From contig CANMVY010000006.1 of assembly GCA_947501265.1 (NCBI GenBank), positions 5-64,004 of the forward strand: a stretch of 64,000 nucleotides of DNA, read 5' to 3'. Below are positions 1 to 64,000 of this stretch, piece after piece. The position numbers were made by a program, and so were the translations under genes. The notes under the pieces were generated by a model that did not search any database, was not told where the DNA came from, and was given only the letters and a program-made list of their open reading frames with translations. The stretch comes from Bacteroidota bacterium. Its GTDB lineage: Bacteria > Bacteroidota > Bacteroidia > UBA7662 > CANHCV01. Position 1 is the first letter of the stretch, and the number at the start of each line of letters is the position of its first letter.

Positions 1-3000
1 ACTCGGTTGTTCCATCGAAATCAACCGATTTGATGCGGTAGAAGGTGGTTGCTGGAATGTTCTGAGCATCACGGAAGGAATAATTTTGAAGGGTATTGGA
101 ATTTCCAACCGCTGCAACTTGACCGATTTTCTCAAACTTTTTGCCATCCAAAGAACGCTCGATTTCGAAACGATCGGTTCCTTTTTCAGAAGCGGTTGAC
201 CAAGTTACCATTGTTGACTCATTCACCTTTTTAGCGGCTACTTGAACCCAGGTAACGGGAAGAGCGCCGTTGCCACTACCTACTCCGAATGGTGAGAAGG
301 TACCCATGTAGTTGTTGTAAGAAATGGAGAACGGACCAGTTCCAGTAGCCGATTTTGAACCAGAGCTTAGTTTTTCCCAGGTATTGTTGGCCGAATTACA
401 GTGTGAAGCGTAGCAAAGGTTTCTGTTGAATAAATTCAATTCGTCTGTTCCAGTCCATTGGAAAGTTAGGTCAACTCCAGAAACATTCGCTCCATTTTTC
501 GTGATGTGCCAAGTGCGATTAACCGACTCTTGAGTGATGGCGTTTCCTCCACTGCAAGAAGTGGTAATTTGATCTTCAACCCGTGCACCCATGATTCCAC
601 CGTCGTTGTTCTTAACTGTGGTAGGATTATAAGAAGCGTTACCAATTTTAAAGGTGAACGACTCATTGGAATTGAAATCTTTGGTCACTTGTCCCAAACC
701 ATTTGTTTTTAGGTAAGAATTCGAATGTCCACCTTGGATTGTCGCATTTTTCCCAAAAGAAAGATCGGAATTATCTAAGGTAACATTTCCATTGGTTAGA
801 TTCAAGAGATTGTTAATGTTAACAGATTTGTCGATTTTGATTCCGCTTGAACGATTAACCACCAAAGTTCCCAATTGATTGTTTACATCCGTTAGAGGAA
901 GATTTAGTTGACCTCCATTTCCTTCAATTTTCAGGCTTGAATTGGCAGTAGTTTTAATTTTTCCTTGGCCATTTAGGTCTCCTTTAATGGTCATGGTATT
1001 TGATCCAACAAAAATGGTATCGTTAAGTGAAATATTTTGAATGGTTAAGTTGCCATTCAAAACCGGATTCCATAAAGTTCCGTTTGGAATATCTACATCT
1101 TCAGCTGAATCAGGGATACCACCACACCAATTTCGTGAATCGAACCAGTTGTCGTTAATTTCTCCAGTCCAATTCTTGTTTTTTACATTAACCGGGAAGT
1201 TTGGAGTGAAATTGGAAGCACAAACCCCATTTTTCAATTCAGCACGGAATTGACGTTGTGTTGTTAAATTCGAGAATGAAAGGGTATTAGTTGTATTGGT
1301 TACATCATTCCATACGTTTCCATCGGTGCTCCATTGCCATTTTTGAACAGCTCCGGTTTGATTAGAAACCTGCAATACTCCAGCATTAGTTCCACGACAA
1401 ACCAATTGATCTCCAGAAACCTGACCTGATTGGGTGGGTTGATCAACTTGAACAGCCACGGTTCGGTTGGAACTACATCCAAAAATGTTGGTAGCAGTTA
1501 AGGTTAAGTTCGCTGATTGATTGGGAGAGTAGTTTGAGACACTAGCTTGGTTTCCAACATTAGAATTGTTTTGATCATCCCAACTGTATGTAGCTTCATA
1601 ATTTTTAATACCAGCAATCAATACATTATCAATGGCCCAATATCTTTCTGCACCTGTGGTAACGTAATTAAAACGGATAAAAACGGTAGATTGATTTAGG
1701 AATCCAGCTGGTATGGCAATGGTTTCCTTCGAAAAGTTAGTTCGATCTCGAACATCATTCGTATACGATTGAAGAGATGTCCAAGTTGTTCCATTGGTTG
1801 AAATAGAGACATTTGCAAAGTCGGTACTTCCATCATCATTGTAATAATGGAAGAAATCTAAGTTTGCACTTGAAAACCCAGCAGTTGAAAACGAAGGCGA
1901 AATGATGGAAACATTCGTAGCACCATTATGATTTTCTGAATTTGCAAAGACAAAACGGGAATTATCATTACTTCGATAGTCATCGCCATTGTAATTATAG
2001 GTACTTTGTCGGAAAGTAAAACTCGTTCCATTTCTGGAACTTGAACTACCTCCTGTGGAACCATTTACCAACGTCCATGCTGCTTGATTGGATTCAAAAC
2101 CGTTAATGAATGTGGTATCAAATCGTGGAGTTGTAGAAGCCGTTGCATTCAATTGAACCGATGATCCTCTGCAAATTTGATTGGAAGTGGCAGAAGCCAC
2201 AACAATAGTTTGTATTGGAAGAATGGAAACGCTTAGGCTGTTGGAATTGGTGTTTGCGAAATTGGGGCAAGCATCAGCGCTTGGAGTTAATTCCAAAGAA
2301 ATGGTTTTAGCAGCGGTAAAGGTATCTGCAACCAAAGTGGAAGAATTGGTACCCACTGTAACCCCATTCACTCGCCATGAATAGGATGGATTGCTTCCTC
2401 CATTGGTAATGCTAGAGTTGAAAGTAACAGATGTATTGGAGCAAATAGATGATTTAGGTGTGCTAATCGATGCTGTTGCTGTTGTGCGACTTTTCACCTG
2501 CATGGTAATGGTCGAAGCAGAAACTGTATTCGATGTTCGGCAAGCGGCATTGCTGGTCAACACCAAACCAATGACATCCCCGTTGGCCAATCCACTGGAA
2601 GCGTAAGTCGCAAAAAATGCACCCGGGATGTTCGACCCATTGCGGGTCCATTGATACGATGGAGATGCACCGCCGTTGGTGATGGATGAAGTAAAGCTTT
2701 GAGCGGTTCCAGGACAAATGTTGTTGGTATTTACCGAAAAGCTCACCGTTGGAGTAACGCTGGCGTTGATTTGAGCCGTAATGGTCGAAGCCGTAGCGGT
2801 GTTAGCTGTTCGACAGTTCGCATTGCTGGTCAATACTAATCCAATCACATCTCCGTTGTTCAAAGAGTTAGATGAATAGGTTGAAGAAGAAGCACCTGAA
2901 ATGTTAGAACCATTGCGGGTCCATTGGTACGCTGGAGAAGCACCACCGTTGGTGATGGATGAAGAAAAGTTTTGAGTTGTTCCAGCACAAACGTTGTTGG

Positions 3001-4240
3001 TATTCACCGAAATGCTTACCGTTGGAGTTACGTTGGAGTTGATTTGAGCCGTAATGGTTGAAGCTGTTGCTGTATTCGAAGTTCTGCAAGTGGCGTTGCT
3101 GGTTAATACCAAACCAATCACATCTCCATTGTTCAAAGAGCTGGAAGAATAGGTTGAAGAGGATGCTCCAGAGATATTGCTTCCGTTGCGTGTCCACTGG
3201 TAAGCTGGAGAAGCTCCACCGTTGGTGATGGAAGAAGTAAAGTTTTGAGTTGTTCCAACACACACGTTGTTGTTCACCGAAATACTCACCGTTGGAGTTA
3301 CATTTGAGTTAACGGTCATTGTTGTGGCAGATGATGTTGCAGTTGGTGCACAAGTTCCACTTGAAGTAACACGAAGTGATATTTGATTTGAGTTAGATAA
3401 GGAAGTAGTCGTGTAAGTTGAAGAATTTGCTCCAGCAATGTTAGAGCCATTTAATAACCATTGATAACCGGGTGTTGTTCCACCATTTGAAACGGTAGAA
3501 GAAAAGGCTACTGAAGATCCGGAACATACCGAATTCGATGGAGTAGAAATTGAAACCGTTGGAGTTGTAGCGGTAGCGTCTCCAGTTAATTTAAAATCGT
3601 CGATGGTCCAACGTTCACTAGAACCATTATTATCTAGCGTAATTCTTACTCGAAGATTTGAAATACTTGGAAGATTGGTGATTTCTACGGTAGAATATCC
3701 GTCGCTAGTTCGATTACCACCAGAAGAAGGTGTAAATACGGTAACTCCAGCGGTAGAACTGAAGGGAACACTTGCAACACCTGTTCCGGTTGAGTAATGC
3801 CAGTACGCATTAGATTTCCCCGTTACTTCCAATAGATCGGTGTAAGAACTCCCTCCATTGGTCGAAATCTCAACCATAGCGATATCAGATTCATCCAATC
3901 CGTTGTTCGTACTATTCAACGACCAAGCAGCCAATCTAAATCTTAACTTGTTGTTGCAATACGCAGATGTGTTAATGTCTGAAGATGAAAGAATCGTTTG
4001 TTGGTTCGTACATGACCCTGCTTGCGTTCCTTCACTGAAGAAGGGTAAACTTGCAGGCCTACTGGAACTATTACTATTCCCACTTAAGTAAGTAAGATTG
4101 CTCGTGGAGGAGAAAACCCCAGCGGAACCATTAAAGGGTGCCGAAGCAATAACGGTTTGAGCTTGAACGCTCGAAAAACAACAAATTCCCAAGAGGAATG
4201 GCAATGATGTTTTTAACAATGTTTGTAACTTTTGTCGCAT
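1..4240 (-). CDS. Large secreted surface adhesin, T9SS-substrate type. N-terminal signal peptide, jelly-roll/MAM-like (choice-of-anchor-J-like) domains, at least 5 tandem 91-aa Ig-like repeats. Partial: the C-terminus and presumed T9SS sorting domain lie upstream of window position 1.
   Basis: Minus-strand frame is open from the ATG at 4240 to the window edge. The N-terminus MRQKLQTLLKTSLPFLLGICCFSSVQAQ is a signal peptide. Repeats carry the motif FTSSITNGGASPAYQWTRNGSNI...C. Two domains end in W(T/A)IDD/N-hydrophobic. The last in-window residues (FYRIKSVDFDGTT) are typical of the beta-sandwich that precedes T9SS C-terminal domains. The gene is absent from the ORF track only because its stop codon lies outside the window. 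Confidence 0.75.
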   Translation of the reverse strand, partial: MRQKLQTLLKTSLPFLLGICCFSSVQAQTVIASAPFNGSAGVFSSTSNLTYLSGNSNSSSRPASLPFFSEGTQAGSCTNQQTILSSSDINTSAYCNNKLRFRLAAWSLNSTNNGLDESDIAMVEISTNGGSSYTDLLEVTGKSNAYWHYSTGTGVASVPFSSTAGVTVFTPSSGGNRTSDGYSTVEITNLPSISNLRVRITLDNNGSSERWTIDDFKLTGDATATTPTVSISTPSNSVCSGSSVAFSSTVSNGGTTPGYQWLLNGSNIAGANSSTYTTTSLSNSNQISLRVTSSGTCAPTATSSATTMTVNSNVTPTVSISVNNNVCVGTTQNFTSSITNGGASPAYQWTRNGSNISGASSSTYSSSSLNNGDVIGLVLTSNATCRTSNTATASTITAQINSNVTPTVSISVNTNNVCAGTTQNFSSSITNGGASPAYQWTRNGSNISGASSSTYSSNSLNNGDVIGLVLTSNANCRTANTATASTITAQINASVTPTVSFSVNTNNICPGTAQSFTSSITNGGASPSYQWTRNGSNIPGAFFATYASSGLANGDVIGLVLTSNAACRTSNTVSASTITMQVKSRTTATASISTPKSSICSNTSVTFNSSITNGGSNPSYSWRVNGVTVGTNSSTLVADTFTAAKTISLELTPSADACPNFANTNSNSLSVSILPIQTIVVASATSNQICRGSSVQLNATASTTPRFDTTFINGFESNQAAWTLVNGSTGGSSSSRNGTSFTFRQSTYNYNGDDYRSNDNSRFVFANSENHNGATNVSIISPSFSTAGFSSANLDFFHYYNDDGSTDFANVSISTNGTTWTSLQSYTNDVRDRTNFSKETIAIPAGFLNQSTVFIRFNYVTTGAERYWAIDNVLIAGIKNYEATYSWDDQNNSNVGNQASVSNYSPNQSANLTLTATNIFGCSSNRTVAVQVDQPTQSGQVSGDQLVCRGTNAGVLQVSNQTGAVQKWQWSTDGNVWNDVTNTTNTLSFSNLTTQRQFRAELKNGVCASNFTPNFPVNVKNKNWTGEINDNWFDSRNWCGGIPDSAEDVDIPNGTLWNPVLNGNLTIQNISLNDTIFVGSNTMTIKGDLNGQGKIKTTANSSLKIEGNGGQLNLPLTDVNNQLGTLVVNRSSGIKIDKSVNINNLLNLTNGNVTLDNSDLSFGKNATIQGGHSNSYLKTNGLGQVTKDFNSNESFTFKIGNASYNPTTVKNNDGGIMGARVEDQITTSCSGGNAITQESVNRTWHITKNGANVSGVDLTFQWTGTDELNLFNRNLCYASHCNSANNTWEKLSSGSKSATGTGPFSISYNNYMGTFSPFGVGSGNGALPVTWVQVAAKKVNESTMVTWSTASEKGTDRFEIERSLDGKKFEKIGQVAAVGNSNTLQNYSFRDAQNIPATTFYRIKSVDFDGTTE
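2364..3600 (-). repeat. In-frame tandem repeat array with period 273 bp (91 aa). Three high-identity units begin at about 2637, 2910 and 3183. They are flanked by more diverged copies.
   Basis: Direct reading shows ccattgcgggtccattg...ggtgatggatgaag recurring at exactly 273-bp spacing. Units are roughly 80-90% identical at the DNA level. Every unit encodes an Ig-like YQWTRNG repeat of the adhesin. Confidence 0.85.
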
Positions 4241-4248
4241 AAAATTTT

Positions 4249-4265
4249 TGTTTGCGGTACAAACA
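4249..4265. promoter_or_regulatory. Inverted repeat TGTTTG-CGGTA-CAAACA, 9 nt upstream of the adhesin start codon. Possible operator site.
   Basis: Perfect 6-bp arms seen in the sequence. Downstream of it on the minus strand lies a candidate Bacteroidetes -7 element (TATGTTTG). Confidence 0.2.
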
Positions 4266-4323
4266 TATAGCTAATTTTTTAAATGTGCAAGAATATTTAA
4301 TTTGTTGCAAAAAAATTAACATA

Positions 4324-4352
4324 GAAAAAGGGGGAACTTGGAAGTTCCCCCT
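4324..4352 (-). terminator. Rho-independent terminator for the 4373..6637 gene.
   Basis: Hairpin GGGGGAAC-TTGGAA-GTTCCCCC, followed on the minus strand by TTTTT. Confidence 0.7.
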
Positions 4353-4372
4353 TTCGAAAAAGAATGAATTGG

Positions 4373-6637
4373 TTACTTGATCAACTTGTAGTTGACTATT
4401 CCTTCTTTGGTTTGAATCCGAAGGAAGTAAGCCCCTTTGTTTAAATTCTCGGTGTTCAAAACGGTTTGAACATTTCCAGACTTCATTCCCATATCTAAGG
4501 TCTGTACCAATTTGCCTTGAATATCCATCAAAGTGATCTTCACCTGAGACGATTTTAAAAGTTCAAATTGAACATGAATCTGATCTTGAACAGGATTAGG
4601 GTAAACCATGGTGTTCAACACATCAAATTGTTTAGTTTGATTTACAGAAGCCAAAATGTAGGTAGAATTAATCACAAAATCGATTCCAGAAACCGTTGGA
4701 TTTGAAGAGCTAACAACCACCGTTACATTCGCAGGCGTTAACCCTGGCATATCCATGGTAACGGTATAGGTACCTGCCTCAACATCTGAAATGATGTATT
4801 CGCCATTCATATCCGATTCAGCAGTTCCTACCACATCGTTGCTGGAATTCACCAAGTAAACCAAATGTCCGGCTAAGGAATTGACCTTTCGTGATCCCAT
4901 AAAAACATTTCCACGAACTACAAATGGACGAGTGGGGCGATTTGGCATTTTTGCCAAACGAATATTGGTGTTCTGACGACCTGGGCATACGTTAACAGGA
5001 GTTGAAGAGAACCACCATGTGGAATTACCGAAATACGTAGGAAGGTACATTCGGAATCCCGGCGTGGAAGAATCGGCCATCGCTTGAATCAAATAGGAAC
5101 CGTTGGCCACCCCGTTAAAGGTGTAATATCCATTAGCGTTGGAACGAACGGTTTGGCGCAAGGCTGTACCTAAATTTCCAACTTCGTACAATCTCACCCA
5201 TGCATTATTTACAGCCAAATTCATACTGTCACGGGTAATATAACCGGCAATGGTACACGTTGTTGCATTACTTCCCAAACGAATGGTATCGCATTTATCG
5301 GATCGGCAATTGGTTGCTGAGTCAAACATGGTTAAGCAAACACGGAAAATACCAGTAGAATTGTAGGTTTTAGATGGATTCATAGCAGTTGAGCTAGTTC
5401 CATCTCCAAAACTCCAAGTGTAGTTGGCCGCGGGGCCTCCCATGGAGATGTTTTGGAATTGAACGGTACTATTCTGAATGGTATAAGTGAAATTGGCTCG
5501 ACAATTTGGAGCCGTTGGAGTTCCCATTACACGAATAGAATCACAAATGGTGTTTCGGCAAATGGCGCCATTGGAAGAATCGATGATGGTTAAACAAGCC
5601 CAATAAACCCCATTACGAGAATAGATATGATTAACCACAGCTCCTGCTCCGAAAGTTCCATCACCAAAATTCCAAGAATAAGTGGTTCGAGGTGAAGGCG
5701 TTAACGACCTACTCGTAAATAGTACTGAACGGGAAGATTGTTGTACGAAGTGCGTAAAGGAGGCTCTACAACCGGTATTTGAACCACCACCACTAATGAT
5801 AAAACTATCGCATTTGGTGTTATTGCACTGATTCATTGAATCAACAATGGTCAAACAAATGGTATAAGATCCAGGCGTTAAACTTGTTGTTGCAGATTGT
5901 CCCATTAAAACAATGGGAGAATTGTTAGCTTGCGTGAGAGTCCATCGGTAAAAAGTACCGGGGCCTACTCCTGTTGAAGTAGAAGTAAATACACCCGTAT
6001 TTCCCTGAATCGATTTTGTAAAATTGGCCAAACAAGCAGTAGTAGAATTTTGAATGGAAATATTTTTACAGATGGTATCATTGCAATTGGTATTCGGATT
6101 TGAAATACTTAAGCAAACGCTATACATGCCTGATGCACGGTAAGTGTGGGAAGGATTCGCCAAAGTGGAAGAAGTTCCATCTCCAAATGACCAAAAGTAA
6201 TTGGTCCCTGGCGTGTTTACTCCTGTAGAGGTATTGGTAAAGTTGGAGGTTAACCCGGTTGAACTAGAAGTGAAATTGGCAATGCATGCCGTTGTATTAC
6301 CGCAATAATTTAGGTTCAAGGTTAAAGTTGGCGAATTAGGTGAAAAGAATCCGTTCGCACTAACCAATACACCCAAACAATTGAATGTGGCTGCGGTAAC
6401 CATTCCCTGAGGAACTCGGCTATTCACCGTAGCAGAATAACAACCGTTTGCATTGGTTGTAACCGTTACCGGTGGAACCATGGTCATGGAATCGAAACGA
6501 AGGGTAATGCTTTTATTTGTAAGGTTTACTCCTCCCCCATTCAACAAGCAACCGCTAATGGTAAATGGGTTTTGGCTGAAGCCAAACAGCCCCACCATGA
6601 CAAAGGCGAGGACAAAAATGTGTTTAATTTTATTCAT
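4373..6637 (-). CDS. T9SS cargo protein: signal peptide, 4 PKD domains, 2 carboxypeptidase-regulatory-like domains, T9SS type-A C-terminal sorting domain.
   Basis: PKD motifs W(S/N)FGDGT...NP.HTY occur four times. The C-terminus reads VYPNPVQDQIHVQFELL...ITLMDIQGKLV...GAYFLRIQT...KLIK. The start overlaps the stop of the upstream gene (ATGA at 6634-6637). Confidence 0.8.
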   Translation of the reverse strand: MNKIKHIFVLAFVMVGLFGFSQNPFTISGCLLNGGGVNLTNKSITLRFDSMTMVPPVTVTTNANGCYSATVNSRVPQGMVTAATFNCLGVLVSANGFFSPNSPTLTLNLNYCGNTTACIANFTSSSTGLTSNFTNTSTGVNTPGTNYFWSFGDGTSSTLANPSHTYRASGMYSVCLSISNPNTNCNDTICKNISIQNSTTACLANFTKSIQGNTGVFTSTSTGVGPGTFYRWTLTQANNSPIVLMGQSATTSLTPGSYTICLTIVDSMNQCNNTKCDSFIISGGGSNTGCRASFTHFVQQSSRSVLFTSRSLTPSPRTTYSWNFGDGTFGAGAVVNHIYSRNGVYWACLTIIDSSNGAICRNTICDSIRVMGTPTAPNCRANFTYTIQNSTVQFQNISMGGPAANYTWSFGDGTSSTAMNPSKTYNSTGIFRVCLTMFDSATNCRSDKCDTIRLGSNATTCTIAGYITRDSMNLAVNNAWVRLYEVGNLGTALRQTVRSNANGYYTFNGVANGSYLIQAMADSSTPGFRMYLPTYFGNSTWWFSSTPVNVCPGRQNTNIRLAKMPNRPTRPFVVRGNVFMGSRKVNSLAGHLVYLVNSSNDVVGTAESDMNGEYIISDVEAGTYTVTMDMPGLTPANVTVVVSSSNPTVSGIDFVINSTYILASVNQTKQFDVLNTMVYPNPVQDQIHVQFELLKSSQVKITLMDIQGKLVQTLDMGMKSGNVQTVLNTENLNKGAYFLRIQTKEGIVNYKLIK

Positions 6638-8064
6638 GGGTTTGTAATTAATTTTTGCATAAAGCTTCCATCCAAAGACCTCAAAAGGTGCAAATTGTTG
6701 CTTGATGAAAGTTGAAAGTTGAAAGTATTTCCTGGAAAAATTTGAAATGATTGAATGATACGACCAGATAAGTCATAAATTTCAAATTCTCGAATTTCAT
6801 TAGAACGATTTTCAAGGGAATAAGAGCTGCCAGAATGGGTTAAAACGAAATTGGAACGATCTAGCATCGTAGGAATTACATTGTTGGCCACCATTTTAAC
6901 AACAACCGAGTTGGTTGCATTCGGGGTTCCACCATTGAATTGTACATAGGCCGTGTTTTCAATGGAATCTCCATAACGAAGTCCTTGGCGAACACCAGCA
7001 GAAAAGTACAAGTAACCTTGAGACAAAGTGGGGTCATTCGAAGAATCAGGCAAAACGATGTTTGAAAAATCCCAACGAAGAACATTGCCAAGTACGCTAA
7101 ATTGGAAAGGATGACTCGAAGACCCGATTCGAATATCGGTTAATGGAAGATTGGTATCCAAAGTATCAATCACCGAAACATTGGAAACCGTAAATCCGGT
7201 TTTATTCTGAAATCGAATGAAGTAATTGATGCGGTTCGTTGACGGAGAAATATAGGTTGGATTAACGGATTTAAAGGTTGGTGAGATGTTATTCGTTACC
7301 GATTGAACGACATTCGATTTGTTGTCAGATGGGTAAATGTCGGTTAAATTTTGAGTTGCTGCCTCAAATTGAACCATGGATCCTGGCAATACCGTTGAAG
7401 GAATTCGAACATCTACAAAAATTTGTTTTTCTTCTCTGATGTGAATGGTTTGGTTAATATCCCAATACAAGGTATTACCAACTGAACGACTCGGTGCAGG
7501 AACGGAACGATAATGTTGTGTTCCAGTAGGGATTTCAAACTTAACGGAAAAAGAATCAATTGCTTCAGATCCCAAATTTTTTAAATGAATCGTGTATCGA
7601 TCAATGCTGGAATTCAAAGCATTCCAACCGTATGGAGCTGATGTTGTTACTTTTATGTCGGTTCGATTTGGAAAAATGGTTTGAGGAATGTGATAGAAAT
7701 TCTTAGGAGCTGTGTCGGATGCCACATAAAATGTTGCATTTTGAATGCACTTATTTTGAGTGTAGTAATGACGATAATCGTTGGTATCTCTTAACAAGGT
7801 AATCATGTGGAGCATGCGAATGGGGATTCTGAAAGAATAATTCCCCAATGAATCGGTCATGGTGTACTGCGGATTGCTTCCATTGGGAAGACTAATTTTC
7901 ACCATCCGAAAAGAAAGTCCTTCTTCGTTGGAGTTAAAACTACAGTTTTCATTGTTATCGTGAAAAACCTTTCCTCCAACCCAACCCGTTTGAGCAATTG
8001 CACCAGAAGTCATTCCCAAAATGGAAATGAAAAAAAGTACTTTGTAAATGCTCATTTTGGACAT
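6634..8064 (-). CDS. Secreted protein with an SdrD-B/Cna-B-like N-terminal domain and a T9SS C-terminal sorting domain. Function unknown.
   Basis: Signal peptide MSKMSIYKVLFFISILGMTSGAIAQ. N-terminal motif GWVGGKVFHDNNENC...GNYSF. C-terminal EFEIYDLSGRIIQ...LHLLRSLDGSFMQKLI matches the distal half of a T9SS C-terminal domain. Confidence 0.6.
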   Translation of the reverse strand: MSKMSIYKVLFFISILGMTSGAIAQTGWVGGKVFHDNNENCSFNSNEEGLSFRMVKISLPNGSNPQYTMTDSLGNYSFRIPIRMLHMITLLRDTNDYRHYYTQNKCIQNATFYVASDTAPKNFYHIPQTIFPNRTDIKVTTSAPYGWNALNSSIDRYTIHLKNLGSEAIDSFSVKFEIPTGTQHYRSVPAPSRSVGNTLYWDINQTIHIREEKQIFVDVRIPSTVLPGSMVQFEAATQNLTDIYPSDNKSNVVQSVTNNISPTFKSVNPTYISPSTNRINYFIRFQNKTGFTVSNVSVIDTLDTNLPLTDIRIGSSSHPFQFSVLGNVLRWDFSNIVLPDSSNDPTLSQGYLYFSAGVRQGLRYGDSIENTAYVQFNGGTPNATNSVVVKMVANNVIPTMLDRSNFVLTHSGSSYSLENRSNEIREFEIYDLSGRIIQSFQIFPGNTFNFQLSSSNNLHLLRSLDGSFMQKLITNP

Positions 8065-9608
8065 TATTTTGATTTAAGGTAATAACGAACAGAAACGCCT
8101 GCCTCAAATATACTCATTTCTCTGAAAATCAAACTGTTTTTGTTTGAAAATTTGACAGAAAAGGGGCGGCCGATTTGTGCTCCAATTCCCCAATGTTGGG
8201 CCACTCTCGATTGAATCCAAATCGAAGATTTTCCAACTGCTTCCCATTCTATTTTTGAAGGCATGTTGGTTGATTCCAAGGAAATGGGATCGACGATTTG
8301 AAGAATGTTCATTTTTTGGAATCCCATTCCCAAATTCTGTTGAATTCCCAACTCTAACGATGGGTTAATTTTCCAAGATTTGTAAATGCTTCCTTGAAGG
8401 TTCATTCTGCTTTGAGTCACTTCAATCTGTTCTTCCTTGTGAATTTGCCCTCGTGGACCAAGTGGAATATATCCCAAAATTCTTCCAGTTGAACTATCTA
8501 AAACGGGGATTTCTGTAATGTGATATTCAATTTCTTTTTTGAACGTACTTGTTGAAACACCACCTCCAAAGCCGACCCCAAAACCTTTACTCATTGGTTT
8601 GATCCAAAGAATACCTATGTTCATTTGTGGAATGATCTTCCAACTCTGAAGTGGATCCCAATGTTTATTTTTCTCTCCGAAATATTCCAATTTTTTATTC
8701 GTTGAACCGGATGATAAACTCAATTGCAAAAAGTTGCGCTTTTTGTTGTTGGATTTAACGATCGGTAAATCATCCTTTCTTTGAAAGTTTCCTTGAATCA
8801 ACCTTGTTTTTGATTTCAACGGGGAAAACTCCAAGTTTTCAACCACTAATTTTCCTTTTGAAGTATTGGTTTCTGAATTCTCAAGTAATCTTCCAATGTT
8901 ATTGAAATTTGAAGTCAATTTTGATTCAATATCTTCAAAAGAATTTTTCAATTTCCTCTTTTTTCGTGCAGTTTCTTTTGAATTTAAAAGAGTTGGTTCA
9001 AATGATCTTGAATTGATTGATTTTGTTTTGGTTAAGTTGATTTTATCGGCTTTTGAATTGTTTTGAAGAATTGGGTTGCGATGGGCCAATTTTCTAGCTC
9101 TAGAAGAACCTACCAAACCAGAAATAGTACCGCTTTTTGGTTGTTCCGCAAGGTTTGGTTGAGCTTGATGTAGATTTCCTTTTGATTTAGATTCAATACC
9201 AAGATTACCTTCTTCATTGATCTCGAACTTTTGAATGGACCAACCGGAAAAAAAGATCAACAATAAAATCGCAGCACGTTTGCTCCATTTTTTCAAGATC
9301 AGCCCATTCCAATAGGATTTAAACTCTTGGAAGCTTAATCGACCCGCATTAAGATGTTGAGAACTTTGAGTGTGTAACCACTCATCGAGGGAATGGGTTG
9401 CCGATTCTTGTTTCTCTTGGTACTTTAAAAACTCAGCGAAATTTGGGTTTTCTAAGGGTACAGAATTGGTTTGATTTTCCAGCCAATGATCTAATTGATC
9501 TTTTTTAGGAATGACTGACTTTTCTTGAAACGATTCAAAGGAAGGAACATCGTTTTCAACAGCGTTGGAAAGTGACGCATGTAAAAATTGATCAAGCGGA
9601 TGTTTCAT
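8064..9608 (-). CDS. Anti-sigma-factor-like single-pass membrane protein. About 110-aa cytoplasmic N-domain, one TM helix, a K/S/N-rich linker, and a beta-strand-rich C-terminal domain.
   Basis: Its start overlaps the stop of the ECF sigma gene by 17 bp. TM segment AAILLLIFFSGWSIQKF. Repeated LD(H/E)WL..Q motifs in the N-domain. No recognisable FecR motif. Confidence 0.45.
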   Translation of the reverse strand: MKHPLDQFLHASLSNAVENDVPSFESFQEKSVIPKKDQLDHWLENQTNSVPLENPNFAEFLKYQEKQESATHSLDEWLHTQSSQHLNAGRLSFQEFKSYWNGLILKKWSKRAAILLLIFFSGWSIQKFEINEEGNLGIESKSKGNLHQAQPNLAEQPKSGTISGLVGSSRARKLAHRNPILQNNSKADKINLTKTKSINSRSFEPTLLNSKETARKKRKLKNSFEDIESKLTSNFNNIGRLLENSETNTSKGKLVVENLEFSPLKSKTRLIQGNFQRKDDLPIVKSNNKKRNFLQLSLSSGSTNKKLEYFGEKNKHWDPLQSWKIIPQMNIGILWIKPMSKGFGVGFGGGVSTSTFKKEIEYHITEIPVLDSSTGRILGYIPLGPRGQIHKEEQIEVTQSRMNLQGSIYKSWKINPSLELGIQQNLGMGFQKMNILQIVDPISLESTNMPSKIEWEAVGKSSIWIQSRVAQHWGIGAQIGRPFSVKFSNKNSLIFREMSIFEAGVSVRYYLKSK

Positions 9609-10197
9609 CCCATCCCTCCTTTCTCAATAATTTTTTCAACGCAGCCCGAGCACGATTCAGTTGGCTTTTTGAAGTTCCTTCGGAAATACTCAGCAATTCT
9701 GAAATTTCTTTGTGCGAATAATGCTCTACTGCGTACAAATTCAAAATGGTACGATAACCAACCGGCAACTTGTGAATCAATCGAATTACGGCATCGTATT
9801 GGTGGTCTTTTCGGTGAAGAGCTTCGTAATCGAGATCGAAATCTGGATCATGCCCCATGGTATCGTCATTCCATTCCACCAAAATTTGTTTTTTAATGGC
9901 ATTAATGGCATTATTAATCATAACCCGGGTAATCCAAGTTTCCAATTTTGCTTGTCCTTTAAACGTATGGATTTTTGTAAAAACCTTGATGAAACCGTCG
10001 TGCATCAAATCTTTAGCATCTTCAATTTTTGCTGTGTATCGTTTGCAAATAGAAAGCATTTTGGGCGCAAATCGTTCGTACAAAACCTTACTGGCAAGCT
10101 GTTCACCGGCTAAAACTCCGGCAATTAACAACTCGTCGGTATGGTATGTTTCTTCCTTTTGGCCCAAAAATTTTCGTATGTTGATGCTTAATTCCAA
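9592..10197 (-). CDS. RNA polymerase sigma-70 factor, ECF subfamily.
   Basis: Region 2: ELLIAGVLAGEQLASKVLYERFAPKMLSICKRY. Region 4: YRTILNLYAVEHYSHKEISELLSISEGTSKSQLNRARAALKK. There is no in-frame ATG upstream of region 2, so the start must be TTG (10197) or a nearby TTG. Confidence 0.85.
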   Translation of the reverse strand: MELSINIRKFLGQKEETYHTDELLIAGVLAGEQLASKVLYERFAPKMLSICKRYTAKIEDAKDLMHDGFIKVFTKIHTFKGQAKLETWITRVMINNAINAIKKQILVEWNDDTMGHDPDFDLDYEALHRKDHQYDAVIRLIHKLPVGYRTILNLYAVEHYSHKEISELLSISEGTSKSQLNRARAALKKLLRKEGWDETSA

Positions 10198-10237
10198 ATC
10201 GAAGTAAAGACGAGAAGATGATGAATGGTTGCAGACT

Positions 10238-11317
10238 TTAAAGAGGAATTTCCAATTTTTCGGAAATCTTTTTCAATTGATCAACAACAATGGGATTTAA
10301 TGGAATTCCTTTTTCCATTCTTTCCGAAAAATATGCCATTTCTGGTTCACCTGGAATGATGACAGGAATATTTTCAACAGCTGGAATGGAGGATTTAAAT
10401 CGGTGAATCCAAGTTAAAATGGCTTGGTCGTAGGAAGATCGTGTTCGGAATGCTTCCGGGTTGATGATCCAAAAGCAATGACCAATCCCCTTCCCTACCG
10501 TTTCCGAAGGCATAGGTGCAAATGCCGGGAAGGGCGGAACCCACGGACCGAAGTTAGCTCCACTTAAAACGCCCGAAAACAAGTCGACCACGGCCGACAA
10601 TCCGAAACCTTTGTGTACGCCTAACTCTTCAAAACTACCCAGAGGAAGCATCATTCCTCCTTTTTTCAAAATGGAAGGATCGGTACTAGAATTTCCATCG
10701 GTATCCATCACCCACCCTTTTGGAATGGGTTTGCCTTTTCTTTCAGCAATTTCTAATTTACCGTTGGCCGCTGCAGAGGTTGCCAAATCAACCACCACGT
10801 GGCGGCCATCTGGACTTGGAAAAGCATAGCACATGGGATTCGTTCCCAACATTCGTTCAATTCCCCCAGCAGGGGCCACAAATGCAGAAGCATTGGTGAA
10901 TGAAATACCAATAAATCCTTGAGAAAGCGCTTTTTTTAAATGGGAATAAGCAATTCCGAAATGATTAGAATGATTCACAACCACCATTCCTATTCCACAT
11001 TTTTTCGCCTTTTCTATGGCCATATCGGTTGCGATAGAACCTGAAACCAAACCAACTGCCGCATCAGCATCCAATGTGGCCGTGGCCAGGGCTTCCGCTT
11101 CGATGGTGATGTTTGGAGTTGGATTGATTCGCCCAACCTGAATGAGATTTAAATAACCTTGCAAGCGAGCTACTCCGTGGGAATCAATTCCGCGCAAATC
11201 GGCTTCCAATAAATTGTTGGTAGCTAGCGCGGCATCATCTTCTGAAAATCCACTTTTTATCCATACTTGATGAACAAAATTCCGAAGTTCATAAAACTTA
11301 AATACAACGTCTTCCAT
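10238..11317 (-). CDS. Ldh_2-family (malate / L-lactate / sulfolactate dehydrogenase type 2) oxidoreductase.
   Basis: Motifs GIDSHGV, NHSNHFG, GTNPMCYAFP and AANGKLEIAERKGKPIPKGW are typical of PF02615. Confidence 0.75.
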   Translation of the reverse strand: MEDVVFKFYELRNFVHQVWIKSGFSEDDAALATNNLLEADLRGIDSHGVARLQGYLNLIQVGRINPTPNITIEAEALATATLDADAAVGLVSGSIATDMAIEKAKKCGIGMVVVNHSNHFGIAYSHLKKALSQGFIGISFTNASAFVAPAGGIERMLGTNPMCYAFPSPDGRHVVVDLATSAAANGKLEIAERKGKPIPKGWVMDTDGNSSTDPSILKKGGMMLPLGSFEELGVHKGFGLSAVVDLFSGVLSGANFGPWVPPFPAFAPMPSETVGKGIGHCFWIINPEAFRTRSSYDQAILTWIHRFKSSIPAVENIPVIIPGEPEMAYFSERMEKGIPLNPIVVDQLKKISEKLEIPL

Positions 11318-12051
11318 TATCGAATCCCTTCCACCAGAATATCTGCAATATGCAAGACTTTCATTGGACTATTTTTATTCTCGAGGTAAGCTTTCAAGTG
11401 AAGCAAACAGCTCAAATCGGAAGAAACCAAAAATTCAGCTCCTGTTTTTTCGGCTTCAATGCATTTTTGATCACCCATCCCAACCGAAATGGGCTCGTAT
11501 TTTGCCGCAAAAGTTCCTCCAAATCCACAGCAAGTTCTATTGTTCTCTAAATCTCTCCAATCGATGCCCTGAATGGGTTTCAATAATTTTCGTGGTTCTT
11601 CGTAAATGTTGCATTCTCGAAGTGCAGAACAAGCATCGTGGTAAGTAATGCTCGCATCAAAACGCATGGTTGAGGTATCTACTTTTAACACGTTCACGAG
11701 AAAATCAACAAATTCAAAGGTGTTTTTTTTGATTTGTTTCCAAGTGTTTTGAAGGGATGAATTTTGGAATAAATCAGCGTAGAAATTTTTAATCATTCCG
11801 GTGCAAGAACTTGAAAGAACCACAACATACCGGTCATTGTTGAATTCTCCGATAAACTTTTCGGCCACTTCTTGCGCCTCAGGCCAAAATCCCGCATTGA
11901 ACGCCGGTTGTCCGCAACATGTTTGATTTTGGTGGTAATGTACCTCGCAACCGAAATACTCTAAAACGCGCACGGCATTCATGGCACTTTGTGGGAAACA
12001 TTGGTCTACGAAGCAAGGGACAAAGAAATCAATTTGAATTTTCTGGGACAT
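11317..12051 (-). CDS. LutA/YkgE-family (Fe-S)-binding protein with two CCG cysteine-rich domains.
   Basis: IDFFVPCFVDQ...CCGQPA and CCGFGGTF...DLSCLLHL, co-linear with E. coli YkgE. Overlaps Ldh_2 by 1 nt and the MFS gene by 23 nt. Confidence 0.8.
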   Translation of the reverse strand: MSQKIQIDFFVPCFVDQCFPQSAMNAVRVLEYFGCEVHYHQNQTCCGQPAFNAGFWPEAQEVAEKFIGEFNNDRYVVVLSSSCTGMIKNFYADLFQNSSLQNTWKQIKKNTFEFVDFLVNVLKVDTSTMRFDASITYHDACSALRECNIYEEPRKLLKPIQGIDWRDLENNRTCCGFGGTFAAKYEPISVGMGDQKCIEAEKTGAEFLVSSDLSCLLHLKAYLENKNSPMKVLHIADILVEGIR

Positions 12052-13444
12052 GTTTAGGGCGTTGAATCATTTGAAACAAAATAAAACTAGCAACAAAAAA
12101 ACCTGCCAACATCAAAGTAGAAACCCTCATGCTTCCGGTAATTTCGTTCACCACTCCAAATGCAAAAGTACCCAAAACGATACCTATTTTCTCGGTAAAC
12201 TCGAACAACGAAAAGAAAGAAGCCAGATCGGTGGAATCTTTTGGAATAAAGCGAGCAAAAGATGCTCTCGACAACGATTGAATGCCTCCCATAATCAAAC
12301 CTACAGCCAAAGCCAAAGCGTAAAATTGCATATCCGTTTGCAAGTAGTAGGCACCAATACAAATCCCCACCCAAAGCAATACGCCTGCTTTTATCACCGG
12401 AATGTCACCAAATTTATTGGATAATTTGGAAAAAAGATAGGCTCCTCCTATTGCTACCAATTGAATTAACAAAACCGTTAGGATTAATTGGCCTGTTTCT
12501 AAATGCAATTCATTTTTACCGAACAAGGTAGCCACAAACATCACCGTTTGAAGACCCATGCTCAACATGAAAAAACCGAAGATGAAAAAAGAAAGTGATC
12601 GATTTTGCAAAGCATATTGAAGTACTTTTTTCAACTCTTTGAATCCGGCCCCCAATTGTTTCAATCCGCCTTTACCTTTTGCTTTTTCAGAAGGAAGTCG
12701 TTTGAACGTGATAAGCGAAAATCCAAACCACCAGATTCCTGTTAAAACAAAACCTATTCTCGAACCCAATCCTGCAAAGTGAGACTTCACCAATTGATCC
12801 AATTCTTCTTTGGGTAAATTTTGATCTAGCGTTCCACGAAATCCTTCCACATCAAAGAAAAGTCCGGGAACTAAAATCATCACTAAAATTAAAATCAACA
12901 GAATAACCGAGCCAATGTAGCCATAGGAAAAACCTTTGGCAGAAACCTCATCGTATTTGTCGGGTGAGGCAATTTCGGGCAAGAAGCCGTTGTAATACAC
13001 CAAGCTTCCACCCCACCCGATTCCTGCGAGAATAAAACCAATAACACCAATTTCAACGTGGTTGTTATCGAAGAAAAAGAGCGACATCACGGATAGAGAA
13101 CCCAAGATGACGTAGAAGCGCATGAACTTCTTTTTGGCTCCAGAAACATCGGCCCATCCTGACAACAATGGAGCCAAAAGAGCAACCATGAAATAGAAAA
13201 AGGTGCCGCAATAGGAATACAGAGCTGTGTTTAGAAACTCCATTCCAAAAATTTTAATGTAGTGCAATTGTTGCTCTGCACCTTCCGAAAAAACTTTTTC
13301 GATTCTACCTGTATTTTGAGCGGCGGCTTTGGTAACGCCTTCGAAATATTGGGGAAAAATTGCTGTTGTAATAACCAAATTGAAAACCGAATTGGCCCAG
13401 TCGTACATGGCCCAACCTCGAATGGTTTTTGGATTGTTCATCAT
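12029..13444 (-). CDS. MFS transporter, UMF1/Atg22-like family.
   Basis: N-terminal MYDWANSVFNLVITTAIFPQYF signature. Multiple TM segments. Confidence 0.75.
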   Translation of the reverse strand: MMNNPKTIRGWAMYDWANSVFNLVITTAIFPQYFEGVTKAAAQNTGRIEKVFSEGAEQQLHYIKIFGMEFLNTALYSYCGTFFYFMVALLAPLLSGWADVSGAKKKFMRFYVILGSLSVMSLFFFDNNHVEIGVIGFILAGIGWGGSLVYYNGFLPEIASPDKYDEVSAKGFSYGYIGSVILLILILVMILVPGLFFDVEGFRGTLDQNLPKEELDQLVKSHFAGLGSRIGFVLTGIWWFGFSLITFKRLPSEKAKGKGGLKQLGAGFKELKKVLQYALQNRSLSFFIFGFFMLSMGLQTVMFVATLFGKNELHLETGQLILTVLLIQLVAIGGAYLFSKLSNKFGDIPVIKAGVLLWVGICIGAYYLQTDMQFYALALAVGLIMGGIQSLSRASFARFIPKDSTDLASFFSLFEFTEKIGIVLGTFAFGVVNEITGSMRVSTLMLAGFFVASFILFQMIQRPKHVPENSN

Positions 13445-13455
13445 GACATCAAAGG

Positions 13456-13490
13456 TAAAAAAAACGGCGGTTGTTTCACAACAGCCGCCG
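13456..13490 (-). terminator. Intrinsic-terminator-like hairpin plus U8, lying 12 nt upstream of the MFS start codon. Either the scpB terminator or a leader attenuator.
   Basis: Minus strand reads CGGCGGCTGTT-GTGA-AACAACCGCCG followed by TTTTTTTT. Confidence 0.6.
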
Positions 13491-13633
13491 AATCCGGTGA
13501 AACGAATTCCACCTAACTAACCATGAAAAAGAATGCTCCATTAAAAATGGAGTTTCTGTGGGGACGAATCCCCAGTATTTTGAGGAAAATCCTTTTTATT
13601 TCTTTGAACAAAGATAATCCAATGAGTCTTATT
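13491..13633 (-). promoter_or_regulatory. Structured 5' leader between scpB and the MFS-LutA-Ldh_2 operon. Candidate attenuator or riboswitch-like element.
   Basis: Two further hairpins are present: CUGGGGA-UUCG-UCCCCAG with a UUCG tetraloop, and CUCCAU-UUUUUA-AUGGAG. A 7-nt segment GUUUCAC is complementary to GUGAAAC inside the terminator. Confidence 0.3.
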
Positions 13634-14188
13634 TTACTCTTTTTCTGTTCCCACTTCGTTGATATCAGATTTAATATCTTCCATTTTTGGGAGTTCAGAA
13701 AGATCGTTAATTCCAAAGTATTCCATGAAAAATGGAGTCGTACCATACAATATGGGTTTCCCTGGACCATCACCTTTTCCAACAATTCGAATCAGTTCCC
13801 GTTCCAAAAGTTTATGAACGGCAGAGTCGCAATTGACGCCCCGAATGTATTCTAAATCGCCTTTTGTTACCGGTTGTTGGTAGGCAATCAAGGCCAACGA
13901 TTCTAAGGCTGCTGGAGATAATCTTCGCTTTGAATTGTTTTTTAAAAGAAGTCCAATGGCATCATGATAATCGGGATTGGTAACAAATTTATATCCACCG
14001 CCCACTTCAATCAATTGAAATCCAGAATTTTGAAATTCGATTTTCATTCTTCCAATTTCCTGAACCATGGAAAGCTGATTCAATTTTGAATCGGGGTTTA
14101 ATTCTTCCCAAACTTTGTGCAATTGTTCCAAATCGATGGGTTCGGGGGATGCAAAGATGAGCGCTTCTAAAAACGATTTAAGGTTCAT
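13634..14188 (-). CDS. scpB: Segregation and condensation protein B.
   Basis: LEALIFASPEPI...LESLALIAYQQPVTKGDLEYIRGVN...LLERELI, a winged-helix tandem typical of ScpB. Confidence 0.85.
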   Translation of the reverse strand: MNLKSFLEALIFASPEPIDLEQLHKVWEELNPDSKLNQLSMVQEIGRMKIEFQNSGFQLIEVGGGYKFVTNPDYHDAIGLLLKNNSKRRLSPAALESLALIAYQQPVTKGDLEYIRGVNCDSAVHKLLERELIRIVGKGDGPGKPILYGTTPFFMEYFGINDLSELPKMEDIKSDINEVGTEKE

Positions 14189-14203
14189 TGCAACAAAGTT
14201 ATT

Positions 14204-14950
14204 TTAAATCCCAATGGTTTGAAACAAAAGTTTTAAACTTGCTAGGGCTAAAACGATGGACATGATTCTTTTAAGTTGATGTTCCTTGCTTTTCAAGCTG
14301 CCCCAACGAGCCCCCAAAAATCCACAAAGAAGAACAAGTGGAAAAATCATCCAGAATTGCTGGGTTTGATGCTGGATCTCAGGAAGAGAGGTTGCAGCAA
14401 GTCCGCCCAAAGAGTTGACCACAATAAACCAGGACGATTGGGCGGAAACCTCTTTCGAATTCCCCCATTTGCTGGCCATTAATATTGGAGTCAACAAAAT
14501 TCCACCTCCTATTCCCAACATTCCCGAAAGCCAACCCAATCCGCCTCCAATCAAAATCAATCCCCATTTTTGCTCAACCGGAAATTTCCAGTCTGATTTT
14601 CCTTTCCAAAGTACCCATGCCGAATACCAAAGGAAAAGCATCAAAACAACGTTCAACCAGCTTTCTTTGATTCCAAATTTTGAACCCCAAAAAGCCATTG
14701 GAACAGATAGAAGTACTAAACTTAAGAATGGCTTCCATTGGAAATATCCCAGTCGGGTAAATTGGATCGCACTGATTGAAGCTACCAAAGCATTCAAAAT
14801 CAAAACTGGAATTTTTATTTCTTGTGGAGTGAAACCCAAAAGAATAAAAAGAGCAATATAACCGCTTGCTCCACCGTGCCCGACCGAAGCATACAAAAAA
14901 GCCAGGGCTGAAAAGCCCACAATGATGATTAGGATTAGGGAAGAATCCAT
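14204..14950 (-). CDS. Sulfite exporter TauE/SafE family membrane protein.
   Basis: About 8 TM helices. Paired GxGGG-type motifs (HGGASGYIAL / GIGGGILLTPIL). Confidence 0.7.
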   Translation of the reverse strand: MDSSLILIIIVGFSALAFLYASVGHGGASGYIALFILLGFTPQEIKIPVLILNALVASISAIQFTRLGYFQWKPFLSLVLLSVPMAFWGSKFGIKESWLNVVLMLFLWYSAWVLWKGKSDWKFPVEQKWGLILIGGGLGWLSGMLGIGGGILLTPILMASKWGNSKEVSAQSSWFIVVNSLGGLAATSLPEIQHQTQQFWMIFPLVLLCGFLGARWGSLKSKEHQLKRIMSIVLALASLKLLFQTIGI

Positions 14951-16101
14951 GTTTTTATCAAATCACCAATCTCAATGATTTCTTGTTGTGCAGGGATTTC
15001 TACCAATGCATTGGCATTCGACATGCTGAAAATGTGGTGAGAATCGGAGTTTTTGATGATTTCCATTTCCCCGTTTTGAACGATTGCTCGATAGAATTGA
15101 GTCAAGCCTGGTTTCCTCGAAAGGCTCGTTTTTGAAGGAAGGAAAACAAATTGCAATGGTTTTCTTTGGAAAAAGTCGTAAACAAACATCCACAAACCAT
15201 GAGCGACTGAAATGGGATTTCCTGGAAGCCCCCAAAAGTAAACGTTGTTTTTCTTAGCGAACAGAAGGGGCTTACCCGGTTTTTGTGCCACTCCATGGAA
15301 AATAATTTCAAACTCGAGCTGCTTCAAAATTTCAGGAATGAAATCGTAATCGCCAACCGATACACCACCCGTTGCTAAGATAACATCGGAGCTCTCCATG
15401 GCTTTTTCAATTTTCTCTCTGATTTCCTTTTCGTTATCTTTAGCAGATTCAACCGTGATATTTATTCCAATTTTCTGGCCAAAATCCAGCAACAATGGAA
15501 TGTTGGAATCGAAAATTTGGCCATTGGTCGTCAATTCTCCGGGTTGAATGACTTCGTTGCCGGTTACAATGGCTGTTACTTTTGGCGTTTGATAAACGTT
15601 AACGGTAGCTTTTCCAATTCCAGAAATCGTTGCAGCTACTGCGCCGTTGATGAGGGTTTGTGCTTGGAAGAGCAATTGCCCCTTTTGCACATGACTCCCC
15701 TTCAATCGGATATTAGCTCCACGGGAAGGAAGCTGGTTAAAGGTTACTTTTTGATGATCCCAATTGGCCCATTCCTGCATGATTACGGTATCGGCCCAAT
15801 CGGGAACCGGTGCTCCGGTGAAAATTCGACAGGCACTATTGGGGCTGTTCAATTCTAAGACGGAGCAAGTGCCCGCAGCGATTTCTCCAACCAAGTTGTA
15901 CTCCGTTGTTTCTTGAAGATTGATGGCAAATCCATCCATAGCGGAAGAATGAAAGGGCGGTAAATCCATTTCTGAAAAAATGGATTCAGCTAGAAATTTC
16001 CCAATGGCATATTGGATGCTGATCTCCTCGGTTTTGTGCATCCATGATTCATTCAAAATCAAGGATTTGGCTTCTGTTATTTCAATCAATTTCTTTTTCA
16101 T
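14935..16101 (-). CDS. moeA: Molybdopterin molybdotransferase.
   Basis: GGVSVGDYDF...GVAQKPGKPLLFA...GLPGNPISV. The start was set to the internal MKKKLIEITEAKS, which overlaps the moaA stop as ATGA. The track start upstream is a non-ATG extension. Confidence 0.85.
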   Translation of the reverse strand: MKKKLIEITEAKSLILNESWMHKTEEISIQYAIGKFLAESIFSEMDLPPFHSSAMDGFAINLQETTEYNLVGEIAAGTCSVLELNSPNSACRIFTGAPVPDWADTVIMQEWANWDHQKVTFNQLPSRGANIRLKGSHVQKGQLLFQAQTLINGAVAATISGIGKATVNVYQTPKVTAIVTGNEVIQPGELTTNGQIFDSNIPLLLDFGQKIGINITVESAKDNEKEIREKIEKAMESSDVILATGGVSVGDYDFIPEILKQLEFEIIFHGVAQKPGKPLLFAKKNNVYFWGLPGNPISVAHGLWMFVYDFFQRKPLQFVFLPSKTSLSRKPGLTQFYRAIVQNGEMEIIKNSDSHHIFSMSNANALVEIPAQQEIIEIGDLIKTWILP

Positions 16102-17072
16102 CCTCCTATTGCTATCATGCTTCTGTTTTCCATGTTTGAAGAAAGCAACTGACCTCCAGTTTGAGCATGTTTGGCCCAAACGTTGTTTAAAATGATTTCT
16201 TTTAAATCGTTACCATTTCTCAATGCTCCCAACAAGTCGTCTTCACGTTTTCCGAACAAGCAATTTTTCATTTTGCCATCGGCCGTGATGCGCAAGCGAT
16301 TGCATCCGCTGCAAAACGGATCAGAAACGGTGCTTATGACTCCAAATTTTCCTTCAAAACCAACGATTTGAAAACGATCTGCTGTTTCTTCAGGAGATTT
16401 TGGAAGGGATTTTATGGTAAAATTTTGCTGAATGATGTCCAAAATTTCTGCTTTGGTGAGGACTTGATTTCGGTCCCAATCGTTTCCCGAAAAGGGCATC
16501 ATTTCGATCATTCGAACTTCAACATTTTGGTTTTGGGTCAGTTGAACGAAATCTAAAATTTCTTTTTGTGAGGTAGCTTGTGTAGGAACAGCATTGATTT
16601 TTACCTCAAATCCTCTTTCTACAGCTTCTTGAATTCCAATTTTCACTTTATGAAAGTCGTCAACGCCAACGATTCGGTAAAACTCAAGGGGGTCGAGAGA
16701 ATCGAGACTGACATTGATTTTATTCAGTCCAATTTTTTCGAATTGATCGAGAAACTTGGGAAGAAAAACCCCGTTGGTTGTAATGGCTAATTCTACGGGT
16801 AAATCTCCAAGACGATTGAAAATTTCTGCGGCATCCTTTCGCACGAGGGGTTCACCTCCGGTGATTCTAATTTTTTGGATGCCCAAATCGATAAAGGTTT
16901 CTGCCAAGAGTTGAATTTCAAGGGGGAGCATCCATTGGCTGCGTGGGGTAACGGGGAACGATTTTCCTGAAGTGCAATAGGTGCAACGGAAGTTGCATGC
17001 ATCGGTTATGCTGATGCGCAAATACGAATGTTTTCTGCCAAAAGTATCAACCAATTTTATTTCTTTCTCCAT
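16098..17072 (-). CDS. moaA: GTP 3',8-cyclase (radical SAM).
   Basis: CNFRCTYC is the radical-SAM CxxxCxxC motif. MoaA C-terminal motifs CSGCNRLRITADGK. Confidence 0.9.
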   Translation of the reverse strand: MEKEIKLVDTFGRKHSYLRISITDACNFRCTYCTSGKSFPVTPRSQWMLPLEIQLLAETFIDLGIQKIRITGGEPLVRKDAAEIFNRLGDLPVELAITTNGVFLPKFLDQFEKIGLNKINVSLDSLDPLEFYRIVGVDDFHKVKIGIQEAVERGFEVKINAVPTQATSQKEILDFVQLTQNQNVEVRMIEMMPFSGNDWDRNQVLTKAEILDIIQQNFTIKSLPKSPEETADRFQIVGFEGKFGVISTVSDPFCSGCNRLRITADGKMKNCLFGKREDDLLGALRNGNDLKEIILNNVWAKHAQTGGQLLSSNMENRSMIAIGG

Positions 17073-18214
17073 GCAAATCCTACAGTCAGTAACCCCAAAA
17101 ATATGGAAATTGAGGTCATTCCAAATACTAACGAAATGTTTGAACTTGAGTTTTCAAACAGTTGTGCTCCAAAAACGGCTCCTGCACCAATTCCCGCCTC
17201 CATGGCTATGTACAATGAGGATAATGCCCTTCCTCGGTGTTGAGGATCGGATAAATCAACAGCCCATGCAAACAATACCGGTGAAAGAATTCCTGTGCCC
17301 ATGCCGTAAATTGCTGATGCAACAATCACTTCCGAAGGCGAGGAAAGTTTCATCAAAAAAATGGTAGCAATTAATTGCAAAATCAACCCTAAAAAAACAA
17401 TGGGAATTCTTCCCCACCGATCGCTCCACTTTCCAGCAAAAATGCGCACGGTCATGGATGCAAGGGTTACCGAAAGCATGAAAGAGCTTTTGTTTTTAAA
17501 TCCCATTTCAGTACAAACATCCGGCAAAACGGTAACAATTGCTCCAAACAGAACCACGGAAAAAAGCATCACCAACATCGGGAAAATAACTTGCGGTTCG
17601 TAAATGGCCTTGAAATAAATAACCAAGTCCCTTCCCTCGAATTTCCGTTTGGCCGGTAACGTTTCAGGAAGGGTGAATATCAATCCCAATGAAATTAAAG
17701 CCATGACGGTAGAAAGGTTAAACAATCGGTTCATCCCCCACTCCAATGCAATTTCGGTACCCAGGTAAGGTCCCAAAGCCATACCGATTTGAATGCAAAA
17801 CCCAAGAACTCCCATCGCTTCTCCCCTTTTATTTTCGGGGATGATATCGGAAAGCATGGCGGTCGTTCCTGTTGGCGCAAAACCCGTAGAAAACCCGTGA
17901 AAAAATCGAACCGCCAAAAAACCAGCAACCGAAACAAACAAAACGTAACCCAAACCACTAAATGCTGCAGCAATGCAACCGATTAAAATCATGGGTTTGC
18001 GTCCAAACTTATCCGACCATCGGCCAGAGTACAATCTTCCAATTAGAGCTGAAACGGTAAAAATTCCAATGATCCATCCTTTATAATCTTGTCCACCTAA
18101 AAGGGTTAAATAATTGGGGAGTTCTCCAATAAGCAGGCTAAAACTTAAAAAAAAGAAAAATGAATTCAAGCAAAGCAGCCAAAAAGCTTTTCCGTAAGTT
18201 TGTGTTGAATTCAT
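17057..18214 (-). CDS. MFS transporter.
   Basis: 12-TM pattern and GRLYSGRWSDKFGRKP motif. Its stop overlaps the moaA start. Confidence 0.7.
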   Translation of the reverse strand: MNSTQTYGKAFWLLCLNSFFFFLSFSLLIGELPNYLTLLGGQDYKGWIIGIFTVSALIGRLYSGRWSDKFGRKPMILIGCIAAAFSGLGYVLFVSVAGFLAVRFFHGFSTGFAPTGTTAMLSDIIPENKRGEAMGVLGFCIQIGMALGPYLGTEIALEWGMNRLFNLSTVMALISLGLIFTLPETLPAKRKFEGRDLVIYFKAIYEPQVIFPMLVMLFSVVLFGAIVTVLPDVCTEMGFKNKSSFMLSVTLASMTVRIFAGKWSDRWGRIPIVFLGLILQLIATIFLMKLSSPSEVIVASAIYGMGTGILSPVLFAWAVDLSDPQHRGRALSSLYIAMEAGIGAGAVFGAQLFENSSSNISLVFGMTSISIFLGLLTVGFAWRKK

Positions 18215-18240
18215 AAGTTGCGAAATTACCCATATTTGAA

Positions 18241-19056
18241 ATGGAAATGAAGGGAATTTTTAAAGGAAAAACAATCATTGTTACCGGAGCAAGTTCGGGT
18301 ATTGGTTGGGCTATGAGCTTGGAATTGGCCAAACGAGGAGCCCTAGTGGTTGCTGCAGCTCGCAGGAATGAGAAACTGCAAGCTTTAGCATCTTTGAATC
18401 CTGATTCTATTTTTCCTTTCGTTTGCGATGTTACCATTGACTCCAATTGCATGGATTTGATTCAATTTGCCGATCAACAAAAATTCCCACTTGCTGGTTT
18501 GATCAACAATGCTGGGATTGGAATGCGGGCTATTTTCAGTGAATTGGAGATGGATGTTTTTGAACGGGTGATGGAAGTTAATTTTTATGGAACAGTTCGG
18601 TGCACCCGTTATGCGATTCCTCTTCTTCTAAAAAACAAAGGGTGGTTGGTAGGTGTAAGTTCCGTTGCTGGATACATTGGATTGCCAGGACGAAGTGGGT
18701 ATTCGGCATCTAAGTTTGCGATGCAAGGATTCTTGGAGGTTGTTCGAAGCGAGAATCGAAAAAATGGGCTGTCGGTTTTGGTGGCCTGCCCCGGTTTTAC
18801 AAAATCGGAAATTCGTAAGCAGGCCCTCAACAAAAATGGAAAAATCCAAGAAGAAAGCCCACGAAAAGAACAAAAACTCATGACTGCAGAATTCGTTGCG
18901 ATTCAAATCGTTGATGCGATGGAAAAACGAAAGGACGAGCTCATCATTGGTCGGCAGGGAAAAGTTGCCGTTTGGTTCAAGAAATTCTTCCCCTACCTTA
19001 CCGAAATCCTAACCTATCGGAACATGGCGAAAGAGCCCGGCTCACCTTTTCAGTAA
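18241..19056 (+). CDS. SDR-family short-chain dehydrogenase/reductase.
   Basis: TGASSGIG Rossmann motif. YSASK catalytic motif. Confidence 0.8.
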   Translation: MEMKGIFKGKTIIVTGASSGIGWAMSLELAKRGALVVAAARRNEKLQALASLNPDSIFPFVCDVTIDSNCMDLIQFADQQKFPLAGLINNAGIGMRAIFSELEMDVFERVMEVNFYGTVRCTRYAIPLLLKNKGWLVGVSSVAGYIGLPGRSGYSASKFAMQGFLEVVRSENRKNGLSVLVACPGFTKSEIRKQALNKNGKIQEESPRKEQKLMTAEFVAIQIVDAMEKRKDELIIGRQGKVAVWFKKFFPYLTEILTYRNMAKEPGSPFQ

Positions 19057-22000
19057 TCAAAACAAATACCTTAGCTGCATTTGCATCCAATGATTGATAC
19101 GTTGGCTTTCGCCCAATTGTCGAAGTTGGTAAGTCACCTGCGACTGAAGTCCACTCTTTAATACCGCATTCCAACTCAATCCAACAATGTTGTTTTTTCC
19201 AACAACCAATCCTTGCATCCATTCAAATCCTAATGGACTTCTCTGATTCCCCACAAAATCAATTTCTGTCCTTTGAAATTGAATTTTCCATTGCCCTTTA
19301 TCGCTTTGATTGATCCAAAAATCTGCTTTTAATTCTTGAATTTGGCACTGCTCCAGGGCCGATTTTTTTTGAGAAAACTTCCCGTCCACGTTTAGCCGCA
19401 TTTTTGAATTGACTTGAATTTGAACGCCTGGAACAGCATCCCAAGATCGGTAATCAAATGTTCTTTCTTGGAATAATTCCGATTCTTGAATCACTTTTTG
19501 AATGCCTCCCCTACCCCTCAATTGAAATTTTTTATGAACTACCCAGCGTACAATTCCATACGTTTCAACTTGGGATCGTTGGTCCAACCCGTTGCTGCTC
19601 CATTGCCCCAATTCATTTTCAATGTAGTTGATTTCAACGCCCCATTTTGGGTGGTTTCGATTGATCCACAAGGTATTTCTCCATTGACTTTGAAAAGAAG
19701 GCGTTTGTTCGGGGTTGAAATTCAATTGTGGGATTAATCCTTCCCAATTTTTGTTTTTCCAGGTCTGGCGATCCTGCTGCAATTGACTTGATGCATAAAT
19801 GGATTTCAGCCATGCTGGTCGAAAGGCCATTCCCGGCTGTAGGGTCAATTGCAAATTGGTTTTCGAATGAAAAACATCCAAATAGCTGGTGGTTGGCAGC
19901 AATAACTTAATGTAACGAGCACTATCGGCAAATATCGCCAATTCAAATTCATTCAATTCCTGAACCCCATTTCGGTTGTAATCGTTCCATTGATGGGTTC
20001 CCAACCCTGGAGCAACCGGTAAATAGGTAAAGTCTCTTTTCGGTGTTTTTCCCGACGTACTTTGTTGAAACCATTGGCCACTCACGGCACCTTTCCATTT
20101 TTCAAATTTTCCTTCCGTTTGAAAGGCCAAACTCTGATTTTTTTCAAGCGAGTTGGGAAGCATTAGTTCTCGCCATTGAAGTTGAAACTGATTTCCTTTT
20201 TTGTTGAATCCAACATTGCTAAAAATAGCATCTTGAACATTAGAAAAATCATTGGATCCCGGTTGAACATCTTTTCGTTTGCCCCATTGCCAGTGAAAAG
20301 AAGTGGAAGGGCGTTGGATCAACAACCTTGAAGAGAACTCTTCAAATGAAAAAGGTATAAAAAGGGTGGACAGATTTTTCCAACTGCTTTTTTCCAACAA
20401 ATATTTCGCCTGAATTTGTGGGGCGTATTTGTTTCTTTTTGATAGCTTATAATTGAACTCCGAATTCCCCTGAATAACTTCCCCAATAGAATCAGATAAA
20501 AAAGTTTGTTTTCCCCATTTCCACGATTGTTTCCAGTTCCATTGATCCTTTTGAAAAGATGATTGGAGATCAACCGAATTGCCCGAAATGCTTGACCAAT
20601 TTAATCGGGAATATCCGAGTGTAACTTGTTGAAAATCTGACCATTTGGCTTGGCTTTCAATTCTACTCAATTGTTCCCGACCACCTGAATATTGGGTGGG
20701 TACGTTCCATGTTCGATTGAATTCTGCAGATCGATAGGGTTGAAAAATTGAAAATCCAGAATCAAGGTATTCGTTTGTGATGGTATTTTTTAGATACATT
20801 TTCTTGGAAAGCACGAAAAAGGTATCTAATCGTTGAAGATGTGTTGAACTGGCCCATCCCCAGTTGGTGGAATTTCCGAGGGAACTGAAGGTATTCACAT
20901 CGAAAGAGCTGAGTGCGAATTCTTGTTTTAGTTTCCATTTCTTAAAGGACAGTTTGATACCGACCGTTTCCATGGTTTTGGATTGAGGGGCAACGGGAAC
21001 CACGATGGGGTCATAAGCGCCAGCAAGGAGCGTATCATTTCCAAAAACGGTAGGCGCTTTCCATAGGTAAGTACGTCCATTCTGTACGTTGGGACCAATC
21101 ACGTAATTCCCTTTTCCCTCGCCTACCAACGTAAAGGTGATTTGGTACAAGGTATTCGAAGAATCTTGAGAAACAATAAATACATTCCCGTAACCTAACG
21201 AGTCAATTTTTTCGTAAAAAACCAAGTTGGGTTGAAAATTGGCGATGCTGGCACCGTTGATTTGTGCCAAAGAAACATCGTTACCCACTTTTTCCAAAGA
21301 ACGAATCCAATTACTGTCTAATCCGCCTTGCAAAAATTGATACTTTTGGTCAGCTTCTCGGTAATGATTCCATGTTATCTCTATGGATTTATTTCGATAT
21401 TTCAGTTCCGCAGCATTGTTGATTCTTAGGTACGATTGATTGAGGTATTCAAACTCAACAATAATTCGAGATTGATTGGTGATCAGGTGTTTGGGAGTGA
21501 ATCGTATTTCTGAAGAGTTATAATCGAAGGTATAATCCAAATCTTGGCCGCGTTGCAACAACTGACCGTCCAAATATACTTTTTCACTGTTGGCCAAAAC
21601 GATCAAAAACTTCTCCTGTTCATTTCCCGTAAGTCGGTAAGGACCTTGAACTCCCTCTTCACCCCAAAAGGTATTTCGGCTAAATTTTCCACGATTTATT
21701 CCTGCAGACGCGCTCGTTTCAAGTTTGCCGTGAGAAAGGTTTTGGTTGTTTCTCGCCTGTACACCGTTGATATTGCGTTGAAGTTTTAAAAAATATTCGG
21801 AATCAATATTTAGGTCAAGGCCTCCAAAATTCCATTCGGATTTGGGCATTTTTAGCTGAATAAAAAATCGGTCAAAATCTTGAATTCGCTGGGTGGTGCC
21901 CTCGGGTTGAAACGGAGTTGTTTGGTCGGTTAATGCAGCCTTCAGATTGATTTTAGGGTGGATTTGACCTTCCATTTGGAGGTTTAAAGAAGATTGAAGG

Positions 22001-22416
22001 GTTGAATTTTGGGAGTTTCCTAACGTAATTCCTCGGCCAATGCTTCCCGACTTTTTTAAGTTGGAGAAATAATCTGTTTCGGCAGGTGTATTTTTCTCAA
22101 AAGAATTGGATTGAGTTGGGAATGCTTTGGTTGAAGATCTTGAATTTTCGAATACCAAAATGCGGAAAGAAACACGAATGGAATCGGAAGGAATCCGATC
22201 AAATTGAATGGATTGGGATTTCCAGTCGTAGATCCAAGGGATGGAATCCATGGTTTTCCAATGAACCACGACGGAAGGTTTATAAATGGGATCTTTTCCC
22301 AATGAAATGGATTGCGAAGGTGGGAAAATTTGATGAAAATGGGTTTGGAGTGGTTGGGAAAATCCACCAAGAAAAAAAGTGATAAAAGAAATCGAAAGAA
22401 AGATTTTAACTGCCAT
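19057..22416 (-). CDS. Large (1119 aa) predicted outer-membrane beta-barrel protein of unknown function.
   Basis: Signal peptide MAVKIFLSISFITFFLGGFSQ. Long amphipathic beta-rich sequence ending in aromatic RYLF. Its start overlaps the stop of the upstream sensor kinase by 11 bp. Confidence 0.45.
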   Translation of the reverse strand: MAVKIFLSISFITFFLGGFSQPLQTHFHQIFPPSQSISLGKDPIYKPSVVVHWKTMDSIPWIYDWKSQSIQFDRIPSDSIRVSFRILVFENSRSSTKAFPTQSNSFEKNTPAETDYFSNLKKSGSIGRGITLGNSQNSTLQSSLNLQMEGQIHPKINLKAALTDQTTPFQPEGTTQRIQDFDRFFIQLKMPKSEWNFGGLDLNIDSEYFLKLQRNINGVQARNNQNLSHGKLETSASAGINRGKFSRNTFWGEEGVQGPYRLTGNEQEKFLIVLANSEKVYLDGQLLQRGQDLDYTFDYNSSEIRFTPKHLITNQSRIIVEFEYLNQSYLRINNAAELKYRNKSIEITWNHYREADQKYQFLQGGLDSNWIRSLEKVGNDVSLAQINGASIANFQPNLVFYEKIDSLGYGNVFIVSQDSSNTLYQITFTLVGEGKGNYVIGPNVQNGRTYLWKAPTVFGNDTLLAGAYDPIVVPVAPQSKTMETVGIKLSFKKWKLKQEFALSSFDVNTFSSLGNSTNWGWASSTHLQRLDTFFVLSKKMYLKNTITNEYLDSGFSIFQPYRSAEFNRTWNVPTQYSGGREQLSRIESQAKWSDFQQVTLGYSRLNWSSISGNSVDLQSSFQKDQWNWKQSWKWGKQTFLSDSIGEVIQGNSEFNYKLSKRNKYAPQIQAKYLLEKSSWKNLSTLFIPFSFEEFSSRLLIQRPSTSFHWQWGKRKDVQPGSNDFSNVQDAIFSNVGFNKKGNQFQLQWRELMLPNSLEKNQSLAFQTEGKFEKWKGAVSGQWFQQSTSGKTPKRDFTYLPVAPGLGTHQWNDYNRNGVQELNEFELAIFADSARYIKLLLPTTSYLDVFHSKTNLQLTLQPGMAFRPAWLKSIYASSQLQQDRQTWKNKNWEGLIPQLNFNPEQTPSFQSQWRNTLWINRNHPKWGVEINYIENELGQWSSNGLDQRSQVETYGIVRWVVHKKFQLRGRGGIQKVIQESELFQERTFDYRSWDAVPGVQIQVNSKMRLNVDGKFSQKKSALEQCQIQELKADFWINQSDKGQWKIQFQRTEIDFVGNQRSPLGFEWMQGLVVGKNNIVGLSWNAVLKSGLQSQVTYQLRQLGESQRINHWMQMQLRYLF

Positions 22417-24829
22417 TTCCTACAGGGAATCGGATGTCGAAAATGCATCCTTCATTGGGTTTGGAAATGAAATGGATGGAACCTCCATGGCTTTCGATGG
22501 TGCGTTGAATGAGGGAAAGTCCAAGTCCCATTCCGGAAGATTTGGTTGTGAAATTGGGCTGGAAAATTTTCGATTGAAATTCATCTGGAATTCCACCAGC
22601 CCAATCTTCAAGTTGAAGTTTAATCTCGTTTGAATTTGCTTCCAAGTACACGTTGATTTCTCCATCCAACGAATTATCACCATAGGCTTGAATGGCGTTT
22701 TTTATTAAATTACCGATGGCTCTCATCATCATTTCTGCATCCAAAGGCATGTAAACCGATTGGGGGTGAGAGAATTGAATCTGTACCTGAGTTGAATAAA
22801 GGTCTATGGCATTTTGAATCACCGGAATGAAATCCAAGTTTTCCATTTTGGGTTCGGGAAAATTGGCAAATGAAGAAAATTCGGTAGAAATCCGCTCAAG
22901 GGAATTCATCTGCTCGTGCAAAATGGAAATGGTTTTCGACAGTTGCTGCTGTTTCTTTTCGCCTTCAGGCATTCGATCCAACAATTGCAACTGCAACTTC
23001 ATGGGCGTGAGTGGATTTCGAATTTCGTGTGCAACTTGTTTCGCCATGTTTTTCCATGCCTTTTCTTTTTCTTGTTCGGCTAAGGTTTGTGCTTGCTTCT
23101 TTACTTTGGATAAAACATCGTTGTATGCCGTTACCAGTTGTCCAATTTCATCTTGGTCGTTCCATATAAGTGTTTCATTTCCAGAACTAATCAATTGGTT
23201 CTTGAGTACAATAAAGGGTTGAATGAGCCATTTGGCAACCAACCAAGAAAATCCGAACAAAAACAAGATGATGCTGCCCAAAAAATGAAGCATTTTCCCT
23301 CTGTTTTCCTGACCCTGACTTAAATCTTCATTGAAAAGGAACCATTCAAAAAAATACGTTTTTTCTGGTAATTGCAAGCGGTATTGAATGCTTCTGATTT
23401 TTTGATTTTTTAGCTCATACCAATTTTCATGCATGTTTTTACGCTCCAATAGCTGAATGTGCTGATCGAAGAAAAAGGTTTGAAATACAGGTTTTCGGTT
23501 GGCATCGGTCAATCGAAAATCTACTTCCCAAATTCTTCCTATGCGATTCAATCGAACTTGGGTGGTTGGATCGCTGATGGGAGATTGAAATAAAATTTGA
23601 CGAAGTTGGGCTGAGAATTTTTCTATTTCGATGAGTTTACTTCTTAAAATTTCATCGTGGAATTGTTGTTGGGAGATGCGAATGGAATACGCCGAAAAAA
23701 TGAAAGCGGAAACGAAAACCATTCCAAGGATAACCCATTGAATTTTAAATCGTTTTTCACTTTTCCATCGTTGAATAAAAACTTGAAAATTCGAGAATCC
23801 ATATGAAAATAGTACTAGGAAAATGCTCCAAACCAACTTCGACCAAAACACGAGTCCGAAAGAAAATGGCATGGTGGCAAAGGTTCTTCGATTTCCATTT
23901 TTAGAAATTTCAAAAAGGTCCTGATTATTGCTTTTATAGTCTTGAAGATTTTCTTTCCAAAATGGCGATAACAGCGCTTTCCCTTGAGATTGTTGCAGCA
24001 TCTCATCAACATAAACACCCAATGTAACTCCTTCTGGAATGGTTAATCCGGTTTGTTGTGTTTCCTCAAAAAGCAGTGCAGGGGTTGATTTTCGCTCCAA
24101 TGAAATCCAAATTCCGCTTGAGTCATTTCGTGGAATGAGAACTTGAAAAATTTGGGTTTTGTACCCTTCCTGCATATCAACCTTAATTTCTGAAACAACC
24201 GTGTCTTTGAAATCAATCAATTCAAATCCAGTCAGTTTTTCCTTGAAATAATGTTCCTCCAACCAAGAAACCCACCCATCTTGCTGTTGGTATTTATTCC
24301 AAAATTCGTTTTGGTTGGACCACTCCTCTGCCAAATCAAAAATGGACAATAGAGGATCTCCGTAGTTGGCATCAGCAGCTTTTTCAACGATGTTCTTTAA
24401 CTTTTTAGAGGCTTGATGTTCATCGCGAAATGTTAATGCTAAACTGAAAAAAATCAAGGTAATCGAAAGAAAACCCCATAAAAAACGCCAATTAAATTTC
24501 TGGAAATGAAAATATTTGAACAAGAAAATGGAGAATGCAAAAAGAAAAATGAGTGGTTCTAAAAGTGGATGAAAGATCGGATACCACAAATCAACTTTTG
24601 GTAGGTTCCAAAGGGAAAAAAGAGTAGCAGAAAAACTAAGGATGGAAATCAACCAAAATACGATCGATCGTTTGTTGAAAAGTGGATAAAACCAAACAAG
24701 GATCGCTGAAATAGCACAAATGATGGTACTGTATTCATTGAAATCGATGGTCAAGGGAGAAAATCCTGCAAATAAAAAGAGGATTCCCAGTAAAATTTCC
24801 AGCTGCCGAAACTTAAACCATTTCATCAT
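22406..24829 (-). CDS. 7TMR-DISM-type sensor histidine kinase (membrane 7TM sensor domain, HisKA, HATPase_c). No receiver domain.
   Basis: Multiple N-terminal TM segments. AHEIRNPLTPMKLQLQLL H-box. C-terminal GMGLGLSLIQRTIESHGGSI (G2 box). Confidence 0.75.
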   Translation of the reverse strand: MMKWFKFRQLEILLGILFLFAGFSPLTIDFNEYSTIICAISAILVWFYPLFNKRSIVFWLISILSFSATLFSLWNLPKVDLWYPIFHPLLEPLIFLFAFSIFLFKYFHFQKFNWRFLWGFLSITLIFFSLALTFRDEHQASKKLKNIVEKAADANYGDPLLSIFDLAEEWSNQNEFWNKYQQQDGWVSWLEEHYFKEKLTGFELIDFKDTVVSEIKVDMQEGYKTQIFQVLIPRNDSSGIWISLERKSTPALLFEETQQTGLTIPEGVTLGVYVDEMLQQSQGKALLSPFWKENLQDYKSNNQDLFEISKNGNRRTFATMPFSFGLVFWSKLVWSIFLVLFSYGFSNFQVFIQRWKSEKRFKIQWVILGMVFVSAFIFSAYSIRISQQQFHDEILRSKLIEIEKFSAQLRQILFQSPISDPTTQVRLNRIGRIWEVDFRLTDANRKPVFQTFFFDQHIQLLERKNMHENWYELKNQKIRSIQYRLQLPEKTYFFEWFLFNEDLSQGQENRGKMLHFLGSIILFLFGFSWLVAKWLIQPFIVLKNQLISSGNETLIWNDQDEIGQLVTAYNDVLSKVKKQAQTLAEQEKEKAWKNMAKQVAHEIRNPLTPMKLQLQLLDRMPEGEKKQQQLSKTISILHEQMNSLERISTEFSSFANFPEPKMENLDFIPVIQNAIDLYSTQVQIQFSHPQSVYMPLDAEMMMRAIGNLIKNAIQAYGDNSLDGEINVYLEANSNEIKLQLEDWAGGIPDEFQSKIFQPNFTTKSSGMGLGLSLIQRTIESHGGSIHFISKPNEGCIFDIRFPVGNGS

Positions 24830-24860
24830 TCAAATCTACTAAACATCCTTCTACCTTTGT

Positions 24861-25766
24861 GTGGTGATTGAAAAAGCAAACAAAATAGTTTGGGTACATC
24901 TAGCTCTGTTGGCTGTTGCATTGATTTATTCGGCCAATAACCTGATTGCCAAAATTGCCATGCCTGAATTTATTGGTGCCCGTGGATTGGTGTTGGTTCG
25001 GGTAACGGGTGCAATTGTTTTATTTTTTCTTCTTCACCTCACGCTGTATAAAAAACTTCCTGCTTTTCCTCCCAAACGAATTTGGAAAGAATTGGTCGTT
25101 TGCGGACTTTCTGGGGTAGCTTTCAACATGTTACTCTTTTTCAGAGGATTGGATTTATCCCAACCCATCAATGCTGGGGTAATCATGGTCATTTCGCCTC
25201 TTTTGGTTACTACCTTCAGCATTTTCTCTAAAAAGAGGTGGCCTAATTTTACCATTTGGAGTGGAATTATTTTGGGGTTAGGTGGAGCTTGGGGATTAAT
25301 CCTCGCTGGGAAAGGTGGAATTCATGGTTCTTTGGGCGATTTCTACATCTTTTTAAATGCCGTATTTTATTCGATTTATTTGGTTCGCGTAAAGCCTTTA
25401 ATGAAAGAATTCAAACCACTTTGGGTCGTATTTTGGGTCATGATCGTCGGCTGGTTGGTTCTTTTGTTTGTGGGTTTTGAGCAAGCCAGTGCGGTTGAAT
25501 GGAATTTCTTACCTCTTAAAGCCTGGTTGAGCATTGGATTTGTGGTGGTCTTTACCACGTTTTTTGCATATCAATTGAACATTTGGGCATTGGCCCACGC
25601 CGATAGTACGTTGGTAGGGGCATACATTTATTTGCAGCCCTTGTTTACGGCATGTTTTGCGATTTATTTTGGATTTGATCAGCTGAACATGCAGAAAGTA
25701 TTTTTAGGTGCTTCTATAGTTGTTGGCGTTTATTTGGTTAGTTCTCAAACAAAAAAGTATGAGTAA
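24861..25766 (+). CDS. EamA/DMT-family transporter.
   Basis: 10-TM duplicated EamA pattern. Confidence 0.7.
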   Translation: MVIEKANKIVWVHLALLAVALIYSANNLIAKIAMPEFIGARGLVLVRVTGAIVLFFLLHLTLYKKLPAFPPKRIWKELVVCGLSGVAFNMLLFFRGLDLSQPINAGVIMVISPLLVTTFSIFSKKRWPNFTIWSGIILGLGGAWGLILAGKGGIHGSLGDFYIFLNAVFYSIYLVRVKPLMKEFKPLWVVFWVMIVGWLVLLFVGFEQASAVEWNFLPLKAWLSIGFVVVFTTFFAYQLNIWALAHADSTLVGAYIYLQPLFTACFAIYFGFDQLNMQKVFLGASIVVGVYLVSSQTKKYE

Positions 25767-26430
25767 GTTAAAAGTATATGTTACTGGTGGAAGCCGCGGC
25801 ATCGGAGCAGCAATTGCTCAAAGATTCTTAACCGCGGGAGCAGAAGTTGTAATTAGTTCACGGAATGCACCCACTTGGGAAGGAGCACATTGGATTCAAG
25901 CCGATCTAGGATTGAAGAACGACGCCATTCAAGCAGCCCAAAAGGCCATGAAAATTCTCGGAAATATCGACGTTTTGGTGAACAATGGCGGACTTTTTCT
26001 GCCTGGAGCAATTACAGAAGAGAACGATCGTGTTTTTGAAGCCATGATGCAGGTCAATGTGGCCAGCGCATACCATACTTCCAGAGTGGTGGTACCAACC
26101 ATGAAATTGCAAAATTCTGGACACGTTTTCAATTTATGTAGCATTGCTAGCGAAACCGCTTATGCTGCAGGAGGCAGTTACACCATTGCAAAACATGCTT
26201 TACTGGGATTAGGAAAAGTACTTCGAGAAGAATGCAAAAATTTCGGCGTTCGGGTAACCAACATCATGCCAGGAGCAGTTCTTACCGATTCTTGGGCAGG
26301 GGTTGATTTGCCAGAAAGTCGGTTCATTCCCGTAGAAGATATTGCTGAAACCGTTTGGAATTGTTTCCAATTGAGCTCCAGAAGCGTTATTGAAGAACTG
26401 ATTATTCGTCCTCAATTGGGAGATATTTAA
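25759..26430 (+). CDS. SDR-family NAD(P)-dependent oxidoreductase.
   Basis: VTGGSRGIGAAIA and YTIAKHA motifs. The ATG at 25759 was chosen. It overlaps the EamA stop by 8 bp. Confidence 0.75.
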   Translation: MSKLKVYVTGGSRGIGAAIAQRFLTAGAEVVISSRNAPTWEGAHWIQADLGLKNDAIQAAQKAMKILGNIDVLVNNGGLFLPGAITEENDRVFEAMMQVNVASAYHTSRVVVPTMKLQNSGHVFNLCSIASETAYAAGGSYTIAKHALLGLGKVLREECKNFGVRVTNIMPGAVLTDSWAGVDLPESRFIPVEDIAETVWNCFQLSSRSVIEELIIRPQLGDI

Positions 26431-27599
26431 TGAAAACGATCGTCTTTTTTCTTTTTTTCAATGCTTTATCTCTGATTTCATTGGCGCAACCCATTTGTGG
26501 TGCCGATCAAACGTGGAAATATTTGAAAAAATTGCGAGGGAAACGGGTGGCTTGCATGGTTAATCCGACTTCTGTATTAACGTACAAGCAAGAAAAGGCC
26601 ATTCATTTGGTGGATTATCTGAAATCACAAAAGATAAATATTCAAGTCATTTTCGCACCTGAGCATGGTTTCCGTGGTGAAGTAGAGGCCGGAGCAACCA
26701 TCAAAGATGGAATCGATACCAAATCTGGGGTAAAAGTTATTTCCCTCTATGGAAATAAAAAGAAACCAAGTAAGAAAGACCTGGATTCTGTAGATGTGGT
26801 TGTTTTCGACATTCAAGATGTTGGCGTTCGTTTTTACACCTATTTGGGCTCCTTGCATTATCTGATGGAGGCTTGTTCGGATTACGGCAAAAAACTTATC
26901 ATTTTAGATCGTCCCAATCCGAACGGACACTACGTTGATGGACCCGTTTTGGATACATCGTACAAATCTTTCGTTGGAATGCATCCTGTTCCAGTAGTTC
27001 ATGGATGTACCGTTGGAGAATATGCCCAAATGATGGTTGGTGAAAAATGGGTGAAAACTTCCAAAAACTTTAAATTTTCAGTGGTTCAAGTTAAAAACTA
27101 CAACCATCAAACTCGTTACCCATTGCCCATCCCACCCTCACCCAATTTACTCAATGAAACTTCGATTTACCTTTACCCAAGCCTCTGCTTTTTCGAAGGA
27201 ACATCATTAAGTTTAGGGAGAGGAACTCCAACTCCATTTCAAATGGTAGGTGCACCGTGGTTTCCTGATACGTCTTTCTCCTTTATTCCAAATCCAATCA
27301 AGGGGAAGGCTGAAAATCCTCCGTTTAAAAATCAAAAATGTTTTGGTAGAAATTACCAAACTGAATCATATAAAATCCTTAGGGAAAAGCAAATTCGCTT
27401 GCAGCCTTTGTTGGAATTTTATGCATTAAAACCCGACTCGATTTCATTTTTCAACTCATTTTTCAACCAACTAGCTGGTTCTGATCAATTGAGAAAACAA
27501 ATTGAAAAAGGTTGGAGCGAGAAAGAAATTCGAGCAACTTGGACTCCAGATTTGCTGAAATATCTGGAAAAAAGAAAAAAATATTTGCTTTATTCTTAA
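26430..27599 (+). CDS. DUF1343-family protein (NamZ/YbbC-like exo-beta-N-acetylmuramidase).
   Basis: Signal peptide. FAPEHGFRGE and DIQDVGVRFYTY...ILDRPNPNG are conserved DUF1343 motifs. Confidence 0.7.
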   Translation: MKTIVFFLFFNALSLISLAQPICGADQTWKYLKKLRGKRVACMVNPTSVLTYKQEKAIHLVDYLKSQKINIQVIFAPEHGFRGEVEAGATIKDGIDTKSGVKVISLYGNKKKPSKKDLDSVDVVVFDIQDVGVRFYTYLGSLHYLMEACSDYGKKLIILDRPNPNGHYVDGPVLDTSYKSFVGMHPVPVVHGCTVGEYAQMMVGEKWVKTSKNFKFSVVQVKNYNHQTRYPLPIPPSPNLLNETSIYLYPSLCFFEGTSLSLGRGTPTPFQMVGAPWFPDTSFSFIPNPIKGKAENPPFKNQKCFGRNYQTESYKILREKQIRLQPLLEFYALKPDSISFFNSFFNQLAGSDQLRKQIEKGWSEKEIRATWTPDLLKYLEKRKKYLLYS

Positions 27600-28933
27600 T
27601 GGTGTATCTCTTTGAAAATCACACCGTAATTCTCTAGTTTCTTAAGTATTGGTTCATGCCATTTTGAATGGACAGGAATTTTCACTCCAGTATCATACAC
27701 CTCACCTTTCATGAAGCTCTCCACAGCAAAAGCAATGGGTAACCCAACCGTGGCGGCTATGGCCGTATGAATTTGATCCTTACCTTCTAAAACCAAGTAC
27801 GATTTTAGGTTTAAAATTTCTCCATTCAGTTCATACTTGAACAGGTGAACCATGGCAATCATATCTCGATCGCCGGGCGCTAATACCCAATGTTTTTCCA
27901 AGATCGACTGAAGCGCCTGGGCAGGCGTGAAGTCTTTATCAAACCCTAAATCAATGTCTTTCGTTAAGTGAAGGAATTCAATCTTTCGAATGAGATCATC
28001 CAAATTGGCTCTAGGAACAAGTTTTTTGGCTTCTTCTACCCAATTCTCTACCGTTGAGTCAGACAAAACCAAAGCAAATAAATCCTTTCTAGTTTTGATT
28101 TTTTGAGGAGATAACTTTAAGGTGTCATCGGTTAATCCCAATTGAACGAAGAAGTTCCAGGCTCGACAGTAATTCAATTTTCGTAAGGTTCCACGATAAA
28201 GGGTTTCTAAATTTCTCAAACCATAAACCTCTTCGTAAGATGTAGAATCGCGGTTAGCATATCCTTCGAAAATTCCGTAACCAGGAATTTCAATTTCATC
28301 AATTCGGTCGAAAAGTTGATGATATGGAATGGTTTTAAGCTGCTTGTGATGAATAAAAGTACTCATTCCTTGTCCAGCTAAGACCACGTTCCTTGGATTC
28401 CAAGAGAACTTGTAATTCCAAGGGTTATCGTCCGACTCTGGAGCTACCAATCCACCGCAATACGATTCGAAACCAAGAATTTTGGCACCTTTGCGGTGGA
28501 GATCATCAATGATCCTTTGGGCGCTCATGTGATCAATTCCGGGATCAAGTCCACATTCATTCATAAAAAGCAAACCTTGTTTTAGGACTTGAGGTTCTAA
28601 CGACTTCATTTCAGGACTAATATAAGATGCCGTAAACAAATGCTTTTTGTAGATCAAACAGAATTTAGCAACGGTAGGATGCAAGAATGCAGGTACCATG
28701 GAAATAACTACGTCGTGGGAAGCAATGTGATTTTCCCATTCGCTAGCATCCTGACTTTTTAGGGTAGTAACATGAATATGGGGGTACTGAGCTTTGATTT
28801 CAGCTAGTAAATGAGCATTCGAATCGATCACAGTGTATTGCCACTTTTCCAATTGAGAAATATTCGCTAAGGCTAAAATCATTGAGGCCGTTGATCGTCC
28901 CGCCCCAATTTGTAAAATCCGAGTTAATTCCAT
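27596..28933 (-). CDS. Saccharopine dehydrogenase family protein.
   Basis: N-terminal Rossmann motif ILQIGAGRS. ECGLDPGIDHM motif typical of saccharopine dehydrogenase (Lys9-like). Confidence 0.7.
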   Translation of the reverse strand: MELTRILQIGAGRSTASMILALANISQLEKWQYTVIDSNAHLLAEIKAQYPHIHVTTLKSQDASEWENHIASHDVVISMVPAFLHPTVAKFCLIYKKHLFTASYISPEMKSLEPQVLKQGLLFMNECGLDPGIDHMSAQRIIDDLHRKGAKILGFESYCGGLVAPESDDNPWNYKFSWNPRNVVLAGQGMSTFIHHKQLKTIPYHQLFDRIDEIEIPGYGIFEGYANRDSTSYEEVYGLRNLETLYRGTLRKLNYCRAWNFFVQLGLTDDTLKLSPQKIKTRKDLFALVLSDSTVENWVEEAKKLVPRANLDDLIRKIEFLHLTKDIDLGFDKDFTPAQALQSILEKHWVLAPGDRDMIAMVHLFKYELNGEILNLKSYLVLEGKDQIHTAIAATVGLPIAFAVESFMKGEVYDTGVKIPVHSKWHEPILKKLENYGVIFKEIHH

Positions 28934-28991
28934 GACGCAAAGTTAGGGAAAGGAATAGTGAAAAATATTTTCATGATTGAAAAAACATGAT

Positions 28992-28999
28992 TACCTTTG
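28992..28999 (+). promoter_or_regulatory. Candidate Bacteroidetes sigma-A -7 element (TAnnTTTG = TACCTTTG), 21 nt upstream of the small ORF start.
   Basis: Motif seen directly. A TTG lies about 16 nt further upstream and could be the -33 element. Confidence 0.3.
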
Positions 29000-29020
29000 C
29001 AACCTAAAAAATAAGAAACC

Positions 29021-29158
29021 ATGGCCGTTACTAAAGTTCAGCGCAAAAAGAAGAAATTGAGAATGCGTAATGATTTACGTACTCAATTGTTGAAAGAATC
29101 TCGTAAAGGTTCTTACAAGAATCCAAATCCAGTTGTTGAAGCTGCATCAGCAGAATAA
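29021..29158 (+). CDS. Unannotated 45-aa highly basic small protein: MAVTKVQRKKKKLRMRNDLRTQLLKESRKGSYKNPNPVVEAASAE.
   Basis: Intact ATG...TAA ORF in the only sizeable intergenic gap (271 bp). Promoter-like motif upstream. Strong terminator 15 nt downstream. It falls below the 60-aa cutoff of the ORF track. Confidence 0.45.
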   Translation: MAVTKVQRKKKKLRMRNDLRTQLLKESRKGSYKNPNPVVEAASAE

Positions 29159-29173
29159 TTCTTCATAGAATAG

Positions 29174-29203
29174 AAAAGGCCGTCAATCGACGGCCTTTTT
29201 TTG
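29174..29203. terminator. Bidirectional rho-independent terminator.
   Basis: AAAAGGCCGTC-AATC-GACGGCCTTTTTTT. It lies after the small ORF on the plus strand and directly after the HxlR stop (29205) on the minus strand. Confidence 0.8.
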
Positions 29204-29204
29204 T

Positions 29205-29819
29205 TTAAAACAATCCTAATTGCTGGGTCCCAGGATCACTTCCAGAGCTTTTTTTGCTCGTTTTCTTTTTTGCTACATTCTTCTGTGGCATCGGTGCGAA
29301 AAACCATGGGTCATTTTCTACCGATTCTTCTGTTACCTTTTCAGCAGTTGATTCTATGGCTTCCACTTCAGGTTCTTTGATCTCCTCGGTTATTTTATCC
29401 AAATTAAGATTCGTTCCTTCTATTTCGGAAACGACCGATTCAATTGCAGATTCAGTTACAGGAATTTCGATTTCATTTTTGGATTCTTTTTTCTCCCATT
29501 TGGAAGGAGAAACTTCCATTCCCTGATTCAATGCCCCCCATTCGAAAAAGGCGGCTGAAATCGGAAGCATGGACTCTCCAAGAGCCGTAAGCGTATATTC
29601 TACCCTTGGCGGAATTTGAGGAAAGCTCTTTCGAACCAATAATCCATCGGCTTGCATTTCCACCAACGAAGAGGTCAACATTTTTTGAGTAATCCCACTT
29701 ATGTCCGTTTTCAAATCCGAAAATCTTTTCGGACCGTGTTTTAATTCCCAAACAATCATGGACTTCCATCTTCCACCGATGCGATCAAGGGCATACTTGA
29801 TGACTTCTGCGTCTTTCAT
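29205..29819 (-). CDS. HxlR-family winged-helix transcriptional regulator with an acidic C-terminal extension.
   Basis: MKDAEVIKYALDRIGGRWK...RFSDL...PPRVEYTLTALG is the HxlR/MarR-like DUF24 signature. Start set at the internal ATG at 29819. Confidence 0.7.
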   Translation of the reverse strand: MKDAEVIKYALDRIGGRWKSMIVWELKHGPKRFSDLKTDISGITQKMLTSSLVEMQADGLLVRKSFPQIPPRVEYTLTALGESMLPISAAFFEWGALNQGMEVSPSKWEKKESKNEIEIPVTESAIESVVSEIEGTNLNLDKITEEIKEPEVEAIESTAEKVTEESVENDPWFFAPMPQKNVAKKKTSKKSSGSDPGTQQLGLF

Positions 29820-29912
29820 TGGTTTCTTTTTGTAATTTAATTTCACAAATAAACAAAGTGTGCATGAAATATTGGTTACTTTTTTAAAGAAAAGTATCCA
29901 CAAATTTTCAGG

Positions 29913-30983
29913 TTGTATCTTTGGAAGGTGAATAAAAAGAAGTCATGGATTTTCATTACCGATTGGTATCCTAGAGAAACCGATCCATGGAACGGTATTT
30001 TTATTTTTGAATGGCTTCATTTTTTAAAGGATGATTTTGATTTTACTGCCATCATTTGGAGATCCAAGCAAAAGAAAAATCAGTTGCTAATTCAAACAAA
30101 ACCGTTTGGAAAAGAGCTCATCATCGAAACCAAAGGTGGGCTTTTAACTGCTTGGTGGTGTTGGATCAAGTTTAGGAAAGATATTCGTAAAGAACTCCCC
30201 TTAGATCAACCCATTTTGTTAGGTCCGCTTCCTTGGTCTTGGGTACTCAAAGTGTTTTATTTTGGAGCTCGAAATTATTCACTCTCAGAGCATCAATCCG
30301 TTTATTTTCCATCCTATTTTCTAAATCTTTCTTTTTGGAAAAAATGCCTTTATCGCATTGGAATTAGAAATGCTTCGAAAATAATGGTGGTGTCCAATTC
30401 TTTGAAATCGCATATTTCTTCCATTCACCCCAATGCCAATTGTTCAGTCATTCCCAATCGAGTTTCCGTTCCTTCTTTGGATAATATCCCACAAAAAAGA
30501 AGAAGAGTCGCCATGATTGGCGATTTGCGAAATGAGATTAAGGGAATTTCTCAAGCCTTGGAGTGGATTAATGGCTCACCATTCCTTGATTTTGAACGGG
30601 TTGTTGTTGGAAATGGTCCAGATGAGAAGATGCTGAAAGAACGGTTTTCGGACGTGACGTTTTTACCTGCCCTACCACATCCAGAATTGATGAAATTTAT
30701 TGCCGAAACCTCGGTTGTGGTGATCAACTCTCCTTTTGAAACATTCAGTATTTTGGCCCATGAAGTGCAGCAATTGGGAACATATCTGCTTTGTCGAAGA
30801 AATGGTGGCCCACAAGATTATTCGTCACAACATGTTTTTTGGTTTGAAACCCAATCTGATTTTGCACAACAATTAAATCTAATACAAGAGAAAATTAACC
30901 AAAATCAACATCCCAAACCCTTTTTTCATGAGGCCTTGTCCGATGAAAATTGTTTAAAACTTTGGAGGCAGGCATTGCAATGA
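29913..30983 (+). CDS. Glycosyltransferase, GT4-like.
   Basis: C-terminal FETFSILAHEVQQLG is an E-x7-E motif. GT-B fold pattern. Confidence 0.55.
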   Translation: MYLWKVNKKKSWIFITDWYPRETDPWNGIFIFEWLHFLKDDFDFTAIIWRSKQKKNQLLIQTKPFGKELIIETKGGLLTAWWCWIKFRKDIRKELPLDQPILLGPLPWSWVLKVFYFGARNYSLSEHQSVYFPSYFLNLSFWKKCLYRIGIRNASKIMVVSNSLKSHISSIHPNANCSVIPNRVSVPSLDNIPQKRRRVAMIGDLRNEIKGISQALEWINGSPFLDFERVVVGNGPDEKMLKERFSDVTFLPALPHPELMKFIAETSVVVINSPFETFSILAHEVQQLGTYLLCRRNGGPQDYSSQHVFWFETQSDFAQQLNLIQEKINQNQHPKPFFHEALSDENCLKLWRQALQ

Positions 30984-32200
30984 AATCGATTTTTCAAGTC
31001 ATAGGAACGCTGTCAAGCCGCATTTTTGGCAATTTGATTACTCTTTTCATGTTGGGATTTTGGTCCAAAGAATACGGAATTGATTTTGTTGGATTCATTT
31101 CTTTATTCACCCTCCAAGTTTCCATCTCCTTCATTTTTTCAGGAATATTTGCTGGATCATCAGCCATCTTTTTTTCCAATCAGTGGAGCAGAAAATCGCT
31201 ATTGTTGCCAGCTTGTTTTGGTACCATTTTTTTATCCATTATTTCATCTTTGGGATTGATGGCTTTGGGATTAGTGCCTGAAGAGGCGATTTCATTTTTC
31301 CTTTTTGCTGCTGTTTTTCACGCTTTGGGATCGTTGTTTCAATCGATTCATTTAGGAAGTGGTAATGTTGGGGTGTTTAACCACATTCAACTGATTCAAA
31401 ATTTGGGTCTTCCCCTATTCTTTTTCATTTTGCCCATTTCAAATCCTTACGAATTGTATGGATTTTCTTGGATAATGGCCCAATTTCTGGCATTTACTTA
31501 TTCTGTTTTCCGTTTTCCCAAATCAACGGATTTAGAAAATCATTCGTTTGGGATCGCTTTGAAGAAAATGTTTCAATATGGTTTTTGGGGACAAATTACC
31601 AATTTGGGGCAAATGTTGAATTACCGATTTTCCTTTTATTTGCTCGACTTTTATTACGGAAGGGAGGCTGTTGGAATTTTCTCTGCAGCCATTCAATTGG
31701 CTGAATCTACTTGGTTGCCGGCAAAAAGCATAGGAACAGTTCACTTAAGTCGATTGCTCAATTTACCAGAAACAGAAGACTCTACAATTTTTTCGATGAA
31801 GGGTGCTTTTTGGGCCTCTCTTGCTGGCGTGATAACGTTAATGGCTATTCCTAACGAGTGGTTCATTTCCTTATTCGGAACAAAATTTGCCAAAGCTTTT
31901 CCGTATTTTCTAGGTCTTTCGCCCGGTATTGTACTTTTTTCATTTGCCATTATTATGGCTCAATTTTTTGCGGCCAAAAACAAAATTCAATTGAATTCCA
32001 TCGCAACCATTTTTGGCCTTTTAGCGACCCTGAGCTTCGGATTCGCTTTCGTTCCTCGTTTCGAGGTTTTGGGCGCCGTTTTGGCCACCTCTGTTTCACA
32101 CGTCATCAATTCTTTTGTCCTGCTCTATTTCTACCAAAAACAGAATCCCATTTCATGGTCCTTTCTTCTTAATCCCTTCCAATGGAAAATTTCCACATAA
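30980..32200 (+). CDS. Polysaccharide flippase, Wzx/MOP superfamily.
   Basis: About 12 TM helices. ATGA overlap with the GT stop. Confidence 0.6.
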   Translation: MKSIFQVIGTLSSRIFGNLITLFMLGFWSKEYGIDFVGFISLFTLQVSISFIFSGIFAGSSAIFFSNQWSRKSLLLPACFGTIFLSIISSLGLMALGLVPEEAISFFLFAAVFHALGSLFQSIHLGSGNVGVFNHIQLIQNLGLPLFFFILPISNPYELYGFSWIMAQFLAFTYSVFRFPKSTDLENHSFGIALKKMFQYGFWGQITNLGQMLNYRFSFYLLDFYYGREAVGIFSAAIQLAESTWLPAKSIGTVHLSRLLNLPETEDSTIFSMKGAFWASLAGVITLMAIPNEWFISLFGTKFAKAFPYFLGLSPGIVLFSFAIIMAQFFAAKNKIQLNSIATIFGLLATLSFGFAFVPRFEVLGAVLATSVSHVINSFVLLYFYQKQNPISWSFLLNPFQWKIST

Positions 32201-32823
32201 TCTTCTCCGATAAGCATTTGGCCATTTTAACGAAAAAAGCTGGAGTCGCCATACAAAGTCAAGAACAATCGATTCATGCCGATTTACATCAACTTTTTCC
32301 TAATCAATCCATTTTCCTAGTCAATCGAATCGATCAACCCGTTTCTGGATTATTTGTCATTGCTTTTTCTGAAGTAGTAGAACGAAAATTGCGAACCCAA
32401 TGGGAGGGCCAACAGGTAATCAAAAACTATTTGGCCATTTGCGAAAAAGAAATCGAAGGCCAAGGTGAACTTCATCACCAGTTAATCAAGGCAGGAAACA
32501 AGGCGAAAGTGGTTCTTGATTCTTCCGGCAAACCCTCTGCCCTTGCCTATCAGTTATTTGGGAAATCGGAAAAGTATTTCGGATACCTCATTCAACTAAA
32601 AACAGGTAGATTTCATCAAATTAGAGCTCAATTGGCCCACGCTGGAGCCTCCATTAAAGGCGATTTGAAGTATGGGGCCAAACGAAGCAACCCTGGGGGT
32701 GGGATCGGCCTTCATTCCTTCCAAATTGAATTCAAACATCCCATAACTTCCGAGAAATTGAAATTTGAAGCAAACCCACCCAAAGACAATTTGTGGGATT
32801 TTTTTAAAGCTTTACTTCCCTAA
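32182..32823 (+). CDS. RluA-family pseudouridine synthase.
   Basis: TGRFHQIRAQLAHAG catalytic motif. Confidence 0.8.
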   Translation: MENFHIIFSDKHLAILTKKAGVAIQSQEQSIHADLHQLFPNQSIFLVNRIDQPVSGLFVIAFSEVVERKLRTQWEGQQVIKNYLAICEKEIEGQGELHHQLIKAGNKAKVVLDSSGKPSALAYQLFGKSEKYFGYLIQLKTGRFHQIRAQLAHAGASIKGDLKYGAKRSNPGGGIGLHSFQIEFKHPITSEKLKFEANPPKDNLWDFFKALLP

Positions 32824-35281
32824 AAATATTCTTAGCCGATTGGTAATCGATAAAGTATTGAAATTTGATCGATAAGCTGTGCGCATGAGGAATACCCATC
32901 ACGTTGGCAACATTTTCCCAATAGGTTTTCTCTTTTTGAGTGTCAATATTGAAGAGCGAGTTTTTGTACACCACCAATAAATCACTTCCTGGAGCAAATC
33001 TCCATCGCAATTCCCAGTCAATGGTAAAGGCAGTAAAGGAAATGTCGTTGATTGAAGGAGCACCCGCCAATGGAAATCCTGCGTAGTTGGTCGGCCCCCA
33101 CTGACCATTTTCATCGATGTTAAAAAAGGAATGATAAGTCGCTGTACTCCAATAATTACGCATCCTGAAATTTGTGAATAATACAGCATTAAAAGAGTGA
33201 GATACGGTTAATCCGGTTTCAAACGTTTCCATTCCTCTTCGTCCCAAAGTAATGTCGTTTCCATTTCGGGAAACAAATCCGATGTTGTTGCTTAGCATGC
33301 TGTAGGTTAGTCCAGGAATAATGAATGTTTTATCTCCTATTCGGAATCTTAACTCCGTCCATCCGGTAAAATCAGATCGATCTTTCTGATCGTATCGGGT
33401 GTATTCCCAACCGGCATCAATCGCTACTTTTTTGTTATAATTGGAAGAAATCCAGCCACTGCTGTAGTAATTTCTCGGAGTATAAACAAATCGACCGGGC
33501 GTTCTAGGCTCAAAATAATCGGCACCTTCAAACGGAGCAACCGAAAAACTTAATCCCATGGCCATAAACTTTTTGGTAAAACCTGTAAAGTTGTAATTGA
33601 TGGACGCATTTGAAAAGGCAGAAGGAACGACAACTCGATTGTAATTCATTGAAAGACTGTGATTAAATCGGTTCAATTTAAACCAAGGAAACAATGTCAC
33701 CGGTTTAAAATAAAAGTGAGAAATGGACGCCGATTGATTGAACACATTATTATTGGTCTGAAATCCAAGGTCGTTTTGGTTGTAGGTATTATCCATGAAG
33801 AAACCGTTGTAGCTCCACTGGATTTTTCCAGCATTTTTTCCAACCGACCAATTGGCTTTGATTCCTTGATTAGTTCGTGTAGAATACCATTGCCAACTGC
33901 TGCCTAATCTCCCCGAAAAATAATGGTTGAGTTTCTTGTTATTGAATCGGAATTGGGTGGCTAAAACTTGAGCATCCATGGCATTACCTTCTCTCAAAAC
34001 ATTTGAACTAACCAAGCTAAAGAAGGAATTATTAGCCAAATTTTGATCAAATACTATGATATTTGAATTGGTGAGTGGATTCACCAAAGCCGTTCTCGTT
34101 TGCTGGGTGAGGGTGTCGAGGTAAGTGCTGTAACCTGCGGCAGTAATAGCGTTCAAAACCCCAATTCCCAAGCCTTGACTAGTCCTTCCCGATACTTTAG
34201 TGGCATTCAAAAGCTGAGCAGGGCCCGCCGAGGATAGAGCAATTTCATTGGGTCGAAGCGGTGCACCAACTCGGTAATAAGGTCGATCTCCAATCCTACG
34301 CGAGTAAAACAAATCGCCCTTCGAAAACAACTCAATTCCCTCAGTAAAAAACTGTCGAAATTCGTTGAATTTAACCTCAAAAGGAGTCAAATTCAAAACC
34401 TGATTGTCAAAACGAACTTGCCTAAAATCGGGAATGGTGGTTGCATCAAGCGTAAATGCTTCATTCAATCCCCATTTGAGGTCTGCCCCAAATTGGGTAT
34501 TGTTGGATGATAGTCCTTGTTCCCTCTGCGTAACATTCGAGAGGTATGGATACAACATCAACCGCAAAGGAGGATGTAAATTCTTTAATCCCGTTAGCTT
34601 TCCAGAACGGGCTAGAATTCCCGACGGACTTCCGAAACGAATCATGGAGGGATCCAAAGGATTCCACCAAACCTCTTCACGATTTCTACGAATTTCTCGG
34701 GCAAAATTGATGTTCCAAATGTCTTCTTCAGCTTCCGCAAATCGAATGGCGGAATAAGGAATCCGAATCTCCAATGCCCACCCTTGTTCATTCCGAGAGG
34801 TTTTACTTTCCCAAACCGCATCCCACGACTCATCGAAACCGTTGGCCGACATTCGGCTATCGATTTGAACATTATTCACCGTTAATCCGAAATAAAAGGC
34901 ATTGTTTCCATCTTTGTAAGTATCCAGAATAAGTGCAAACCAATCACTGTTTCCAGTATTGTCTCGCTGACTCATTTGGGTCATAATCGAATCGGGAGAG
35001 GAATCAAAAAGTTGAGCTCCAAAAATGAGGGCGTCGTCGTCAAACAACACCTTAACCTCTGTTTTTTGGGAAGAAGGGAAAAAAGGAACTGGATTAATGG
35101 TGGTAAAATCAGTGGCTGATGCTGCCATTTTCCAATCGGATTCAGAAAGCTTACCGTCGATGCTTATTTTTTCCAATCGTTTTCGAGCGTCCAAAGTCTT
35201 TATTGAAGCTTGTAAAACAGACTCTTGTGAAAAAACATTTACAAAAAGAATCAAAAGGGAAAAACTAAACCAAAAACGCAT
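32804..35281 (-). CDS. DUF5916-family protein (CBM9-like N-domain plus large beta-barrel).
   Basis: Signal peptide MRFWFSFSLLILFVNVFSQE. Domain WESKTSRNEQGWALEIRIPYS. Long beta-rich C-terminal region. Confidence 0.5.
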   Translation of the reverse strand: MRFWFSFSLLILFVNVFSQESVLQASIKTLDARKRLEKISIDGKLSESDWKMAASATDFTTINPVPFFPSSQKTEVKVLFDDDALIFGAQLFDSSPDSIMTQMSQRDNTGNSDWFALILDTYKDGNNAFYFGLTVNNVQIDSRMSANGFDESWDAVWESKTSRNEQGWALEIRIPYSAIRFAEAEEDIWNINFAREIRRNREEVWWNPLDPSMIRFGSPSGILARSGKLTGLKNLHPPLRLMLYPYLSNVTQREQGLSSNNTQFGADLKWGLNEAFTLDATTIPDFRQVRFDNQVLNLTPFEVKFNEFRQFFTEGIELFSKGDLFYSRRIGDRPYYRVGAPLRPNEIALSSAGPAQLLNATKVSGRTSQGLGIGVLNAITAAGYSTYLDTLTQQTRTALVNPLTNSNIIVFDQNLANNSFFSLVSSNVLREGNAMDAQVLATQFRFNNKKLNHYFSGRLGSSWQWYSTRTNQGIKANWSVGKNAGKIQWSYNGFFMDNTYNQNDLGFQTNNNVFNQSASISHFYFKPVTLFPWFKLNRFNHSLSMNYNRVVVPSAFSNASINYNFTGFTKKFMAMGLSFSVAPFEGADYFEPRTPGRFVYTPRNYYSSGWISSNYNKKVAIDAGWEYTRYDQKDRSDFTGWTELRFRIGDKTFIIPGLTYSMLSNNIGFVSRNGNDITLGRRGMETFETGLTVSHSFNAVLFTNFRMRNYWSTATYHSFFNIDENGQWGPTNYAGFPLAGAPSINDISFTAFTIDWELRWRFAPGSDLLVVYKNSLFNIDTQKEKTYWENVANVMGIPHAHSLSIKFQYFIDYQSAKNIFREVKL

Positions 35282-36764
35282 GAATTTGGGGTTGAATGGG
35301 TGAACAAGTATCAATGAGTTGCTCGATTTGTTGTTGGTTTTGGATGAACTGAAATCCATTAATTTTTCTTTCTTGGAATATTTGATCAGGGAAAAGAGCA
35401 TTCTTTAACTTCCCAATTCGTTGAACTTCTGTTTCTTGTTTTTGTTTGATGGATTTCTCTACTTTTTTCTCCAACCCCAACCACATGCCTTTCATTTTTT
35501 CAATTTCTGCAGAGAGGGTTGAAATCAACGTGGGTTCAATTTTTTCAATTTTAGATTTCGCATCCAATTCCAATTCCTTCAGCGTCTCCAAGTACTCATG
35601 AACTGAAAAGTGATTAGGCTGTTGCTGAATGAACTTTTTTATCAATTGATTTTCATCCAAAAAGGCATCTTGGATTTTCCAATTCCATTTCTCTAACCAC
35701 TGTTGATGTTTTGAATCTACAAAAAAGACCGATGGTCGAAGCAAAACAACGGGCATTTGGATTTGGAATTCTGCAAATGCTTGTTTTAACTGTGCCCAAT
35801 ACGCTACCTCAGCTGCTCCGCCGATGTATGCCAAATTGGGCAAAATAAATTCTTGATACAACGGACGCATCAGCGCATTGGGAGAAATTTCTACCGGTTG
35901 AAGCGACTTGAATTGAGGATCATTTTTCTCCAATCTTATCCTACTTATCCTACTTAAAGAGAATAGATTAACATCTCTGTGATAAACCTGTGCTTCAATT
36001 CCAAACTGAGCTAATACCTCATTCTGCTCCGTTACTTTTTTCGCTAAAATTTGCTTTTCAAATTCTTTTTCAAAAATGGGATAAGCAAGATTTTTTAACG
36101 CTACAGAATCTCCGTTAAGGATAATCAATCCAAATGGCCCAAAAATTTCATGAACCAACCTCGCGATGCATTTCGACAAAGGAAATCCAACTTTGTAGGC
36201 CTGTTTGATTATTGACTTTGCCCAATCGGAAGATAATAATTCGATGGCTTTCTGCACTTCTTGTTCCCAAGATTCGGACATGTTCATCCTACCAACGGGA
36301 GCAGCCGAGTTTGGAGAATCTATTTGAAACGTTTTTCCAAACAATATGGCAGAAGCTATTTCTTCGAAATCGTGATCTTCACTTGCCATCCAAAAAACTG
36401 GAATGCAATCTGAACCCACCAAGCGCGACAGATGAATGGTTGACGCGATTTTAGTAAAGAAAAAGTGGGGTCCACTTAAAAAATTCAATTGATGTCCGGT
36501 AGTAACCGTAAACGTATCTTCTTGAAGTAATCTTGAAACATTGGCAGGAACGGGAATTTCCCATTGTTCATATTGACCTTTTAAGGCCTCGACCAAGGTT
36601 TTTCGATGATGGGAAGGAAATCTTTTTTTCTCTTTCGCATCATAGATTCCTTGAAGATTGGGCTGATACTCGAAAAAATTACGGTAGTCTACATTTCCAT
36701 TGGCTACTTTTAATGCAAACGAATTTCGATTGACTTCAGCAAATGGAAAAGACCACGTTCTCAT
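35265..36764 (-). CDS. bshC: Bacillithiol biosynthesis cysteine-adding enzyme.
   Basis: TGHQLNFLSGPHFFFTKIAS signature. Length about 500 aa. Confidence 0.65.
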   Translation of the reverse strand: MRTWSFPFAEVNRNSFALKVANGNVDYRNFFEYQPNLQGIYDAKEKKRFPSHHRKTLVEALKGQYEQWEIPVPANVSRLLQEDTFTVTTGHQLNFLSGPHFFFTKIASTIHLSRLVGSDCIPVFWMASEDHDFEEIASAILFGKTFQIDSPNSAAPVGRMNMSESWEQEVQKAIELLSSDWAKSIIKQAYKVGFPLSKCIARLVHEIFGPFGLIILNGDSVALKNLAYPIFEKEFEKQILAKKVTEQNEVLAQFGIEAQVYHRDVNLFSLSRISRIRLEKNDPQFKSLQPVEISPNALMRPLYQEFILPNLAYIGGAAEVAYWAQLKQAFAEFQIQMPVVLLRPSVFFVDSKHQQWLEKWNWKIQDAFLDENQLIKKFIQQQPNHFSVHEYLETLKELELDAKSKIEKIEPTLISTLSAEIEKMKGMWLGLEKKVEKSIKQKQETEVQRIGKLKNALFPDQIFQERKINGFQFIQNQQQIEQLIDTCSPIQPQIHAFLV

Positions 36765-38086
36765 TAGGATGGAATAACTCGACCAAATAAATCAAACTCC
36801 TCTGCAGAATCAATCATTACATGAGCAAAATCGCCAATTCTAACAAAATTTTCTGACAAAGCTGCGTTAACTAAAACTTCGTTGTCCACTTCAGGCGAAT
36901 CAAATTCGGTTCTTCCAATAAAATATTCCCCCTCCTTGCGATCAAAAAGAACTTTGAAGGTTTTGCCAACTTTCTTTTGGTTAAGTTCCAATGAAATTCC
37001 TTGTTGAACAGCCATGATTTCCTCTGCACGAGCTTCCTTCGTTTCTTCAGGCACATCATCAACCAAATTGTAGGCAGCGGTATTTTCTTCGTGAGAATAC
37101 GTAAAAACTCCAAGTCGATCGAACTTATTCTTTTCAATAAATTCCAAATGTTCTTCGTGATCGGCCTGAGTTTCACCCGGGAATCCAACAATCATGGTGG
37201 TTCGAAGGGCTATTTCAGGAACTTCCTGACGAATTTGATCGATGAGTTCTTGGGTTCTGGAAGCGGTTATTCCCCGGCGCATGGATTTTAACATGTTCTC
37301 TGCTCCGTGTTGCAAAGGCATGTCCAGGTAGTTGCAAATGTTGGGATACTTTTTCATTAAGGGCAAAATATCCATGGGAAATTGACTCGGATACGCGTAT
37401 TGCAAACGAATCCAATCGGCTCCAGGCACATCCGCTAAACGCTCGAGAAGTTCAGATAAATTCCGTTTGCCATACAAATCTAAACCGTAATAGGTTAAGT
37501 CTTGGGCGATGAGAATCAATTCTTTAACCCCTTTGGAGGTTAAGTGGGTTGCTTCTTTTACTAAATCTTCCAATGAACGCGAAACGTGTTTACCCCGCAT
37601 CAGCGGAATGGCACAAAACGCGCAAGGTCGATCACAGCCTTCTGCGATTTTCATGAATGCTGTGTGATTCGGAGTGGTAATGATACGCTCTCCCAACAAC
37701 TCATGCTTGTAATCGGCTTTCAAGGTTTTTAGTAAACGGGGCAATTCCATGGTACCAAACCAAGCATCTACTTCCGGAATTTCAACTTCGAGCTCGTCCT
37801 TATAACGGTGAGATAAACAACCGGTTACGTAAACTTTCTCAACAATTCCATCCTGCTTTGCATCTACGTAACGGAGAATGGTATCGATGGACTCTTGTTT
37901 TGCGTTATCAATAAATCCACAGGTATTGATGATTACAATATCGTTGGCATCATCGGTACGTTCGTGTCCAACATCGAAGTTATTGGCTTTGAGTTGGGTG
38001 AGAATATTTTCACTGTCAACCAAGTTTTTTGAACACCCCAAGGTGATCAGATTTACTCGATTTTTGGTTCTTGTTTTCGTTTTCAT
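36764..38086 (-). CDS. rimO: Ribosomal protein S12 methylthiotransferase.
   Basis: N-terminal MTTase domain (LGCSKN). CDRPCAFCAIP radical-SAM motif. C-terminal TRAM domain. Confidence 0.85.
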   Translation of the reverse strand: MKTKTRTKNRVNLITLGCSKNLVDSENILTQLKANNFDVGHERTDDANDIVIINTCGFIDNAKQESIDTILRYVDAKQDGIVEKVYVTGCLSHRYKDELEVEIPEVDAWFGTMELPRLLKTLKADYKHELLGERIITTPNHTAFMKIAEGCDRPCAFCAIPLMRGKHVSRSLEDLVKEATHLTSKGVKELILIAQDLTYYGLDLYGKRNLSELLERLADVPGADWIRLQYAYPSQFPMDILPLMKKYPNICNYLDMPLQHGAENMLKSMRRGITASRTQELIDQIRQEVPEIALRTTMIVGFPGETQADHEEHLEFIEKNKFDRLGVFTYSHEENTAAYNLVDDVPEETKEARAEEIMAVQQGISLELNQKKVGKTFKVLFDRKEGEYFIGRTEFDSPEVDNEVLVNAALSENFVRIGDFAHVMIDSAEEFDLFGRVIPS

Positions 38087-38092
38087 TTTTGC

Positions 38093-39481
38093 TTATAGAT
38101 GAATAACTTCACCATAAGCGGCTGCAGTTGCTTCCATCACGGCTTCCGACATGGTTGGGTGTGGATGAACAGCTTTCAAAATTTCATGTCCGGTCGTTTC
38201 TAATTTCCGAGCTACAACAACTTCGGCGATAATTTCGGTTACGTTTGCTCCAATCATGTGGGCTCCAAGGAACTCGCCGTATTTCGCATCGAAAATTACT
38301 TTTACGAATCCTTCTTTTGCACCGGCTGCAGAGGCTTTTCCGGAAGCTGAGAACGGGAATTTTCCGACTTTGATTTCCATTCCGGCTTCTTTTGCTGCGC
38401 GTTCGGTCATCCCAACGCTAGCAATTTCCGGAGCGCAATAGGTACATCCTGGAATATTTCCATAATCCAATGCCTCAACATGCATACCAGCAATTTTTTC
38501 AACGCAAATGATTCCTTCCGCAGAAGCTACGTGCGCCAATGAAGGACCTTTAACGATGTCACCGATGGCGTAATATCCAGGAATATTGGTGCGATAAAAA
38601 TCATCAACCATTACTTTTCCTTTATCGGTGGCAATGCCAACATCTTCTAAACCAATGTTTTCGAGATTGGTGATTACTCCAGCTGCAGAAAGCACCACAT
38701 CGCACTCGATGATTTGTTCACCGGATGCTGTTTTTACGGTAACTTTTGCACCGGAACCCGATTTTTCAACTTTTTCCACGGAGGAGTTGGTTAAAATATC
38801 GATTCCTTTTTTCTTGTAGATTTTTTCTAGTTCTTTGGAAACATCGGTATCTTCAACTGGAACAATGTTGGGCATAAATTCAACGATGGTCACTTTCGTT
38901 CCCATGGTGCTGTAGAAGTATGCAAATTCCACACCGATCGCACCAGAACCGATTACGACCAATGATTTGGGTTGTTTTTCCAACGACATTGCTTTGCGGT
39001 ATTCGATAACCATTTCACCGTCGATGGGAACATTTGGTAATTGACGAGCACGAGCACCGGTTGCTAAAATGATGTGGTTAGCCGAAACTTCTGAAATTTT
39101 TCCATCGGCATCCGTTACCTCTACCTTTTTTCCTGCTTTTACTTTTCCGTAACCCATGATGACATCGATTTTATTCTTCTTCATCAAAAATTGAATGCCT
39201 TTGCTCATTCCATCGGCAACGCCTCGAGAGCGCTTCACTACGGCATCGAAATCTGCTTTTGCGTCTGAAACGGTAATTCCATAATCGGATGCGTGCTGAA
39301 TGTATTCAAAAACCTGCGCACTTTTCAACAAGGCTTTGGTTGGAATACATCCCCAATTTAAGCAAATACCACCCAACGATTCCTTTTCAATGATGGCGGT
39401 TTTCATTCCTAATTGAGAAGCGCGAATTGCGGTTACATAACCACCAGGACCACTTCCGATAACAACGACGTCGTAATTCAT
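38093..39481 (-). CDS. lpdA: Dihydrolipoyl dehydrogenase.
   Basis: MNYDVVVIGSGPGGY FAD motif. Redox-active GGICLNWGCIPTK. Confidence 0.9.
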   Translation of the reverse strand: MNYDVVVIGSGPGGYVTAIRASQLGMKTAIIEKESLGGICLNWGCIPTKALLKSAQVFEYIQHASDYGITVSDAKADFDAVVKRSRGVADGMSKGIQFLMKKNKIDVIMGYGKVKAGKKVEVTDADGKISEVSANHIILATGARARQLPNVPIDGEMVIEYRKAMSLEKQPKSLVVIGSGAIGVEFAYFYSTMGTKVTIVEFMPNIVPVEDTDVSKELEKIYKKKGIDILTNSSVEKVEKSGSGAKVTVKTASGEQIIECDVVLSAAGVITNLENIGLEDVGIATDKGKVMVDDFYRTNIPGYYAIGDIVKGPSLAHVASAEGIICVEKIAGMHVEALDYGNIPGCTYCAPEIASVGMTERAAKEAGMEIKVGKFPFSASGKASAAGAKEGFVKVIFDAKYGEFLGAHMIGANVTEIIAEVVVARKLETTGHEILKAVHPHPTMSEAVMEATAAAYGEVIHL

Positions 39482-39543
39482 GAAATTCAAATTTATTGGC
39501 AAAGATAACAATTTCCTTTCGCTTCCTTTTTACTTTTACCCCC

Positions 39544-40425
39544 ATGCTGCCAGAAAGTATTTCGCATTTTTTAAACGACTATTTTTTACGATATCACGGA
39601 ATTTCCGGTCAAGTCCATCGGGTAAAGTCAGTAGGTGGTGGTTGCATCAGTTTTACCTATCAATTTGATTATTCCGACAAAAGTTACTTTATTAAATATT
39701 TAAGTAAAGAGAAATTTCCCAAAATGTATCAGGCCGAATCATTGGGTTTGAAGTTGTTAGACAAAGTGGGAGCTTTCGATATTCCGCAAGTGATTGTGGA
39801 AAGTGAAACCGAAGAGTTTCAGTTTTTGGTGATGGAATACATCGATCAATCGCCCAAAAAGAAAGGATATTGGGAAGAGCTCGCCAGGGGAATGTCTCAA
39901 ATTCATGCCGAAACTCAAGAGAAATTTGGATTGTCGACGGATAATTTTATTGGAACTTTGGTTCAAAAAAACGATTTTACCGATACTTGGACGGAGTTTT
40001 ATTTTGCCCAACGGCTGATGCCGCAGTTAGAGTTAGCGTTATTGAATCATAAGTTACCGAAAGAAATCATTCCAGCCTTTGAAAAATTGTTTTTAATCTT
40101 CGATGATTTGATTCCCAAAGAAGCGCCTTCCCTACTCCATGGCGACTTTTGGTACGAAAACGTGCTTCCCAATCAATTCGGTGCCCCAACATTGATTGAT
40201 CCTGCTGTTTATTTTGGTCATCGAGAAATGGATTTGGCCATGGCCGATTTGTTTGGAGGATTTCCGGTTGAGTTCTTTGAAGCATATCAACATCGATTTC
40301 CTCTGCAACCGGGCTTTGAAAACCGACGAAAATTGCATCAACTTTATCCTTTGCTGGTTCATGTTAATCTATTTGGAGATTCCTATGCACAACGTGTCAT
40401 AAATATCATGAACCAATTCTCTTAA
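39544..40425 (+). CDS. Fructosamine/ketosamine kinase family protein.
   Basis: LLHGDFW catalytic motif. Family-typical length. ATG at 39544 chosen, giving a divergent arrangement to lpdA. Confidence 0.65.
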   Translation: MLPESISHFLNDYFLRYHGISGQVHRVKSVGGGCISFTYQFDYSDKSYFIKYLSKEKFPKMYQAESLGLKLLDKVGAFDIPQVIVESETEEFQFLVMEYIDQSPKKKGYWEELARGMSQIHAETQEKFGLSTDNFIGTLVQKNDFTDTWTEFYFAQRLMPQLELALLNHKLPKEIIPAFEKLFLIFDDLIPKEAPSLLHGDFWYENVLPNQFGAPTLIDPAVYFGHREMDLAMADLFGGFPVEFFEAYQHRFPLQPGFENRRKLHQLYPLLVHVNLFGDSYAQRVINIMNQFS

Positions 40426-40450
40426 CCTTCGTTACTTTGTAGATATTTTT

Positions 40451-41800
40451 GTGATCATGAAAGAAAAAATTAGTTTGGTGGGCGGTGGTTTGGTGGGTTC
40501 CATGTTATCCATCCTCCTAGCCAAAAAAGGATATCCGGTTGAAGTTTTTGAATCACGTCCAGACATGAGGAAAAGCAATGCTTACGCTGGACGATCCATC
40601 AATTTGGCTATGAGTCACCGCGGATGGAAAGCCATTGAAATGGCCGGTATCAAGGACGAAATTGATAAAGTTGCCATTCCTATGTACGGAAGAATGATCC
40701 ATGATATGGAAGGCAACCAAACGTTCCAACCCTACTCCATTCATAACGACGCCATTTATTCGGTTTCCCGTTCTGGACTTAACCAAGCATTGATGCAAAT
40801 TGCTGAAGATTTGGGAGTTGATTTTCATTTTGAAAACAAGTGCGTTGGAGCAGATTTAGAATCCAATGAACTGACGTTTCAACTTTCGGATGGAACGCAG
40901 AAAAAGTTAAAAACCAGCATTTCGATTGGTACCGATGGCGCGGCTTCCGAATTGCGGTATGCCATGCAACGCAAAGGCCGCTTCAACTATAGTCAAGATT
41001 TCATCGAACACGGATACAAAGAAGTTAACATCCCAGCCAATCCAGATGGTTCTTTCAAATTGGAGAAAAATGCCCTCCACATTTGGCCCCGTAAAGATTT
41101 TATGCTCATCGCATTGGCAAATCCTGAAGGTAGCTTTACCTGCACCTTGTTTTTCGACATGGAAGGGCCATTGTCATTTCAATCGGTGAATACCCAAGAA
41201 AAAGCAGAAGCATTTTTCAAAACTTACTTCCCGAACATTCCCGAATTAGCTCCCGATTATTTAGATCAATACGAAAACAATCCAGTTGGAATTTTAGGCA
41301 TCATTCGTTGCGCGCCTTGGAATTACAAGAAAACCCTTCTTCTGGGCGACGCTTCCCATGCTATTGTTCCATTTTACGGTCAGGGAATGAACAGTGGATT
41401 TGAGGATTGTACCGATTTAATGGAAATGATGGATGAAATTGGTGAAGACTGGAACGTCCTAATTCCAGAAATTGCCAAAAAACGAAAACCCAATGCCGAT
41501 GCCATCGCTGATTTGGCCTTGTACAATTTCATTGAAATGAGGGATAAAACAGCCGATCCGCGTTTTATTCTTCAAAAGAAAATGGAAGGAGAAATCCAAA
41601 AAAGACATCCAGATAAGTGGATTCCGCTTTATTCCATGGTTTCCTTTTCCCATATTCCGTATGCTGAAGCTTGGAGAATTGGTCAAGCGCACAACCAATT
41701 TATGCAAGAATTCCTTGATCTACCCAATATTGAAAACCGCTGGAATGATCCCGATATCGTTTCACTTATCGATCATAAATTGGCGAATACCAATTTTTAA
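40451..41800 (+). CDS. kmo: Kynurenine 3-monooxygenase (FAD-dependent).
   Basis: ISLVGGGLVGSMLSILLAKKGYPVEVFESRPDMR dinucleotide-binding motif. GDASHAIVPFYGQGMN motif. Confidence 0.75.
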   Translation: MIMKEKISLVGGGLVGSMLSILLAKKGYPVEVFESRPDMRKSNAYAGRSINLAMSHRGWKAIEMAGIKDEIDKVAIPMYGRMIHDMEGNQTFQPYSIHNDAIYSVSRSGLNQALMQIAEDLGVDFHFENKCVGADLESNELTFQLSDGTQKKLKTSISIGTDGAASELRYAMQRKGRFNYSQDFIEHGYKEVNIPANPDGSFKLEKNALHIWPRKDFMLIALANPEGSFTCTLFFDMEGPLSFQSVNTQEKAEAFFKTYFPNIPELAPDYLDQYENNPVGILGIIRCAPWNYKKTLLLGDASHAIVPFYGQGMNSGFEDCTDLMEMMDEIGEDWNVLIPEIAKKRKPNADAIADLALYNFIEMRDKTADPRFILQKKMEGEIQKRHPDKWIPLYSMVSFSHIPYAEAWRIGQAHNQFMQEFLDLPNIENRWNDPDIVSLIDHKLANTNF

Positions 41801-41828
41801 TTTGTCAAAAAGACTTGATTTTGATAAA

Positions 41829-41856
41829 AAAGCCGACATTTTGTCGGCTTTTTGTT
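41829..41856 (+). terminator. Rho-independent terminator after kmo.
   Basis: AGCCGACA-TTT-TGTCGGCT followed by TTTTGTTTG. Confidence 0.75.
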
Positions 41857-41896
41857 TGCGGATACATATTTGAGGGTAAAAGAAAAACGAGAAAGT

Positions 41897-44491
41897 ATGA
41901 CTATGCAAAACTTCACCGAAAAGTCGCAAATGGCTGTTCAGCAATCCATTGGAATTGCTGAGAATTTAGGACATCAGTCATTGGAAAATGGGCATTTGCT
42001 CAAAGGGATAATGGAGGTCGATGAAACAGTTCTCCCCTATTTTCTACAGAAAGCTCAAGCAAGCAAAGAACGATTAACTCTTCCGCTTGATGCACAAATC
42101 AAAAGGTACCCCAAGGTTGAAGGAGGAGGTCAGGTTTTTGTGGGAAACTCGCTTTCGAAAACCTTTAAAAATGCCGAAGCCCACATGAAAAAAATGGGAG
42201 ATCAATTCGTTTCTCTCGAACATTTGTTGTTATCTCTTTCTGAAAATACCGACGAGATCGGTCATCTTTTAAAAGACATGGGCTTCAAATCAGCACAACT
42301 TCAAACGTGGATTGCAGAACTTCGAAAAGGTGCGAAAGTAACCGATGCGAATGCTGAAAATACTTACAACGCTTTAGGAAAGTATGCCATCAATTTGAAT
42401 GAAATGGCCACACGCGGAAAACTAGATCCCGTAATTGGTCGTGATGAGGAAATTCGAAGAGTGATTCAAATTCTAGCTCGAAGAACCAAAAATAATCCTG
42501 TATTGATTGGTGAACCCGGCGTTGGAAAAACAGCCATTGCAGAAGGCATTGCCTTTCGAATGATTCAAGGAGATGTTCCCGAAACGTTGAAAACCAAAAC
42601 CGTATTTTCTTTAGATTTAGGCGCTTTGGTGGCCGGGGCAAAATACAAAGGCGAATTCGAAGAACGCTTGAAAGCAGTCGTTAATGAAGTTAAATCGTCT
42701 GAAGGTGAAATCATTTTATTCATCGATGAAATTCACCAATTGGTGGGTGCCGGAAAAGGCGAAGGAGCCATGGATGCTGCCAATATATTAAAACCAGCAC
42801 TTGCTAGAGGTGAACTTCGGTCCATCGGTGCAACCACCTTGGCCGAGTATCAAAAATACATGGAGAGCGATAAAGCGTTGGAACGACGATTCCAGAAAGT
42901 TATGGTGGATGAACCCGATTCAAAAGATTCCATCGCTATCCTTCGCGGCTTGAAAGAACGTTACGAAACGCACCATAAGGTTCGAATCAAGGACGAAGCA
43001 ATTGTAGCTGCGGTAGAATTAAGCCAACGTTACATCAACGATCGATTTCTTCCCGATAAAGCCATTGATTTGATGGACGAAGCCGCTTCCCGCTTGCGAA
43101 TTGAAATCGACTCCGTTCCGGAAGTGGTGGATGAATTGGAAAGAAAAGTTATGCAATTGGAAATCGAAAGAGAAGCCATGAAGCGTGAAAATGATTTGGA
43201 TCGAATTAAGGTTTTGGACAAAGAAATTGCGGATTTGAAGGAAGAATCGAACGCATTAAAGGCGAAATGGAAAACCGAAAAAGAATCCGTTGAAAAAATC
43301 CAATCGATCAAAGAACAAATCGAAACTTTTAAGGCAGAAGCAGATCAGGCAGAAAGAAAAGCAGAATACGGAAAAGTTGCTGAGTTGAGGTACGGAAAAA
43401 TTAAGGAAGCTGAAGAAATGTTGCTTGCAGCACAAGCTCAACTTTCGGATGCGCAACTTCATGGAAGCAGAATGTTGAATGAAGAAGTTGGGGCCGAGGA
43501 AATTGCCGAAGTTGTAGCTCGTTGGACGGGAATTCCAGTCAACAGAATGTTGGAAAGCGAACGAACAAAATTGCTTCACCTCGAAGATGAATTGAAGAAA
43601 AGAGTCGTTGGTCAATCGGAAGCCATTGAAGTGGTGGCCGATGCAGTTCGTAGGAATCGAGCCGGTTTGCAAGATCCCAAACGACCCATTGGTTCATTCT
43701 TGTTTTTAGGGAGTACTGGTGTGGGAAAAACCGAATTAGCCAAGGCCCTCGCTTCGTTTTTATTCAACGACGAAAATGCCATGGTAAGGATCGACATGAG
43801 CGAATACCAAGAGAAACACAGTGTTTCAAGATTGGTTGGAGCGCCTCCCGGATACGTTGGTTACGATGAAGGTGGTCAGTTAACCGAGGCGGTTCGACGG
43901 AAGCCCTACTCTGTTATTCTTTTGGATGAAATTGAAAAAGCTCACCCCGATACTTTCAATATCCTATTGCAAGTATTGGACGATGGCCGTTTAACGGATA
44001 ATAAAGGAAGGGTAGCAAATTTTAAAAACACCATCGTAATCATGACGTCCAATTTGGGTTCACAAAGAATTCAAGAAAAACTTTTCGGATTAGAAGGTTT
44101 GGCCTTAGAAGAATCCAAAGAAGATCTGAAAGGTGAAATGCTGGAAATATTAAAAGGACATCTTCGTCCAGAATTCATCAATCGAATCGACGAAGTTGTG
44201 GTATTTTCTCCACTTGGAAAATCTGAAATTTTAGGAATTGTAGGCATTCAAATGAATCAACTGGTTCAGCAATTGGAAAGCATGGGCATAACCTTAGGGT
44301 ACACCGAGGAAGCCTTGGCGAAGATTGCAGCATTAGGATTTGATGTTCAATATGGCGCAAGACCCTTAAAAAGAGCCATTCAAAGAAATATATTGAATCC
44401 GTTAAGTAAAGCTATTTTGGCTGGAGAAATTTCATCGGAGCATCCCATTTTATTGGACGTTTCAAAGGATGGAAATTTGACATTTGAATAA
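41897..44491 (+). CDS. clpB: ATP-dependent chaperone ClpB.
   Basis: Two AAA+ modules (GEPGVGKT and GSTGVGKT) with a coiled-coil middle domain. Confidence 0.95.
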
Positions 44492-44521
44492 TTCAACGCT
44501 CAAATGTTCGTTCTTTGACTT

Positions 44522-45043
44522 ATGACTCGATTGTTTTTAATAGGCACATTTTTTTTGATGTTCACATCGGTATTTTCTCAGTCGTTGAACGGAAAAAATG
44601 CGGAGTTACTTCAGAAAATCAATGATTACAGAAAGGCAAATGGACTCTCGGCCATCAACTTGAATGAAAAACTTCAAGCGGTGGCCGAGGCTCACGCTTT
44701 GGATCTTGAAAAATACTACGATCCCCAACAAAGAAAATGCAATATGCATTCCTGGTCATCCCATGGAAAGTGGACTTCTTGTTGCTATACCGATGATCAT
44801 GCTCAGAAAGAATGCATGTGGCGAAAACCTAAGGAGATTTCCAATTATCCGGGTCAAGGTTTTGAAATAGCCTATTACTCCTCACAAATGCTTACTCCAG
44901 AAGTAGCATTGAACGGTTGGAAAAAAAGCACTTCTCACCACGAAGTAATTTTAAATCGTGGGATTTGGAAATCCATTACATTCAATTCCATAGGAGTATA
45001 TGTAAGTGAACATTATGCCGTGGTTTGGTTTGGAGTTGAATAA
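44522..45043 (+). CDS. Secreted CAP-domain (SCP/PR-1, YkwD-like) protein.
   Basis: Signal peptide. NDYRKANGL and HHEVILN...YAVVWFG motifs. Confidence 0.6.
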   Translation: MTRLFLIGTFFLMFTSVFSQSLNGKNAELLQKINDYRKANGLSAINLNEKLQAVAEAHALDLEKYYDPQQRKCNMHSWSSHGKWTSCCYTDDHAQKECMWRKPKEISNYPGQGFEIAYYSSQMLTPEVALNGWKKSTSHHEVILNRGIWKSITFNSIGVYVSEHYAVVWFGVE

Positions 45044-45149
45044 AGAATTCCAATTATTGTAAAAATTCTCACTTTGGTTTTTTTTTAATAGAAAAGGTCC
45101 AAAATAGTTTATTACCAATCTTTCTGCGTAATTTAGACAAAAATGAGGG

Positions 45150-45857
45150 GTGGTTATGCAGAGAATAAAATTAGATTGTGCGGTATGTGATTCACATAAC
45201 ATTGGCTTTTTAAAGCATTGCAATCAAGAACAATTAAATAAGATTTCCAGTGGAAAAACATGTTGTCACTATAAAAAAGGTCAACATATTTTTTATGAAG
45301 GAAATATGCCCATGGGTATTCATTGCCTTAGCAGCGGAGTTGTAAAATTGGTGCGAACGAATTTAGATGGGAAAGAACAAATTTTACGCTTTGCCCAAAA
45401 AGGTGATTACCTTGGTTACCGAGCATTGGTAGCCCAAGAACCTTTATTTGCATCTGCGATAGCTGTAGAAGATACCGTAGCCTGTTTTGTCCCCCAACGC
45501 CCATTCATGGATTTAATTGATGAAGTGCCGGCCATAAGTAAGGAATTATTGGTTTCGCTTTGCCATGATTTGGGTGTAGTAGAAGAACGAGTTCAAAGCA
45601 TGGCACAAAAATCGGTTCGAGAACGATTAGCAGAAACTCTTTTGTTTCTTCATGAAACTTTTAATTCTGGAGATGATTCTGTCATTTCTATTTCACTTCC
45701 AAGAGAAGATATTGCCAACATCGTTGGCACTGCTACGGAAACCGTAATTCGATTATTATCCGAATTCAAGAGCGATAAATTGATTGAAATGGAAGGCAAG
45801 AAAATTCGACTCCTTGAAAAACAAAAACTCGATCGAATTAGCCATACTTCAGTTTAA
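45150..45857 (+). CDS. Crp/Fnr-family transcriptional regulator with an N-terminal Cys cluster.
   Basis: cNMP-binding beta-barrel. C-terminal HTH (IANIVGTATETVIRLLSEFK). Four cysteines in CAVCDSHNIGFLKHC...CC. Confidence 0.75.
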   Translation: MVMQRIKLDCAVCDSHNIGFLKHCNQEQLNKISSGKTCCHYKKGQHIFYEGNMPMGIHCLSSGVVKLVRTNLDGKEQILRFAQKGDYLGYRALVAQEPLFASAIAVEDTVACFVPQRPFMDLIDEVPAISKELLVSLCHDLGVVEERVQSMAQKSVRERLAETLLFLHETFNSGDDSVISISLPREDIANIVGTATETVIRLLSEFKSDKLIEMEGKKIRLLEKQKLDRISHTSV

Positions 45858-45884
45858 ACCTAATTTTAATCATAAAAATATGTG

Positions 45885-45911
45885 AGGATTGTCATCGACA
45901 ATCCTTTTTTT
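45885..45911 (+). terminator. Rho-independent terminator after the crp-like gene.
   Basis: AGGATTGTC-ATC-GACAATCCT followed by TTTTTTT. It lies inside the track's TTG-started N-terminal extension of the next ORF, which argues for the downstream ATG start. Confidence 0.75.
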
Positions 45912-45942
45912 ATCGCTGAATTTTGCAAGACAAAAATTGCAT

Positions 45943-46770
45943 ATGGCCATCCACTCCAACGTTATTCTGGATGAAACTCATCAATCCGCCGAGCTCATTT
46001 CATGGGTTCATTTATTCTGGCCTCAAATTCAAGGAAGCCAAATTTCCCTTCAATTCGTGGATGGCCTATTGCAACATTCTGTTTCAGAAATATTCGATTC
46101 AGAGTTATTGCAAAATCACGCGTATTCTTATTTTGAATTGTTTTCAAAAATTATTCGGAAACGAAAGCTAAACCATGAGCTAATTTTTAATCAAGCGATT
46201 CATTTACTGAATGAGAATGGCTACAAAACTGAAGTATATGCCGAGCCAGAAGCCATTCAAAATTGGATTGAGAATAGCAAATTTCACGATTTGACAATCA
46301 TTGATCGAACCTTATTGAATCAAAGAAGAACGATTAGAAAAGAAATCATTTTGGACTATTTGCTTTATTCACATCCTCCAATTTTGTTTCTTTCTTCGCA
46401 ACCGCACTTTTTTTCTAGAATTATTCTCACCTTCGATGGAAGTCTGCATTCTACACAAACCATAAAAAAGTTTTTCCAAATTTTTTCATTCCTTCTTCCC
46501 AATACTCCTTTGGTTTTGATTACCATTATTCATAACAAATCGCTTCCTCAGGAAAAACCGATTATCGAATACATTAAAACCTATCAACCCAATTTCTCAC
46601 TGATTCGAACTTATTATTCAGAGAATTGGGCTGAAATTATTGATTTGGTATTTGATGGAACAAATTCGCTTTGGGTTAGTGGATTCACCCGTGGGGCGAT
46701 GACAGAATTTTTCAGAAATCAACCAGAAAAAGTTAACAAAAATGGTCAAACTGCCATCTTTTTCGATTAA
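45943..46770 (+). CDS. Hypothetical protein, possibly tandem universal-stress-protein-like domains.
   Basis: Two halves each end in a hydrophobic-SG..RG-like segment (LWVSGFTRGAMTEFF). Weak similarity only. Confidence 0.3.
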   Translation: MAIHSNVILDETHQSAELISWVHLFWPQIQGSQISLQFVDGLLQHSVSEIFDSELLQNHAYSYFELFSKIIRKRKLNHELIFNQAIHLLNENGYKTEVYAEPEAIQNWIENSKFHDLTIIDRTLLNQRRTIRKEIILDYLLYSHPPILFLSSQPHFFSRIILTFDGSLHSTQTIKKFFQIFSFLLPNTPLVLITIIHNKSLPQEKPIIEYIKTYQPNFSLIRTYYSENWAEIIDLVFDGTNSLWVSGFTRGAMTEFFRNQPEKVNKNGQTAIFFD

Positions 46771-46815
46771 CCATGAGGAACAAACTTCTAAATTGAAATG
46801 AGTAAAAAGAAGGGT

Positions 46816-47724
46816 TCAATCGGCTATTTTAGTATGTTTTTTTGAGTTTCCGTAAATAACAACGTTGAGTTCAAAACCTACTAAAATCACAAAGCTATTG
46901 ATGTACAACCAAAGCATGATGATTAACAGTGTTCCTAGCGACCCATAAAGTTTGTTGTACGTGCTGAAATGGCTCACATAATAACTAAATCCAGAACTGG
47001 TAATCCAAAAAAGCAGGGTTGACATCCATGAACCTGGGCTAAAAAGATTCCATTTAGTAATCGTGCTTGGCCCAAATCGATAAATGATTCCCAATAACAA
47101 AAGGATCATTCCAAGAATTATTCCTTTTTCCAAAACCCAGAATACATATTTGGTGACCTCAAAAGTTTTGGGAAATTTTAGATGAATCCAATCGGTAGCA
47201 AGGTCTTCCAAAACCAAAGAAGATAAACCTAATATTACAGTTAAGGTGAGCAGCAGGAGTAGACCTGCAGCAACGATTCTTTTTCGAATCATTCCTCTAT
47301 TTTCAAATTGCCGATCCAGCTTGTTGAAGGAATTCATCATCGCGAAAATACCATTGGTGCTGAAGAAGAATGCCAATAACAATCCAAAACCTGCCAACGC
47401 TCCTTGCTGATTTCTTAAAATATCTTCAATGGTGTCTTTTACAGTTAAATAAGCAGATTCTGGAAGGGCGAATCGAAGTAACTCCATGAACCGAATTTCA
47501 AATCCAGAATACGGTACAAACGCCAACATGGTAAAGAAAAAAATCGTTGCTGGAAATAGTGCCATGAAGAAGTTAAATGCGATTGCACTGGCCTTCATGC
47601 TCATTTCATTCGAGTTGATTTGCTTCCAAAGAATCCTAGTAACTAATCCTAAAGGAACGTGTTTAAAGAAAGGAATCTGGATGGAACCTAACCAAGCAAA
47701 AAATTTTTTCGAGGCTGAAATCAT
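46816..47724 (-). CDS. YihY/BrkB-family membrane protein.
   Basis: AIAFNFFMALFPATIFF motif and 6-TM pattern. Confidence 0.75.
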   Translation of the reverse strand: MISASKKFFAWLGSIQIPFFKHVPLGLVTRILWKQINSNEMSMKASAIAFNFFMALFPATIFFFTMLAFVPYSGFEIRFMELLRFALPESAYLTVKDTIEDILRNQQGALAGFGLLLAFFFSTNGIFAMMNSFNKLDRQFENRGMIRKRIVAAGLLLLLTLTVILGLSSLVLEDLATDWIHLKFPKTFEVTKYVFWVLEKGIILGMILLLLGIIYRFGPSTITKWNLFSPGSWMSTLLFWITSSGFSYYVSHFSTYNKLYGSLGTLLIIMLWLYINSFVILVGFELNVVIYGNSKKHTKIAD

Positions 47725-47726
47725 TC

Positions 47727-48131
47727 TTATTCGAAATAAGGAATCAATGCATGTAAAAGGAATTCAGGAGCAACGATGGACTTCCTGGTTTCTTTACTAA
47801 CACAAACCAAAATCACCTTGGCCGTTGAAACCAAAACATCTTCCTTAAATAATTGATAATCAAAACAGAATGATCGTCGAGGTAAAGTATCAATCGAAAC
47901 CTGAATTCGCACCAAGTCATCGTAAAAAATGGGCTGAAGGTACTTGATGTTCATCTCCAAAACGGGCAGAAAAATACCCATCTTTTCAATCTCTCGGTAT
48001 TGAATTCCGATAGAACGCAAGCAATCTACCCGAGCCACTTCCAAATAACGAGCATAAGCACCGTGGTACATCACTCCCATTTGGTCGGTATCGGCGTAAG
48101 CCACACGAAAGAGGGTATCAAAGCGCAGCAT
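47727..48131 (-). CDS. Acyl-CoA thioesterase, YbgC/4HBT family.
   Basis: YADTDQMGVMYHGAYARYLEVAR hotdog-fold motif. Confidence 0.75.
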   Translation of the reverse strand: MLRFDTLFRVAYADTDQMGVMYHGAYARYLEVARVDCLRSIGIQYREIEKMGIFLPVLEMNIKYLQPIFYDDLVRIQVSIDTLPRRSFCFDYQLFKEDVLVSTAKVILVCVSKETRKSIVAPEFLLHALIPYFE

Positions 48132-49165
48132 TAACGGTAAATTTTACGACTCGAAAGCGCTTTTCTGTATTTCTGCGCATTTTGGTTGTGCTGAGATTCG
48201 TTTTCGGCAAAATTGTGATAACCCGAAAAATCTTCTTTGGCACACATGTAAATGAAGGAATGCTTTTGTAGATTCAAAACGGCGTCCAAATCTTCAATGC
48301 TGGGCGTATTGATGGGCCCTGGAGGTAATCCTTTAAATCGATACGTATTGTAGGGGGAATTTACTTGAAGATCCTTTTCCCAAATTCTTCTCAATTCAAA
48401 ATTTCCTAAAGCAAATTTTACCGTAGGATCGGCCTGCAGTAACATACCCTTATTGACTCTATTCCAATACAAACCTGCAACCTTGGGCTTTTCATCGGTT
48501 TTAATGGTTTCCTCATTCACGATCGATGCCAAAACGCTCACCTGCTCAATGGTTAATCCTAAAGACTTTGCTTTCTCCATTCGTTCAGTCGTCCAAAATC
48601 GATCGTATTCCTTCTTCATTCTTTTAATGAAACCATCAGTATTGGTCGTCCAATACAACTCGTAGGTATTCGGAATGAAATACGTGAGTAAATGAGTTGG
48701 ATTCATCGAGTAATTGGACCAAATGGATGTATCTGCTAGCCACTTACGAAGTTCGGTAGAATCTACCAAAGTAATCTTTCCTACTGCTCCGGCCATATCG
48801 GAAAGATTGCGGTATTTTACGAAAGAAAATCGTACCGCGTCTTGTTCCGCTGATTTTAACTTTCGCATGATTTTAGACAAGCTGTATTTTCCACGAAAAA
48901 CATACCTTCCAGGTTTTACGTGATCGGTGTAATTCATTTGCTCGGCTAATAGAGTAAGATGCCATTCCTCCAAATCGGGGAAAATTTTGAGTAATCCCAC
49001 TTTTACTTTTCCATAATTCTCCTCTGGATAAATGTAAAGAATATTGTTTTTTCCTTCCGTAGAGGCAGGTTGGTGTTGATGTAGGAAAACAAAATATCCC
49101 AAGTAACCGCCAACAGCGAGCCCTAATGCAATCACAACTAGGAACAATCGAAAGATTCGCTTCAT
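48131..49165 (-). CDS. mltG: Endolytic murein transglycosylase.
   Basis: N-terminal TM. YceG-like domain with GLPPGPI motif. Confidence 0.8.
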   Translation of the reverse strand: MKRIFRLFLVVIALGLAVGGYLGYFVFLHQHQPASTEGKNNILYIYPEENYGKVKVGLLKIFPDLEEWHLTLLAEQMNYTDHVKPGRYVFRGKYSLSKIMRKLKSAEQDAVRFSFVKYRNLSDMAGAVGKITLVDSTELRKWLADTSIWSNYSMNPTHLLTYFIPNTYELYWTTNTDGFIKRMKKEYDRFWTTERMEKAKSLGLTIEQVSVLASIVNEETIKTDEKPKVAGLYWNRVNKGMLLQADPTVKFALGNFELRRIWEKDLQVNSPYNTYRFKGLPPGPINTPSIEDLDAVLNLQKHSFIYMCAKEDFSGYHNFAENESQHNQNAQKYRKALSSRKIYR

Positions 49166-50286
49166 TTTTTTCTGGTTAATGAATCCAACAGGGTCATTAC
49201 CTCATTGAAATCAATGGTTTTACAATGAACTACCGCGTTAGAATCAATCAAAACATACGTTGGTAACGAACGAATTCCATATGTTTTCACCGCCATTGAA
49301 TTCCATCGTTGCAAATCGGAAACCTGGGTCCAGTTCGATTTTTTATTTGCGATATCTTTGGTCCAATTTTCCTTTGAATCATCTAGGCTTACTCCAAGAA
49401 ACTCAATTGACTTGCTTCTGTATTTTTCCTCCATTTTTTTTACTCTTGGAAAATCTTTGTTGCAAGGTTCACACCAAGACGCCCAAAAATCGATAACCTT
49501 GTAAGATCCATTTACTTTCTCAATTGATACCAATGAATCGTACTGATTTTTTAAACTTAAGCTAGGTAAAGGTTTGCCAACGGTAATTTTATCATCGTTT
49601 TTCAGTCCTTCGACTTCTGTTTTCAAAGGTTTAATAAATTGATTCATCATGGAGATGTACCTGTGTTTGGGATGCTGTTCCGAAAAACCACGAATAAATT
49701 TATCAAGAGCCCCTAAATCTTCATTTCCTGCCAATGAGAAATCGAAAATTTGAGTGAAAGCGTAAAAGCCAACCAAGTCATGGGGATGGGTTACCAAAAA
49801 ACTGAATAAATAATCCTTCATGTTTTTCTTTTCCCGTAGTGCTAAATCAACTGTATTTGAATCGGTTCTCTTGGAGTACAACAGATTTTTGGAGTACCAA
49901 TATCCAGTACTATCTGAAATTCGTTGGATGGATTTAGAATTAATGCCAGTAACAAATTCTGATTCAAAAGGGAAGGTTGAATACTTTAACTTAAGTTGAA
50001 TCGCTTCTTCATCGGGTACCAAGGTTAGACCCAGATCTTTCCCAGAAAGAGTTAAGCGATAAAAATCATACGAAGTAAATGCCCCTTGATCCAGTAAAAA
50101 TTTGCCCATAGAGTCAACCACCGCAGAATCAATGATGATGAATTGATTGCCTTTCGATAACTCAAGCAGGTAAACGCTTTTTCCAACTCCTCCTACAAGC
50201 GTTCCTTCAATTCGGTAACGCTCCTCAGTCATTGAAGAACAACTTCCTAAAACGAGGAGGATCCAGAAAGCAAACGTTAACTTCAT
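49162..50286 (-). CDS. TlpA-like thiol-disulfide oxidoreductase lipoprotein (DUF4369 N-domain plus thioredoxin fold).
   Basis: Lipobox LGSC. FWASWCEPC redox motif (CxxC). Confidence 0.7.
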   Translation of the reverse strand: MKLTFAFWILLVLGSCSSMTEERYRIEGTLVGGVGKSVYLLELSKGNQFIIIDSAVVDSMGKFLLDQGAFTSYDFYRLTLSGKDLGLTLVPDEEAIQLKLKYSTFPFESEFVTGINSKSIQRISDSTGYWYSKNLLYSKRTDSNTVDLALREKKNMKDYLFSFLVTHPHDLVGFYAFTQIFDFSLAGNEDLGALDKFIRGFSEQHPKHRYISMMNQFIKPLKTEVEGLKNDDKITVGKPLPSLSLKNQYDSLVSIEKVNGSYKVIDFWASWCEPCNKDFPRVKKMEEKYRSKSIEFLGVSLDDSKENWTKDIANKKSNWTQVSDLQRWNSMAVKTYGIRSLPTYVLIDSNAVVHCKTIDFNEVMTLLDSLTRKK

Positions 50287-51728
50287 CCTAGTAACTTCTG
50301 TAAAATGGATGATGCTTTTTTGGGATCTGCTTTCCCTTTGGATTTCTTCATCAAATCTCCCATGAATAATCCGAGCACTCCTTTTTTACCCGATTGATAT
50401 TCAGCAACTTTATCGGGCCATGCTTCAAGTACTTCTTTAGCGATGGATTCCAAAAAATCGTCGTTGGATTCTTGAATTAAATCCTTTTCAATGGCGATGG
50501 ATTCAGGAGATTTATCCGGCGAAAGAATCAACTCGGGAAATACCTGCATGCTCGCAGCCGTAAAGGAAATCTTGCCAGAATCAACCAAAGAAATTAATTC
50601 TGCCAATTTTTGTGGAGCCAATTTTAACCGGTTCCAATCCAAGGCTTCCTCATTCAAATACCCTTTAACTGGACCTAAAATCCAATTCGCAGCCGCTTTC
50701 GCGGCAACATTTTGGGCGATTACTTCCGAAAAATAACGTGCTGTTTCTTTGGTATCCGTTAAATTTCGAGCATCGTAATCGCTCAATCCCAGTTCTCGGG
50801 TGAATTTGGCAAACAGTTCTCGAGGCAAAGCAGGCATCCCTGCTTTCACTTTTTCGATGGCTTCGGATTTGATGCGGAAAGGCGGCAAATCGGGTTCGGG
50901 AAAATAGCGATAATCGTTGGCCGCCTCTTTGGAGCGCAAACTGAAGGTGGTTCCTGCAGTAGCCTCGAACGATCGGGTTTCTGAGGTAAAAGATTCACCA
51001 GCTTCTAGCAAATCGATTTGGCGTTTGATTTCGAATTCAATGGCGCGTTGAACATTACGAATGGAGTTCATGTTTTTTACCTCCACTTTCGTTCCAAATT
51101 CAGTAGCGCCTTTTTTCATCACCGAAATATTCGCATCGCAACGCATCGATCCTTCTTCCATGTTTCCATCGCAGATATCGAGGTAACGTACCAATTTTCT
51201 AACTTCAGTCAAATAAGCGTATGCGTCCTCCGCAGAACGAAGATCTGGTTCAGATACCATTTCTAAAAGGGGAACACCACAACGATTGAAATCGACCAAA
51301 GAATCAATGGGGTCTTTATCGTGCATGCTTTTGCCGGCATCTTCCTCCAAATGTATACGAGTAATACCGATCACCTTATCTCCCTCTTTCGTTTCAATGA
51401 GGATGGACCCCTGGGTACAGATGGGAGTTTTATCTTGTGTAATTTGGTAACCTTTGGGCAAATCGGCGTAAAAATAGTTTTTGCGAGCAAATCCATTGTA
51501 CTCATTGATGGTGCAATTCGTAGCAATTCCTAATTTAATCCCAAACTCCATTGCTTGTTTGTTGAAAAACGGAAGCGTACCTGGGTGACCAAGTGTGATG
51601 GGAGAAACCAAAGTATTGGAATCTGCTCCGTATTCAGCTGCATCGGCGCAGTAGGCTTTCGATTTGGTTAGCAACTGAATGTGAACCTCGAGTCCGATAA
51701 CTGCTTGATATTGATCGTAAATACTCAT
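50283..51728 (-). CDS. gatB: Asp-tRNA(Asn)/Glu-tRNA(Gln) amidotransferase subunit B.
   Basis: IGLEVHIQL...GHPGTLP GatB N-terminal motifs. C-terminal YqeY-like domain. Confidence 0.9.
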   Translation of the reverse strand: MSIYDQYQAVIGLEVHIQLLTKSKAYCADAAEYGADSNTLVSPITLGHPGTLPFFNKQAMEFGIKLGIATNCTINEYNGFARKNYFYADLPKGYQITQDKTPICTQGSILIETKEGDKVIGITRIHLEEDAGKSMHDKDPIDSLVDFNRCGVPLLEMVSEPDLRSAEDAYAYLTEVRKLVRYLDICDGNMEEGSMRCDANISVMKKGATEFGTKVEVKNMNSIRNVQRAIEFEIKRQIDLLEAGESFTSETRSFEATAGTTFSLRSKEAANDYRYFPEPDLPPFRIKSEAIEKVKAGMPALPRELFAKFTRELGLSDYDARNLTDTKETARYFSEVIAQNVAAKAAANWILGPVKGYLNEEALDWNRLKLAPQKLAELISLVDSGKISFTAASMQVFPELILSPDKSPESIAIEKDLIQESNDDFLESIAKEVLEAWPDKVAEYQSGKKGVLGLFMGDLMKKSKGKADPKKASSILQKLLG

Positions 51729-51731
51729 AAA

Positions 51732-54335
51732 TTACTTTCCTAAACGTTTAACTTCTTCGGCCAATTCCGCGTAATAGTTAGAATTTTTACCCCCGGCATT
51801 GGCCAATTGCGGAGTACCTCCTCCTCCACCCTGCAACATCGGACCCCAAGCCTTGATTAATGCATTAGCTTGAACTCCAGATTCAGTTCCAGAACCTACA
51901 ATCACCTGGCATTTGCCTTCTTCTTTAGCATGAAGAATAACCACCCAGTCTGGATTGGATTGAATCATGGATTGAGCGGTATTTTTTGCAAAAGCGGTGA
52001 AGGAAAAGTCAATTTCTTCAAAAACGATGTTCAATCCATTTTGCTGGGTAACTTTTTTCAACAAATCGTTTCCTAGGAAATGGGACAAACTTTTTTGTTG
52101 AAGATCCAACTGATTTTGAAGGTTTTTCTGTTCTTGAAACAAATTTGAAATGGCTAAAATTGGATCTTTAGGCGATTTCAATGCGTTCATGATCTGATCG
52201 GCCAGTTGGGCTTTTTCTTGAAGTAATCGGGTTGCCGCATCGTGGGTAACTGCCTCAATTCTTCGTACTCCCGCAGCAACAGAACCTTCCGAAACAATTT
52301 GGAATAAACGGATATCGCGGGTATTTGAAACGTGGGTTCCTCCGCACAACTCCACCGAATACGTGGAATCGAAAGTAATAACACGGACTTCGTTTCCGTA
52401 CTTTTCTCCAAACAGGGCCATGGCTCCCGATTTTACGGCCTCATCAAAGGAAACATTTCTTTTTTCCTCCAAGGGAATCGCAGCTACAATTTTTTCATTG
52501 ATTTCGTTCTCAATGGTTCGAAGAAGTTCTTCAGAAATCTTTTCGAAGTGAGAAAAATCAAATCGAAGCTTATCCGGTGCGACCAAAGATCCTTTTTGTT
52601 CGACGTGTTTGCCCAAGTGAGAACGTAAGGCAGCATGCAACAAATGCGTTGCGCTGTGGTGGGAGGAAGTTCCTGATCTTCGAGAAACATCCACTTTTGC
52701 ATGAAATGTTAATTGAGAATCAACGGGTAGTTTATTTACCACATGAACGATGAGATCATTTTCCTTTTTGGTATCTAGAACCTCAATTTCTTCGTTTTCG
52801 CTTTTAAGAATTCCTCGATCTCCTAGTTGTCCACCACTCTCGGCATAAAAAGGAGTTACGTCCAATACCAAATGGTACACCGGTTTTTCTTTGATGGTTT
52901 GAGTGCGGTATTTCACCACATGCGAATTGGATTCCAAAGAATCGTAACCTACGAATTCAACTTTTACCTCATCAGTTACCATCACCCAATCGCCTTGGCC
53001 AACCACGGCATCGGCTTTTGAACGAGCTCTTTGGGCCGCCAGTTCCTTTTGGAAACCTTCTTCATCCAACTTAACTCCTTTTTCTTGAGCAATCAAATTG
53101 GTTAAGTCGATGGGAAATCCAAAAGTATCGTAAAGTTCAAAAGCAAAATGTCCATCAATTTCTTGAATGGTTTTGCCTTCGAAATACTGATCGATGAGTT
53201 TCAGTCCGTTGGAAAGTGTGCGTAAAAAGGCGTTTTCTTCTTCCAAGATGATTCGTGCGATGAAATCTTTCTGGCCTTGAATACTCGGATACAAGTCCTC
53301 GAAATAGTTGGCCAGAATTCCAACCAACTGATGTAAAAATGGCGTTTGAAATCCAAGGAATGAATATCCATAACGAACGGCACGACGGAGAATACGACGG
53401 CAAACGTATCCGGCTTTATTATTGGATGGCAAGGTGCCGTCGGCAATGATGAAAGTCACGGCACGAATGTGGTCGGCAGCTACGCGCATGGCAATATCAA
53501 CCGATTCGTTGCTGCCGTATTTCAAACCCGAATTGCGTTCCAACTCTTGAATGATCGGCATGAAAATATCGGTATCGTAATTGGAGGTTTTGTTTTGTAA
53601 CACCCGAACCAATCGCTCCAATCCCATTCCGGTATCGACGTGTTGGGCCGGAAGCTTTTCCAAGGAACCATCCGCTAGGCGATTAAATTCCATGAAAACG
53701 TTGTTCCAAATCTCAATGACCAAGGGATGATCGTTGTTTACCCAACGGGCGCCATCTCCTTGATTTCTTTCGTTTTCAGGTCGGTTATCGAAATGGATTT
53801 CTGAACAAGGACCACATGGCCCGGTTGCTCCCATTTCCCAAAAATTATCTTTTTTGTTGCATCGAAGAATTCGGTCGGCCGGCAAAATTTTGCTCCAAAT
53901 TTCAAAAGCTTCTTCGTCGGCAGGAAGGCCATCGGCTTCATCTCCCCCAAAAATGGTAACGAACAATTGGTCTTTGGGTAATTTTACAACATCGGTTAAA
54001 AATTCCCAAGCCCATGGAAGTGCTTCTTTTTTGAAATAATCGCCGAACGACCAGTTGCCCAACATTTCGAACAAAGTATGGTGGTAGGTATCTTTTCCAA
54101 CATCCTCTAAATCATTGTGTTTACCAGTTACACGAAGACAGGGTTGGGAATTCACAGCTTTCGTGAAACCCAGGGTTTGATTTCCTAAAAACGCATCTTT
54201 GAATTGGTTCATTCCTGCGTTGGTAAACATCAACGTTGGATCGTTTTTATTCACCACCGGTGATGGCTTTACGAACGTGTGTTGTTTGCTTTCGAAAAAT
54301 TGAATAAATGCTTTACGGATTTCTGTTGCCTTCAT
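51732..54335 (-). CDS. alaS: Alanine--tRNA ligase.
   Basis: FTNAGMNQFK class-II motif. HxxxH...CGGTH editing-domain motif (HSATHLLH / CGGTHVS). Confidence 0.95.
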   Translation of the reverse strand: MKATEIRKAFIQFFESKQHTFVKPSPVVNKNDPTLMFTNAGMNQFKDAFLGNQTLGFTKAVNSQPCLRVTGKHNDLEDVGKDTYHHTLFEMLGNWSFGDYFKKEALPWAWEFLTDVVKLPKDQLFVTIFGGDEADGLPADEEAFEIWSKILPADRILRCNKKDNFWEMGATGPCGPCSEIHFDNRPENERNQGDGARWVNNDHPLVIEIWNNVFMEFNRLADGSLEKLPAQHVDTGMGLERLVRVLQNKTSNYDTDIFMPIIQELERNSGLKYGSNESVDIAMRVAADHIRAVTFIIADGTLPSNNKAGYVCRRILRRAVRYGYSFLGFQTPFLHQLVGILANYFEDLYPSIQGQKDFIARIILEEENAFLRTLSNGLKLIDQYFEGKTIQEIDGHFAFELYDTFGFPIDLTNLIAQEKGVKLDEEGFQKELAAQRARSKADAVVGQGDWVMVTDEVKVEFVGYDSLESNSHVVKYRTQTIKEKPVYHLVLDVTPFYAESGGQLGDRGILKSENEEIEVLDTKKENDLIVHVVNKLPVDSQLTFHAKVDVSRRSGTSSHHSATHLLHAALRSHLGKHVEQKGSLVAPDKLRFDFSHFEKISEELLRTIENEINEKIVAAIPLEEKRNVSFDEAVKSGAMALFGEKYGNEVRVITFDSTYSVELCGGTHVSNTRDIRLFQIVSEGSVAAGVRRIEAVTHDAATRLLQEKAQLADQIMNALKSPKDPILAISNLFQEQKNLQNQLDLQQKSLSHFLGNDLLKKVTQQNGLNIVFEEIDFSFTAFAKNTAQSMIQSNPDWVVILHAKEEGKCQVIVGSGTESGVQANALIKAWGPMLQGGGGGTPQLANAGGKNSNYYAELAEEVKRLGK

Positions 54336-54414
54336 GGTTACAAAGATAACCCGAAAGGTGGAAAGGTTAATTTTTGGTGGATTACTTGCGGATAAAATAA
54401 ATTAGGTTTGCAAC

Positions 54415-54867
54415 ATGAATCAAGACACGTTAACCCCTGGAAAACTTTATTATACCATCGGTGAAGTATCGGAATACTTGAAGCTTGCGCCTTCTCAAAT
54501 TCGTTTTTGGGAAACACAATTTCCTGAATTAACCCCAAAAAAGACCAGAAAAGGAGATCGACGATATATTTTGAAAGATGTTGAAACTTTAGAAAAGATC
54601 AATCATCTTCTTAAAATTCAAGGATTTACCATCAAAGGTGCAAAGGATTACTTAAAAAAGAATAAAGGCATTCAACTTGAAGAATCCAATCATTCTAGCA
54701 AAGAAATATCCGTTCAAACCTCAGAATCAGCCGTACCTTCGCAAGTAGAAATGAATTCCCTCCAATTCTCAGAATTTACCGAGATGCTTAACAAAATGCA
54801 TGAATTTCGGAACAGTTTGATGGATGTTCGGGATGCATTGATTGTACTTCGAAATAAAATAAAGTGA
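54415..54867 (+). CDS. MerR-family transcriptional regulator.
   Basis: YTIGEVSEYLKLAPSQIRFWE HTH motif. Overlaps the era start by 4 bp. Confidence 0.7.
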   Translation: MNQDTLTPGKLYYTIGEVSEYLKLAPSQIRFWETQFPELTPKKTRKGDRRYILKDVETLEKINHLLKIQGFTIKGAKDYLKKNKGIQLEESNHSSKEISVQTSESAVPSQVEMNSLQFSEFTEMLNKMHEFRNSLMDVRDALIVLRNKIK

Positions 54868-55754
54868 CTTCATTTAAATCAGGCTTCGTCAACATCGTTG
54901 GAAAACCCAATGCAGGAAAATCAACCCTCATGAACCAGTTGGTGGGTGAAAAGTTGGCCATTATCACTCCCAAAGCGCAAACAACCCGTCATCGCATCAT
55001 GGGAATTGTATCGGGAGAAGATTTTCAATTCGTTTTTTCCGATACGCCTGGAATGTTGGAACCCAAATACGATTTGCACGAATCCATGATGGATTTCGTT
55101 TACTCTGCCTTAGATGATGCCGATGTACTCGTTATCGTCATCGATGCAACCGACAAAGCTGAAAACGACGCATACATTGCCCAAAAGATTGCCAAAAGCC
55201 CTGCCAAACGATTGGTGATTCTCAATAAAATCGATTTAAGCAATCAAGATGCCATCATGGCACGATTGCAACAATTGAAATTAACCTTTGGCGAAGATGC
55301 TGTGGTTATCGCTACTTCTGCCTTGCACGGATTTAACATCGATGGTTTGAAGCAAGAGATCAAGCAGTTGCTCCCTGAAGGTCCGAAGTACTTTCCTGAA
55401 GATGAAATGACCGACAAAACGGAACGTTTTTTTGCATCAGAAATGATCCGAGAAAAGATTTTCATGAATCTTCAAAAGGAAGTTCCCTACTCCACTGAGG
55501 TTGAAATTCTGAGTTTTAAAGAAGAGGAGAACATCATTCGCATTGAGGCTGAAATTTTTTGCGAGAGAAGTACCCAAAAAAATATTTTAATCGGCACCGG
55601 TGGAAGCATGCTGAAGAAAATTGGCACCGAGGCCCGAAAAGACATGGAATTGTTTTGGGGAAAGAAAATTTACTTGGGAATGCACGTTAAAGTGTTGGAA
55701 GGATGGCGTTCCGACCGATTGAAACTAAAACGATTTGGTTACCTTCAAGGGTAA
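54864..55754 (+). CDS. era: GTPase Era.
   Basis: G1 GKPNAGKST, G3 DTPG, G4 NKID. C-terminal KH domain. Confidence 0.9.
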   Translation: MTSFKSGFVNIVGKPNAGKSTLMNQLVGEKLAIITPKAQTTRHRIMGIVSGEDFQFVFSDTPGMLEPKYDLHESMMDFVYSALDDADVLVIVIDATDKAENDAYIAQKIAKSPAKRLVILNKIDLSNQDAIMARLQQLKLTFGEDAVVIATSALHGFNIDGLKQEIKQLLPEGPKYFPEDEMTDKTERFFASEMIREKIFMNLQKEVPYSTEVEILSFKEEENIIRIEAEIFCERSTQKNILIGTGGSMLKKIGTEARKDMELFWGKKIYLGMHVKVLEGWRSDRLKLKRFGYLQG

Positions 55755-57406
55755 TCCATGAATTGTTGAATCATCCAATATTCCCAAATCAACAAATTCC
55801 ACAAACGTCGGGACTCGATTTCGGTCCTTTTTCTTTTTAAGAATAACTGATAACATTCCCCACCAAAGAGTTCCGATTGTTCAATTTGAGCAATAATTTC
55901 TGGTATTTGATCTTGATGTAAAAGAATTAATTGCTCTTCCATGCATCCAAAACCAGTTTTTTCCCGCTCAATGATATCCATAGGAACATATTTCCTTGCC
56001 AAAACCCTCAATTCAATTTTGTTGTAAAAGGAATTGGGCTTCAGCCCAGTAATTCTTGGATCGAGGTAAGGAACGCGGATTTCTACTTGATTTTGCATTC
56101 CAATTTCATCGGAATAAAGCAGCCCGTTATGAACCAAATAAAAATTCTGATCCATTTTTTTCATGTCAATTTCGATTCCTGAATCGAATCCAGATTCTTT
56201 GAACTTGAATTCTTTTTGAAGGAAAGAAGGATCAACTTTCAACCACCATCCCAAAGGTTTTTGGGTAAGTAGGTTTAATCGCTCTCGTTTTTCTTTAGGG
56301 AAAACATCTTTAAAGGCCTTGATCATTTTCCATTTGGCAAAACCTTTTCCATCGGTAAATTCGTGGCGACGGTAACCACCAAAATACTCATCGGCTCCCA
56401 TTCCACTCATCAAAACACGAACGCCATCTAGCGCAGCCTTCGAACTAACCCAATGCATGGCCAAAGCGCCAGGATCGCCGAAAGGATGGGACAAACTGCG
56501 AATCCACGACCTTAGATCTATTTCAAATGGCTGGACTTCGATCAATTCCATGTTTAACTTGTTGGTCATTTGTACCGCATATGGAAAGTCGGTTTCTAAT
56601 CTTCCCAGATTTCCAGTATTCAACGAATACGCTGGCAAAGTTCTAAACTCATTTCCCATGGATGCCAAAAGGGAAGAATCCAATCCACCCGATAACAACC
56701 ATGCAGCTGGAACAGATGACTGGACTTGTTCCTCCAAAACTTCCTTTAAGTTACTTTCTAAAATGGTCGATTTCAACTCCTCCTGAAATGGAATCCAGGT
56801 CAAAGAAAAGTCCTTTTTTACGATAGCAATTGTTCCCTTTGGAAACTCTTTTATTCCTTCCCAAAGCCAATCTTGAGATAGATTAAATTGGCAGGTTGCC
56901 AAAGAAACAACGGAATTTTCGTTCCAACGGTCGGATGATAAATGAAGGGATTTCGCAGTGGATGAAAAAGCAATTCCATGACTAAATTGACGGTAGAACA
57001 AAGGCTTAATTCCTTTGAAATCACGATAAAGGATTAATTGTTCTTTTTCGGAACAAAAATGAAATCCAGCAAAGAAACCACTCCAAAATCCGATAGCTTG
57101 AAAGCCATTTTTTTCAATATCTAGATGTGCTACTTCAATATCGGTAGAAATGGAATGAGAGAGCTGTTGAGCCCGTTGTTTCCAGTTGAAAATTTCTCCA
57201 TTGAACCCCGAGAATTGAGCTGAACCGGATGGGAACGGCTGGGTAATGGGGCTTTGCTGGCTCTGGATTTTAAGAGCTGCGTGGGAGAAACTCCAATTCG
57301 GGTTTGAAAGCGTTTGAAAATCGTCTTTCCCCCGATATTGGATGAGTTGATGATTCTTTTTTATTTCTTCGGGAACCTGGCCCCACCATCCAAAAATGCC
57401 ACACAT
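55745..57406 (-). CDS. Asparagine synthase (glutamine-hydrolysing) family amidotransferase.
   Basis: N-terminal MCGI (Ntn Cys2). SGGLDSS PP-loop. Confidence 0.75.
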   Translation of the reverse strand: MCGIFGWWGQVPEEIKKNHQLIQYRGKDDFQTLSNPNWSFSHAALKIQSQQSPITQPFPSGSAQFSGFNGEIFNWKQRAQQLSHSISTDIEVAHLDIEKNGFQAIGFWSGFFAGFHFCSEKEQLILYRDFKGIKPLFYRQFSHGIAFSSTAKSLHLSSDRWNENSVVSLATCQFNLSQDWLWEGIKEFPKGTIAIVKKDFSLTWIPFQEELKSTILESNLKEVLEEQVQSSVPAAWLLSGGLDSSLLASMGNEFRTLPAYSLNTGNLGRLETDFPYAVQMTNKLNMELIEVQPFEIDLRSWIRSLSHPFGDPGALAMHWVSSKAALDGVRVLMSGMGADEYFGGYRRHEFTDGKGFAKWKMIKAFKDVFPKEKRERLNLLTQKPLGWWLKVDPSFLQKEFKFKESGFDSGIEIDMKKMDQNFYLVHNGLLYSDEIGMQNQVEIRVPYLDPRITGLKPNSFYNKIELRVLARKYVPMDIIEREKTGFGCMEEQLILLHQDQIPEIIAQIEQSELFGGECYQLFLKRKRTEIESRRLWNLLIWEYWMIQQFMDYP

Positions 57407-57407
57407 G

Positions 57408-59135
57408 TTATTGAATGGTTAGTTGCCCTTGTCGAAGTTCGAAAATGCGATCGCAATGAATGAGCGCTTCGGGTTGGTGGGAAACGATGATGATGGTTTT
57501 TCCGGATTTCTTCAAAAATTGAATGGCATCGAGAACTTGGGCGGCATTCTCTGGATCGAGGGATCCGATGGGTTCGTCGAAAACCAAAATTTTTGCATCG
57601 GCATAGAGAGAACGGGCAATGGCTAGTCGTTGGCGTTCGCCTCCCGACATGTTTTTGCCCGATTCGGAAAGAGGACGAAAGATGCCTTCCGGCAATTGAT
57701 TGACCCAATTTCGAAGTGACGACCAGTGCAAACAATCGTCGATTTTCTGAAGATTTATTTGGTCGTCGGGAATTCCTAAAGCAATGTTATGAACAACGCT
57801 GCCCTCCATCACGTAAACATCCTGACGTACGTAGGCAAAAATACCAGAAGGATCATGCAGTGGCACTCCATCTACAAGAACCCTTCCCGCTTTAGGTGGA
57901 ATGAGGCCCATCATAACATTGAGCAAGGTGGATTTTCCGGTACCACTTGGACCGAATACTCCAATACAATCACCCTTTTTTATTTCAAGTGAAATATTTG
58001 AAAGCAATTTCTTAAGCGATTTTTGATGCCAAAAACTAACATCTTCAAGAATTAAACAATCTTCAAATCCAAGTAGTTTCGTTTCATTTGAATCAGAATT
58101 TTTCAAGTTTTCAATCTCTGAAATGGTGTATTCAAAAATTTTAATGCGAGACAAGTATGCCAAAATTCGTTTGATAGAAGGCATAATTCGAAATGCCGCC
58201 AAAGCGTAAACCGCCAAGATATTCACCCAAAAACGAGGTTCGGAACTTTGAAGACTGGTATAAAGAAAGATAACCAATATAGAAACCAAAGCCGTAATCT
58301 CGATTAGTAAATTGGGCAATCCCTTGGCTAATTCCAATTCCACATTGAGCTGATTGGATTTTTTGATTTTGTCTGCAATCTTCGAAACAACAAACTCTTG
58401 CTTATTGAGTAATCGCCAATCAATAATTCCGCCTACCATGGCAATTACATCTCTTAGGATACCTTCCTGTAGGCGGTCATCTTCTTTTCCCTTTACATAA
58501 AAATACCTTCGGTAAGCCAAATAAAACAAAATCCCAGATAATCCAAGTGTTCCAATTAACAAGATCAATAACAGTGGATTATAAAAGAGTAAAGCGACGA
58601 AAATTACCAGCATGACGGCTATTTCAGAGACCCATTGCAGAACCACCAACAAAACATTTTTCGCAAAAAACTGAGGTATGTTCACCACATTTCTCAATCC
58701 TTTTCCCGTAGGTAATTCCTGAAATTCGAGCAAAGGAATATTCAAAATGCTCAACAACATGGCCTCAGAATGTCTGCCAGCGACATCCAAACTAAACTTT
58801 ACAAATGATTTTTGAAGCCAAAGATTGAACCACGTTTTCACCAAATAAATCCCAATGGCACCCAGCAGCAAAAACAACAACATGCCATCCAAATTGGGGA
58901 ACGGATTGATGGATCGAATCCAAGTCCACCAAGAATATCGCTCCAATTCGTGATAATCTTTTAGCGCCAAAACAATGGGAAGGACCGAAAGAAGACCAGA
59001 AAGTTCCAATACCCCCAAAATCAAATTGAGGAATAGCAAACGAATAAAAGTGGTTTTTTCAAAAGGCAACAACAAATTGAAAACCCTGTTCCAGAGTTGC
59101 CACCCTTTAACCAAACTTGTTTGCTTGATGGTCAT
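57408..59135 (-). CDS. ABC exporter with fused TMD and NBD (MsbA-like architecture).
   Basis: 6 TM helices. Walker A GPSGTGKST. LSGGERQR signature. Walker B ILVFDEP. Confidence 0.85.
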   Translation of the reverse strand: MTIKQTSLVKGWQLWNRVFNLLLPFEKTTFIRLLFLNLILGVLELSGLLSVLPIVLALKDYHELERYSWWTWIRSINPFPNLDGMLLFLLLGAIGIYLVKTWFNLWLQKSFVKFSLDVAGRHSEAMLLSILNIPLLEFQELPTGKGLRNVVNIPQFFAKNVLLVVLQWVSEIAVMLVIFVALLFYNPLLLILLIGTLGLSGILFYLAYRRYFYVKGKEDDRLQEGILRDVIAMVGGIIDWRLLNKQEFVVSKIADKIKKSNQLNVELELAKGLPNLLIEITALVSILVIFLYTSLQSSEPRFWVNILAVYALAAFRIMPSIKRILAYLSRIKIFEYTISEIENLKNSDSNETKLLGFEDCLILEDVSFWHQKSLKKLLSNISLEIKKGDCIGVFGPSGTGKSTLLNVMMGLIPPKAGRVLVDGVPLHDPSGIFAYVRQDVYVMEGSVVHNIALGIPDDQINLQKIDDCLHWSSLRNWVNQLPEGIFRPLSESGKNMSGGERQRLAIARSLYADAKILVFDEPIGSLDPENAAQVLDAIQFLKKSGKTIIIVSHQPEALIHCDRIFELRQGQLTIQ

Positions 59136-61306
59136 AGTTGGTAAAGTTCGGAACTTTTTGAAAGATTTGTCGAATTATTTTGAATTCGACTTCTTTTTCC
59201 CAGGGCACATTGTTTCAATTTGGCTCTTTTTTGTTCTTCTCCAATGAAATCGATGAATGCAGAAGTCATTTCTTCTACTGAGATTTCTTGCAGAAAAACA
59301 CCTGAATCTTCCAGGAATTCAGAATGAATTGGGGTTAGATTACAAATTACTGGTAGTCCTAAAGCAGCATATTCTCCAATTTTTGTTGGGAAGGACCGAA
59401 GCGGATAATGGGTTATAGGATTGGTTTTTTTAATGAAGGAAATTCCTGCCCATGCTCCGGAGATACTTGTTGCAACTTCAAGCCATTGTCCTTCCAAGTG
59501 AGTAATTTCTGCAGGAATATCAAGATTTGAACGACCAACGAGGATTAATTCTGCATTTGGAAATACTAGTTTTACATTTTTCCAGGCTTCAAAGAGTTCC
59601 AACATTCCTCTATGTTCATTGATGATTCCAACGTAAATGAACTTTGGATGTAAACTATCTTCATCAAAAAGATAAGCAATTTGTTTAAACGGATAAGAAC
59701 TGGGGAAATTAGGAACAATTGTAGGAACAAAATCTTTGTAGCGACCTAATTCAGCATAGTATTTTTCGGTAACCATTAATCTAGCACCACAATTTAATAA
59801 CTTCTTTTCCCAACGGGCGATCCATTTTATATAAGTCGCGTTTGACCCTTTTTTCAAGAAAAACTGTTCCTCAAAATCTTCATGAACGTCCCAAATGACG
59901 TTAAATCCGAGTTTTTTTAAAAAAATTCCCAATGGTAACAATTCAGGATCTGCGAGATGAACTCCTTTTACTCGATGCCCAAAAATCCAAAATAGAAGGT
60001 AAGGGTAAAAAAAGAAAACCCGAGCTATTGGAGAAGAAAGATGGGGCAATCCCCTCCCCTTTCCTAAGTAGTAAACCAAATATTGGGAAGATATCAGTTC
60101 TGGAATTCGCTGAGATAACCGTTGGTCATAAGGTGGATGCACCGTAGAAATCACCGCCCATTTTTGTCGATGGAATTGACTTTGTTTGGGAATCACATCG
60201 ATAACTTCTGAAATGGATTTTTTCGAGTCAAAATAGGCTGAAGCCTTGCTTGTTCCACTTTGAAACTTTTGAAGTTCAGCCTCGGAATGATTGATCTTTA
60301 AAAGCTGTTGAATGGTGTGATCAGGGTTGGTGTGATCGCAAAATATGGCCGCAAATTCATCTGCCCATTCTTTCATCCATCCAATTTGATTGATGATGGG
60401 AATCAGCCCAAATTGCCATGAATCGAAAAGTTTATTGGGAGAATTAGTTTGAAGGACTGGTAATTTTGAAAAAGTTACCCAAGAATACCTAATGTTCTTT
60501 TCTCGAATAAAGGAGAGCAGCTCATTTCTGGGCATGGGTTTAACAAGGTGGATAAAAGGAAACTCCTTAGATAGCTCCTTTACCAAAGATTCTTGTGCCC
60601 CTTCCCCCACCACGAACCATTGGGCGCCTGTGTTCATCTCTTTCAAACGTTCGAGAAATGGGCGCCATAATTCTATGCCGTTGTACCGACCCAAACTTCC
60701 AAAGTAAATGAAGTTTTGTCCATTGGGTTCGATTTCAACCTTTGGAAAAGGTGAGAAATTGGATGCCACGATAACTTTACCAGGAATGGTCCTTTGACAA
60801 ACCGTTTCATAAATCCCTTTCGAGCACGTTACAATCTTTTGAGCATCTCGGTAAATTAACCGCTCCATTCTTCGTAACATCCAAGAAAATGGAAAGGGTA
60901 AAACACCAGCCTGAATGGGAAAATCAGGCCATAAATCCCTCACCTCAAAGAAATACTGAACCTTTCTTTTTATGGCCAATTTTCGCCCCAACCAGCCTAC
61001 CAACAAGGGAGTTGAAGTTGCGTAAATAAAATCGAATTCGAGTTGTTTAGCCGTATTTTTTGCAGAGAAATAAAATTGGAAGTAAGCTCGAATTCTTTTC
61101 AAGACTCCCATTTTGTTGGAATATTGGTTCTCTAGATAAATCACCTTTATCCCGTCGATGATTTCTACTTTTTTGAAATCTCCCTGGGTAATGATAGTGA
61201 CCTGATGTCCTGCTTCAACCATGGCCTTCGCCAAAAAATAAGAGCGTGAAGCCCCGGCTTCTGACGGCGTTTTGAAGTACTGATGGAGATAGAGAATTTT
61301 GGACAT
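59132..61306 (-). CDS. Two-domain glycosyltransferase, GT4-like.
   Basis: About 730 aa with two GT-B-like halves. N-terminus MSKILYLHQYF...GASRSYFLAKAMVEAGHQV. Overlaps the ABC gene by 4 bp. Confidence 0.6.
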   Translation of the reverse strand: MSKILYLHQYFKTPSEAGASRSYFLAKAMVEAGHQVTIITQGDFKKVEIIDGIKVIYLENQYSNKMGVLKRIRAYFQFYFSAKNTAKQLEFDFIYATSTPLLVGWLGRKLAIKRKVQYFFEVRDLWPDFPIQAGVLPFPFSWMLRRMERLIYRDAQKIVTCSKGIYETVCQRTIPGKVIVASNFSPFPKVEIEPNGQNFIYFGSLGRYNGIELWRPFLERLKEMNTGAQWFVVGEGAQESLVKELSKEFPFIHLVKPMPRNELLSFIREKNIRYSWVTFSKLPVLQTNSPNKLFDSWQFGLIPIINQIGWMKEWADEFAAIFCDHTNPDHTIQQLLKINHSEAELQKFQSGTSKASAYFDSKKSISEVIDVIPKQSQFHRQKWAVISTVHPPYDQRLSQRIPELISSQYLVYYLGKGRGLPHLSSPIARVFFFYPYLLFWIFGHRVKGVHLADPELLPLGIFLKKLGFNVIWDVHEDFEEQFFLKKGSNATYIKWIARWEKKLLNCGARLMVTEKYYAELGRYKDFVPTIVPNFPSSYPFKQIAYLFDEDSLHPKFIYVGIINEHRGMLELFEAWKNVKLVFPNAELILVGRSNLDIPAEITHLEGQWLEVATSISGAWAGISFIKKTNPITHYPLRSFPTKIGEYAALGLPVICNLTPIHSEFLEDSGVFLQEISVEEMTSAFIDFIGEEQKRAKLKQCALGKRSRIQNNSTNLSKSSELYQL

Positions 61307-61372
61307 TCTCTCAAAGATACATTCGGAAACAAACAATTAAAAAAGGGCAACCTTTCGGCTGCCCTTTGATGA

Positions 61373-64000
61373 TCAATGTTGAATGATCATTTTGGCTGAT
61401 TTCATTTCGTGATCTCCTTGCCATTTGATCCAATAGATTCCATTGGGCAAAGACTTAGTAGAGATTTTCACTTTTGAACCCTGATTTTCCAATTGAGGAA
61501 TTTGGATTTTTCGTCCTATAGCATCAAAAAGTTGGATATTTCCATCCAAAACCGAATTGCTTACCAACCAAACTTCCTCATTGGCTGGATTTGGATATAC
61601 CATCCACGAATCAGAAATCTGAGAAGTTCCTTGAGCAATGATGAGCAAGGGTTTAACAATGGTATCTACATCGCAGCTATCGGTAACGATGAGTTGAATT
61701 TGGTAATAACCCGATCTAGCATACGTGTGGGAAGTATTTTGACCTATACCTGTATTTCCATCACCAAAGTTCCAGAAATAACGGGCATTGGGGAAGCTGT
61801 TCGCCACTACAAAAGCCGTAAGCCCATTGTACGAAGAAATGAAATTAGAAGTAACTCCTGCACTAACCGTTACTAAAATTGAATCGGTGAATCCACACTG
61901 ACCATTGGAAGCGGTTAACCAATAATTGCCCGTAGCTCGAATTACATTTCGCAGCGTTGGATTTCCGTTACTCCATGAAAATCCTGATGCCGTTATCGCC
62001 GGTTGAAGAACCAGAGAATCGTTTCCACAAATAAAGGTATCGTTACCCAAATTAAATTTCGGTGTAACGTTAACAACATGGTAGGCAGAATCCAATGCCG
62101 AACATCCGGTGAGTGGATTGGTTACCTGCAAATAATACGAACCTGTTAGAGTGACCATCCTGGATAACAAAGCTGGAGCAACCGGATTCCAATTCAGCAA
62201 ATAACCGCTTCGATTGGTTTGGGCAACCATGAGGAAGCTATCGCAAACGGTGGTGTCGTTTCCAACAAAAACAACCACCGTATCCATGGTTACTTGAATG
62301 GTATCGAAATTGAAGCAACCGGTGGATGGATTCGTTCCTTTTACCCAAACATTTCCGGTTGCACTTGCGGTGAAGGTTGAGGAACTTACCGATCCATTCC
62401 AAACGTAATTATTGGTAGATGGCAAATTCGAACCGATGATGATGGGAGAACCGCAAGAAATCGTATCGTTTCCAAGCGAGAAGCTCGGCAATGCATTGAT
62501 TCCAATTTGAACGGTATCGGTAGCCGAGCAACCTGTAAAGGTATTTCGAGTAGTTACCACATAACTTCCACTTTGGGTTACCGTTAATGGGGTATTTGAT
62601 ACACCACCATTCCACAAATAGCCCAAATTGCTCGGATTGGTTTGTGGAATCAACACGGCGCTTCCACAATAGGAAGTATCATTTCCAGCAAAAATTTGAA
62701 CAGTATCGTAAATCACCTGAATGGAATCGGTTTTAAAACATCCCGAAGTAGTATCGGTCAACTGAAGCCAATAGGTACCCGTACTTGGAACCACGAGACT
62801 ATTGGAGGATGATCCCGTATTCCAAAGAGCAGAAAAAGAATTCGGATTTGAAACCTGCAGGGTTAAGGTCCCGCTGCATAAAACGGTGTCGTTTCCTAAA
62901 TTGAATTGGGGAACGGCGTTAATCCGAACAGAAACCGTATCTCTTCCAATACAACCGGTGCTTGTATTGGTCACTCTAACCCAAAACAATCCGGTTGTGG
63001 TGGTAGAAATTTGTGGTCCAGTATTCCCGTTGCTCCATAAAAACTGATTTCCAGAAGCAGAAATATTTGGAGTAATCGTAGTAGAACCGCAATAACTTGA
63101 ATCGGGACCCAATTGAACTACGGGAGTAGCATTCAACGAAACATTCATGGTGTCTTTACTGATGCAGCCCGTTAATTGATGAATAGCCGTAACAATGGTT
63201 GTTCCTGATGTAAACACCGTTTGAGTGTCGGAAACCGAAGTTCCTGTGCTCCAGAGGTATTGGGTATTGGTATTACTTACTTTGTTTCTAAATGTGAATT
63301 GATTGGCGCATAAAGCTGTATCGTTGCCCAATCGTGCTATGGGAGTTGGATAAAAATTAACCTGAATGGTATCGGAAGCTCTACATCCAGAAATGGTGTT
63401 GGTAACCGTTAGGGAATACGTTCCTGTTGTAGAAACAAACACGGCTGGAGAGTTACCAAAGTTAGGTGTCCAAGAATATTGATATTGAGTACCATTCAAG
63501 TTAGGTGACAAAATAATGTTGGAACAAATGTTGGTATCGTTCCCTAAAAATACATCAATGGTATCCAACGTTAGGAGAACAGAATCAGAACCCGAGCACC
63601 CTGTTGAAGGTTGTGTAACTTGAACATAATAAAGTCCAGAATTACGAATAGCCAATTGATTGGATGCACTTCCATTGTTCCATCGATAAATCCAATTGGA
63701 ATCTGGAGATTGTGGTTTCAAAATGAAATTTCTTCCGCAGATAAAAGAATCTGAACCCAAGTTCACTAGAGGATTTGAGTTAATGATGATATTTATTGAA
63801 TCGGTCATTTCACAAAGGGTGGTTGGATTGAAAACCTTCACCCAATAATTACCCGATTGCTGAACTACAATTTGATCCGTTGTATCTCCTGTACTCCAAA
63901 TCTTTTTTAATGCGGGTTGGTTCGCTGAAAGCGTTCCCGAAACACAAAACGCGGTGTCGTTCCCGATTGAAACCGAAGGAATCGGATTCAATTGCGCAAC
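61373..64000 (-). CDS. T9SS cargo protein, partial (N-terminus beyond the window end). At least 10 tandem Cys-containing repeats of about 75-80 aa, one PKD domain, T9SS C-terminal sorting domain.
   Basis: Repeat consensus: (L/F)GNDT..C.....L.....Y.W..G......V..SG.Y.V.VT...GC...D.I.V. PKD motif: YFWNFGDGN...TSHTY. C-terminal domain: VYPNPANEEVWLV...LFDAIGRKI...GIYWIKW. Confidence 0.75.
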   Translation of the reverse strand, partial: VAQLNPIPSVSIGNDTAFCVSGTLSANQPALKKIWSTGDTTDQIVVQQSGNYWVKVFNPTTLCEMTDSINIIINSNPLVNLGSDSFICGRNFILKPQSPDSNWIYRWNNGSASNQLAIRNSGLYYVQVTQPSTGCSGSDSVLLTLDTIDVFLGNDTNICSNIILSPNLNGTQYQYSWTPNFGNSPAVFVSTTGTYSLTVTNTISGCRASDTIQVNFYPTPIARLGNDTALCANQFTFRNKVSNTNTQYLWSTGTSVSDTQTVFTSGTTIVTAIHQLTGCISKDTMNVSLNATPVVQLGPDSSYCGSTTITPNISASGNQFLWSNGNTGPQISTTTTGLFWVRVTNTSTGCIGRDTVSVRINAVPQFNLGNDTVLCSGTLTLQVSNPNSFSALWNTGSSSNSLVVPSTGTYWLQLTDTTSGCFKTDSIQVIYDTVQIFAGNDTSYCGSAVLIPQTNPSNLGYLWNGGVSNTPLTVTQSGSYVVTTRNTFTGCSATDTVQIGINALPSFSLGNDTISCGSPIIIGSNLPSTNNYVWNGSVSSSTFTASATGNVWVKGTNPSTGCFNFDTIQVTMDTVVVFVGNDTTVCDSFLMVAQTNRSGYLLNWNPVAPALLSRMVTLTGSYYLQVTNPLTGCSALDSAYHVVNVTPKFNLGNDTFICGNDSLVLQPAITASGFSWSNGNPTLRNVIRATGNYWLTASNGQCGFTDSILVTVSAGVTSNFISSYNGLTAFVVANSFPNARYFWNFGDGNTGIGQNTSHTYARSGYYQIQLIVTDSCDVDTIVKPLLIIAQGTSQISDSWMVYPNPANEEVWLVSNSVLDGNIQLFDAIGRKIQIPQLENQGSKVKISTKSLPNGIYWIKWQGDHEMKSAKMIIQH
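61900..63990 (-). repeat. Diverged in-frame tandem repeats of about 230-240 bp, at the protein level (LGNDT...C modules).
   Basis: Seen in the translation. DNA identity between units is low to moderate. Confidence 0.5.

Follow-up and report, generated by a model that had tools for sequence, protein, structure and literature searches.

A predicted envelope-spanning anti-sigma factor in an operon with two secreted surface proteins of a freshwater Bacteroidota bacterium

Why does an ECF sigma factor share an operon with an anti-sigma-like gene and two genes for secreted surface proteins, and could those proteins be its output? We addressed this question in the window, the whole stretch of 64,000 nucleotides that was analysed, from an uncultured freshwater Bacteroidota bacterium. 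A preliminary description had reported four minus-strand genes with overlapping starts and stops, followed by a giant adhesin. We verified the four overlapping open reading frames (4373..10197), and the junctions, read directly from the sequence, bear this description out: the sigma gene overlaps the 514-aa gene by 17 nt, the 514-aa gene overlaps the 476-aa gene by 1 nt (TAATG), and the 476-aa gene overlaps the 754-aa gene by 4 nt (ATGA). A second ATG of the 476-aa gene at 8055, the choice of some gene callers, would leave an 8-nt gap after the 514-aa gene. No strong terminator was found within the operon on the minus strand from 10197 to 4373. We propose, with a probability of roughly 0.6, that the operon encodes an envelope-spanning anti-sigma switch whose output is the two secreted T9SS-type surface proteins.

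9592..10167, minus strand: ECF sigma factor, 191 aa from the more likely start, TTG 10167
8064..9608, minus strand: 514-aa gene, verified open reading frame
6634..8064, minus strand: 476-aa secreted protein, Pfam DUF7619 (95.4 bits)
4373..6637, minus strand: 754-aa T9SS cargo protein with PKD repeats, two CarboxypepD_reg domains and a type A C-terminal sorting domain

The first gene does encode an ECF sigma factor (Pfam Sigma70_r2 57.7 bits and Sigma70_r4_2 58 bits; TIGR02937 97.7 bits). The reading frame originally given for it, 9592..10197 on the minus strand (201 aa, TTG start at 10197), exists and is the longest, but the start is more likely TTG 10167, because a -10-like element at 10208-10211 would have transcription begin near 10200; some gene callers choose 191 aa and others 201 aa. 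The premise that ECF pairs of Bacteroidota are normally wired to SusC/SusD is true only of the FecI/FecR-like group, and a FecI-like assignment was rejected here with the Bacteroidetes model TIGR02985, for which the sigma factor scores 80.6 bits and the cut-off is 126.4. The locus further differs from FecI/FecR/TonB-transducer signalling in its SusC-linked Bacteroidota form (ECF240/TIGR02985) in that the 514-aa protein lacks FecR and DUF4974 domains, no TonB-dependent transducer is encoded in the operon, and the predicted outer-membrane part and anti-sigma factor are one polypeptide. More than 5600 relatives of the sigma factor were found, the nearest beyond this clade being 45-50% identical.

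The product of the second gene, previously called anti-sigma-like, has the predicted anatomy of an anti-sigma factor, in four parts.

9276..9608, minus strand: residues 1-111, three helix-loop-helix units in tandem that form the predicted cytoplasmic region, the putative sigma-binding part
9228..9275, minus strand: residues about 112-127, single hydrophobic membrane helix (Kyte-Doolittle maximum at residue 112)
8754..9227, minus strand: residues 128-285, tether of about 158 aa, Lys/Asn/Ser-rich and variable
8064..8753, minus strand: residues 286-514 and stop codon, predicted 8-stranded outer-membrane-type beta-barrel

The tandem unit reads LDxFL...FxxFxxK, with F..F cores at residues 24, 57 and 93, and AF2 places N-terminal helices at 4-12, 24-30, 38-47, 57-68 and 73-84 (pLDDT 45-66). 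Residues 1-111 have no Pfam match; an HMM of the helix unit built from other proteins matches residues 5-15 (E 3e-4). The membrane segment, within an AF2 helix spanning residues 93-126, is the sole strongly hydrophobic stretch and is conserved in all homologues; an N-in topology is favoured because KKWSKR precedes it. The tether is probably disordered and periplasm-spanning: 71% of its residues are polar or charged, its net charge is +12, its pLDDT is 23-29, and it is poorly conserved, with indels among homologues. The C-terminus is modelled as an OmpA/NspA-like barrel from an 8-sequence alignment, the full-length AF2 model reaching a pLDDT of only 31.6, and the protein does not match Pfam OMP_b-brl_2 (PF13568) even at E<=10. 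An invariant family motif, EYHITEIPVLDS..ILGYIP, lies on the long hairpin between barrel strands 3 and 4, which standard outer-membrane-protein topology would make an extracellular loop.

A plain OmpA-like protein had been named as the finding that would speak against a regulatory role. The barrel does fit that family, but it is fused to the 111-aa cytoplasmic region and a membrane helix, a combination that is, by analogy, the regulatory Dma layout. This class of anti-sigma factors reaching from the cytoplasm to the outer membrane was described in gut Bacteroides in 2024. It comprises Dma1/Das1 (BT_4721/4720) and Dma2/Das2 in B. thetaiotaomicron, Reo/EcfO in B. fragilis and M0N98_03760/61 in Phocaeicola vulgatus (PMC10927553, PMC13088901, PMC9308784) and is reported in almost all Bacteroidota examined (PMC10927553, PMC9308784). 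Residues 1-40 of Dma1 bind Das1, and the Dma1 barrel is found in OMVs (PMC10927553, PMC13088901, PMC9308784). Compared by described architecture, the predicted layout of the 514-aa protein agrees with that of Dma in all four parts (N-terminus in the cytoplasm, single membrane helix, long disordered tether, 8-stranded barrel at the C-terminus); also shared are a host in Bacteroidota, a gene directly 3' of and overlapping the ECF sigma gene, and, as with Dma2 (BT_1557), a third operon gene. The anti-sigma architecture thus matches a known class (PMC10927553, PMC9308784), and the arrangement was too readily called uncharacterised. The locus departs from Dma in lacking the PF13568 match, in the tiny size of the 514-aa family (only five 50%-identity clusters in a HMMER scan of 1.84 billion proteins), in a cytoplasmic region of about 111 aa with three units (five in P0011) as against about 40-45 aa with one unit, and in an operon and predicted regulon of T9SS-type surface proteins, where Dma is linked to NigD lipoproteins, OMV, LPS and oxidative stress. 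A barrel is also implicated in sigma regulation in the SigX/CfrX/CmpX/OprF system of Pseudomonas aeruginosa (ECF102, PMC7826278), an ECF operon with an OmpA-family 8-stranded barrel, although barrel, putative anti-sigma factor and channel are separate there, whereas here the barrel is fused to the predicted anti-sigma part.

After each of the nearest outside sigma factors (45-50% identical) comes a protein of 347-488 aa that carries a single IEDFLRxKL..DWxxFExKL unit at its N-terminus, together with a membrane helix, a disordered stretch and a C-terminus rich in beta structure; one of these partners has a sub-threshold OMP_b-brl_2 match (E 7e-4). An hhalign comparison of the 514-aa protein with the partner in locus L016 was not significant (E 0.13). 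These partners bear on the idea that the 514-aa protein is mainly an envelope component for the cargo, for instance an outer-membrane anchor or an accessory barrel of the PorT kind with a tether to the inner membrane, and that the sigma factor is controlled otherwise. We consider this very unlikely. Its appeal is that Pfam and NCBIfam detect no recognised anti-sigma domain in the protein, which also has no zinc-binding motif, that sigma binding is deduced from layout, that the barrel resembles generic small outer-membrane proteins, and that a 514-like protein always co-occurs with a DUF7619 surface protein. Against it, the 17-nt overlap with the sigma gene is the standard position of an anti-sigma gene, the conserved 111-aa region is built of the unit that makes up the entire cytoplasmic part of the related-sigma partners, which have no cargo genes, and experiments in three Bacteroidales species showed the same architecture to be that of an anti-sigma factor (PMC10927553, PMC9308784).

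The 754-aa protein is, as had been claimed, a PKD/CarboxypepD_reg T9SS protein: it has a signal peptide and matches PKD_4 (141.6 bits), CarboxypepD_reg (59.5 bits), Por_Secre_tail (57 bits) and TIGR04183 (46.5 bits). For the 476-aa protein the claim of an SdrD-B/T9SS C-terminal-domain protein stands in part. Its N-terminus resembles a signal peptide, but its main domain is DUF7619, a predicted isopeptide-bond stalk domain related to CLIPPER (PMC12617251), and its SdrD_B-like and CLIPPER/DUF11-like regions are weak (SdrD_B 25.3 bits against a cut-off of 29.7; DUF11 below cut-off). Pfam and NCBIfam detect no T9SS C-terminal domain even at E<=10; a profile-profile comparison with hhalign aligns the C-terminus with the CTD profile (E 9e-5, probability 59%), and Por_Secre_tail is clear in the orthologue of L011 and faint in that of L010. 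The profile-profile match and the orthologues support a degenerate T9SS type A-like C-terminal domain.

Overlapping codons and synteny tie these two genes to the sigma/anti-sigma pair. The sigma factor, a 514-like protein and a DUF7619 protein are kept in every locus recovered, and the PKD/T9SS protein in all except the short L011 contig, although most loci come from close relatives that share whole-neighbourhood synteny, so that only L009, L010 and L011 are informative on module conservation. The association persists down to 21-28% anti-sigma identity; in L011 the 514-like protein is just 21% identical to that of the window and still stands together with the sigma factor and the DUF7619 protein. 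Two candidate promoters link the genes further.

10208..10232, minus strand: P1, candidate ECF-dependent autoregulated promoter, GCAACC-N15-GTCT
6676..6701, minus strand: P2, candidate internal ECF-dependent promoter, GCAAC-N17-GTCT

P1, found where a sigma-dependent motif upstream of 10197 had been anticipated, is situated in the 40 nt that separate the sigma gene from the stop codon of Ldh_2 and is conserved in the ingroup and three outgroup genomes. In close relatives its -35-like and -10-like blocks are invariant and the spacer is variable, and the motif also stands 5' of the sigma gene in L009, L010 (GTCA variant), L016, L017 and L018, whose sigma factors are merely 45-50% identical to that of the window. 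A GCAAC(C)-N15/16-GTCT promoter-like motif is conserved before related sigma genes in eight divergent genomes. P2 lies within the 3' end of the 476-aa gene, 40-65 nt upstream of the 754-aa ATG, and recurs at the same place in eight loci (L001, L004-L009 and L012). Its GCAAC is retained despite a codon change from Ser (AGC) to Arg (CGC), and its spacer varies; part of this conservation may reflect protein constraint, since P2 is in coding sequence.

Could the pair be genuine and the cargo genes mere neighbours, transcribed by operon read-through or unrecognised housekeeping promoters, with the real regulon elsewhere and the P2 motif kept only because the C-terminal domain constrains the coding sequence? 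On this point synteny by itself is a weak argument, because most loci come from close relatives that also conserve Ldh_2, CCG and ATG22, the housekeeping genes flanking the module. The relaxed promoter motif is no commoner in the window than chance (3 found, 3.2 expected), so that the argument for the promoters draws on their position and on conservation across genomes. Moreover, P2 overlaps conserved codons (SNNLxLLRS), L003 has AGATCT in place of AGGTCT and so no exact -10 element there, and the outgroup sigma/Dma-like pairs have no adjoining cargo genes. The strict motif, which otherwise occurs once per locus and always before the sigma gene, argues the other way in L010. Here a terminator and a spacer of about 220 nt split the 476-like and PKD genes, and a non-coding GCAACC-N15-GTCA, an exact match to this locus's own sigma-promoter variant, stands 22 nt before the PKD ATG; its 17.8 kb hold exactly two strict copies, one before the sigma gene and one before the PKD gene, against 0.07 expected (0/200 shuffles reach two). 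Together with the conserved trio in L011 and the overlapping starts and stops of an operon free of strong internal terminators, this makes the neighbour account unlikely. Comparison supports the predicted regulon link of the pair to the two downstream surface-protein genes because the motif recurs before the PKD/T9SS gene, including behind the L010 terminator.

In the switch that we propose, the three tandem units of the cytoplasmic N-terminus would hold the ECF sigma factor at the inner membrane, the membrane helix would anchor the protein there, the tether would cross the periplasm, and the barrel would sit in the outer membrane. By analogy with Dma1, an outer-membrane or cell-surface cue would lead to cleavage of the 514-aa protein and free the sigma factor, which would then transcribe from GCAAC(C)-N15/16-GTCT promoters: P1 for the sigma factor, the anti-sigma factor and the DUF7619 protein, with read-through into the PKD gene, and P2 for the PKD/CarboxypepD_reg/T9SS-tail gene. 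The pair appears to switch on two secreted surface proteins, whereas the targets known until now are vesicle or stress genes.

The cargo might also be an input: the displayed DUF7619 and/or PKD protein would contact the invariant barrel loop and feed back on sigma release, so that the module would monitor surface display or T9SS function. This is distinctly improbable, as it depends on a loop orientation deduced from standard topology, and the co-occurrence of the proteins is equally explained by cargo as simple output. It would nevertheless fit the invariant coupling of DUF7619 and 514-like proteins across the whole small family and the position of the most conserved family motif on the strand 3-4 hairpin, predicted to be extracellular. 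There is precedent in Porphyromonas gingivalis, where a surface signal is passed on to PorXY-SigP by PorA, a protein with a CTD (PMC7712824). PorXY-SigP-PorA likewise ties an ECF sigma factor to type IX secretion with a CTD-bearing surface protein in the circuit. However, SigP, an ECF228 member (PMC7826278), lacks an anti-sigma factor; it owes its stability to the response regulator PorX, and the genes under its control are those of the T9SS machinery, whereas here a predicted anti-sigma factor is present, the operon has no two-component genes, and the putative targets are cargo-type proteins.

The giant adhesin had been counted as a fifth cargo member of the regulon; its C-terminus, with any T9SS tail, falls outside the window.

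4326..4355, minus strand: intrinsic terminator ending the operon, 13-bp stem then T-run
4260..4290, minus strand: housekeeping-type Bacteroidota promoter of the adhesin (TTG ... TAtgTTTG), a boundary marker only

We place the adhesin outside the module because of the conserved terminator, a housekeeping-type promoter without the ECF motif, and its absence in L010, where other genes take its place. The promoter region upstream of 4240, where a shared motif had been expected, contains no GCAAC..GTCT. The adhesin does follow a terminator and have its own promoter-like region, as first described, and both are conserved: the strong terminator (4355..4326), directly 3' of the last gene, shows compensatory stem changes in relatives, which also keep the promoter as TTG...TAnnTTTG.

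We propose that the four minus-strand genes form a Dma-type ECF switch, Dma denoting anti-sigma factors of a class that spans both membranes (Dma1/Das1, Reo/EcfO), and we put the probability of this reading at roughly 0.6. The sigma factor would autoregulate by transcribing its own operon from a candidate promoter before its gene (P1), and would drive two secreted T9SS-type surface proteins from P1 together with a second candidate promoter before the last gene (P2). The features concerned are as follows:

10208..10232, minus strand: candidate promoter P1, before the sigma gene
9592..10197, minus strand: ECF sigma factor, 201 aa
8064..9608, minus strand: anti-sigma-like protein, 514 aa
6634..8064, minus strand: DUF7619 protein, 476 aa (ORF3)
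6676..6701, minus strand: candidate promoter P2, before ORF4
4373..6637, minus strand: PKD/T9SS protein, 754 aa (ORF4)
4355..4326, minus strand: terminator hairpin
1..4240, minus strand: adhesin

The four ORFs and the overlapping start and stop codons reported in the preliminary description stand: the coordinates match, and direct reading of the junctions shows that the sigma gene overlaps the 514-aa gene by 17 nt, that the 514-aa gene joins the 476-aa gene at TAATG, and that the 476-aa gene joins the 754-aa gene at ATGA. In identical or related contigs, gene callers sometimes move the sigma start downstream by 30 nt, giving 191 aa, and that of ORF3 by 9 nt, giving 473 aa; depending on the start taken, the second junction overlaps by 1 nt or leaves a gap of 8 nt. 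The last sigma codons (9609..9625, minus strand) include a Shine-Dalgarno-like AGGAGG, 8-9 nt upstream of the start codon of the 514-aa gene, which is unusual because Shine-Dalgarno-led initiation is mostly absent in Bacteroidota. The sole strong minus-strand terminator between 3900 and 11500 is a 13-bp hairpin with a T-run directly 3' of the fourth gene, and compensatory stem changes preserve it in relatives. Upstream of the sigma gene (10238..13444, minus strand), Ldh_2, CCG-domain and ATG22/MFS genes overlap one another, and even in L009 and L010, both distant relatives, they keep their order beside the sigma operon. The candidate sigma promoter is confined to the 40-nt gap 3' of Ldh_2; no terminator was detected in this gap, so read-through from the metabolic genes into the sigma operon is possible.

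The first gene product is an ECF sigma factor with Sigma70_r2 and r4_2 domains, and its only NCBIfam match bearing on ECF group is the generic TIGR02937 (97.7 bits). Unlike the sigma factors of SusC-linked FecI/FecR systems, it scores well under the TIGR02985 cut-off (Bacteroidetes FecI-like subfamily; 80.6 vs 126.4 bits); the 514-aa protein has no FecR/DUF4974 domain, and neither a Plug nor a TonB receptor gene is present in the operon. We found no second sigma gene within the 64-kb window. Relatives of the sigma factor number in the thousands, the nearest outside its clade being 45-50% identical, and we examined three such outgroup loci: L016 (complete genome CP051243.1), L017 (an Owenweeksia MAG) and L018 (a metagenome contig).

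Dma proteins were defined by Pardue et al. in B. thetaiotaomicron and consist of a cytoplasmic N-terminus, a membrane helix, a long disordered region and, at the C-terminus, an 8-stranded barrel detected in OMVs (PMC10927553). Residues 1-40 of Dma1 pulled down Das1, an ECF21 sigma factor, and the presence of Dma1 in both membranes and its proteolytic processing were examined by fractionation and western blots of doubly tagged protein (PMC10927553). B. fragilis has the orthologue Reo/EcfO, and P. vulgatus has M0N98_03760/61 (PMC9308784). The class, described in 2024 and in gut Bacteroides only, is reported from Bacteroidota only, in 27 of the 29 genomes that were examined, and the targets known so far are few and relate to vesicles, LPS and stress.

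Alignment divides the 514-aa protein into a conserved N-terminus of about 111 aa, a hydrophobic segment, a variable stretch of about 158 aa and a conserved, beta-rich C-terminus of 229 aa. The N-terminus is helical in the AF2 model, and residues 1-111 form a putative sigma-binding region that is predicted to be cytoplasmic. The sole hydrophobic segment of the protein (about residues 112-127, preceded by KKWSKR) falls largely within an AF2 helix spanning 93-126 and provides the one transmembrane helix after the N-terminal region that Dma proteins have. Residues 128-285 (71% polar or charged, rich in Lys, Asn and Ser, pLDDT 23-29) vary in both length and sequence among homologues, as fits a long intrinsically disordered tether, and the C-terminus is a predicted eight-stranded outer-membrane beta-barrel. 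The full-length AF2 model, built on a 9-sequence alignment, had a pLDDT of 31.6, and the fold search used the model of the C-terminal domain alone. The protein has no Pfam or NCBIfam match, zf-HC2, RskA and RseA_N included, and no HxxxCxxC motif; residues 1-111 contain no cysteine. Unlike Dma1, it does not match OMP_b-brl_2 (PF13568) at E<=10, either as a whole or with its C-terminal 228 aa, and a profile search of PDB sequences returned only low-complexity noise. As in Dma systems, its gene overlaps an ECF sigma gene, here by 17 nt, the pairing being read from adjacency and ECF21 being the group of Das1. The protein had been called an atypical anti-sigma factor in an arrangement that was not characterised; its four-part architecture instead makes it a probable representative of a recently characterised class.

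The 514-aa family is very small, with nine 90%-identity clusters in a word-indexed search and five 50%-identity clusters when all 1.84 billion representatives were scanned with HMMER. Repeating the word-indexed search with a profile that included distant members returned the same nine proteins and no others. Both GTDB species matches (2/2) are Bacteroidetes, which agrees with a class found in Bacteroidota only, and T9SS tails nearby and a TAnnTTTG promoter are consistent with this phylum. At all three outgroup loci, a 347-488-aa protein follows the sigma gene. In these partners an N-terminal helix-loop-helix unit (IEDFLRxKL...DWxxFExKL) occurs once and is the entire cytoplasmic part; a membrane helix lies near residue 45, and a low-complexity stretch and a C-terminus rich in beta structure complete the protein; the L016 partner also has a sub-threshold OMP_b-brl_2 match (E 7e-4). 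The unit occurs three times in the 514-aa protein (F..F cores at residues 24, 57 and 93) and five times in the family member P0011, and a unit HMM built from other proteins weakly matches the 514-aa protein (E 3e-4). An hhalign comparison of the 514-aa family profile with the L016 partner was not significant (E 0.13), so the case for homology to ordinary Dma-like proteins is made by the architecture, the N-terminal unit and the relationship of the sigma factors. Cargo genes were absent beside all three outgroup sigma/partner pairs, and the coupling to surface proteins thus appears specific to the small 514-aa family.

The 754-aa protein is T9SS cargo, as had been proposed, with a signal peptide, PKD repeats, two CarboxypepD_reg domains and a clear type A tail (PF18962 57 bits, TIGR04183 46.5 bits). 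For the 476-aa protein, described earlier as a secreted SdrD_B protein with a T9SS tail, secretion is supported by a signal peptide, SdrD_B (like DUF11) falls below the cut-off, and the tail is probably a degenerate one. Its strong domain is DUF7619, a CLIPPER-related, predicted isopeptide-bond domain typical of surface stalks (PMC12617251). At its C-terminus, no Pfam match to Por_Secre_tail was found even at E<=10, and the protein lacks the YPNP motif. An hhalign comparison of a profile of ORF3 C-termini with a CTD profile aligned the last 48 residues (E 9e-5, probability 59%), and the L011 orthologue bears a canonical T9SS tail; we read the C-terminus from its sequence as a probable degenerate CTD minus the YPNP strand.

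The order of sigma, 514-like and DUF7619 genes is kept at all recovered loci of the 514-aa family, including those whose 514-like protein is only 28% (L009), 23% (L010) and 21% (L011) identical to the one in the window, and the PKD/T9SS protein is present at every recovered locus except the short contig L011. Synteny alone is weak evidence, because upstream housekeeping genes are also common to most loci. In addition, another PKD protein with a Por_Secre_tail (T9SS type A; 872 aa) is encoded at 61373..63991 (minus strand), which suggests that T9SS cargo is common in the genome and that proximity between regulator and cargo weighs less. At L007 (metagenome contig NODE_9460), no gene was called at the expected Ldh_2 and DUF7619 sites (1351..2474 and 4472..5386) and the sigma factor was called at 155 aa only; this could reflect frameshifts or pseudogenes, or poor assembly.

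A search for a sigma-dependent motif before both the sigma gene and the adhesin had been proposed, and of these two sites we found a candidate motif before the sigma gene only. The 40-nt gap contains CTGCAACC-N-CGTCTTTA, of which close relatives keep both blocks invariant while the spacer varies, and GCAAC(C/G)-N15/16-GTCT(T/A)A precedes the sigma genes of L009, L010 (as a GTCA variant), L016, L017 and L018. In its strict form, GCAACC-N15-GTC, the motif stands once at each locus, always before the sigma gene, with a second copy in L010. In the window, the second copy (P2) reads GCAAC-N17-GTCT and lies in the last ORF3 codons, 40-65 nt before the ORF4 start. The main rival explanation is that P2 is a by-product of this coding sequence and that the cargo genes are passengers, which we consider unlikely. 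P2 is present at eight related loci, where its GCAAC survives a Ser(AGC)-to-Arg(CGC) replacement and its spacer drifts; in L003 the -10 position reads AGATCT. The passenger reading is further opposed by L010, in which ORF3 ends in a terminator-like hairpin followed by a spacer of about 220 nt, and GTGCAACC-N15-GTCAAA, that genome's own variant of the sigma promoter, lies 22 nt before the ORF4 ATG. Exactly 2 strict motifs occur in the 17.8-kb L010 locus, where 0.07 are expected, and none of 200 shuffles (0/200) gave two; judged by sequence, this copy is the strongest evidence for a promoter before the PKD gene. The relaxed motif is not enriched in the 64-kb window (3 found vs 3.2 expected), so the argument is carried by position and cross-genome conservation. 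The third match (20012-20035, plus strand) is attributed to chance, since it lies within a minus-strand gene and no plus-strand gene follows downstream.

The adhesin, which had been counted as a further member of the module, lies outside it, with its own housekeeping-type promoter and different genes in its place in L010 (a TonB-dependent receptor and others 3' of the PKD gene). We do not count the inverted repeat and the TGCAAC hexamer upstream of it as a third target of the sigma factor, because the hexamer is unconserved (CTCAAC and CTTACA in relatives), no GTCT stands at the right spacing, and the conserved element there is TTG...TATATGTTTG, a TTG/TAnnTTTG promoter of the Bacteroidota housekeeping type. 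In its visible 1413 aa, only Ig_3 and PKD_3 were found, weakly, and the ORF, with its C-terminus, runs past the window edge. It contains several near-identical tandem repeats of about 100 aa (about 2000..3400, minus strand; VTPTVSISVN..C.GT.QNF.SSITNGGASP.YQWTRNGSNI.GA...), over which GC content and GC skew exceed those of the surrounding sequence.

For the Dma-type switch, analogy with Dma1 and sequence comparison lead us to infer that the 514-aa protein binds the sigma factor and inserts into both membranes, that a signal acts on it, and that P1 and P2 are used as promoters. The predicted targets are surface proteins, unlike the vesicle, LPS and stress targets of known Dma factors, and we found no surface-protein regulon described in the titles and abstracts of papers mentioning Dma factors. 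What the locus is predicted to add is a divergent sequence family invisible to databases, a tandem expansion of the putative sigma-binding unit, and this regulon. The Dma class would then also include an uncultured freshwater lineage, where it takes a form that escapes domain searches. The predicted regulon is compact, with two surface proteins behind two candidate promoters of clear motif, which would make signal and target simpler to study here than in Bacteroides. With 3-5 copies of the unit in place of 1, the stoichiometry with which the sigma factor is sequestered becomes a question that can be tested. Should the link to the cargo be real, Bacteroidota would have a new route to control T9SS output on the cell surface. 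A surface-display checkpoint, which we regard as quite improbable, is suggested by analogy with PorA and PorXY-SigP (PMC7712824): the T9SS-exported DUF7619 stalk, the PKD protein or both would dock on a predicted invariant extracellular loop of the anti-sigma barrel (EYHITEIPVLDS..ILGYIP), so that surface occupancy or T9SS performance would set sigma activity. With its triplicated unit, a single envelope-spanning molecule might then retain several copies of the sigma factor and free them in a switch-like manner. If true, no Dma-type system before it would have had a defined ligand, and no anti-sigma factor would have linked T9SS cargo directly to transcription.

Elsewhere in the window, a 1119-aa ORF (19057..22416, minus strand) without a Pfam match at E<=1e-5 lies directly downstream of, and overlaps by 11 nt, a histidine kinase gene (HisKA and HATPase_c; 22406..24829, minus strand), and a gene of equal length (1119 aa) stands at the matching position at the edge of L001. 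An 865-aa protein (32804..35401, minus strand), unrelated to the operon, has a very strong DUF5916 match (600 bits).

Follow-up and report, generated by a model that had tools for sequence, protein, structure and literature searches.

We propose that the product of the gene at 8064..9608 on the minus strand is an anti-sigma factor with one end in the cytoplasm and, at the other, a beta-barrel in the outer membrane, and we consider it likely that this protein is a divergent variant of the Dma (dual membrane-spanning anti-sigma) type. It is unusual in its triplicated N-terminal unit, its divergent barrel sequence and its fixed link to a DUF7619 cargo protein of the T9SS. The gene was found in a window of 64,000 nucleotides, the whole stretch of DNA that was analysed. 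A preliminary description had suggested that such a protein would be a new anti-sigma design, a claim that is not supported because the cytoplasm-to-outer-membrane architecture was already published when the Dma family of Bacteroidota was described from Bacteroides thetaiotaomicron (Pardue et al., 2024; PMC10927553).

The apparent sigma factor operon

The candidate gene is part of an apparent operon with the following elements, from upstream to downstream:

10209..10232, minus strand: promoter-like motif of the ECF type, GCAACC-N14-CGTC, located immediately 5' of the sigma gene
9592..10197, minus strand: ECF sigma factor gene, matching Sigma70_r2 (1e-15), Sigma70_r4_2 (7e-16) and TIGR02937 (5e-28)
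8064..9608, minus strand: Dma-type anti-sigma candidate gene, a single ORF with ATG start, 514 aa
6634..8064, minus strand: DUF7619 gene, 476 aa, with signal peptide, DUF11/SdrD_B-like domains and PF24595 DUF7619 (3.9e-27)
4373..6637, minus strand: PKD-repeat gene, 754 aa, with PKD repeats, CarboxypepD_reg and a Por_Secre_tail T9SS sorting domain
4326..4355, minus strand: terminator-like hairpin downstream of the fourth gene, 13 pairs and then a T run

The start of the sigma gene is uncertain, since translation may begin at a TTG at 10197 (201 aa) or at a TTG at 10167 (191 aa); gene callers picked either 191 or 201 aa for the orthologous sigmas as well. The candidate gene follows directly with an overlap of 17 nt, as originally described, and is preceded by AGGAGG located 8 nt 5' of its ATG. 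This coupling is a constant property of the locus. The overlap amounts to 11-17 nt in all relatives, down to 21% protein and 36% sigma identity, and in all of them the candidate is an uninterrupted single ORF. The first ~110 amino acids are indeed coding, as had been argued from the reading frame, because the sequence MKHPLDQFL is unchanged in nine orthologues.

Downstream, the DUF7619 gene belongs to the conserved context as well. The T9SS tail of the DUF7619 protein is weak (TIGR04183 at 0.012). The PKD-repeat gene overlaps the DUF7619 gene by 4 nt and is the last of the apparent operon. A DUF7619 homologue follows the anti-sigma gene in all loci of the family and of a sister subfamily that have a complete downstream flank (the flanks of L046 and L072 are cut and were left out of this count); no mainstream Dma-like locus has one in this position. 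The three-gene module is conserved among the relatives, and no further ECF sigma or paralogous barrel was found within the window.

The upstream motif is kept in the intergenic alignment of orthologous loci and is also present upstream of the sigma gene in L001-L005, L039 and L057, distant sigma relatives included. Within the window it has two matches against 0.32 expected by chance. The second site (GCAACC-N-CGTC, 39043-39064) lies within a gene and was treated as a chance occurrence. The motif may represent the promoter of the sigma operon.

The sigma factor shares 35-47% identity with 80 metagenomic sigmas, its nearest relatives in metagenomes, and for most of these the next gene encodes a protein of 400-540 aa in total with an N-terminal unit IDxLFRxxLxDYExxPPxxVWxxI and a TM helix at about residues 40-70. 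PF13568 (OMP_b-brl_2) is matched by 29 of the 46 complete proteins encoded after related metagenomic sigmas, and the sampled members of these reach the gathering score. This partner layout corresponds to the published Dma architecture, in which a short sigma-binding region at the N-terminus is followed by a TM helix, a tether that is long and disordered, and finally an OMP_b-brl_2 barrel at the C-terminus (PMC10927553), and the matched Pfam family is the one with which Dma1 is annotated, PF13568 OMP_b-brl_2 (PMC10927553; PMC13088901).

Four-part organization of the anti-sigma candidate

Along the 514 residues, four parts can be delineated, with smaller elements inside the first and the last:

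9288..9608, minus strand: N-terminal region on the cytoplasmic side, residues 1-107, made up of three helix-loop-helix units of ~35 aa in tandem
9519-9602, 9411-9500 and 9306-9395, minus strand: N-terminal units 1-3, residues about 3-30, 37-66 and 72-101
9225..9287, minus strand: single TM helix, about residues 108-128, with a hydropathy peak at residues 112-130
8754..9224, minus strand: K/S/N-rich variable tether, residues 129-285, probably disordered and periplasmic
8067..8753, minus strand: C-terminal 8-stranded beta-barrel, residues 286-514 (229 aa), predicted all-beta
8439..8531, minus strand: most conserved segment of the family, residues 360-390, EYHITEIPVLDSxTGxILGYIPLGPRGQIH

The repeated motif LD(H/E)WL(E/H)(N/T)Q of the preliminary description is found as LDHWLENQ at residue 39 and LDEWLHTQ at residue 74, and is complemented by a third, more degenerate copy, PLDQFLHAS, at residue 4. 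When the protein is aligned with itself, its best repeat score is equalled by only 1 of 300 shuffles, and the best scores of the orthologue P0009 and the relative P0022 by none of 300 each. AlphaFold2 places helices at residues 4-12, 24-30, 38-47, 57-68 and 73-84, with low confidence (pLDDT 44-66). In hhalign, the unit profile falls into register with the profile built from the N-terminal units of Dma-like proteins (P = 8e-4, against 0.09 for a reversed control), and the kinship can be followed through the intermediate sequences of P0022 (LDNFLADSLSTHETPSNDWNLFEAKL), L084 (LERFLQESFRDFGDNPPDSVWDSI) and L040 (IFDDLIKSQLEGFEANVSMADWDAIEAQL). An HMM of the Dma-like unit does not detect the units of the window protein at E < 0.01. 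The number of units ranges from one to five among the relatives; a single copy is present in 56 of the 60 related metagenomic proteins where the unit HMM finds a unit, and the window protein has three. These units are putative sigma-binding elements.

The candidate has no Pfam or NCBIfam match at threshold. FecR-like and RskA-like features, already reported as lacking, are absent from it in the sense that Pfam and NCBIfam give no FecR, RskA or zf-HC2 match (PF04773, PF10099 and PF13490) at E <= 1. There is no cysteine in residues 1-105, so the HxxxCxxC motif is absent there. A weak Pfam match of the linker to DUF6675 (E = 0.024) falls below the cut-off and was discarded as low-complexity noise. 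A sequence-profile search of the PDB yielded nothing relevant for the candidate, the match to the kinetochore protein NKP2 being at chance level (E = 0.55).

The TM segment is flanked by KKWSKR on its N-side and by acidic residues on its C-side, which argues for an N-in topology, and AlphaFold2 models an unbroken helix over residues 93-126. The K/S/N-rich stretch that had been noticed behind it, residues 128-285, comprises ~158 aa with 12.7% K, 11.4% S and 11.4% N and carries a net charge of +12. Conservation is lowest in this stretch, where orthologues share 43% identity on average and indels extend over as many as 45 columns. Its length varies between 130 and 189 aa among family members, and AlphaFold2 gives it a pLDDT of ~25. 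This tether is probably periplasmic and disordered.

Residues 286-514 form the best conserved part, with 80% mean identity among orthologues. The expectation of an OmpA-like C-terminus holds as far as the N-terminal membrane barrel of OmpA is concerned; it does not hold for the C-terminal peptidoglycan-binding domain of OmpA. The full-length AlphaFold2 run (9-sequence alignment, mean pLDDT 31.6) gave an unusable model of the C-terminus, which was therefore modelled as a domain-only run with an alignment of just 13 more diverse sequences. In the domain-only model, residues 360-390 fall between strands 3 and 4 and include a small hairpin. This segment shows 93% mean identity among orthologues, and its P, V, D, I, G and Y do not change even where relatives share only 18-21% identity. 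Standard outer-membrane protein topology would put the segment on the extracellular side, as a predicted extracellular loop 2.

Relation to the Dma family and other systems

The sole Pfam families touched by any family member are PF13568 (0.004-0.013) and PF13505 (0.027), both outer-membrane barrels. The gathering threshold of PF13568 (27 bits) is reached neither by P0023 (17.8 bits) nor by L069 (16.5 bits), and the window protein gives no match. The connection emerges through the sister subfamily. The family HMM matches its members L046, L069 and L072 at 2e-12 to 2e-7, and an HMM of PF13568-positive barrels in turn matches L069 at 1e-10. Family and sister subfamily together align with the Dma-like barrels at an hhalign probability of 97.9% (E = 3.6e-13, 219 columns); the family without its sister gives a weak result (11% in local mode, 27% in global mode). 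Sequence comparison thus supports homology of the window barrel to the PF13568 barrels that is transitive only, by way of the sister subfamily.

The window protein's subfamily is very small and divergent. When 1.8 billion representatives were searched exhaustively with its HMM, only five proteins were retrieved, none of them among the abundant OMP_b-brl_2 proteins, so HMMER alone cannot join the family to its mainstream counterparts. In a scan of GTDB genomes, the family occurred in two species-level MAGs only, and a single-sequence search with P0023 added no other members than P0025 and P0026. A profile word-index search with the C-terminal alignment A3 was uninformative, as it returned the fragment P0024 alone and missed known members. 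The source records of the family are Bacteroidota or Bacteroidetes MAGs, with T9SS sorting domains encoded by neighbouring genes.

Other systems resemble the candidate in single respects. In the FecA/FecR/FecI system, two proteins relay a signal from the outer membrane to the cytoplasmic ECF sigma, namely a TonB-dependent receptor and FecR, the anti-sigma of the inner membrane. The window candidate would do both jobs in one polypeptide and has no FecR/FecR_C domain. The class I anti-sigmas (RseA, RsrA/ZAS, RskA) share with the candidate the gene position after an ECF sigma and a helical N-terminus followed by one TM, yet they contain one ASD four-helix bundle, in contrast to the short helix-loop-helix units and the lack of cysteines in residues 1-105 of the window protein. 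The N-domain of OmpA, OprF-N, NspA, PagL and OmpW are small 8-stranded barrels whose signal peptide is cleaved off and which lack a cytoplasmic or TM part. Compared with small outer-membrane barrels of this kind (OMP_b-brl / OMP_b-brl_2), the window barrel has a sequence identity of 6-14%.

Published reports describe Dma factors as widespread among Bacteroidota, with ECF21 sigmas encoded beside them (PMC10927553; PMC13088901). The PF13568 proteins of Dma architecture that follow the nearest relatives of the window sigma lend indirect support to a placement of this sigma in ECF group 21. Residues 1-40 of Dma1 suffice for sigma pulldown, and the location and processing of Dma proteins were followed by fractionation and western blots (PMC10927553, Fig. 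5). Like Dma1, the window protein comes from the phylum Bacteroidota, has the four-part layout and is encoded in one operon together with an ECF sigma. The two differ in the cytoplasmic part, which comprises ~105 aa in three tandem units in the window protein while ~40 aa are sufficient in Dma1. Unlike that of Dma1, the window barrel stays under the PF13568 threshold and has a loop-2 motif of high conservation. In its operon, the window gene is accompanied by T9SS cargo genes (DUF7619, PKD), in place of the genes for NigD-like proteins that accompany Dma1. Reo/EcfO of Bacteroides fragilis, the Dma1 orthologue, was studied earlier (PMC10927553). Reo shares the proposed domain layout and sequesters an ECF sigma via its N-terminal cytoplasmic region, but belongs to an oxidative-stress response, a role that nothing at the window locus suggests. 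The tie to the named Dma family is drawn from architecture and the shared Pfam family, with BT_4721, BT_1558 and Reo compared by description.

Alternative explanations and proposed mechanism

An unusual architecture in a sequence from an uncultured Bacteroidota MAG could by itself raise the suspicion of a fusion, a frameshift, an assembly artefact or a mis-annotation of two genes, one for a small cytoplasmic and one for a separate outer-membrane protein. This explanation is effectively refuted, given that the ORF is uninterrupted in independent NCBI, JGI, ENA and Logan assemblies and that the four-part layout is constant from 100% to 21% identity; we give it next to no credence. A conventional anti-sigma factor confined to a single membrane is an unlikely reading, too.

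The protein might also be no anti-sigma factor but an envelope-spanning structural or assembly protein, e.g., an anchor or usher for the DUF7619 protein, that is merely co-transcribed with the sigma of the operon. The strict DUF7619 association in the family and the sister subfamily, absent from mainstream Dma-like loci, would fit such a function, as would the peak of conservation in a predicted surface loop instead of the N-terminus. Nevertheless, anti-sigma genes classically stand right behind an ECF sigma gene and are translationally coupled to it, an arrangement that all relatives keep; the N-terminal units resemble the Dma-like cytoplasmic unit, whose counterpart in Dma1 (residues 1-40) is enough for pulling down the sigma (PMC10927553); and the invariant MKHPLDQFL points to a constrained cytoplasmic function. 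We therefore regard an exclusively structural role as improbable, on a par with the single-membrane factor. A structural and an anti-sigma role are compatible with each other.

For the divergent Dma-type anti-sigma factor that we favour, the following mechanism can be envisaged. The N-terminal 105 residues would remain on the cytoplasmic side, keeping the sigma at the inner membrane. They would represent three tandem copies of a ~30-aa helix-loop-helix unit, of which ordinary Dma-like proteins have one as their entire cytoplasmic portion. The one TM helix would serve as inner-membrane anchor, the disordered, positively charged tether of ~158 aa would span the periplasm and the C-terminal 229 aa would be inserted in the outer membrane as an 8-stranded barrel. 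A signal from the cell surface or the outer membrane, perhaps read by the conserved predicted extracellular loop 2, would lead to proteolysis of the tether or the TM region. The freed sigma would then transcribe its own operon from GCAACC-N14-CGTC, including the DUF7619 and PKD surface proteins secreted by the T9SS.

More speculatively, the system could act as a surface-protein checkpoint, in which loop 2 senses the presence, attachment or load of the co-encoded DUF7619 protein, and three to five units hold several sigmas or clamp a single one with high avidity. We would assign only a small chance to this extension. Neither multi-valent sigma sequestration nor a Dma-type sensor coupled to T9SS cargo is described in PMC10927553 or PMC13088901. 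If the checkpoint reading were true, sigma release would be switch-like.

To our knowledge, Dma-type anti-sigmas are the sole proteins reported to link the Gram-negative cell surface and the cytoplasm in one polypeptide. With the window protein as a divergent member, the Dma design would reach well beyond the OMP_b-brl_2 proteins recognized by Pfam, into Bacteroidota from the environment and into operons that encode surface proteins of the T9SS, and its putative sigma-binding unit in the cytoplasm could multiply in tandem, from one to five copies. The conserved predicted surface loop and the fixed DUF7619 partner gene would offer a candidate sensor/signal pair, which is still missing for Dma1 and Dma2.

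Sigma operon and layout of the protein

The 514-aa protein is encoded directly after an ECF sigma gene, with which its gene overlaps by 17 nt, in a set of four translationally coupled genes (sigma, the 514-aa protein, a DUF7619 protein and a PKD/CarboxypepD_reg/Por_Secre_tail protein):

10209-10232, minus strand: ECF-type promoter-like motif GCAACC-N14-CGTC, directly 5' of the sigma gene
9592..10197, minus strand: ECF sigma ORF, directly 5' of the gene for the 514-aa protein (Sigma70_r2, 1e-15; Sigma70_r4_2, 7e-16; TIGR02937, 5e-28)
8064..9608, minus strand: ORF of the 514-aa protein, ATG start with AGGAGG 8 nt 5' of the ATG
6634..8064, minus strand: DUF7619 gene, predicted surface protein (signal peptide, SdrD_B/DUF11-like domains, DUF7619)
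4373..6637, minus strand: PKD/CarboxypepD_reg/Por_Secre_tail gene, predicted surface protein (PKD repeats, CarboxypepD_reg, T9SS sorting domain)
4326-4355: strong terminator-like hairpin after the four-gene set

All relatives, even at a protein identity as low as 21%, show an overlap of 11-17 nt with the end of the sigma gene, and in each of them a DUF7619 gene, whose product usually bears a T9SS sorting domain, lies 3' of the anti-sigma gene. The T9SS tail is weakly detectable in the DUF7619 protein of the window (TIGR04183, E = 0.012) and clear in the homologues of loci L008, L038 and L040. A survey of intramolecular isopeptide bonds reportedly includes DUF7619 (PMC12617251).

The motif GCAACC-N14-CGTC, conserved in the orthologous loci, found in L001-L005 and also present 5' of two distantly related sigmas (L039:3923-3946; L057:3931-3954), is probably an autoregulated ECF promoter. 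If so, the sigma factor more likely starts at TTG 10167 (191 aa) than at 10197. A second match, GCAACC-N12-CGTC at 39043-39064 (minus strand), lies within a 472-aa ORF (38093..39511) and is probably due to chance; at least two motif matches occurred in 2 of 100 shuffles. Upstream on the same strand (10238-13444, minus) are genes for an Ldh_2-type dehydrogenase, a CCG-domain protein and an ATG22/MFS transporter, an order that every orthologous locus keeps beside the sigma operon, those of the distant homologues P0021 and P0022 included. As the gap between the Ldh_2 stop and the sigma start is only about 40 nt, read-through transcription is possible.

The preliminary description had predicted an anti-sigma factor from the gene position and had seen no FecR- or RskA-like features. 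The overlap and the sigma domains upstream are confirmed, and the protein matches no Pfam or NCBIfam family above threshold, FecR, RskA and zf-HC2 included. The LD(H/E)WL motifs reported for its cytoplasmic part occur as LDHWLENQ from residue 39 and LDEWLHTQ from residue 74, with a degenerate third copy at residue 4 (PLDQFLHAS). These repeats exceed chance: 1 of 300 shuffles equalled the best internal self-alignment score, and none of 300 did so for either the orthologue P0009 or P0022, whose five copies recur every 31 aa. The single hydrophobic segment (about residues 108-128, KKWSKR at its N-side) is followed by the K/S/N-rich stretch noted earlier, which spans residues 128-285 with a net charge of +12. 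This linker is the least conserved part among orthologues (43% mean identity, lengths differing by up to 45 columns); conservation is highest in residues 286-514 (80%). The N-terminus, already taken to be coding, clearly is, as MKHPLDQFL is identical in nine orthologues.

The C-terminal barrel

The full-length AlphaFold2 model reached a mean pLDDT of 31.6. Residues 286-514 alone, modelled from a 13-sequence alignment with divergent relatives, gave a pLDDT of 81.4 and a pTM of 0.67; this model shows eight long strands, and strands 3 and 4 have a small hairpin between them. The preliminary description had pointed to beta-barrel-like alternation here and proposed structure prediction as a check; the model bears this out, and several strands indeed alternate hydrophobic with Gly/Ser/polar faces. 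In the model, connections of 2-4 residues lie on the side of both termini and connections of 7-24 residues on the opposite side, which is the usual pattern of outer-membrane proteins.

Table. Comparison values of the C-terminal domain.
Designed TM barrel: 18.2
Legionella porin III ('Outer membrane protein beta-barrel domain-containing protein'): 17.5
NspA: 16.9
PagL: 16.6
OmpA: 15.4
OprF N-domain: 15.2
OmpW: 14.7
Soluble avidin-like barrels: about 10-11

The last strand, GVSVRYYL, is conserved family-wide. Conservation of the whole protein peaks in EYHITEIPVLDSxTGxILGYIPLGPRGQIH (93% identity among orthologues), with P, V, D, I, G and Y the same in all members of the family. This segment runs from the end of strand 3 through the hairpin to the start of strand 4 and, by standard topology, would form extracellular loop 2. 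The only Pfam families touched by any family member, always below threshold, are the outer-membrane barrel families PF13568 and PF13505.

Probable kinship to the Dma anti-sigma factors

A path from cytoplasm to outer membrane had been proposed as a new anti-sigma design; it was, however, already published in 2024 by Pardue et al. (PNAS, PMC10927553) as Dma. In Dma1 (BT_4721, annotated as an OMP_b-brl_2 protein), the first 40 residues suffice to pull down Das1, an ECF21 sigma; they are followed by one TM helix and a long disordered region, and the C-terminal eight-stranded barrel is found in outer-membrane vesicles (PMC10927553). Reo/EcfO of B. fragilis is an orthologue studied earlier, the family occurs throughout Bacteroidota and nowhere else, and signal-induced proteolysis has been proposed (PMC10927553). 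A 2026 paper on Dma2 gives the same four-part definition, with ECF21 sigmas encoded adjacent to Dma proteins (PMC13088901).

We approached kinship through the sigma factor, scanning the family sigma alignment against metagenome contigs. Among the 80 loci obtained (sigmas 35-47% identical to that of the window), the gene right after the sigma matches the unit HMM in 60 of 70 cases; its typical product has 400-540 aa, with the unit IDxLFRxxLxDYExxPPxxVWxxIxxxL and a TM helix at about residues 40-70. PF13568 is matched at E <= 0.01 by 29 of 46 complete proteins, those sampled passing the gathering score over nearly the full model length. The window sigma thus belongs to a clade whose partners show Dma architecture.

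For the barrel, a sister subfamily formed by five of these loci provides the bridge. The window-family barrel HMM matches L046, L069, L072 and L040 (2e-12 to 1e-4), and L038 was added by sequence likeness; the loop-2 motif of the window family is common to them, e.g., YNFTITESPLYD...YSYVPLDP in L069. An HMM built solely from PF13568-positive barrels matched L069 at 1e-10. In hhalign, family and sister together align with these barrels at a probability of 97.9% (E = 3.6e-13, 219 columns), whereas the window family alone reaches 11%, so that homology is supported transitively only. In three sister genes (L038:4520-5735, L069:4132-5503, L072:4515-5823) the conserved unit (LDNLQHIDELL...) precedes the first Met in the stop-to-stop frame, pointing to a non-ATG start 5' of the first ATG; automatic gene calls would cut off their putative sigma-binding unit.

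For the N-terminus, 21 repeat units of the window family were set against the N-terminal unit from 29 Dma-like proteins. They align full-length and in register, LD..L...L.......P..F..F against ID..FR..L.D.E..PP..VW..I (hhalign P-value 8e-4; reversed control 0.09 over 7 columns). The unit HMM alone did not detect the units of the window protein; the intermediate sequences P0022, L084 and L040 make the kinship plausible.

Table. Copies of the N-terminal unit.
56 of the 60 proteins found by the unit HMM: 1
Remaining 4 of these 60: 2
Sister subfamily (by eye): 1
P0023 group: 2
Window protein and P0021: 3
P0022: 5

An anti-sigma factor with an outer-membrane barrel is the best supported reading, and we consider it probable. 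A soluble periplasmic barrel is a less likely reading. The constant DUF7619 neighbor could speak for a protein that serves structurally in displaying T9SS cargo and has no anti-sigma function, a less likely option beside the overlap with the sigma gene in every relative. An annotation artefact is less likely too. By its likeness to the published description of Dma1, the anti-sigma candidate is a divergent variant of the Dma design.

Subfamily traits and links to the cell surface

Four traits set the window protein apart within this design. Its barrel remains sub-threshold for PF13568, and its cytoplasmic part would consist of three tandem copies of the Dma-type sigma-binding unit, present as one copy in most Dma-like proteins. 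The conserved predicted surface loop marks the subfamily, and the gene is fixed beside its DUF7619 partner: wherever the flank is long enough, this T9SS cargo gene lies 3' of the anti-sigma gene in all loci of the family and the sister subfamily, but in none of the mainstream Dma-like loci. The loop-2 barrel type thus stays linked to the DUF7619 surface protein even where sigma identity has dropped to about 35-40%, which suggests that this surface protein may be part of the signal or of the regulon.

The family is rare. A word-index search of 5.8 billion proteins gave nine proteins (47-100% identity), and searching 1.8 billion cluster representatives exhaustively with a profile brought only three more, all distant (P0021, P0022, P0023), with two further relatives of P0023. 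The gene is present in two MAGs of the GTDB species set, and named sources are uncultured Bacteroidota throughout.

In eight of the 46 complete cases (L012, L027, L036, L039, L042, L047, L052/L053 and L057; e.g., L039:4568-5812), the gene directly after the sigma encodes a protein with the N-terminal Dma-like unit and one TM helix but no barrel; its C-terminal end holds PKD domain(s) and a type-B T9SS C-terminal signal (CHU_C). For an anti-sigma-like protein, combining a cytoplasmic N-terminus with a T9SS sorting domain is topologically odd, and such proteins may couple an ECF sigma to the cell surface in another way.
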